This document shows, in pieces, positions 1-32,504 of a stretch of DNA of 32,504 bases (position 1 is its first letter; every line of letters begins with the position of its first letter). A model generated the notes under the pieces. The model saw only the letters and a list, made by a program, of their open reading frames with translations, did no database searches and was not told where the DNA came from. Origin of the DNA: Catajapyx aquilonaris. Its lineage: Eukaryota. The DNA lies in NCBI GenBank assembly GCA_000934665.2, contig JYFJ02006846.1, positions 1 to 32,504 of the forward strand, written 5' to 3'. Made by a program: the position numbers and the translations under genes.

Positions 1-123
1 TGATTTCCGTCGACGCGTGACGGACGATGCACCACCTGGCCGTGGCTTCCTAAAGTAGGCTACTAGGGGAAGAGAGACTACTGGATGAGAAAGGGGGGTG
101 CATCCAACCGATGGTCAGTTGTG

Positions 124-131
124 TATATAAA
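124..131 (+). promoter_or_regulatory. TATA box of first secreted-protein gene
   Basis: TATATAAA lies 40 nt upstream of ATG 171. Confidence 0.6.
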
Positions 132-170
132 GGAAAGAGCACATCTCAATTTTGCAGACGCTGGTTCAAG

Positions 171-746
171 ATGACACGACTCGTTCTCTTCATGGTAAGG
201 TTCAAGACACACTACTGAATTTTCGAGAGGTAATATTAATTTTTTGTTGACAGTTGGTGGTCCTTGCGGCAGTGGCAATGGCGACTCCAAGGGTGTATTA
301 CCTGGAGGAAGAAGAAAGCGGTGGTGAGAGGATGTTGTTAGTGTAGTACATGCTTTAGAAATAATTTTGAAAGGTATGCTTAAGCTTTTATGTTAGCCTC
401 ATAGATCGTAGTGCTGGTTATGGGTACGCTTTTGCTTTGACAACATTGCTTTTCAGAGGGACTGGACGCAGACGCATCGTACCACCCGTATGAGCAAGAT
501 GATACCCCGTACTTCGCTCCTGGCCCCCATTATGTGAACAGTAGAGTTGAAGCTGGTGCTGCAACTGCTGATGGTGATGGAAGCAGGGGATACACGTTGT
601 ATGAACCTGTAGTTGAAGCAGCTTATGTAGATGCCCACAAGGATGGTGTGGTTGGTCCGGTCATGACCTACGCCAAGACTGACCACCACGCCAATTTCAA
701 GTGGGGTGTTAGGCACAGTATCCACATGGGGAAGCACAAGCATTAA
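171..746 (+). CDS. Small secreted cuticle-type protein with GPVxTYxKTDHHxNFKWGV motif (~127 aa)
   Basis: Exons 171-194 (MTRLVLFM|gtaagg), 254-323 (LVVLAAVAMA signal peptide, then TPRVYYLEEEESG) and 457-746 are phase-consistent with GT-AG introns. Ends ...GPVMTYAKTDHHANFKWGVRHSIHMGKHKH*. Confidence 0.75.
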
Positions 747-768
747 TAATATTGTCATGGATGCCCAG

Positions 769-929
769 TTCCAGTTCGGGTTCGAAGGAGCCCGTACGAG
801 CCTGTAGGACCTGTCTACACATATGTGAAGACAGACCATCACGGAAACTTCAAGTGGGGCGTGCATCACAAAGTGCACAAGGGTCACCATCACGGAGGCG
901 GCGGCGGAGGTGGCGACGGTGGATTCTAA
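769..929 (+). CDS. Second KTDHHxNFKWGV module; candidate alternative terminal exon of the 171 gene
   Basis: Same frame as the upstream module but after TAA TAA (744-749). Phase-1 acceptors end at 768 (cccag) and 774 (ttccag). Encodes VPVRVRRSPYEPVGPVYTYVKTDHHGNFKWGVHHKVHKGHHHGGGGGGGDGGF*. Confidence 0.55.
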
Positions 930-2121
930 AGCCTGTTGGCAACCCTGAGCTCATGCCGGCCGCCATGACAGTCTCAGCAGGATTCAAATGGCGCCCAGAT
1001 CACCGCTCTAACATTATACAACGTTCCTGTTAACGAATTTTTGTTAAATTTTGCAGGGGCCAAGCATAGAAAGAATGGGCCATAATATGAGTGAAATATC
1101 ATTCAATGTTTTAATTTGGATTTTAGGGTTAATTTTCGCTTAATTCATAGTGCAGTGTGCCGAATTAAAGCGTCTGGCACTGCAACATTGCATTTACGAA
1201 ATAGTTGCTCTCGTGAAAATTTTTAACCGTCTGTTAACTCCACATTCTTTCCATGTTTTGCCTTTGTCATTGTTATTCAACATTTTTTTGTTCGAGTTAT
1301 TCTTATAGCATCTGTTATTATCGCACTGCAGGTCAATGTTCTTTGCAGCACTGTTATTTTGTCACAACAAATCGAGCCAGTTTATTACGTGTAATGTACC
1401 TTGACATTTCCTCATCAATTTGCCACCGCTCTTGTATCCTTCCTGTTGTAAATAGTGTCGGTGAAAGACAATAAATATGGGACACCCCTTCCCAACAAAA
1501 AAAAAATGTGTACAAACTTTTCCCCTTGGAGTGCCCAACCCCATTCGTGACGAAAAGTAAAAATGATCAAGACCCCCATATCATGGCGTCGCTAAAAAGA
1601 GAGAGCTTTTATACTAAAGGCTGAGGGCCAGGACTCCGGAATGAAATTATGTGTGGAAGCATGCTGTCCATACTCATTATCCCATGTTAGGTTGAGGCCA
1701 CCACCAAACCAACCATACAGAAAAAAAAGGGTTTGTTCCTGGTGACAGGCGGCAACATCGTCATGGTTACCCAGAGACCTGCTTTCAGGAGGCCTTCGAC
1801 TCATGTCACGGCTCAATACCTGTAACGAAACAATACCGGACCAATTTTTTTGTGTTGTCTCCTATGGGGACAACTTGGACTTCCCCTTTCACGAACTATA
1901 CACCGCACGACTTACAAGAAAGAAAAAAAAAAATTGGGCTCTCACTTTCGATTTGTCGCATTTAAGAATGGAAAAAAAAACGCTCATGAGTCGGTAGAGT
2001 AAACGCATCCGAATAGATTTGCAATGGAAAACATGCTTTTGTCTATGCTTGGTATGGCCCTCACACTTGGTTTTTGGGTGTAGATAATGCAGATTGTTGC
2101 TCAACAGGGGTTTTAGTTTTG

Positions 2122-2159
2122 TATAAAAGTGGAGGCGACAAATGGTTACAGCATCAGTT
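2122..2159 (+). promoter_or_regulatory. TATA box plus TCAGTT initiator
   Basis: TATAAAA at 2122-2128 and an arthropod-type Inr TCAGTT at 2154-2159, upstream of ATG 2200. Confidence 0.65.
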
Positions 2160-2199
2160 TTGTGGGGGTGTTAAGCAGTACAGAGTTTTGCGGCTAAAA

Positions 2200-2848
2200 A
2201 TGGCGAGTTTGGTGAGTGCCTCTTTAATTCCGGGTGTTTAATTCGAGGTGTTTAACAAGTTGGTTTTGTTTAGGTATTGCTGGCAGTTGTGGCTGTTGTG
2301 ATAGCGGTGGCTTACGGGGGTCACCATCACGGTCACCACTTCGGATATGAAATCGCGACTCACGGACATCACGGACATCACCACTACGCGCCACATCATG
2401 GGCATCACGCCTACCACCACCACGGGCATCACCATCCTCACCATCACGGTCACCATCACCACAGCCATGGTCACCACGCTCTGATCCGTCATCACGCCAA
2501 CCCTCATTCATACCACTATGACGTAATTAATTTCTTAATTTCTATTTTCTTTTAAAGGCATTGGCTAGTCACGTGATTCAAGCGATGGAAGTGTCGTAGA
2601 GTATGTCTGCAGTGCCGATGGCCTGCTTGTCGATAGCAACTCTTACATAACAATAGGCGGTGGCGCCCTATTGTTCAATGACAGCTGACTGACACCCCTT
2701 TAATTTCCAGCTGAGTGAGCATGGGCCTGGATACCACAAGTACGTCTCTCAAAGCGCCGGTCACCACCATGGTCACCACGGTCACCACGGTCATCATGGC
2801 CACCACGGTCATCATGGTCACCACGGTCATCACGGCCACCACTACTAA
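2200..2848 (+). CDS. Secreted histidine/glycine-rich protein (~132 aa, probably cuticular)
   Basis: Exons 2200-2211 (MASL|gtgagt), 2274-2522 and 2711-2848, all phase 0. Hydrophobic signal peptide, a (GHH)x8 tail and AATAAA at 2959-2964. Confidence 0.85.
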
Positions 2849-3110
2849 AAAAAAGAGAGACCAACAAAAAGAAGAAGAAAAAAAGCAGCAGCACTATTCA
2901 TGGCCTCGGCCATGGACGCCATTAGTCTCATTCCTACTCAATTAGAGTAATGAGGGCCAATAAAGCAATTTTAGCACCGCAACTGTCCATTTACTGTATG
3001 TTGACTTTATAGATTATTATTTTTTTGTAGCACTTATGAAAGCATTGGGCGTGACAATTTTTCGTGTCGCTTCGTTTGCTTTTTATATGGATTTTTTTTT
3101 AAAGTCAGTC

Positions 3111-5084
3111 ATGGAGTTTGTGGCTAAAGATGAGTATGTGACCGGATTGTTGCGTCGCATTGTTGTGCAGGAAGAGCTGTACTTGGCTGTTAAGCCGCTT
3201 GTTTACGCCAGCAAGTTGCTGGGGTCGCTTCCTGTCGCAATTAAAAGGAAGTATTTGGGTTTAAACCGGGTGAGAAAACCGGGTCTCATCAGCTGGACAA
3301 CAATGTGGGCTGGTTTCATGGCATTGTTGACCACCTACACCTACGGGGATATGATCAGATTGTCCTGGAAATTGATCATGTATCGAGATTCCGAGAACAC
3401 CCTGAGTTGGAGCGTCGCTGTATTCGTCCATTCCTTGGCCATACAATGGGTCGTCGGAATTGTCACAGGAGCATTGTTGTCTCGAGATCTGAAGTCATTG
3501 TTGACCAAACTGGCCGACATTTTCTGCCTGATGGATCCCAACCACACGTTTCGATCCAAGTTCACCAAACGGATATTGTTTTCATGGTGGTTCGCCCTTC
3601 AGGTTAGTGCACTAAAAAATCATATTACTAATCCGCTTATTCTGTCTGTCCGCTTATTTGTCGCTCGGACAAACATCAGGTAGAAAAGCTCGATTGTAGT
3701 AAGATTTTTCTCCTATAACCGCAGGTGATGCTGACTGTAATCTACGCCTGCGAAATGTCAATACTGAACCACCAGCTGACGAGGCTGTCCATTGTTGGAC
3801 GCTACATTGTCTTCTTGATGGTGATCGCCTTTTGCCAAAGAGCAACCGTTGACCTATGGTTTCAAGCGTTCAGCACCGTGGTTCAAGCCGGATTCGACAA
3901 GCTGAACGGCCGGATCGAATGCGTGCTGTCCCCATACAAGCTGGACAACAATGAGCCCATCAACAACAACAGTCAGCTGGACCTCCAAGAGCTGAGGAGA
4001 CTTCGAGGGATCCATCAGGACTTATGGGGACTGACCACAACAATATGCAGGAAATTCGCGGTGTTCCACTTCCTGGAGGTGGTCTCCGCCATTGTTGACT
4101 CGACAGTCTTCTTCTTCCAGGCATTCGCTTTCCAGCTCTCAAACATCACCAATTTCCAATCCCTTGTTGCCCTCGGTATTGTCGTCTTGCTGAACATTGT
4201 CGTGGTGTGCGAGGCTGCAACTGCAATGACCAACAGGGCACGTGACACCTTCAGAATTGTCAGCCGTGTCACCACCGCAGGCATGTCGCCCGATCTTGCA
4301 GCCGAGGTATGATTACTTTTTAACAAATTTTTGGTACAGTTTTTTAAATAAAAAGTTTAAATTTTCAGATCCAGCTTTTTACCACCGCACTCTCTGGAAG
4401 CTCCTTCAACATATCAGTCTGGGACATCTTCGTCCTTAATAAAAGTGTCCTCACCGCTGTAAGCATTGTTGGCTCGCTTAATTAACGTACTTGGTTTTTC
4501 ACGTTTACGTCCACGTCCAATTTTACGTTTACATTTACGTCTACGTCTACGTCCATGTGATACGTCTACGTCTACGTATTCAGTCTCGTTACATTTACGT
4601 CTACGTCCATGTGATACGTCTACGTCTACGTATTCAGTCTCGTTACATTTACGTCTACGTCTATGTGATACGTCTACGTCTATGTGATACGTCTACGTCT
4701 ATGTGATACGTCTACGTCTATGTGATACGTCTACGTCTTCATTCACGTTACTTTTACGTCTACGTCCATGTGATACGTCTACGTTGCGTCTACGTCTTTG
4801 TTCTCGTTATATTTACGTCTATGTCTACGTGATACGTCTACGTCTTCGTTCACGTTACATTTACGTCTTCGTTCACGTTACATTTACGTCTACGTCCATG
4901 TGATACGTTTACTTCTACGCCTACATTTTGGATCACGTTTACGTTTGCATTTTTACGTCTAGGTCTCTGTGATACGTCTACGTTTACGTTCACGTGTCTT
5001 CCTCAGGTTGTGAACTGCGTGGCCACCTTCCTGCTGGTAATGTTCCAATTCAAAATCGCGGAGAACGATGAAAACACCACCTGA
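3111..5084 (+). CDS. Gustatory receptor (arthropod 7TM chemoreceptor family), ~413 aa
   Basis: Exons 3111-3602 (in-frame upstream ATGs at 3036 and 3087 are possible), 3725-4306, 4369-4458 and 5007-5084, with three phase-0 introns. Multiple TM segments. C-terminus ISVWDIFVLNKSVLTAVVNCVATFLLVMFQF matches the GR TM7 TY/FhhhhhQF signature. Confidence 0.85.
4500..4995. repeat. Compound satellite built on ACGTCT hexamer with 19-nt and ~54-nt higher-order units
   Basis: Runs of tctacg. TATGTGATACGTCTACGTC starts at 4662, 4681, 4700 and 4719. A ~54-nt unit is duplicated at about 4556-4663. The repeat fills most of GR intron 3. Confidence 0.9.
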
Positions 5085-5430
5085 GGGGCTTAAAAATCCC
5101 CCCAGACAGCAATCTCTCGCACGAGCACACAACAATGTCCTAATCGTCCCAACATTACAGGTATTATCAAAGCAGCCTCCACCCCCACAACCTGCTTCCC
5201 AACCCAGTGACCTTCAACCTCTTCAATCTATGGTACCATTTTTTTTTGTTTTGTTTTGTTGTTTTGTCTCTTTGGGTCGCCTCTTGTTGGTGGCTGGGGG
5301 CAAGATTATAATTTTTGCGAAAAAGGAAAGCAACGTCCTTGATTGCATTCCCTAACCCGGCGTGCTTTGAGGAAATCCATTTTCCCGAACCTGGAACTTA
5401 CTCCAGGGTGGGTCCCACCCCGCCTCTTGT

Positions 5431-5440
5431 TATATAAAAG
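5431..5440 (+). promoter_or_regulatory. TATA box
   Basis: TATATAAAAG upstream of ATG 5515. Confidence 0.65.
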
Positions 5441-5514
5441 GGGGTAGCCCCGGACCTGATGCAACCATACCGCAGTTCGGTTTCTACACGAGCGAGTCTT
5501 AAACAACAGGAACA

Positions 5515-5928
5515 ATGATCAAGCTGGTACGTACATGGACGCACTATCTAATTACCATTTTGTACCCATTTTGGGTACATTTTGTGTTAACTGCAATTAT
5601 TGGGACATAGGTGCTGGTCGTGTTGGCTGGAGTGTTGGTCTGTGCCCATGCTGGTGGGTACGCCCAGTACGCCCATGGGTTCGCCATACCTGGACCGTAC
5701 GGAGCAGCTAAGGTGAACCACAAGGGAGACAACTTCGGGTACGCGTACGGAGTGGACCAGGTACACAAGGGAGGAAGCAGCTACATACACCAGACAGGCA
5801 ACTTCCATCATGGATACGGACATCATGGACACGGCGGGTTCGGATATGGAGGACATGGCGGGTACGGCGGATATGGTGGACACGGCGGGTTCGGCTACGG
5901 TGGACATGGATTCGGATACGGAAAGTGA
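5515..5928 (+). CDS. Secreted Gly/Tyr/His-rich cuticle-type protein (~109 aa)
   Basis: Exons 5515-5526 (MIKL|gtacgt) and 5611-5928. Signal peptide VLVVLAGVLVCAHA, GGHGG(F/Y)G(Y) repeats and AATAAA at 6013-6018. Confidence 0.85.
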
Positions 5929-6657
5929 TTCACACGCCAAATGTTACCCACGCTTTTTTGTGTGTGTGTAAAACACCCAAGTCTGCTTTGATTACTGCCT
6001 AAGTTCGCTGTAAATAAATTATGTTCAACACAGTATGATCGTTTTCACTAATTTTTCATTTTAAGGAAATGCGGCATGGCTATAATTTGGGGATGAATTT
6101 CAGAACGCATTAGAAAAAATTGCATGTAGATATACGTTAACTATTACCAGATAACCACTAGGCTACATGTATTTTCGTCCAACTGCTAGTTACTGCTAAC
6201 TTATCAGTACCATTCCAACTATTATTAGCAGTGGGACTACAATATTGTCACTTATGAAGCAAGCAACCGATACGGATGTCAGCTCAATTCTGAAACACAA
6301 AATAATTGCAAAAGTCAGCATCCTTTTATGAGATTAAAATTCACAAAATTTCAAATTTCACAAAAACAGATGTAGTTTTAAATCTCCCGCTGATTTTGCG
6401 TCTTGCTTGAAGTAGTTACGTAAAAACCCGCGAGAGGCGCAAACGTCGGACATCAAAATGTCGACCGTCATGCCATCTATTGATATTCTACGCAATCTGA
6501 CCACAACGATTCACATTAACATAAGCATAAATTTTTGTCATATTTACCTTTAATTAGTAAATAGTAATTAAATGCCATATTTATTAATTAATTTTGTATG
6601 CAATTCATACAAGTGCGATGTTGACTTTGGCAACATTGTTTCGTTACCAATAGTCGT

Positions 6658-6666
6658 CGCCATCTT
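6658..6666. promoter_or_regulatory. YY1/Pho-like motif near CCDC174 start
   Basis: CGCCATCTT about 55 nt upstream of ATG 6720, with no TATA box evident nearby. Confidence 0.35.
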
Positions 6667-6719
6667 GGAAAATCAGCTGATTCTGAAAACGTTCTGAAAA
6701 AGTTTTTGTCCCCAAGAAA

Positions 6720-9700
6720 ATGAGCGAGAAAAAGTTTTCCGGGAGCGCCGCGTCCGTAAGTATTACCCGGAAATGACTTGAACACTTGTTCTGCCAATTA
6801 CCAATTTATTGTAGAACAATTATTGGGCCTCCTGCTCAAAACCATCTCTCTAAACGACATGGATTGTTTTCCCAGGTGGTGGACTTGAAGGCTGAGTTGT
6901 ACCGCAAGCAGCGAGAGTACGAGAGGGGTAAGCCAGACTCTGGAGGGCCCAAATGGCAGCCCAAGAAGGTGCCACAAATTTGGGGAAAGCCAAACGCAAT
7001 TGTCAAGCCCAAGGCGACAGGCGACAAGGCAGCAAAAGGTGCCGCTCAGCCTGAACCCGTGGAAGAATCAGAGCTGCTTCAAAAGTCCAGGTGAAAACGG
7101 ATTGACAATAGTATTTACTAGTCTCAAGAACAACTGAGCGAGGGATTTGAGTTAGCATGAATGTGTATGAAGCACTTGAAACGTATCAGTAAATATTGTC
7201 TTTCATTATTTCAGATCTGCGTTAGAAGCCAAAGCAAAGCTGTATGCGAAGCTTTCTAAGGATGCCTCTGTGTTGATAGATGATGATGAAAAACGGGAGA
7301 GCATCTTGGTTGATTTCGTGCAGAAAGCCAGAGACTCACCTGAATCTGTTGTGGAAGTTCCGGAAGAAGACGTAGAGGAGGAAGAGCCAGATATCCCTAT
7401 TCCTGCTCCATCCGGGCCAGATGAGGAATGGTAAGAATGCCTGATGAATTACAATTGTGAATTGAAGAGGCGGATTCCAAAGTCCCCTAAGTCCATTTTT
7501 GTTGTTTTGATCTATTTGTTGGCATCAATAACATGGGCTTATACGGGATTTGAGAAAACTCTCCGATTTCTGCGCTTGGAGTTGGGAACATTTTGTGTGT
7601 TCTGACCTCGGGAGAAGGTGGGGAGCACCATAAGCTACCAATAGACGTAATCAGCTCATTTTTCATGAAAATGGACTTTGGGGACTTTGGAATCCCATAT
7701 TTCTCACATGTTGTACAGCATTTAGTAACGAGCTTCTGCCAAATGTCAGATATTGGGACAGGCTGGTTTCCCCCTCCTGGCGCATGGATTCACATGCTAC
7801 TTTTCCTTCCCGAATCCCATGTTTGCGGTGAGCCTTTCAGGCTTTTGACAAATCGGCAGCAGACAAAGCGTTTTTACCTTTGGGTTTACAGAGATTAAGA
7901 ATGTTTTGAATGAGAATTGATTGCCCAATCATATCATTTGGCGAAATGTTTTCTTTTGTGATGTAAAGGCAGGAAGCATATCTTGCAAATTAATCCATTA
8001 GCACATGGGACAGTCACCAAATTAAATCCAGCCAGCAATCAATGATGGATATATTATTAACAGGAAATAGTGGCACGAACGGACTTTGTCTGAACAGTAC
8101 AAAAGTTGCCAAGCCCAGTTGCTATGTAATTTAGTGGGCAGGCCGAGATATGTTTGCATGAGTGCAGATTCATATAGGAATGTTATGTAATTGGGTTAGA
8201 TTTAAACCCATATTTATGAGTCATTTTAACTAATACAGCAATTAAATGTGATAGTGCACACTTGATTGATATTTCCACGTCATCTGAGATGTTTATTTGA
8301 TCAACAGGGTTGAGTACACAGACTCATTGGGTCGCACTCGCAAGTGTCTGCGCAAGGATCTTGCATCGTTCCAAGCGCAGGATGCGGAGTACTCTGGAGC
8401 CAGCCGCACCAGCCTGTTGGACTCAAACAAGTGGAAGCCAGAGGACTTGGACCAGGAGGAGAAGAGGCAGGAGCTACACAAGAAGTGGGACAAGGAGGAG
8501 GAGGAGGCCAACGAGAAGGGAACTGTCCACTACCAGGACGTGCTCTTTGACGGTAAGTGCATCTTAATTCGTCGAAATGAGGAGCTTAGTTGCTATTTGA
8601 ATAAAACCCCTTTTGGCATGAGGAAGATCTTGTTTATATCAATCGAGTCCAGCAAATATTATTTTATGACGCATGCAATGTGAATTGATTTCAGTTAAGT
8701 CTATGTACTGTAGGTGAACTGTGTTAATAAATTTTTTTTTTCATCAGTGTTCTTCATATATTTCAGGTGTAAGTTAAAATCATTAAATACATTTTTTTGG
8801 CAACTACGCTTCTCAATATATCGTAATTTTTCAATGTGCACAAAATGTTGCCATCATGTACATGTGCTCAGTTTACAGTGCTGTTATTGTTGCAATTGCT
8901 ACCCCAACTGCTACCAGTGCAACAGCGAAGGTAGACCTCAGCATGGTTCCGTCATTCAAGTTGCACAAGTCGTTGTCACACATGCAGACATACAGGCCAT
9001 TTTTTGTCTCGCAAGGGAGTGATGCAGTTGTCGCTAAATCGACGCAAGTGCGTGCAACCCAGTTCACTGAAATTGAGAAATGTAATTGGTCTCATTCTGC
9101 TCAGAGAAGGCAACAAAGCTGTTAGTGTCAAAAATATGTGGCACAATACAAACTTACTTGTCTGGTACACAATGCACGCTGCTCGTCCAACCTGGTAAGG
9201 ACATTGAATCTGAAACCCAGTGTCTTTGGGATCAAAATTTGCGCATGGATGTAAAGAGTAGTCGATGAAGGTTTGGCTTATGTTGCCACGAAGATCATTC
9301 GCTTTGATCCTGCTGCTTTCGTCACCCACTGGGTCAGGTGTGCATACATAGCAATTCAAGCTGTGACCTAAAAGTGAAGTTTACTGTAAAGTGGCTGACG
9401 GACTAGACAAAGGCAATTGTAGCTGCGTCACGACTGCAGCCTTTAAGCAATCATTTGCCAATGAAGTAACTCATATCGGAGGAAAATGTCTGTGATTTTG
9501 AGACAAAACATTGCAGTATCCTCACTTTGGTCACTAATTGTCATTTTTGGAATAAAGCGTACACTTCAAGTGCTTTCTTGAAACAGTGTGCCTTTAGAGA
9601 TTTCTAATGCCTAATTTTGCGGGAATAGCTTACAGATTTCAATCTTAAACTTACGATCTGGATAACAAACCTGTGCCCAACAAGAAGGTGGTAATGACTA

Positions 9701-12700
9701 AAGTTGCAAGGATGAACCTCATTGCTTCGGATGTACTGTGCAGGACGTGTAGTGGCCAAGCAGGTTGCTCCACATTTGGCGTTACCTAGTCATGGACGCA
9801 TCAAACACAACCTGCCTTTGCGTCATGCGACGGTATCCATGACAGTTACATATTGATTAAAGATGTATTCTCATGAGGAGGAGTCCTATTAAGAAACTAA
9901 CGTGCTGAAATCCTGATGTTAATTCGTGTATTATGGTGCACACCTTTTCACCATGGAGGTCATGGCCGGCACAAAACAATAACTTTGGGTCACCATGGAC
10001 GTTTTTTTTTATTCCCAAACTGAAGGGCATAGCAAAGTAGCGCATTATTAACAATGCAGAATAAATAAATATATATTATAGGAAATATTTGTTTTGATAT
10101 TACAATCAGTCCCAACTGGTCAAGTTGCTGGAGGTGATGCGATTGCAGGATGCGACTCTTATAATGCGGTCATGTCATTAGATTTTAGTCCTCATTAGGA
10201 GACATGAAATATGATGTGGTGTTTGTAAGCAAAAAATGCCAAAAAAGAGTAAGTTGCTTTGTTCAGGTAACCATTTCTTATCTCACTGACATGTGAGAGT
10301 GTCACTGACCGTGTCACCAGTTGGTAGCCTCGCCTGTTTACTGGCGACATGCCATGCATGTTGGTAGTAGATTTTCCTATCCTTTCAACACCGGAGATTT
10401 CACCACGGCCTGTCACATAAACTTAGGGCTTGCAACAGGTATTTTGATTTCATGTGGAACTCAATGTATATTGAAGATGAGGTGTAGTTGAAAAGAGGTG
10501 CCAACACTGTGTCTTCAATAGTGTTAGAATGTCAGATATGTGCAAAAATTTTATGTATTAAACACATTTCAATTAGAACCATAATTTAAAAATCTTACGC
10601 GTACGACTGAAAGTTACGGTGAGCATGAAGCACTCTGCATGATTAGGATAAGAGCTGTACATCATTGTTCATGGAAGTCCCCTAGTGTAATCAGGATTGG
10701 TTACCAACCGTGGCCAGCACCGAACGACTCATAGCCTCCGCAGCATCTCCGGCATGTACTACCGATGCACGAAGGGTATGATAAGCGAGGCAAGTAGGAG
10801 GTACATAGAGTGTTGCAGATGTGACCCTGCATCTTTGGTCTCCAGGTTCGGCTTGGTGGTGGTGCTGGTTGTGGTAGTCTCAGGGTTGTCTTTGGTCATG
10901 CGAGGGGTTGTGGTATGGTGCGGAGGTTGCCTCCAGTGTGGCACAAGCCCACTTCCACCTTCGACCTCATCCACGTCGTCCCCCTCATCCGTATCCTCAT
11001 CGACATCTTCACCATCATAATCCGGATTAGGCTGCTGTTGCCCCCTCTTGTCCACCCCAATTCTGTCCAGAACATCCTGATTCTTCTCATTCAGAAGCGA
11101 GAAGGAGTCGGACGGCTCAGGAGGAGGGGTCTCCTGGACCGTGTCCTGCTTGCCCAGGAAGGACATCTCTCCCTTGGGCTCCTGGTCCGACTCCTCCACA
11201 GTGGGCACATCTCGGTTGCAAAAGTCACTGTTGCAGAAGCAGTACAGCACTCCGTTGAAGGCCTTGCAGTCCTCCAGCAAGCGAGAGGTGCACGACCGTG
11301 TGACATTGTTGCCTAATGAGGGAACATTTTTAAAACAACTATAAATTTATTTGATATAACGAATTATTAATTCTCATTGAGTTATTGGATGAAATGAATT
11401 ATTTTTTGCTGAAACCCAACATCGAGGTCGCAACTCGCAACCGTACAAAATTAATGTTGAATTTTTTGGGGCATAATTCATTACTGTTGAATTTTTTGAG
11501 CATAATTAAAATATTCTGATCTGTTAATTGTACCTGAATTTGATGGTCATTCAAAGCTGAAGGTAAATTCTGAGAAAACCCACCCGTACACAAAGAGACT
11601 CACTGAAACTCTTTCCACATTACATGTCATATCTCAGTCTGCACTCAATGTACCACATAGCAGGGAGAGGTAAATTAATGTGACACTTGGGCTTGGTTAT
11701 GATTACACCATCATAAAATTATGGCGATTTTTGACCCCCTCAGAAACTACATGAAGCCTAAAAAGGAATCGCGTTTCAGGCTATTTTATGACCACCCTGT
11801 AAAGGGGACTATTCATATTGCAGACTAATAACGAGCACGTGAGAACTTAATGAGTTAGTCTGTAGTACACTAACGATTCTGGTCAAATTATTGCCTTCTG
11901 AATTTGAAAGGACTTGTTAATTATTGTCACTTCAGACTGTCCCACTTTGTCACTGTCTCAAATTTAATTACACTCTTTTCAGTGCAAGTCGTGTCCTAAT
12001 TTCCTCACTGTTCAGAGACATGGGGAGGGGAAAAAAAAAACCCTGCATCTTTTTGTTGTGTCCAATTGGCTTTAGGGCCGGCATATTGATCAGTTAGGAG
12101 GGGGTTCCAAGCAGCCTGGTAATTTATGGCCCCCCGGTTTATGATACGGAATCGGTCCTGCCTGGCCCATTAATTATGAGTCGAATTTTGGGCAACGCCA
12201 CTTGGGTGCTGGGTAGGGTTTCTCTCCCTCGAACACAGAAGTGACCGTTTGGCTTGTATTATGCCCGGCCACCATTTAATGATGGTATACCACAAATGGG
12301 CCTTTTCGTGGGGGACTTTACCCCCTAATTTCTTTTTTCTTTTTGTCGGAGGGAGACATATCGCATGACTAGAAGCAGGTAAATAAAGATTCGCCAAATT
12401 GGGGCTGAGCGCCTTTATTATTGTGTGTTTCCTGGGACCTTCTTAGTTGGAGGGACATTGGCCCCTGCCGAAATTAAGGTTGGAAGGAGGAGGAGGAGGA
12501 AAAATTCGGCAGTGATTGATGCCATGCGAGCTTTTGTCGCGTTATCATGTCACCTGCTTCTGTTTTGGTGGGTGATGAGGCACGCACTATAACAAGAGTG
12601 ACACGCATCTAGGGGATCTATATAGGGAACCGGCTTTTCAAGCATGAATTCCTGAGGATCACTACTTAATAAATTACTTACCGTTGACTCGTGTGAGGCA

Positions 12701-15700
12701 GGCGAATTTGGGTCCGGGACATTGATACTGGAACGATTGGGAGGCGTCGAATTGGCTGCAAGGTCTAGGAGGACGGTCCGGGAACATGTCGGACACTTCA
12801 GTGTCCCTGGTGTCTCCTGAGTGGCACACGTAGCAAGTCCGGCCGTCAACTGAAAGTACACTGCAATATTATAGAGAAAACCTACACGAGCACAGAGAGA
12901 ACCTCAGTCCACAAGAATTTGACAATCTGTCAATTTTGGTGGCAACGACCTGTGCATTGCATGCAATATGGATGCATGACGCATACTTGATTGACTGCTT
13001 CTGTATGAGCCGACTTGTGTACAGTGCATGTTATAACATCTTGCAATGCAGTATAAGGACAGATTAAGGGCTCATTGGGCGACCTTCCATTTTTTTTAAG
13101 TATATTTTTTTTTGCTATGGTCGGCAGCTGCTACTTGGCTAACCAACCTTTACACCCATTCCGATCATGCACATACACAAAAATAAACTCGAAATAAGCC
13201 CTTGTATTGGCCTCACCGAATATCTATAAAGACCACGTAGGTAATTTTGAGAAGGAAAATATCCACTGAAATGAACCGTCGATTATCATTTTGGCTGTAA
13301 TGCAGGGAATAATGCAAGAACGTAATAACTGTCTGGTCATGGAACCTATTGCATGATAGAGGTATTTATGGTTGCGATTTTTCAAAACGTTACCGGTGAT
13401 AACCATCTAGGTGAAAGCGGTGCTTATTAAATTGCAGGGTTTGAAAGTAGACCCTGTTCTTGTGGGTGGATTGCAACTATAGTATTTTTGCTGGTCGATG
13501 GCAGCTCCATGATTACGTTGATAATATTTAAATTTCGTGGTTTTATTAAACATTTTGTAACTAAAAAGTGAATGTATTCAAAATTGGACCAATCTGAATT
13601 TTGGTGTCGCCAATTTTTTACATGTTGCAAAATGTGGCTCCCGCGAGTTCATTAGCCATGCTTATATGAACACACCTGCTTTACTCATCAGTTTGCACAG
13701 AGAAGTCACTCATTGCAGACGTTTATAGTGTAATATGTTGGCCCAATACCAGAGGCAAACTTCCTGCAGTTTCTTTTTTTTTCGACTATAGGAATCTGCT
13801 CAACTATTTGCAACCAAGCACCCAAAGGATGCGGAATTCAAGAGACGTTGCCTCAACTTTACACGCGCCGTTTAATTCATGTGACGTCACATTTAATTTA
13901 CTCCTGGAGAAAGTCCACAAATAACATTGTTATAGGTTTTGATCAAGCCTTGATTGTTAAATTAAAAGGAGGTGCAGCAAGCAGGTTAGGTCTTCCTGGG
14001 AGCGGGTCAGGTGTGATTGGGTGCTGGTTCTGCATAATGAAAGGGAAGCGGAAATGCACCTTTTTTTATGTACATATATAAAACCAACCTGCGTAACTCA
14101 GGCGCGACCAAACACGAACTGGAAGGGGAGGCCCCTTTCAAAGGGTGCGACTCTTGCCCAGTCTATTGACAGCCTCATTAACGTTAAAAACCCACGTGCT
14201 TATGAAAGGGGAAACTTCGGCCTCAATAAGTTTTTTGGACATTTAAAACACACACACAAAAAAAAAATAATCGGAGCACTAGGGCGTGATGCAGGGAAAC
14301 TCACTTCATTAGCTCCCAAAAAAATCACACCCTGTAAATTATAGTAGCTATTATCGGTTCAATTGTGATTTTAAAATAGGCACGAGAAAAACCCTCGCAT
14401 TTTTTCTAGGCATGCGGTCTGCGGTGGATTCCCCTGCCCACCAGAGGCGCTGCCTATACACCCACTGCGCATGCGCTAATAGGAACCGGTCGCTTGCGGC
14501 GAACCATTACAGATGACTGCCAAACACCATTATGAATAGGATTTTAATATTTATTTATTTTTTGGCAAAAATTTTAGCTATTGGTTGAACTTTTAATATT
14601 CAGGGGAAAAAAATAGCAGTAAGAGGAACGCAATTTTGTCGCGCGTGCTCTGAATGCAAAATTCATAGCTTTATTATAATTTTATGGGTTTGTTCGGAAA
14701 TAACTGTGTGTGTGGGGGGGGGGGAGCTGATCCCTCCTCCCCCAAAAAATAGGTTACCGTTCCGCGGGGTTGAATATNGGGGGGGGGGGGGAGCTGATCC
14801 CTCCTCCCCCAAAAAATAGGTTACCGTTCCGCGGGGTTGAATATTTTAACAAAAATCCAGCGGATATTGCCAAAAAAAAAAAAGAAAAAATCGGGTGTGC
14901 GTAACTGTGGTGCCTTTCATTTCACACTGGTTTTGTGCTGGACTGTCAGTGGGTGTTGCCCATTCCTCTTTTCACCCTGGCGATTGTCGGATCCGACAAG
15001 CGTGAATATCTTTGCCATCAGAGGTGTCTCCGACAATCAGACACGTATGTTGTTGGGGTGGGGTTGCGTCATGTTATTCAAGGACTCCTTTTTTTTCCCA
15101 CGGCCGCCTTATCTCAAGCTAATATAAGATGTCAACGGTTTTAAAAGCTCGCGTACTTTTTTTTTCTGTTGCTTCATGTCTGATTGGAGCAAAGCAGGTG
15201 GAGATATAGGGTGGGAGGGAATGGAAATTCCTCAAGGTTTTCTCACTTGCTGACCTGGCTGGACAGGTAACACCTTTTTAATTATGCAGGTGTTTCTGAG
15301 AAAAATGCGGATCTAGGCTTCGGAAAAATGGCGTCCATATTTTTAAAAAAATAATCGTAACAATGGTTCGCGTGCTTTTGCTCTGATTGTTGATGGCGTG
15401 TGGGGTGTACACCCCCCCGGAAATTTTAATCGACGGATGTACTTGAGAGCAAACATGCCCACTCATCATATAATCATAATTTTTTTTTCATACCATTTCA
15501 CACACGTTCAGCAGCCTTGACCCTGCCCAGTTTGAGATATGTCCACTTTGCAGCATTTGGCCGTTAGTGTCAAAACGTCCACAAGCTTAATTTTCATGAT
15601 CGTATGTATCCGGCAATGTACTGAGATGGAGTCTTACGTAATGGTTTTTGTCAGTTTGGCGTCGCCGTCAATTTTTTTTTTTAAAGGCAGAGAGAGAGAG

Positions 15701-18700
15701 AGAGAGTGGTGCGTCTCAAAATAGTTGCATATTTACAAATGGGCAGAGTGTATTGGAGTGAGCATCTGATAGCAACCTTTTAGAGCGTTTGAATTGGTGC
15801 CAGGTCGTAGCCTGCGGTGTGCATTAAAAAAAAAAAAAACCAAAAAATTATAACCTTTTAAAAAGATTCTAGGTTCGTACGGAATGTTCGTGTAGGTGAA
15901 GAATGTTGGTGGGTTTCAAGCATGGTCGCATCTTGCGGAGAAGACATGCCAGAAAAAGAGCGTCGTTATATTTTTATAATACTGTCCGAAGTTCAGAGTC
16001 TAACAAGATATGTGCATATATCTGCCATATACTATGAAGATAAGGGTCATAAGCCCTTCTTTTATTGGCCCCTCGATAACGTGTTACCGAATACGTAAAC
16101 ATGCTTGTGGATTATTTACTCGAAATTTCAGCTTCAGGAAATTTCGTAAGGCCAAAATAACCGTAAGGTGTGCTACCCTTTTTTTACTACATTTTTTGCG
16201 GATGTGTACCGCAATTTTTTGGGATATTTTTATCTAAAATAAAAGGTGTTCACCGGCCCGTAGTGTCTCACGTAACTAGTTAATTTGCATCCATGAAATA
16301 ATAAACCGCTGTGTGTATAGAAACGAGCTTTGCATATCATTATACAAGACAAGGGGGGGTTGCTCGAGTTAGCCTGATTTAGTGATGGCAATAAAAATGA
16401 TTCCCCTATGCACCGTTTTTCGCTTGTTGATAAGCAGGTTGGATCTTAAGAAGTAGCCACGCCCTGGTTGGAAGAAAAGAGACTTTTTTTCCAGTCAGTT
16501 TTCAGGATTTTCAAGTTGCCAGCTGCTTAGGATTCGCGTGAATGAATGGGTGTGCTAAGTTGGCTTGGCTGTAATCACTATTCTTTTCCAAGTCGTGATT
16601 CCCGTGATCACGTTATGGGCAACCCCAAAAAGGCTGGCCTTCGCTTTAGTGTAAATTAAGGGCCCGGCAATTTAATACGTTAGGATGCTTCAGGCACATC
16701 CTTCACCTATATGTGCTCTAATTGAAATGAGGTTATCAGTCTATTTTCTCCGCTGTACGATTCGGGTATCCTTGAAGGCTTTTGTTGTGGTCTCGTGCTG
16801 TAATAAAATGTGTGTGTGTAGTATAAAAGGCAAAGAGTCGACAAGCCCTTTTTTTTCTCTCTGCTGCTAAACACACTCACACACTGATGAAGACGTACCA
16901 TACGTTGCTCTCGTTGACTGACTGCAAATTGCTCGGAATTAAGCGGTGTAATTTCTGAGTGTCTCATTAAGGCGTCAGTTCGCGCAAATAAAAAATGGCG
17001 AACCTTTTTTCAAGGTTTTTCTTCGAGGGCAAAAAGGTACGCTCTGCAGGCGGTTACGTTACAAGTAAAATGTGAATATATACATTTTAGGCTCTTACAA
17101 CAATAATTTTAATTAGATCAACGCGTTTTTTTTTTGTTGCGTTGAGTTGGACTGTAAAAAAAAATTAAAGGCATGTGCAGCCTTACTAATTATTTCCTTG
17201 GCTGTTTAGAAAGTTTCGAGAAAAATGTTAATTGTTAGTTTACGCCGGGATAATGATATGTCTAGGTGTCCGTCTTGTATTTTAAATCACCGCCTTGAAG
17301 GAAGTGTACAAGGAAGTGGAAAACTGAAACGTGAAGTTATACAGTGTGTCTTTTTTGGAAGGGAGGTTTTACGACTGGTTTTTATGAAGCCAATCGTTTA
17401 AACATGTGCATTGTAAATCTCCGGAACTGATAATTTCGAGGAACATCTCCAACAATATGGTGTGGGTAAAACGGTGATGTATTACTTTTTATCCAGGTCA
17501 TGTTCCTTATACCAACTGATAGATCTTGATTATTTAGTGCGGTGTTAATTGGTGCTAATTTAATGGCGTCTGTAGAACTTGGGATAGATCATCTGTTGAA
17601 AAAGGCTGGAATAACCAGTTGTAACTTCTAAGAATGTGTTGCAGGATTGGTTTCGATTCATGTCGCAATTATCTGAAGTTCTTAAGTAATGTTAGATGAA
17701 AATGCGAAACTCAGTTTTCCGTACTTGGAATTCCGATATGATAAAATGTAGACTTTTTCGGACTTCAAATATTGGCACAGGAGGAATTATCAGCGTTTTA
17801 ATAATTTCCATTTCCCGCTAATATTGATATTAAAACTATACCGATATTTCCAATAAATACGAGCACCCTCAAATGTTTTTATGCGGATCCCGATAACAGA
17901 GTGCACTTGTTCATTTCGCCCTTTGGACACTGATAAAATAGTTACTGGCGCCAGTAAAAAAATAAACCTTCTCAGGGCCCGAGTAGAGAGGTTTTGAAGG
18001 CACATATTATTATTTTTGTGGAGGTTCGTATCCAGAGAAATAGGACGCAACCACCTGTGGCCGAGTCCTATAGAAGAGGGTCGATAGCATGGTCCAATTA
18101 GTATCCGACCACCCACCAAAAAAAAGGAAAGGGGCAGGTGGTGCAGACCTTGGCCATTTCCTGGGAGATCATTCACCGGAGACTATTTCTGGTGGCCCGA
18201 TCTGGTGTGTGTCCCATGCTATACAAGTACTAAAAATTGAGTGACTCACCATAGTGGTAGAGACGTGCGATGATGAGCCCCGTGAGCCAGGGCAGCAGCT
18301 GGAGGTTCATGCCTCGGTGCGTCTCCCAGAAGCATCGCCACTCGACTCAACCGCGATTAAAAGAGGCCGCCACTCCAAAGGCCTACCACCCTTTTTTTCT
18401 CTCTCTCTCTATGCCCTCCCCTTTTGCTGTGCACCCCTTTTGCAGCACGTCAGAACCGCCAATGCTTTTGGTTGGTCAGTTGCGTGTCCGGCCTCTACAG
18501 ACACACACACACGATGCAATATGTATATCTTCGGGCTCTTGACTCTCTTGCCCGATCAAAACATGATTNGGGGAAGCTATCGGAGTAATTGGTTAGCTAT
18601 GGTGGCCAGTGAAAAGACAAAGATGCGTACACTCTGAATAAATCATTAGATAGTGGATGTCATTAACCTGTTCTTTATTAGCACAAATGGGTCATTCCAA

Positions 18701-21215
18701 GGTAATAACAGACGGGACAAAAAAATTGATTTTGTATTTTCAAATATAAATTCTGTAGGTATCAAATTGTGTTTTTTTAACGTTATGTAAGGGCAACATA
18801 GTGGTGGTGTTAAGATTTATGTAACTTCAGTAAGTCTGGTAACGGACAGTACATAAAAAGGACATGGTAATAACAAAACTCGGTTCTCTTGAACATTTCA
18901 TAAATAAATTGTTTAGTATCTTGTTATGTTTTGTATTAATTTTGTTGTAAATGTTGGTCGGTCCAATAAATTCCTAATAAGTATGTTGTAGAAGACTATC
19001 ATATCAACATGGTTCATTGCATAAGTTGTTGCATGTGATTAGTACAGTGATAATAATTAATCTAAGTAACAGACAAAGCATCAGTTACTGACCCGGCATT
19101 TTTGTCCTTGGGTAAAAAGACATAACGAGGATAGAATCAAAGGATCTAGTTTAGGAATGTCACTTTTTAGAACCCTCCCCAAATAAAAAAGTGTGCAGTT
19201 ATTCTTTTGCGGAAAGCTAATTAGTAGCCGTCAAGCCTTCTAGGCCAGTTAGTTGGTAGTAGCACTGCAAAAAAAAAAAGTTGTTTGGTTCAACTCGTTC
19301 GATGCTCATTATTTTACTTGCACATGTAATCAGTTAATTTGTCGTCGTTTTGCATGGGCACAAATCGTGCTTGACACTTTGGTACAGCTTTGGTAGGTGC
19401 ATAATGAGGAATAATAAAGAAGCTTCGATGCAATCAATCACACAATAGGATGATTGATTTCTGACTAGTTATTTTTGGTTTTTTCCTCGTAAAGGACATG
19501 GTAAATTCCCCCTGGAATTTTTTTTCCTTTTCGAGTACGACCTGCGTTATTTTTGCAGACTGCGACTGTAGTGAGACCTTCGCATCTTCGGATTGAATGG
19601 ATGAGTATGAATCCAACAAAGGAAAAGCGAATGCAGATATGTGCAGTGAGGGCGTGTTCCAAGCTAACAATGCATGTCCGTGTATCTTTCCTGCTGCGAG
19701 TACACGTTGGTTTTGTGCTCAAGGACTTCACTCGCCTTATTTCTGTCCCTATTCATCCAATGTCAAACTCAGCAGGCCAGTAGATTTGTTTAAAAAATAA
19801 AGTGACAGGTGATTCCTAGGGATTGTTCTTATGTGACATCTGACATGTACAGGTTGAGAACTGTGCGGGTGTCTGACTTGTGAATTTTTGACTTGTGATG
19901 TAGCTTATGTTACATTCTGTATCAGCTATTCTGTATGTTTTGTCGCACACTTTCACTTATAGCTGTGCATTTTTTTTTTTTTTACATTACAGAGGCACGG
20001 TCGCACGGTGTGGGCTACTTTGCCTTCTCGCGGGATGAGGAGATACGAAAGGAGCAGATGGTCACTCTTCAGGAGCAGAGGGAGAAGACAGCGGAGCAAC
20101 GGGAGAGGAATGAGCGACTGAAGTCAAAGAGGAAGGAGCAGCTTGATGCCAGGCTCAAGAAGGTGCGGGAGAGGAAGAGGCTGAAGATGGGGTTGCCACT
20201 GGAAGGTACGTTAGTTACGTCATGGAAGGGTAAGCCAAAGTAACCCAGGTTTGTATTTTGTTAGAGTAAAGAAGAAAATTGATTTTGATAGTTATCATTC
20301 AAGTGACGAAATGCATTTTCACATTCAAGTTTTACCCAAATTCGATGGCACGTATCGCGAATAATTTTTCATGTGTGAAAGTTGCTGTCATTATTTTATG
20401 ATTATTCAGTTTGGCTAAACATTAAGTAACCCACTGCCGTATATTTACAAGATTTGATCTTTCAGATTCACACGATTCTGATCCTGAGGAACCTGCGGAC
20501 GACATGGATGTGGCAGATATTGCCCTGCCAAGTGTTGCTCCACTAACCACTACCTTAGCTCCAAGTGTGCCAGCACCAGCAGTTTCCACCGCAGTGGCAC
20601 CGGAAACCAATGAAAAGGAGCAAACGTTGGATGCGAATGGAGATCCTGTTCGGTCATGGGATTTTGGGAAACCAGGAGTCTTTGCACCAAGAAAGAGTAA
20701 GAGCTGTTCTTATAGACATCGGATTGTTGGTCGTAAGAGTCACGAGTCCAGTGAATCAAATTTGTTGTGCACATAATTGGGAAGTACTTGGTTTCATAGT
20801 GGTTTTTGTTGGTTTATGTCTGATCATGATCATTTCCATTCCAGTCCTGGACCAGAGCGAGTGGGTGGCAAGGAAACGTGCAGAACGCAACACAGACTTT
20901 GCGCCTCCTTCTGCGTACTCCTCTACCTCCTCATGGAGTCGGCAGAAAGGCCAGAAGTCATCACGCCAGTGGAACAGGGACTCAACTGGTGGCTCTAGCA
21001 GCAGATACAAGGAAGATGACGGGCAACCTTCCCAAGCGAGGAGAGGGACGCAAGTCCCTCCTCCTGCCACTTACGACTACTATGGTCCTACGAGAGGCAA
21101 GGCACCTAGAGGCAGAGGGAACTTTCGTCACAAGCAGGAAATGGAGGATGCCATTAGCTCTGGGCTTGCATATCTCAGGCAGCAGCAGGAGAAGGAATCC
21201 GCAGGGAGCAAGTAG
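6720..21215 (+). CDS. CCDC174: Coiled-coil domain-containing protein 174 homologue (~508 aa)
   Basis: Exons 6720-6755, 6876-7090, 7215-7430, 8308-8552, 19993-20205, 20466-20696 and 20845-21215 total 1527 nt with consistent phases. Family motifs: [85 protein letters not shown] at 21257-21262. Confidence 0.92.
7472..7695. mobile_element. MITE-like element with 28-bp terminal inverted repeats in CCDC174 intron 3
   Basis: GGATTCCAAAGTCCCCTAAGTCCATTTT (7472-7499) matches the reverse complement of 7668-7695 at 27/28 positions. Non-coding interior; no clear TSD. Confidence 0.7.
8873..9722 (-). CDS. Ly6/uPAR three-finger (quiver-like) GPI-type protein, paralogue A (~151 aa), nested in CCDC174 intron 4
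   Basis: Exons 9722-9671, 9367-9158 and 9066-8873 (phase 1/1). Signal peptide MRFILATLVITTFLLGTGHS, 10 Cys from LNCYVC to VCMCDNDLCN, hydrophobic C-terminal tail. Confidence 0.85.
10759..18310 (-). CDS. Ly6/uPAR three-finger protein with acidic/Thr-rich stalk, paralogue B (~260 aa), nested in CCDC174 intron 4
   Basis: Exons 18310-18250 (MNLQLLPWLTGLIIARLYHY|gtgagt; assignment less certain), 12849-12682 (RTCYVC...PCSQF...QCP...ACL) and 11312-10759 (RSC...DC...YCFCNSDFCN, stalk, hydrophobic tail). All phase 1. Confidence 0.8.
14714..14844. repeat. Direct duplication (~64 bp) around a single N; probable assembly artefact
   Basis: poly-G + AGCTGATCCCTCCTCCCCCAAAAAATAGGTTACCGTTCCGCGGGGTTGAATAT occurs on both sides of N14778. 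Confidence 0.8.
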
Positions 21216-21509
21216 TTAGAGGTGGGCTGTGTTCGTGGTTTAAATGGAAAATGTGAAATAAAATATATTTAATCGTTTTTTTTTTCATGTTTTAACTTCT
21301 GCTAATGAATCCACCTCGTACTGTACATCATAATCTTAGTGCTTAGTAACAAATGGCACTGTGTACGCTTCTCGTTCAATGCAGTGGTGCAATACGACAC
21401 ACATTATTTCCATTTAAAAAGACAACATACTAGTTAATTAATGGACAGGCTCGAAATAAGGGACGAACCAGCATTCAAAATTAGAATTTAACTTCAATGT
21501 TAATTTGTT

Positions 21510-22158
21510 TTACAATGTGTAAATTGCAACCACCAGCATCACCAGTGTTGTAAGAAATGTGGGTTTCACTTTACAGTGCTTCGACTCCTTCGAGGCCTTT
21601 ATGCTTCGAGGCAAATTGCAGAGGTCTTGCGTGCAGTAGCAGCTGAGGACTTGGCCCAAAGAACCTAGCGTGTAGGTGGAGCATGAAGCTGCGTAGCTTG
21701 AGTTATCCTTACTTATTTTCTCTAGGGAATTGCAGTAGAGTGCTGACCATTCTTTGCCATCTGTCCGGAGAAAAAATGGTATGTAATTTTTATTTGCTAC
21801 ATCAAAAAACGTAAACTTACTGGTTGTTCCATACATGGCGACACACACTGGATGCCTGTAGATGCACTCGTATGTTTTCGGAAGGGCGCCATCAGAGTAG
21901 GTGAACGTGCAATTTTGAAGGAAGGAGTCCATTATTTTACCACTTTTTTCTGGTTCGCCACTTTTTCCTGGACTCAGGAATGGCTCTCGAAGCACCTCAT
22001 TTGGCACGCAGACATAACACCGTAGGGAAAGACCTAGAAAAGTGGTCAGATTTGCACTGCATCATTTTAGCGTAACTTTCCGCAGGGGTTGAACCCAATT
22101 TGAACTCACTTGTTTGTAACAGTAATAGGAACACTAGTGTAGCTGCGGATGCGAACAT
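21510..22158 (-). CDS. Ly6/uPAR three-finger protein, paralogue C (~170 aa)
   Basis: Exons 22158-22110 (MFASAATLVFLLLLQT), 22033-21821 (LRCYVC...) and 21760-21510 (...SCYCTQDLCN plus hydrophobic tail). Confidence 0.85.
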
Positions 22159-22627
22159 GGTGCAGAAGCCCATACAGGAGAACTTTGCATCTCTCAGTCT
22201 GAATGTCAACAAATTGATAGTCATGTTTCCATGAAAATTTCTGGCGGTTGCTCAGTAACTGCGGACAGGTGTTTTTTCCTATTTCGGCAGTGCCACGGAT
22301 GTAATGAAATTGTTTGCATTTTATTATTATCGCTAGTGTTATGTGCATGGCCGCAGTGCTATGTAAATGGAAGATGCATGACCTCAGATATACTTACTGG
22401 GTTTTATTTTGCTGCCATGCAAATGTTAACCTAACAACAACACTGGCATAAATGTGCACATGCGAGTTGAACAATAAGATGAGTTCCAGTGTGCGATGAA
22501 AACAATACAACCAACGAAGCATGCCACATGCGATCTGTGGTGGTTATTTAGAGCTGCAGGTGTGACACGATTAACCACTGCGAATGTGCAGCCTTTCTAT
22601 GAGCAGCAAACAGAAATAATTTTCGTG

Positions 22628-23939
22628 ATGCGTAGGATCAGCGTGAGAGCCTTAGCATTTTTACTAATTGCAACCGTTTGCATCGCTTCATACTTTGTGT
22701 ACATTGGCAAGTGTTTTAAGTATAAGTATTGTATGTCATTGTGCTTAATGTATAATTTTTTTTTGAACAGGATTACCTGAGTTGCCATGTCCTGAAATAA
22801 CACGCAATGCTGAATCACATGATGCAATATCCGCATTTAAATGCGACAGTTCACTGCAGCATGACAAGGATTTTTCATGGCTCATCACAAGGTTTGAGCA
22901 TTTTTCTAAGAAATTAATGATTGTCGTAACATATCGTGTATGTTTCAGAAATGTGGTGCACTATATACTTCCCGACGAGGACACCACTATTTTGGAACCA
23001 AGCTCCGTTTGTGGGACAGACAGCGTGTATCTCCTGGTGATTGTTCAAAGTGCGCCGTCTCATTCAAGGCAAAGAGATGCGATCAGACGGACTTGGGGAT
23101 CGGAACTGATGAGTATGAGAAGTGACGTTCGCATACTGTTCTTGCTCGGACTTGTTAATGACACCAGCTTGCAGGTATAGCCTTCTTGGACAGTGGTCAT
23201 TGCATGTGTTTGACACTCTCATTTAGTCTCAGGTGTCCGCTGAGATGGCCCAACATTGCGACATAGTTCAAGTCCAGTTGTGCGATGCGTATCAAAACCT
23301 GACGCTGAAGACTGTGCACATGCTGAAGTGGAGTCAGAAGCGATGTTCACAGGCTCGGTTCATCATGAAAGCTGATGATGATGTGTTCATCTCGCCAGTC
23401 AATCTCCTCCGCATCCTCGAGAACTCCAGTGTAAGCATGCTTGTTGCATACTCAAGCCAACATCCTATTCCGACTAATTCCAGGGTGATCTGATTGTTGG
23501 GCACGTACGCAAGGACTGGTCGCCGATCAGAAACCGCAGATTAAAGTGGTACATACCAGTCTCCCTGTACTCATCGGACCACCTTCCGCCGTTTGTGAAC
23601 GGAGGATCATACCTCTTCTCAGGATCACTTTTGCCTCAGCTCTACAAAGGATCTCTGGAGACACCGTTTGTCAACTGGGAGGACCTTTTTCTGACGGGTC
23701 TGGTGGCCGGAACACGATTGGGGTTGAACCTGACCCATAACCGTGGGTTTCACTTCGTCAAGCCAATGCACGAGTGTTCATACAAAGACTCTGTTCAGGT
23801 GCACGGATTGAAGCCTGAGGAATTGATGTCCGTGTGGGAAAAAGTGCTGGCTCTGAATACGAACGAGACGTATTACCACAGTTTGTGCGACAGTTGGTGG
23901 GTCAAAATGCTGGTTAATATATACCGAGATGGAGTGTGA
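22628..23939 (+). CDS. GT31 family beta-1,3-galactosyltransferase/brainiac-like glycosyltransferase (~361 aa)
   Basis: Exons 22628-22706, 22771-22891, 22949-23174, 23227(or 23233)-23430 and 23484-23939. N-terminal type II TM anchor. Motifs RDAIRRTWG, ILFLLG, DAYQNLTLKT, KADDDVF, KWYIP, GGSY, EDLFLTG. Confidence 0.92.
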
Positions 23940-23987
23940 GGTTACGATAACAGACACTTTGCAATGTAATAATATATTGTTTTAATT

Positions 23988-24607
23988 TTAAGAACAAAAG
24001 TGTATTAAAATAAGGGCAATTAACGCAATGGTAAGACTACATGTCGCTTTGTCCTTCTGACTTTCACTGCTGGTGTTACGTGTAAAAGGCTTGTTGCAAT
24101 CGTCATCGGTGCAAGAGCAGCTGTTGACTGTGCCCAGTGACACAAAGGTGATGTTGTGACACCCCATATCCTCCTTTGGTGACATCCTCTTGCAGAAGAG
24201 TGCTTTCCAACCACCTGTCAACGACATTGAACAGTTATTCATACGCAAATATTCAAAGAGTTCAAAACTTACTTTCATGGCGCATGGTGATGCACGCACT
24301 TTCTTCGAAATAGGGACAGTTGTATTGTCTCGGATTCTCATCCGTCTTGGCCCCTGTGAACCTGCATCCCTTTATGTTGGCTTCGAACAAGTCATGCGAT
24401 TGCTCATCGGCATACTTTGATTTGATGACTTCGCCTGCAAGTCCTTCAGGTATGCATATATAGCACTGAAGACACTCACCTATATTAAAAAATCACTGTG
24501 TGCTAGAAAATACTGAAGTGTGATTTATACTGCTAGGTGCACTCACCTGCTTCAAAAGACAAGGTCACAATGGTCAGAAGATAGGTCAGTGACATGGCTG
24601 CACTCAT
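23988..24607 (-). CDS. Ly6/uPAR three-finger protein, paralogue D (~164 aa)
   Basis: Exons 24607-24547, 24479-24273 (LQCYIC...GCRF...NCP...ACI) and 24214-23988 (FC...GC...SCSCTDDDCN plus hydrophobic tail). Confidence 0.85.
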
Positions 24608-24712
24608 TTTGTTGGCGGTTTCCATGCAAACATGCATAATAATTGAGGGTGAATTCCTGTGAACTCCGGAATGTTCGTACCGCAGAAGAATAACGACGCT
24701 TTATTCACACTT

Positions 24713-25330
24713 TTAGTCACACAACCAGCCGGTGACTTCCATTGTTAAAATGACAAGCACTAGAGTCGTCACCAAATCGCAGGTCATACGAGAGTCTCCA
24801 GCGCCTGGAAGCACGTTGCAAAAATCCTCTTCGCACCTCGTTAACTGGATGCCTTCGTCTTCCCAGGTTTCTAAAACTGAACTGTTAGGCCAAATGTTTT
24901 TGGAGTACTCGTAGCAACCAAGTGCCGTGAAAGTTGCTGTAAAATAGTCACATCGCTTGTTTCAATATTTAGAGAGGGGATTTAATTGTAAGTACTTACG
25001 ATCCGTATAGATAACGCATGCTCCGTCTCCTTTGGAGAAAATACATTTTTTTTTAAACCTTTCGTCATCCTCTTTGAATTTAGCGCAGCAAGGAATGCTC
25101 TCCGTGTAGTACAGCGCCATGTCTTGTGACACTTGGACAGTGTCATTGTGAAACTTTCCTTTCATACAATAGTAGCACTGCAGTAAGTTTGCACCTGCAA
25201 ATTAGCCGAAAGCTCTTCTTCCATTTGTTTGAAAGAGGTCAAAGTGCTGTTTGTTTTACAATGAGTGAGGTAACTTACCTGGTTGCAATTGAACGAGGGC
25301 CAAAATTATGAAGAGAGATATCCATGTCAT
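24713..25330 (-). CDS. Ly6/uPAR three-finger protein, paralogue E (~156 aa), lacking Cys7/Cys8
   Basis: Exons 25330-25279 (MTWISLFIILALVQLQP), 25194-25000 (LQCYYC...PCCAKF...KC...ACV) and 24936-24713 (LGC...RCEEDFCN plus tail). AATAAA on the minus strand at 24705-24700. Confidence 0.83.
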
Positions 25331-25454
25331 GACAGTGGCAGAATTTTATCTGTAAAGCTACAAACTTTATTGTTTAACAAACTCATCAGGTTACCACGGA
25401 ACCGACATAATATGTAATAATAAGCGCTTCGTACACTTTTATTGAGCATTATTA

Positions 25455-26138
25455 TCATGAAAAGTTTAAAGCAATGGCAATAATGGATACAAAAGCGGCA
25501 AAGGCTGAAGGCACGTTCAGTCCTGAAGAGTTGCAAAAATCTTTCTTGCACCTGCAGATGTACGCTCCTGCTTCGTACCTGCAGGACATATGACTGGTCC
25601 GCTCGTAGTACACTGCGCAACTTCGTGTGGTCACCGTCTCTGCCGATACACAAGTCATACAGTATCCATACTTTATCCATATAGTGAAAGTGGCTTACGT
25701 GACATGAAGGAGAAGCAGACTTGCGTGCCAATCCCTGGGTGATTAGGACACTCGTACTGGAAGTTTGGATCATGAGGGTCAAACCTGCTACAAGGGTACA
25801 TGTCCTGGTGGTCACCCGAGTCCCACGGGGTCATCCCATCCACGCTGCTCACATTGACCAGGTGATGCCCTGGGGTCACATCCGCACTGCTGACATTGAC
25901 CTGGTGACGACCTGGGGTCAGGTCGTCCACTCCGGGTATGTCAGGTCTGCATCTGTAGCACTTCAGACTCTGCCCTGGGAATAATTACACTAATAAGCTA
26001 ATTTGTTTTGTCCATTATTTTTATTATTAATTACAGTATTAATTATTAATTATTTTTATATTTGCAGATATAACTTTTACACCAACCTTTTTCCAGTGTG
26101 ATCAAGGCTACCAGTAGAACATACAAGGGTGATCTCAT
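25455..26138 (-). CDS. Ly6/uPAR three-finger protein, paralogue F (~170 aa)
   Basis: Exons 26138-26087, 25974-25699 (LKCYRC...PCSRF...ECP...VCF) and 25639-25455 (RSC...SC...ICRCKKDFCN plus tail). Probable 5'UTR intron at 26198-26148. Confidence 0.85.
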
Positions 26139-26464
26139 GATGACTCCCTATTAAAATTATTAATTAATGTCAGCTCCTGACATAATTAGACTCCTTACCT
26201 GTTCACTCGCCTTTGACTGTTTCCGGACTACCTGTTTTGGTTTTATATCGCTGAGTTTTTAGCCCCTTTGCATGTCAACTAACGAGGCCATTAAATGACC
26301 ATTTATCTGCTGGTCACTGCCATTAGCTTGACCCATAATTACTTTGTTTTCATCCAAGTAAAGCACGTTGCGTAGAAGGGCGACTTGCGATGTCACTTGG
26401 TTGATCCCAACAACAACGACGCCAGTGCAGGACAAACCATTTTTTAATTATTAACACCTTCATA

Positions 26465-27226
26465 TTACAGTACCCAGGTGACCATAAGCCACATCACAAA
26501 GGTGTTTAAGATGACCATAGAAGAGCTGGATACATCATTGCCCGATCTGGTTTTTTTCCCCAGCAAATTTGTCTCGTCTTCAAAGACTTTGTCCAGATCC
26601 GTGCAATGAGACCCGTCGCACTTGCAGACCATCACGGCATCGGTATCTTCAAAATACTTGCAGAAAGGGTACGTCTTATCTGGAGGGCCGCTGGAGCAAA
26701 ACAGCTTCCATATATTAGGCCTACCTGTTGTTTTTTTTTAACACAATAAAAATAGGCATTTGAGATCATGATGCGGGTCAGGCCACAAAAGCAAAATGAG
26801 GGTTAATCATTATTGGAACCATTTGATTTGCTTCTCAGGTAAAAGTAATCTACTAACCTAATTTGTGTCTGGCGCACACAGGGATCCCAGCCTTGGGCTC
26901 CGGACATTTTCCAGCGTAACTCATCTTCTCATTTACAAACTTGCGGCAAGTCGGGTACTCGCTCATCATGGTGCCATTAGGCCGGGTCCCAACTACTTCT
27001 TCGACATGTGAGGCGCAAACGTAGCATTCCAGAGACTCAACTGCACATAATTTGTATTTATTTGATACCGGCCTAAAGTATATATTTGAAATGAACTAAT
27101 TGCTAATTAGAAGCAGCCGGAACATATGAATTATTATCTGTACACTGATGGTCACTAACCTGTTTCAGGGATGACAAGAATGGTCAAGGCAGAAGTTACT
27201 AACGAAATGTGGAGCAAAAATTGCAT
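26465..27226 (-). CDS. Ly6/uPAR three-finger protein, paralogue G (~169 aa)
   Basis: Exons 27226-27160, 27040-26858 (LECYVC...TCRKF...KCP...VCA) and 26724-26465 (FC...FC...VCKCDGSHCT plus hydrophobic tail). Confidence 0.83.
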
Positions 27227-27449
27227 TGTTCAATTGCGAATATGCCACTTTTGAGCCCAATAATCATATTCTCTCATGTCTTATCCGGATTTGGTTCCAT
27301 CATGGCCTGCATTATACGGGACGAAATTTTTGTTGCTCAGTAATTGCATTGTTGACAATAAGTCATGTTGTTTGTTTCCAACAGTAAAAGATCCAACGGA
27401 AATATTGTTTCGTACTTGGACCAGGTTCTTTCCCACATTTTCACCGCAG

Positions 27450-28452
27450 TTATTTTTCTGTAATCTCTAGGTCAACCAGTTTCTCGTCTATAATCTCATC
27501 CGACATATACCTCCGGTGCACTTTCAATCTCGACTCTGCAACCTGGTCATCACTGTTGCGCAATTTTCTGGCATTGTTGACCCCCCCCACTGCACCTTTC
27601 GAGCTGAGGACACACATGTTTTCACCGTCTGCGACTAAGTTTACAAATTATACACAGATCATGCTGCTTTCTGACATATTCTTCTATTCTTCTTTATTAA
27701 CATAATGTAAGCTTAATTGATTTTTTTTTAAATCAGTGCCTGTGAATATTGACAGTGATGCTGTAATGTAGCCATGTTCTCCTTGAAGGCTAATGAGGCC
27801 TGTTGTCATATCAGGTGTAGAGTCGGATGCGTCTAAAGGTCACCAAATGAGCTTATTAGTGCATTACGCACATTTTAAAGTGCATTCAAATGCCATAATA
27901 ATAACTTTACGTACCTGACAAAAGCAGAAACCAGTTTCACCCATCTGTGCAAGATGCAAAAAGATTAAGGACCTTCTAATAAAATATATTGATTGCAATA
28001 TACCTGGATAAGACATAATGGTAGTGTGGGATCCAGATGAAACGATTCTGTGCTTTCGGCTTGGGAGCTGTGCCATTCACCATGCCGGGCATACTCTATT
28101 GATGTGATTAATAAAATGCTTTGGTAATATTGTTTTCCCAACCTCCAAACCAAAATGGCACAATTCTCCCATAGATTGGCTTCAAGCTTTCACTTACCTG
28201 AATCATATCCATGTCATCCTCATCTCCGTTTTCAAATCGAGGCATAGTGAACACCAGAGGTAGGGCTTGATAATAAATGTTGTATATGACAATGAATGCA
28301 CTGAGGATGAGAAGCGCAAATCCTTTCGTGTATGAAATTCCTATGGGACCTCCGCCTACAGTAGTAGCCTCCACTTGGTAAATTATCTGAGCCGCTTCAC
28401 ACTGCAGTATATTTAATACCAAAATCAAGACGAACCCAAATGAACGTGCCAT
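27450..28452 (-). CDS. Uncharacterised signal-peptide plus single-TM protein; 3' exon structure uncertain
   Basis: Exon 28452-28198 encodes MARSFGFVLILVLNILQCEA (signal), a TM segment FALLILSAFIVIYNIYY and an acidic patch, ending at a strong cag|gtaagt donor. Candidate downstream exons are 28095-28004, 27944-27915, one starting at 27832, and an open phase-1 exon at 27628-27450. Confidence 0.45.
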
Positions 28453-28747
28453 GATGTCCTTTGGAACCGCTCGACACAACTGAGCTTGAAACGGACATGG
28501 CTTTAATCGCAAGTGCAAACAGTAGAGTTCACATAACGGGTTGCTTCCTGCCATTTAAAAAAAAGGCCATAAAATTTGATGACATCTTCTCCATTTATTA
28601 GTCAATATGAATAAAGAACAATATGAGACTGCTGCAGGCATGAACCGCACTCCTGTATACATGAAAGGTCAGTGGACCTTGTGTTAATGTTTGTAATTAG
28701 GATTGCATGTCTGTTCGTATTGATGAAACTTTAAAAAATATTTCCAG

Positions 28748-28959
<212 letters not shown>

Positions 28960-29227
28960 TGATCATGTCGAGAACATAAAATTTGCAATTAGATCAACTA
29001 TTCTCAACACATGCATGGTGCACATGTCAATATGTAATTTTACAACGGACCATTGTTGAGGTTACAAGCCATCATGGCATGGCTGTAAAATAAAAGCACA
29101 TACAGCATATCATAATAATTACATTTTTACACATGGAAATTCTTCTAATTAAATTTAGCATCACTGAGCTTAAACACTGTGCAAGTAAAAATGAAAATGA
29201 TTACAGTACAAAATTTTATACTGTCCA

Positions 29228-30759
29228 TTAATATGACTTTGGATTAGGAGTCCCAATTTGGTGCATTTTCCCTACTCTTATGGTGATCATCATCTCATCG
29301 TGCAGTCTTAATGGCGGGGTCCCCAAGATTTTCTTGCGTTGTGAAAGCATGCGAAGATAAAGGTGTGGCCATACTGCAAAGGACACAATAATTATGTAGG
29401 CTACCATACCATTCAAAATATATTATCTGCATGGAGCACGATGAAGACGATGAATCTTACCTGGAATGTACAGCAGCGACAGAAATATTATGACGTATGG
29501 AAAGTAGAAAGTGAAATTGAGAGTGTTTGGCATCTGGATGGAACGCTTCCCAGTCTTGACGTACTCGGGGTATGCTAAATAGATACAGTTGAGCTCTCCA
29601 GTTACTCCGCATGGATACATGACGATGAACATGCTGTACCTGTGACAAAATACTCTATATGTAATCATCATCATACGGGTGTGTTCCCCTCTTCATGCTT
29701 CATTCACAAGGAGGACAGACATATCAACTGAACTAAACACTGAGCACCATAACAGCAGACGGCTTTAATTAGGAAGATGATATTATAATTGTGTATTGTT
29801 TGTGACCAAAATTAATTAATTATCCCCTAACATTGCTCTTTACACTTACGCTTCTCTTCATACACGCATGTTACAATGTTACCTGAGCCACATTAATACA
29901 TATGGTCTAAAGTTGATCATGGCTGAGGCGTAGAACAGGTACCGGATGATTTCGGTCAGGGTCCAACACAGAAACAGGAACGTGACCCACGGATTTCCTG
30001 TTACTTTAGGACTCAGGTCTTCCAAAAGCCACACATACCACAGACGTGATTGGATTTGCAGGAAGGTTGTCATGGCACTGGAAGGCAGCAAACCAAAAGC
30101 TGCATGTGCAATCTGCAGTACAGAAAAATACCTATAGTAAAATAAATTCCTCCTCATTTTATTCAGGATAACAGGATACTGGTTCTGCCAGGATATGAAA
30201 GTTTGTAATTGCATTTTTTTTAAACGGTTATACCGAATTGTACCTCTAGAACAGCCGCTGTTTGGAAGAATCTGATCGTTACAATGAAGCTGTTCCATGA
30301 TCCATTAAATGTTCCGTGTTCCGTGTAGTGGGTACAGAATCGATACAGAATCGAGCTCCATCTGAAATGATGATGGTGATTATCTAGATATATTTTGGTC
30401 AGTAACTTAAGGAAGAAAACTATACAATAAATTAGCGAATAACAGAGAGGACGCCACCTGTTCCAGACACTTTTTAAAATATATGTCTATAGTCAGATAA
30501 ATTTTAATTTCACCTCTAGACATTAAACATATCAACTCTCGATTTGAGTTTTTTTTTAATGTAAGTTATCCAAAAATGTACCGGTAGTGAAATCAATGTA
30601 GGCCTATACCACACAGTTGGCTAAATAAATTTGCACAATGAAATTAACAACGTGCTGGTGGTGTTTTACTTACCCAATAAATTGAGCTACATTGTAACAC
30701 AGCAGGTAAGCCTTGATTGTCTGGGACAAAGCAGGCTTCTTCTGCTGGCTGCCCGGCAT
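29228..30759 (-). CDS. HACD: Very-long-chain (3R)-3-hydroxyacyl-CoA dehydratase (PTPLA family), ~252 aa
   Basis: Exons 30759-30674, 30361-30244, 30112-29883, 29639-29461 and 29373-29228 total 759 nt. Motifs YLLCYN...GW, FFQTAAVLE, QIQSR, WTLTEIIRY, RYSMFIVMYPCGVTGE (catalytic Tyr/Glu), LYLRMLSQRKK. Confidence 0.92.
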
Positions 30760-31960
30760 CTTGAGTCCAATTATTATAATAATTATAGAGCTCTGCCCTG
30801 AACGTATGGACCAACTGAGCTAGAAATGAAGCTCTTCGACTGATATAGATCACGGTTGCTCAACAGGTATTTTTTACGGATATTTTCTGACGCCCAAGAA
30901 ACCTTATGCAAGTTTATCATGTAGGATACTGTACACGTGCGTAAGTTACATACAGTAGATATCTCTTTATGCATATAGGCAGGGCATAGGGTTGCGAAAC
31001 GATCCATACCCAAGTCTGGTACTTCAATTTTCACCACTCATATCTGCAACGTATATGTACTCATATATCCACATATAAGAGCAATAAAAAATGTTAATTT
31101 AAGTAAAGTTCATAACCTCAACAAGTAGTGTTGCCTGACTCAGCAATGGTACAACTAGAACATTACATGAGAAAATCAAGTCATGTACTTGTAATGGCTA
31201 ATACTAAGAGGCATATCCAACAGCCTCTTGGAATGAAAACCACTCTGAACAACCATAGCGACAATAACTTAGGGCCAACAAGATGTTTATGTGACAATCC
31301 GGTGGTCCTCTAGGGCCAAGAGGCCAGTGGACAATAAAATCATAATGTTGATGACAGTCCTCTGTTGCCTTTTCGCCATGTTGGCCCGTTGAGCCTACGT
31401 TGAGCAAGTATATGAAGATAAACTTGATTGGTGATGTAGAGTTCCATGGTCTGCCTTGAGTGTGTAGATCAACTGGTGGCGTTGAAATAAAACGCCTTGC
31501 CATGAATCCGGAAGATTTCTGCAATAGTATGCAGTTATGCACATTTTCTTGTTCATTCCTGTTGAAACCACCATTGCTCAATGGAGATTTAAAAAAAAAA
31601 AGAAGTAATGATTGCACCTAACAACATTGCAAAAAACAAACAACTTCTCACCTTTGTGGTTTTTCAAACGATTCTCTTCGACTCTTCTTTCTTCGAACTT
31701 CGTAAGCGAAGTTAACTCATCTCTGAGGTAATTATAGTTGTTAGAAGATTATTATATATACCATATATGTGTGGATAGGGCACGTTCAGTGATGATATCG
31801 ACAGTGTAGATAAGTCATACATATGCCCGCCGATTTTCTTTAATGCCCGCCTATTTAAAAAAAAGAAGACAAAACACGCGTATATAGGATAAATATCACA
31901 TATTATATTACATGTTATACATACATATTATTCATTATACATATAAGCACACACATACCT

Positions 31961-32163
31961 ACATATTGCACAACTTGTAGGCTACTGTACAATTTAGGCC
32001 CTACATATTGCACTGCTCAACTTTTGTACTGCACACATTACACAACTTATGTAGCCTACACATTACACAACCTCTGCATGCACATATGACACAACTCATG
32101 CACTGGTGCATATTAGTACACAACTTGCATACATATTACACAACTTGTATTGTTACACATATT
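31961..32163. repeat. Degenerate minisatellite (ACAYATTACACAACTT-like core)
   Basis: About 7 imperfect recurrences of a CACAACTT-like core preceded by ACATATTA/ACACATTA. Confidence 0.6.
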
Positions 32164-32410
32164 AGGCTATGGTCTGCAATGGCTTCATCCTTTTCACTTT
32201 CATTTGTAAGGCCTGCAGCCCATGCTGTCAGAAAGACCTGGGGCCAACCTGTGAGGTTTCATCCAGTTTCGTGTGCATTCGTGTGCATATGGAGTTTCTC
32301 CCTCCTGGTAAAACTGTCAACGGCAAGTATTAGGGCCTACTGGGATGGTTTGAGACGATTTAGGCTCAAATGGCCGGAGATGTGGAAGAACATAATTATA
32401 GACTGGAAGG

Positions 32411-32504
32411 GAGGCGAAGTGGCGCTGCGGTAACGTATGCGCCCACGGATGTTAAGGTCCCGGGTTCGATCCCAACCCGGGGACACCCCCTTCATCTCGT
32501 GCAG
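32411..32504 (+). mobile_element. tRNA-derived SINE head or tRNA pseudogene (may run off the window)
   Basis: Pol III A-box TGGCGCTGCGG (32420-32430) and B-box GGTTCGATCCC (32463-32473) at tRNA-like spacing. No pairable acceptor or anticodon stem. Confidence 0.6.

What the first reader, a model, noticed from the sequence alone, without database searches (positions are those of the whole stretch)
8873..27226. Seven-member array of divergent three-finger (Ly6/uPAR) surface proteins threaded through two unrelated genes
Seen: seven minus-strand genes share one plan (signal exon / CYxC...CxxF...C...C exon / C...C...CxCxxxxCN-type exon with hydrophobic tail) but share little beyond the cysteines. 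Most are missed or fragmented in the ORF track. Two sit in a CCDC174 intron, one lies between CCDC174 and the GT31 gene, and four are in tandem. Known: arthropod Ly6 proteins include the channel modulator quiver/sleepless and the septate-junction factors boudin, crooked and coiled. Inference: a lineage-specific, rapidly diversifying receptor or modulator repertoire.
Basis: partly seen in the sequence, partly recalled or inferred. Interest (0 to 1): 0.8.

Follow-up and report, generated by a model that had tools for sequence, protein, structure and literature searches.

The report
Long-fingered Ly6 gene cluster in arthropod
Seven intact, related genes in an arthropod encode small ten-cysteine proteins of the Ly6 type with an unusually long first loop, likely anchored on the cell surface where they would bind other membrane proteins; local Ly6 expansions like this are a familiar pattern, so this is a new instance of an ordinary kind.

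Summary
Confirmed. Seven minus-strand, three-exon genes with phase-1 introns, signal-like start, Ly6 cysteine pattern and hydrophobic tail. Two lie in an 11.4-kb CCDC174 intron; GT31 sits between members and hosts none. Spliced contigs of one public run show g6 intron 1, g7 intron 2 and the CCDC174 intron. The seven share more than cysteines and fall on one side of a supported branch against canonical Ly6 genes. Their shared trait is a long Cys2-Cys3 loop: 21-52 residues versus 6-9. No relatives outside the contig were found (own-genome searches), whereas canonical Ly6 halves from this genome found 601. Family assignment rests on gene structure, cysteine spacing, language-model features and sub-threshold Pfam QVR scores; both structure predictions failed, so the fold is untested. 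'Rapidly diversifying' is not shown: no DNA similarity remains, no orthologues for dN/dS. Tandem lineage-specific Ly6 clusters and opposite-strand nesting are well documented (PMC4476152, PMC6600238, PMC3814207). The scan noted another divergent Ly6 cluster elsewhere in this genome.

The parts
26465..27226 (-). g1, Ly6-type gene; exons 27226-27160, 27040-26858, 26724-26465; 169 aa; Cys2-Cys3 loop 22; most divergent member, ends C-T not C-N
25455..26138 (-). g2; exons 26138-26087, 25974-25699, 25639-25455; 170 aa; Cys2-Cys3 loop 52, lengthened by a 42-bp tandem duplication (25837-25920) whose two copies each carry an N-glycosylation sequon
24713..25330 (-). g3; exons 25330-25279, 25194-25000, 24936-24713; 156 aa; lacks Cys7 and Cys8 (one whole predicted disulfide), one extra Cys beside Cys3
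23988..24607 (-). g4; exons 24607-24547, 24479-24273, 24214-23988; 164 aa; closest to g5; overlapped on the other strand by the GT31 contig
22627..24354 (+). GT31 galactosyltransferase gene (neighbour between g5 and g4); four joints seen in the run (three with GT..AG ends); its contig reaches 24354, across g4 exon 3, intron 2 and part of exon 2; start coordinate approximate
21510..22158 (-). g5; exons 22158-22110, 22033-21821, 21760-21510; 170 aa; its 60-nt second intron is in frame and stop-free
10759..18310 (-). g6, nested in the CCDC174 intron; exons 18310-18250, 12849-12682, 11312-10759; 260 aa; about 130-residue acidic, Ser/Thr/Pro-rich stalk between domain and hydrophobic tail; 5.4-kb intron 1 seen spliced
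8873..9722 (-). g7, nested in the CCDC174 intron; exons 9722-9671 (predicted), 9367-9158, 9066-8873; 151 aa; intron 2 seen spliced, intron 1 retained in the one contig that covers it (9648-9158 unbroken)
8553..19991 (+). CCDC174 intron (11,439 nt) that holds g6 and g7; one contig joins 8552 to 19992
19992..21672 (+). CCDC174 last coding exons (stop 21213-21215) and a spliced 3' untranslated exon from about 21575 that lies antisense in g5 exon 3 (98 nt on that side of the joint)

Best explanation
These are seven intact paralogous Ly6/uPAR-type genes that likely arose by local tandem duplication from one ancestor with a lengthened first loop, and they are predicted to encode GPI-anchored three-finger proteins that would bind the outer parts of other membrane proteins in particular cell types. 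Shown: three-exon phase-1 structure, open frames, cysteine pattern, hydrophobic ends, mutual homology, nesting, splicing of two members. Inferred: signal cleavage and GPI anchoring (hydropathy only); disulfides 1-5, 2-3, 4-6, 7-8, 9-10 and the three-finger fold (from the family; models failed); that the variable loop between Cys2 and Cys3 extends finger 1 and gives each copy a different binding surface; that they act as non-essential, tissue-restricted adaptors or modulators like insect Ly6 paralogues. The nesting in CCDC174 and the GT31 gene in between are read as packing in a compact genome, not as a functional link.
For: Gene structure and intron position after Cys5 match the LU consensus in PMC6600238 (section 2 read) and the canonical Ly6 genes of this genome. 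g3 has lost exactly Cys7 and Cys8, a disulfide pair in that consensus. ESM Atlas for the g5 read-through: top hits 0.92 to QVR clusters, 10 of 10 best family hits in one family or clan. A profile of 10 canonical domains from this genome scores 5 of 7 above cysteine-kept shuffles (g5 0/300, g7 0/300, g6 3/300, g2 4/300, g1 6/300). Leave-one-out profiles recover all 7 exon-2 halves directly behind the training set (E 4e-12 to 5e-4 among 1093 stretches). Trees put the seven on one side of a branch, 97/96 against 15 rows and 96/99 against 13 rows with the long loop removed. Six of seven own-genome exon searches gave no match outside the contig at E<=0.8; g5 gave four weak ones (E 0.16-2.5), none showing a Ly6 exon in the frame scan. 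Tandem Ly6 clusters with shared exon structure and divergent sequences are described in insects (PMC4476152 passages).
Against: No window stretch reaches the Pfam QVR cut-off (best 17.1 bits vs 27.3) while canonical halves do (36.1, 33.2; one at 19.6 does not). g3 and g4 do not beat shuffles on the canonical profile (292/300 and 140/300). Profile-profile match is weak (probability 31%, E 5e-4, C-terminal half only). Atlas for the g7 exon scored 0.88 and 0.84, leads only. Exon-3 leave-one-out fails for g1 (rank 66) and is weak for g3, g4. Tree branches are very long, the comparison set was gathered with the QVR profile and leaves out other divergent Ly6 genes, and there is no root. No evidence on binding partners or tissues.
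Confidence: 0.7

Rival explanations
1. The cluster is old and conserved within a poorly sampled arthropod group: each gene has an orthologue in relatives whose proteins are not in the databases, and the divergence reflects age, not fast change. The proteins would still be Ly6-type.
For: No DNA similarity among paralogues at E<0.01 (the two hits are shared flanks); 20-39% protein identity; this organism's own proteins did not appear in the searches, so its lineage is thinly covered.
Against: The crooked orthologue of this genome keeps 79% identity to an insect crooked, while no window gene finds any relative: orthologues across distant arthropods are unlikely, though not within a narrower group.
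Confidence: 0.35
2. The genes are a recognition repertoire (gamete, microbe or self/non-self) whose long first finger is under positive selection.
For: Cysteine frame and hydrophobic ends kept while loop 1 varies from 21 to 52 residues, once by tandem duplication; a GPI-anchored LU protein mediates fertilisation in fish (PMC6600238 passage).
Against: No young duplicates or DNA similarity; only two base differences between run and assembly inside Ly6 exons, one silent (g7) and one replacement (g4), too few for any test.
Confidence: 0.15
3. Part of the array is decaying or rarely expressed (g1, g3, perhaps g7), held silent in part by overlapping transcription from the neighbours.
For: g3 lacks the 7-8 pair, whose loss in single-domain proteins is reported to destabilise them (PMC6600238 passage); g1 lacks the Asn after Cys10; the one g7 contig retains intron 1 and would not give the protein; CCDC174 and GT31 contigs run antisense over g5 and g4 exons.
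Against: All seven frames, splice sites and hydrophobic ends are intact despite full loss of DNA similarity, which points to purifying selection; each of g1-g4 has a polyadenylation-like hexamer within 16 nt of its stop.
Confidence: 0.12
4. The proteins are not three-finger domains but another small disulfide-rich fold that resembles the pattern.
For: Both models failed (pLDDT 37.7 and 36.5); Pfam below cut-off; no solved relative by sequence.
Against: Exon structure, intron position, ten-cysteine spacing, C-x-C-x4-C-N end, paired loss of Cys7/Cys8 and Atlas features all agree with LU domains.
Confidence: 0.05

Closest known systems
Arthropod single-domain Ly6/uPAR proteins, Pfam QVR PF17064 (crooked, quiver/sleepless, boudin, coiled, crimpled; functions from PMC6600238 passages)
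   Same: Three exons with phase-1 introns, intron after Cys5, ten-cysteine pattern, signal-like start and hydrophobic tail; Atlas features point to QVR clusters.
   Different: Cys2-Cys3 spacing 21-52 against 6-9 in 12 other Ly6 domains modelled from this genome (L009 counted from its second adjacent Cys) and 7 in 60 of 60 crooked-family database domains; below the Pfam cut-off; none is the orthologue of crooked, which lies on contig C1134 (79% identity). A wider survey of loop lengths in the QVR family was not made.
Drosophila Ly6 Clusters III and V (PMC4476152; abstract, introduction, passages and section 16 read)
   Same: Contiguous tandem paralogues with one exon-intron plan, highly divergent sequences, lineage-specific origin.
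   Different: Different lineage and founder; here two members are nested in a housekeeping-gene intron and an unrelated gene interrupts the array; no expression data.
Opposite-strand nested genes of Drosophila (PMC3814207; abstract and opening read)
   Same: Intron-containing genes nested on the strand opposite to a conserved host; the paper reports 9.5% of genes in nested structures, with faster-evolving nested genes.
   Different: Here two paralogues share one intron, and 3' untranslated parts of two neighbours overlap coding exons of g4 and g5.

Membership tests
Ly6/uPAR (LU) single-domain proteins | Three exons (signal, two domain exons), phase-1 introns, intron at the tip of loop 2 | tested here: met
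   7 of 7; g7 exon 1 predicted only; criterion from PMC6600238 section 2
Ly6/uPAR (LU) single-domain proteins | Ten cysteines in the LU spacing | tested here: met
   6 of 7 have all ten; g3 lacks 7 and 8, a rare variant named in PMC6600238
Ly6/uPAR (LU) single-domain proteins | Asn after the tenth cysteine | tested here: met
   6 of 7; g1 has Thr
Ly6/uPAR (LU) single-domain proteins | Domain length 60-90 residues | tested here: not met
   86-126 residues; only g6 (86) is inside the range, owing to the long Cys2-Cys3 loop. Canonical domains of this genome are also about 88-102, so the range is not strict for arthropods.
Ly6/uPAR (LU) single-domain proteins | Three-finger fold with disulfides 1-5, 2-3, 4-6, 7-8, 9-10 | tested here: inconclusive
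   Two AlphaFold2 runs on the intron-containing g5 read-through gave pLDDT 37.7 and 36.5; Foldseek on the first found nothing at E<=0.001; spliced products were not folded
Ly6/uPAR (LU) single-domain proteins | Signal peptide and GPI anchor | tested here: inconclusive
   Hydropathy only: hydrophobic start and 17-24-residue hydrophobic tail with at most one Lys/Arg in 7 of 7; no dedicated predictor available
Pfam QVR PF17064 | Score above the curated cut-off of 27.3 bits | tested here: not met
   Best 17.1 bits for the g5 read-through, 14.2 for g2 exon 3, no hit for other exons; only exons and one read-through were scanned, not spliced proteins
crooked orthologue group | High identity to crooked proteins | tested here: not met
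   Best E 0.03 among 60 crooked-family domains, against 79% identity for locus L008

The most novel reading that the evidence does not exclude
A long-finger Ly6 subfamily that works as a germline-encoded recognition repertoire: a fixed three-finger base carries a freely lengthening first finger under positive selection, and the copies are switched on or off by overlapping antisense transcription from CCDC174 and GT31.
Probability: 0.07. Interest if true: 0.62.

Novelty: new member of a known kind. Interest (0 to 1): 0.27.

Why it matters
It adds an unannotated, apparently lineage-restricted Ly6 subfamily with a consistent long first loop, one member missing the 7-8 disulfide and one on an acidic stalk, useful for asking how far the three-finger scaffold can be stretched. 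The pattern itself (tandem divergent Ly6 clusters, nesting on the opposite strand) is already documented, so a specialist would find it expected. It would matter more if loop 1 proved to be positively selected or the antisense overlaps proved regulatory.

Tried and rejected
Run search: one holder, none listed as RNA; its contigs nonetheless skip introns. No contig covered g1-g3 or g7 exon 1, and no g4/g5 joint was listed: no evidence either way. Structure: single-sequence and 10-row models of the g5 read-through failed; Foldseek on the first was uninformative; alignments A1, A4 and A6 were out of cysteine register and were not folded or searched. Solved-structure sequence searches: nothing and one chance-level hit, E 0.041. 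The search of 1.84 billion representatives with g6 exon 2 gave two repetitive proteins, rejected as chance. Word-index searches with the g5 read-through (lengths 100-321) and five exon-2 rows (161-2000) gave none; both are weak negatives. Founder: g6 resembles locus L018 (z 5.9), but g5 scores as high with L023 (6.0) and L015 (5.1), 70 comparisons, so no founder is named. Loci L014 and L022 were left out of profiles and trees because their automatic splice models were unreliable. A nicotinic-receptor link: no such gene was seen in the window frames scanned. A secreted venom role: rejected because all seven carry a hydrophobic tail. Literature searches listed no paper on this subfamily; the library lacks most subscription papers and supplements were not read.

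Full report
Setting. The window is the whole contig G000:C4305 of a 285.6-Mb animal assembly. An arthropod is indicated by a crooked orthologue 79% identical to an insect protein named crok and a chemosensory-receptor gene in the window. No relatives' genomes are held.

Observation. Seven minus-strand genes were modelled: g1 27226-26465, g2 26138-25455, g3 25330-24713, g4 24607-23988, g5 22158-21510, g6 18310-10759, g7 9722-8873. Each has three exons, both introns in phase 1, the second a few codons after the fifth cysteine, and an open frame of 151-260 residues with a hydrophobic start and a 17-24-residue hydrophobic tail. An exon-2 cysteine pattern occurs 7 times against 0.005 on average in 200 shuffles, C-x-C-x4-C-N 5 times against 0.065; the first pattern was drawn from the genes themselves. 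No eighth member was found among 1093 open stretches. Pfam identifies the plus-strand neighbours as CCDC174 (PF25449, PF13300) and a GT31 galactosyltransferase (PF01762). g6 and g7 lie in a CCDC174 intron, 8553-19991; g5 lies between CCDC174 and GT31; g4-g1 follow in tandem. GT31 hosts no gene.

Transcripts. One public run holds the stretch; its type is not on record, but its contigs skip introns. They join g6 exons 1-2 (5400 nt skipped), g7 exons 2-3 (91 nt), the CCDC174 exons on either side of the large intron, and GT31 exons. The one g7 contig is unbroken from 9648 to 9158, so it retains predicted intron 1, whose donor is weak; a second in-frame donor/acceptor pair exists. A CCDC174 contig splices from just after its stop into g5 exon 3 on the opposite strand (98 nt on that side), and the GT31 contig runs to 24354 over g4 without skipping g4's intron. 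Contigs do not give strand directly; the GT..AG ends do for the spliced ones. This is one run, possibly related to the assembly's own project.

Relationships. The seven share more than cysteines: with cysteines fixed, 7 of 21 pairs score z 8-15 and g1 at most 3.7; identity is 20-39%. Leave-one-out profiles recover 7 of 7 exon-2 halves clearly, and 4 of 7 exon-3 halves (g2, g5, g6, g7; g3 and g4 weak, g1 missed). The genome has other Ly6 genes: 20 QVR matches at E<=1, 7 over the cut-off, none on this contig, several clustered on C1134. Against 10 of these plus crooked proteins, the seven form one side of a branch (97/96, 22 rows, bootstrap not fully settled; 96/99, 20 rows, long loop removed). 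Branches are long, the tree is unrooted, two loci were dropped for unreliable splice models, and the comparison set was gathered by the QVR profile. No DNA similarity remains between paralogues. The shared trait is a Cys2-Cys3 distance of 21-52 residues against 6-9 in the other 12 domains modelled and 7 in 60 of 60 crooked-family domains. g2's loop grew by a 42-bp duplication; g3 lacks Cys7 and Cys8; g6 has an acidic stalk of about 130 residues (32 Asp/Glu in 131).

Relatives elsewhere. None were found with the g5 read-through (929 candidates, lengths 100-321), g6 exon 2 (1.84 billion representatives, two repetitive chance hits) or a five-row exon-2 profile (513 candidates, lengths 161-2000). 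As a control, canonical halves from this genome found 601 proteins at E<=0.01, of which 120 were listed and all 60 complete domains were crooked-family. Own-genome searches with seven stretches found only window paralogues and weak matches at E>=0.16. These are negatives with short queries; the band of 51-160 residues was not searched with the family profile, and the organism's own proteins are not in the collection.

Family. The LU definition was read in PMC6600238 (section 2 and passages): three exons, phase-1 introns, intron at the tip of loop 2, ten cysteines paired 1-5, 2-3, 4-6, 7-8, 9-10, Asn after the last. The genes meet the exon and cysteine criteria (g3 and g1 deviate as noted), and g3's loss is of exactly one pair. 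The Atlas places the g5 read-through among QVR clusters at 0.92; g7 exon 2 gave only leads. Pfam QVR stays under the cut-off. A profile of 10 canonical domains separates 5 of 7 from shuffles, not g3 or g4; the profile-profile match is weak. The fold was not established: only the intron-containing g5 frame could be modelled, and both runs failed. So 'Ly6-type' is well supported; 'member of Pfam QVR by score' is not met; 'three-finger fold' is inferred.

How it likely works. By family knowledge (PMC6600238 passages: loops and concave sheet bind proteins; Drosophila members traffic septate-junction components or modulate Shaker and nicotinic receptors), each product would be secreted into the ER, GPI-anchored and bind another membrane protein's outer domain. 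Because the 2-3 bond lies in loop 1, the variable stretch would extend finger 1 and differ between copies; g6 would be held further from the membrane. PMC4476152 (section 16) proposes that such paralogues are non-essential, tissue-restricted and kept after tandem duplication. I put this reading at about 0.7 for identity and origin; the partner is unknown and the adaptor role is inference. Rivals: an old cluster conserved in an unsampled group (0.35, compatible with Ly6 identity), a positively selected recognition set (0.15), partial decay (0.12), another fold (0.05).

Novelty. Tandem, divergent, lineage-specific Ly6 clusters are described in insects (PMC4476152: abstract, introduction, passages, section 16) and vertebrates (PMC6600238). 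Nesting is common: 9.5% of Drosophila genes, with fewer on the same strand (PMC3814207, abstract and opening). Five literature searches listed nothing on this subfamily; supplements were not read. Earlier scan notes report another divergent Ly6 cluster and other nested arrangements in this genome (not checked here). Labels other than crooked for the canonical loci are recalled and were not used as evidence.

Noticed in passing
window 21219-21672 (+) and 23936-24354 (+): Contigs of CCDC174 (via a spliced 3' untranslated exon) and GT31 extend antisense over coding exons of g5 and g4.
   Followed up: partly
window 9368-9670 (-): g7 intron 1 is retained in the only contig covering it; two alternative in-frame donor/acceptor pairs exist.
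   Followed up: partly
window 22158 (-) to about 22627 (+): g5 and GT31 start head-to-head about 470 nt apart; a shared promoter is possible.
   Followed up: no
window 2964-4309 (+): Chemosensory (gustatory-type) receptor frames: 3719-4309 matches 7tm_7 (E 3.4e-8); the upstream 239-aa hydrophobic frame has no Pfam hit and may be the same gene broken by a frame change or short intron.
   Followed up: no
window 441-743, 2274-2850, 5611-5925 (+): Several small His/Gly-rich, cuticle-protein-like frames with short tandem repeats; no Pfam family.
   Followed up: no
window 29426-30304 (-): PTPLA/HACD exons (PF04387) bound the cluster on the right.
   Followed up: no
window 28111-28554 (-): 148-aa open frame with a signal-like stretch and a second hydrophobic stretch, no Pfam family.
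   Followed up: no
window 14714-14844 and about 18570: A perfect 67-nt duplication around an N, and a second N, both in g6 intron 1: likely assembly joins.
   Followed up: no
window 4501-4924: Degenerate 6/19/54-nt tandem repeat array.
   Followed up: no
G000:C1134:18099-36303 (L008, L012, L013, L017, L018): A second Ly6 cluster with the crooked orthologue and at least three more QVR genes; C1033 holds two adjacent exon-2 copies (L023, L026).
   Followed up: partly
L009 (G000:C3155:9644-9928): A QVR gene whose whole domain is in one exon, unlike the other modelled members.
   Followed up: no
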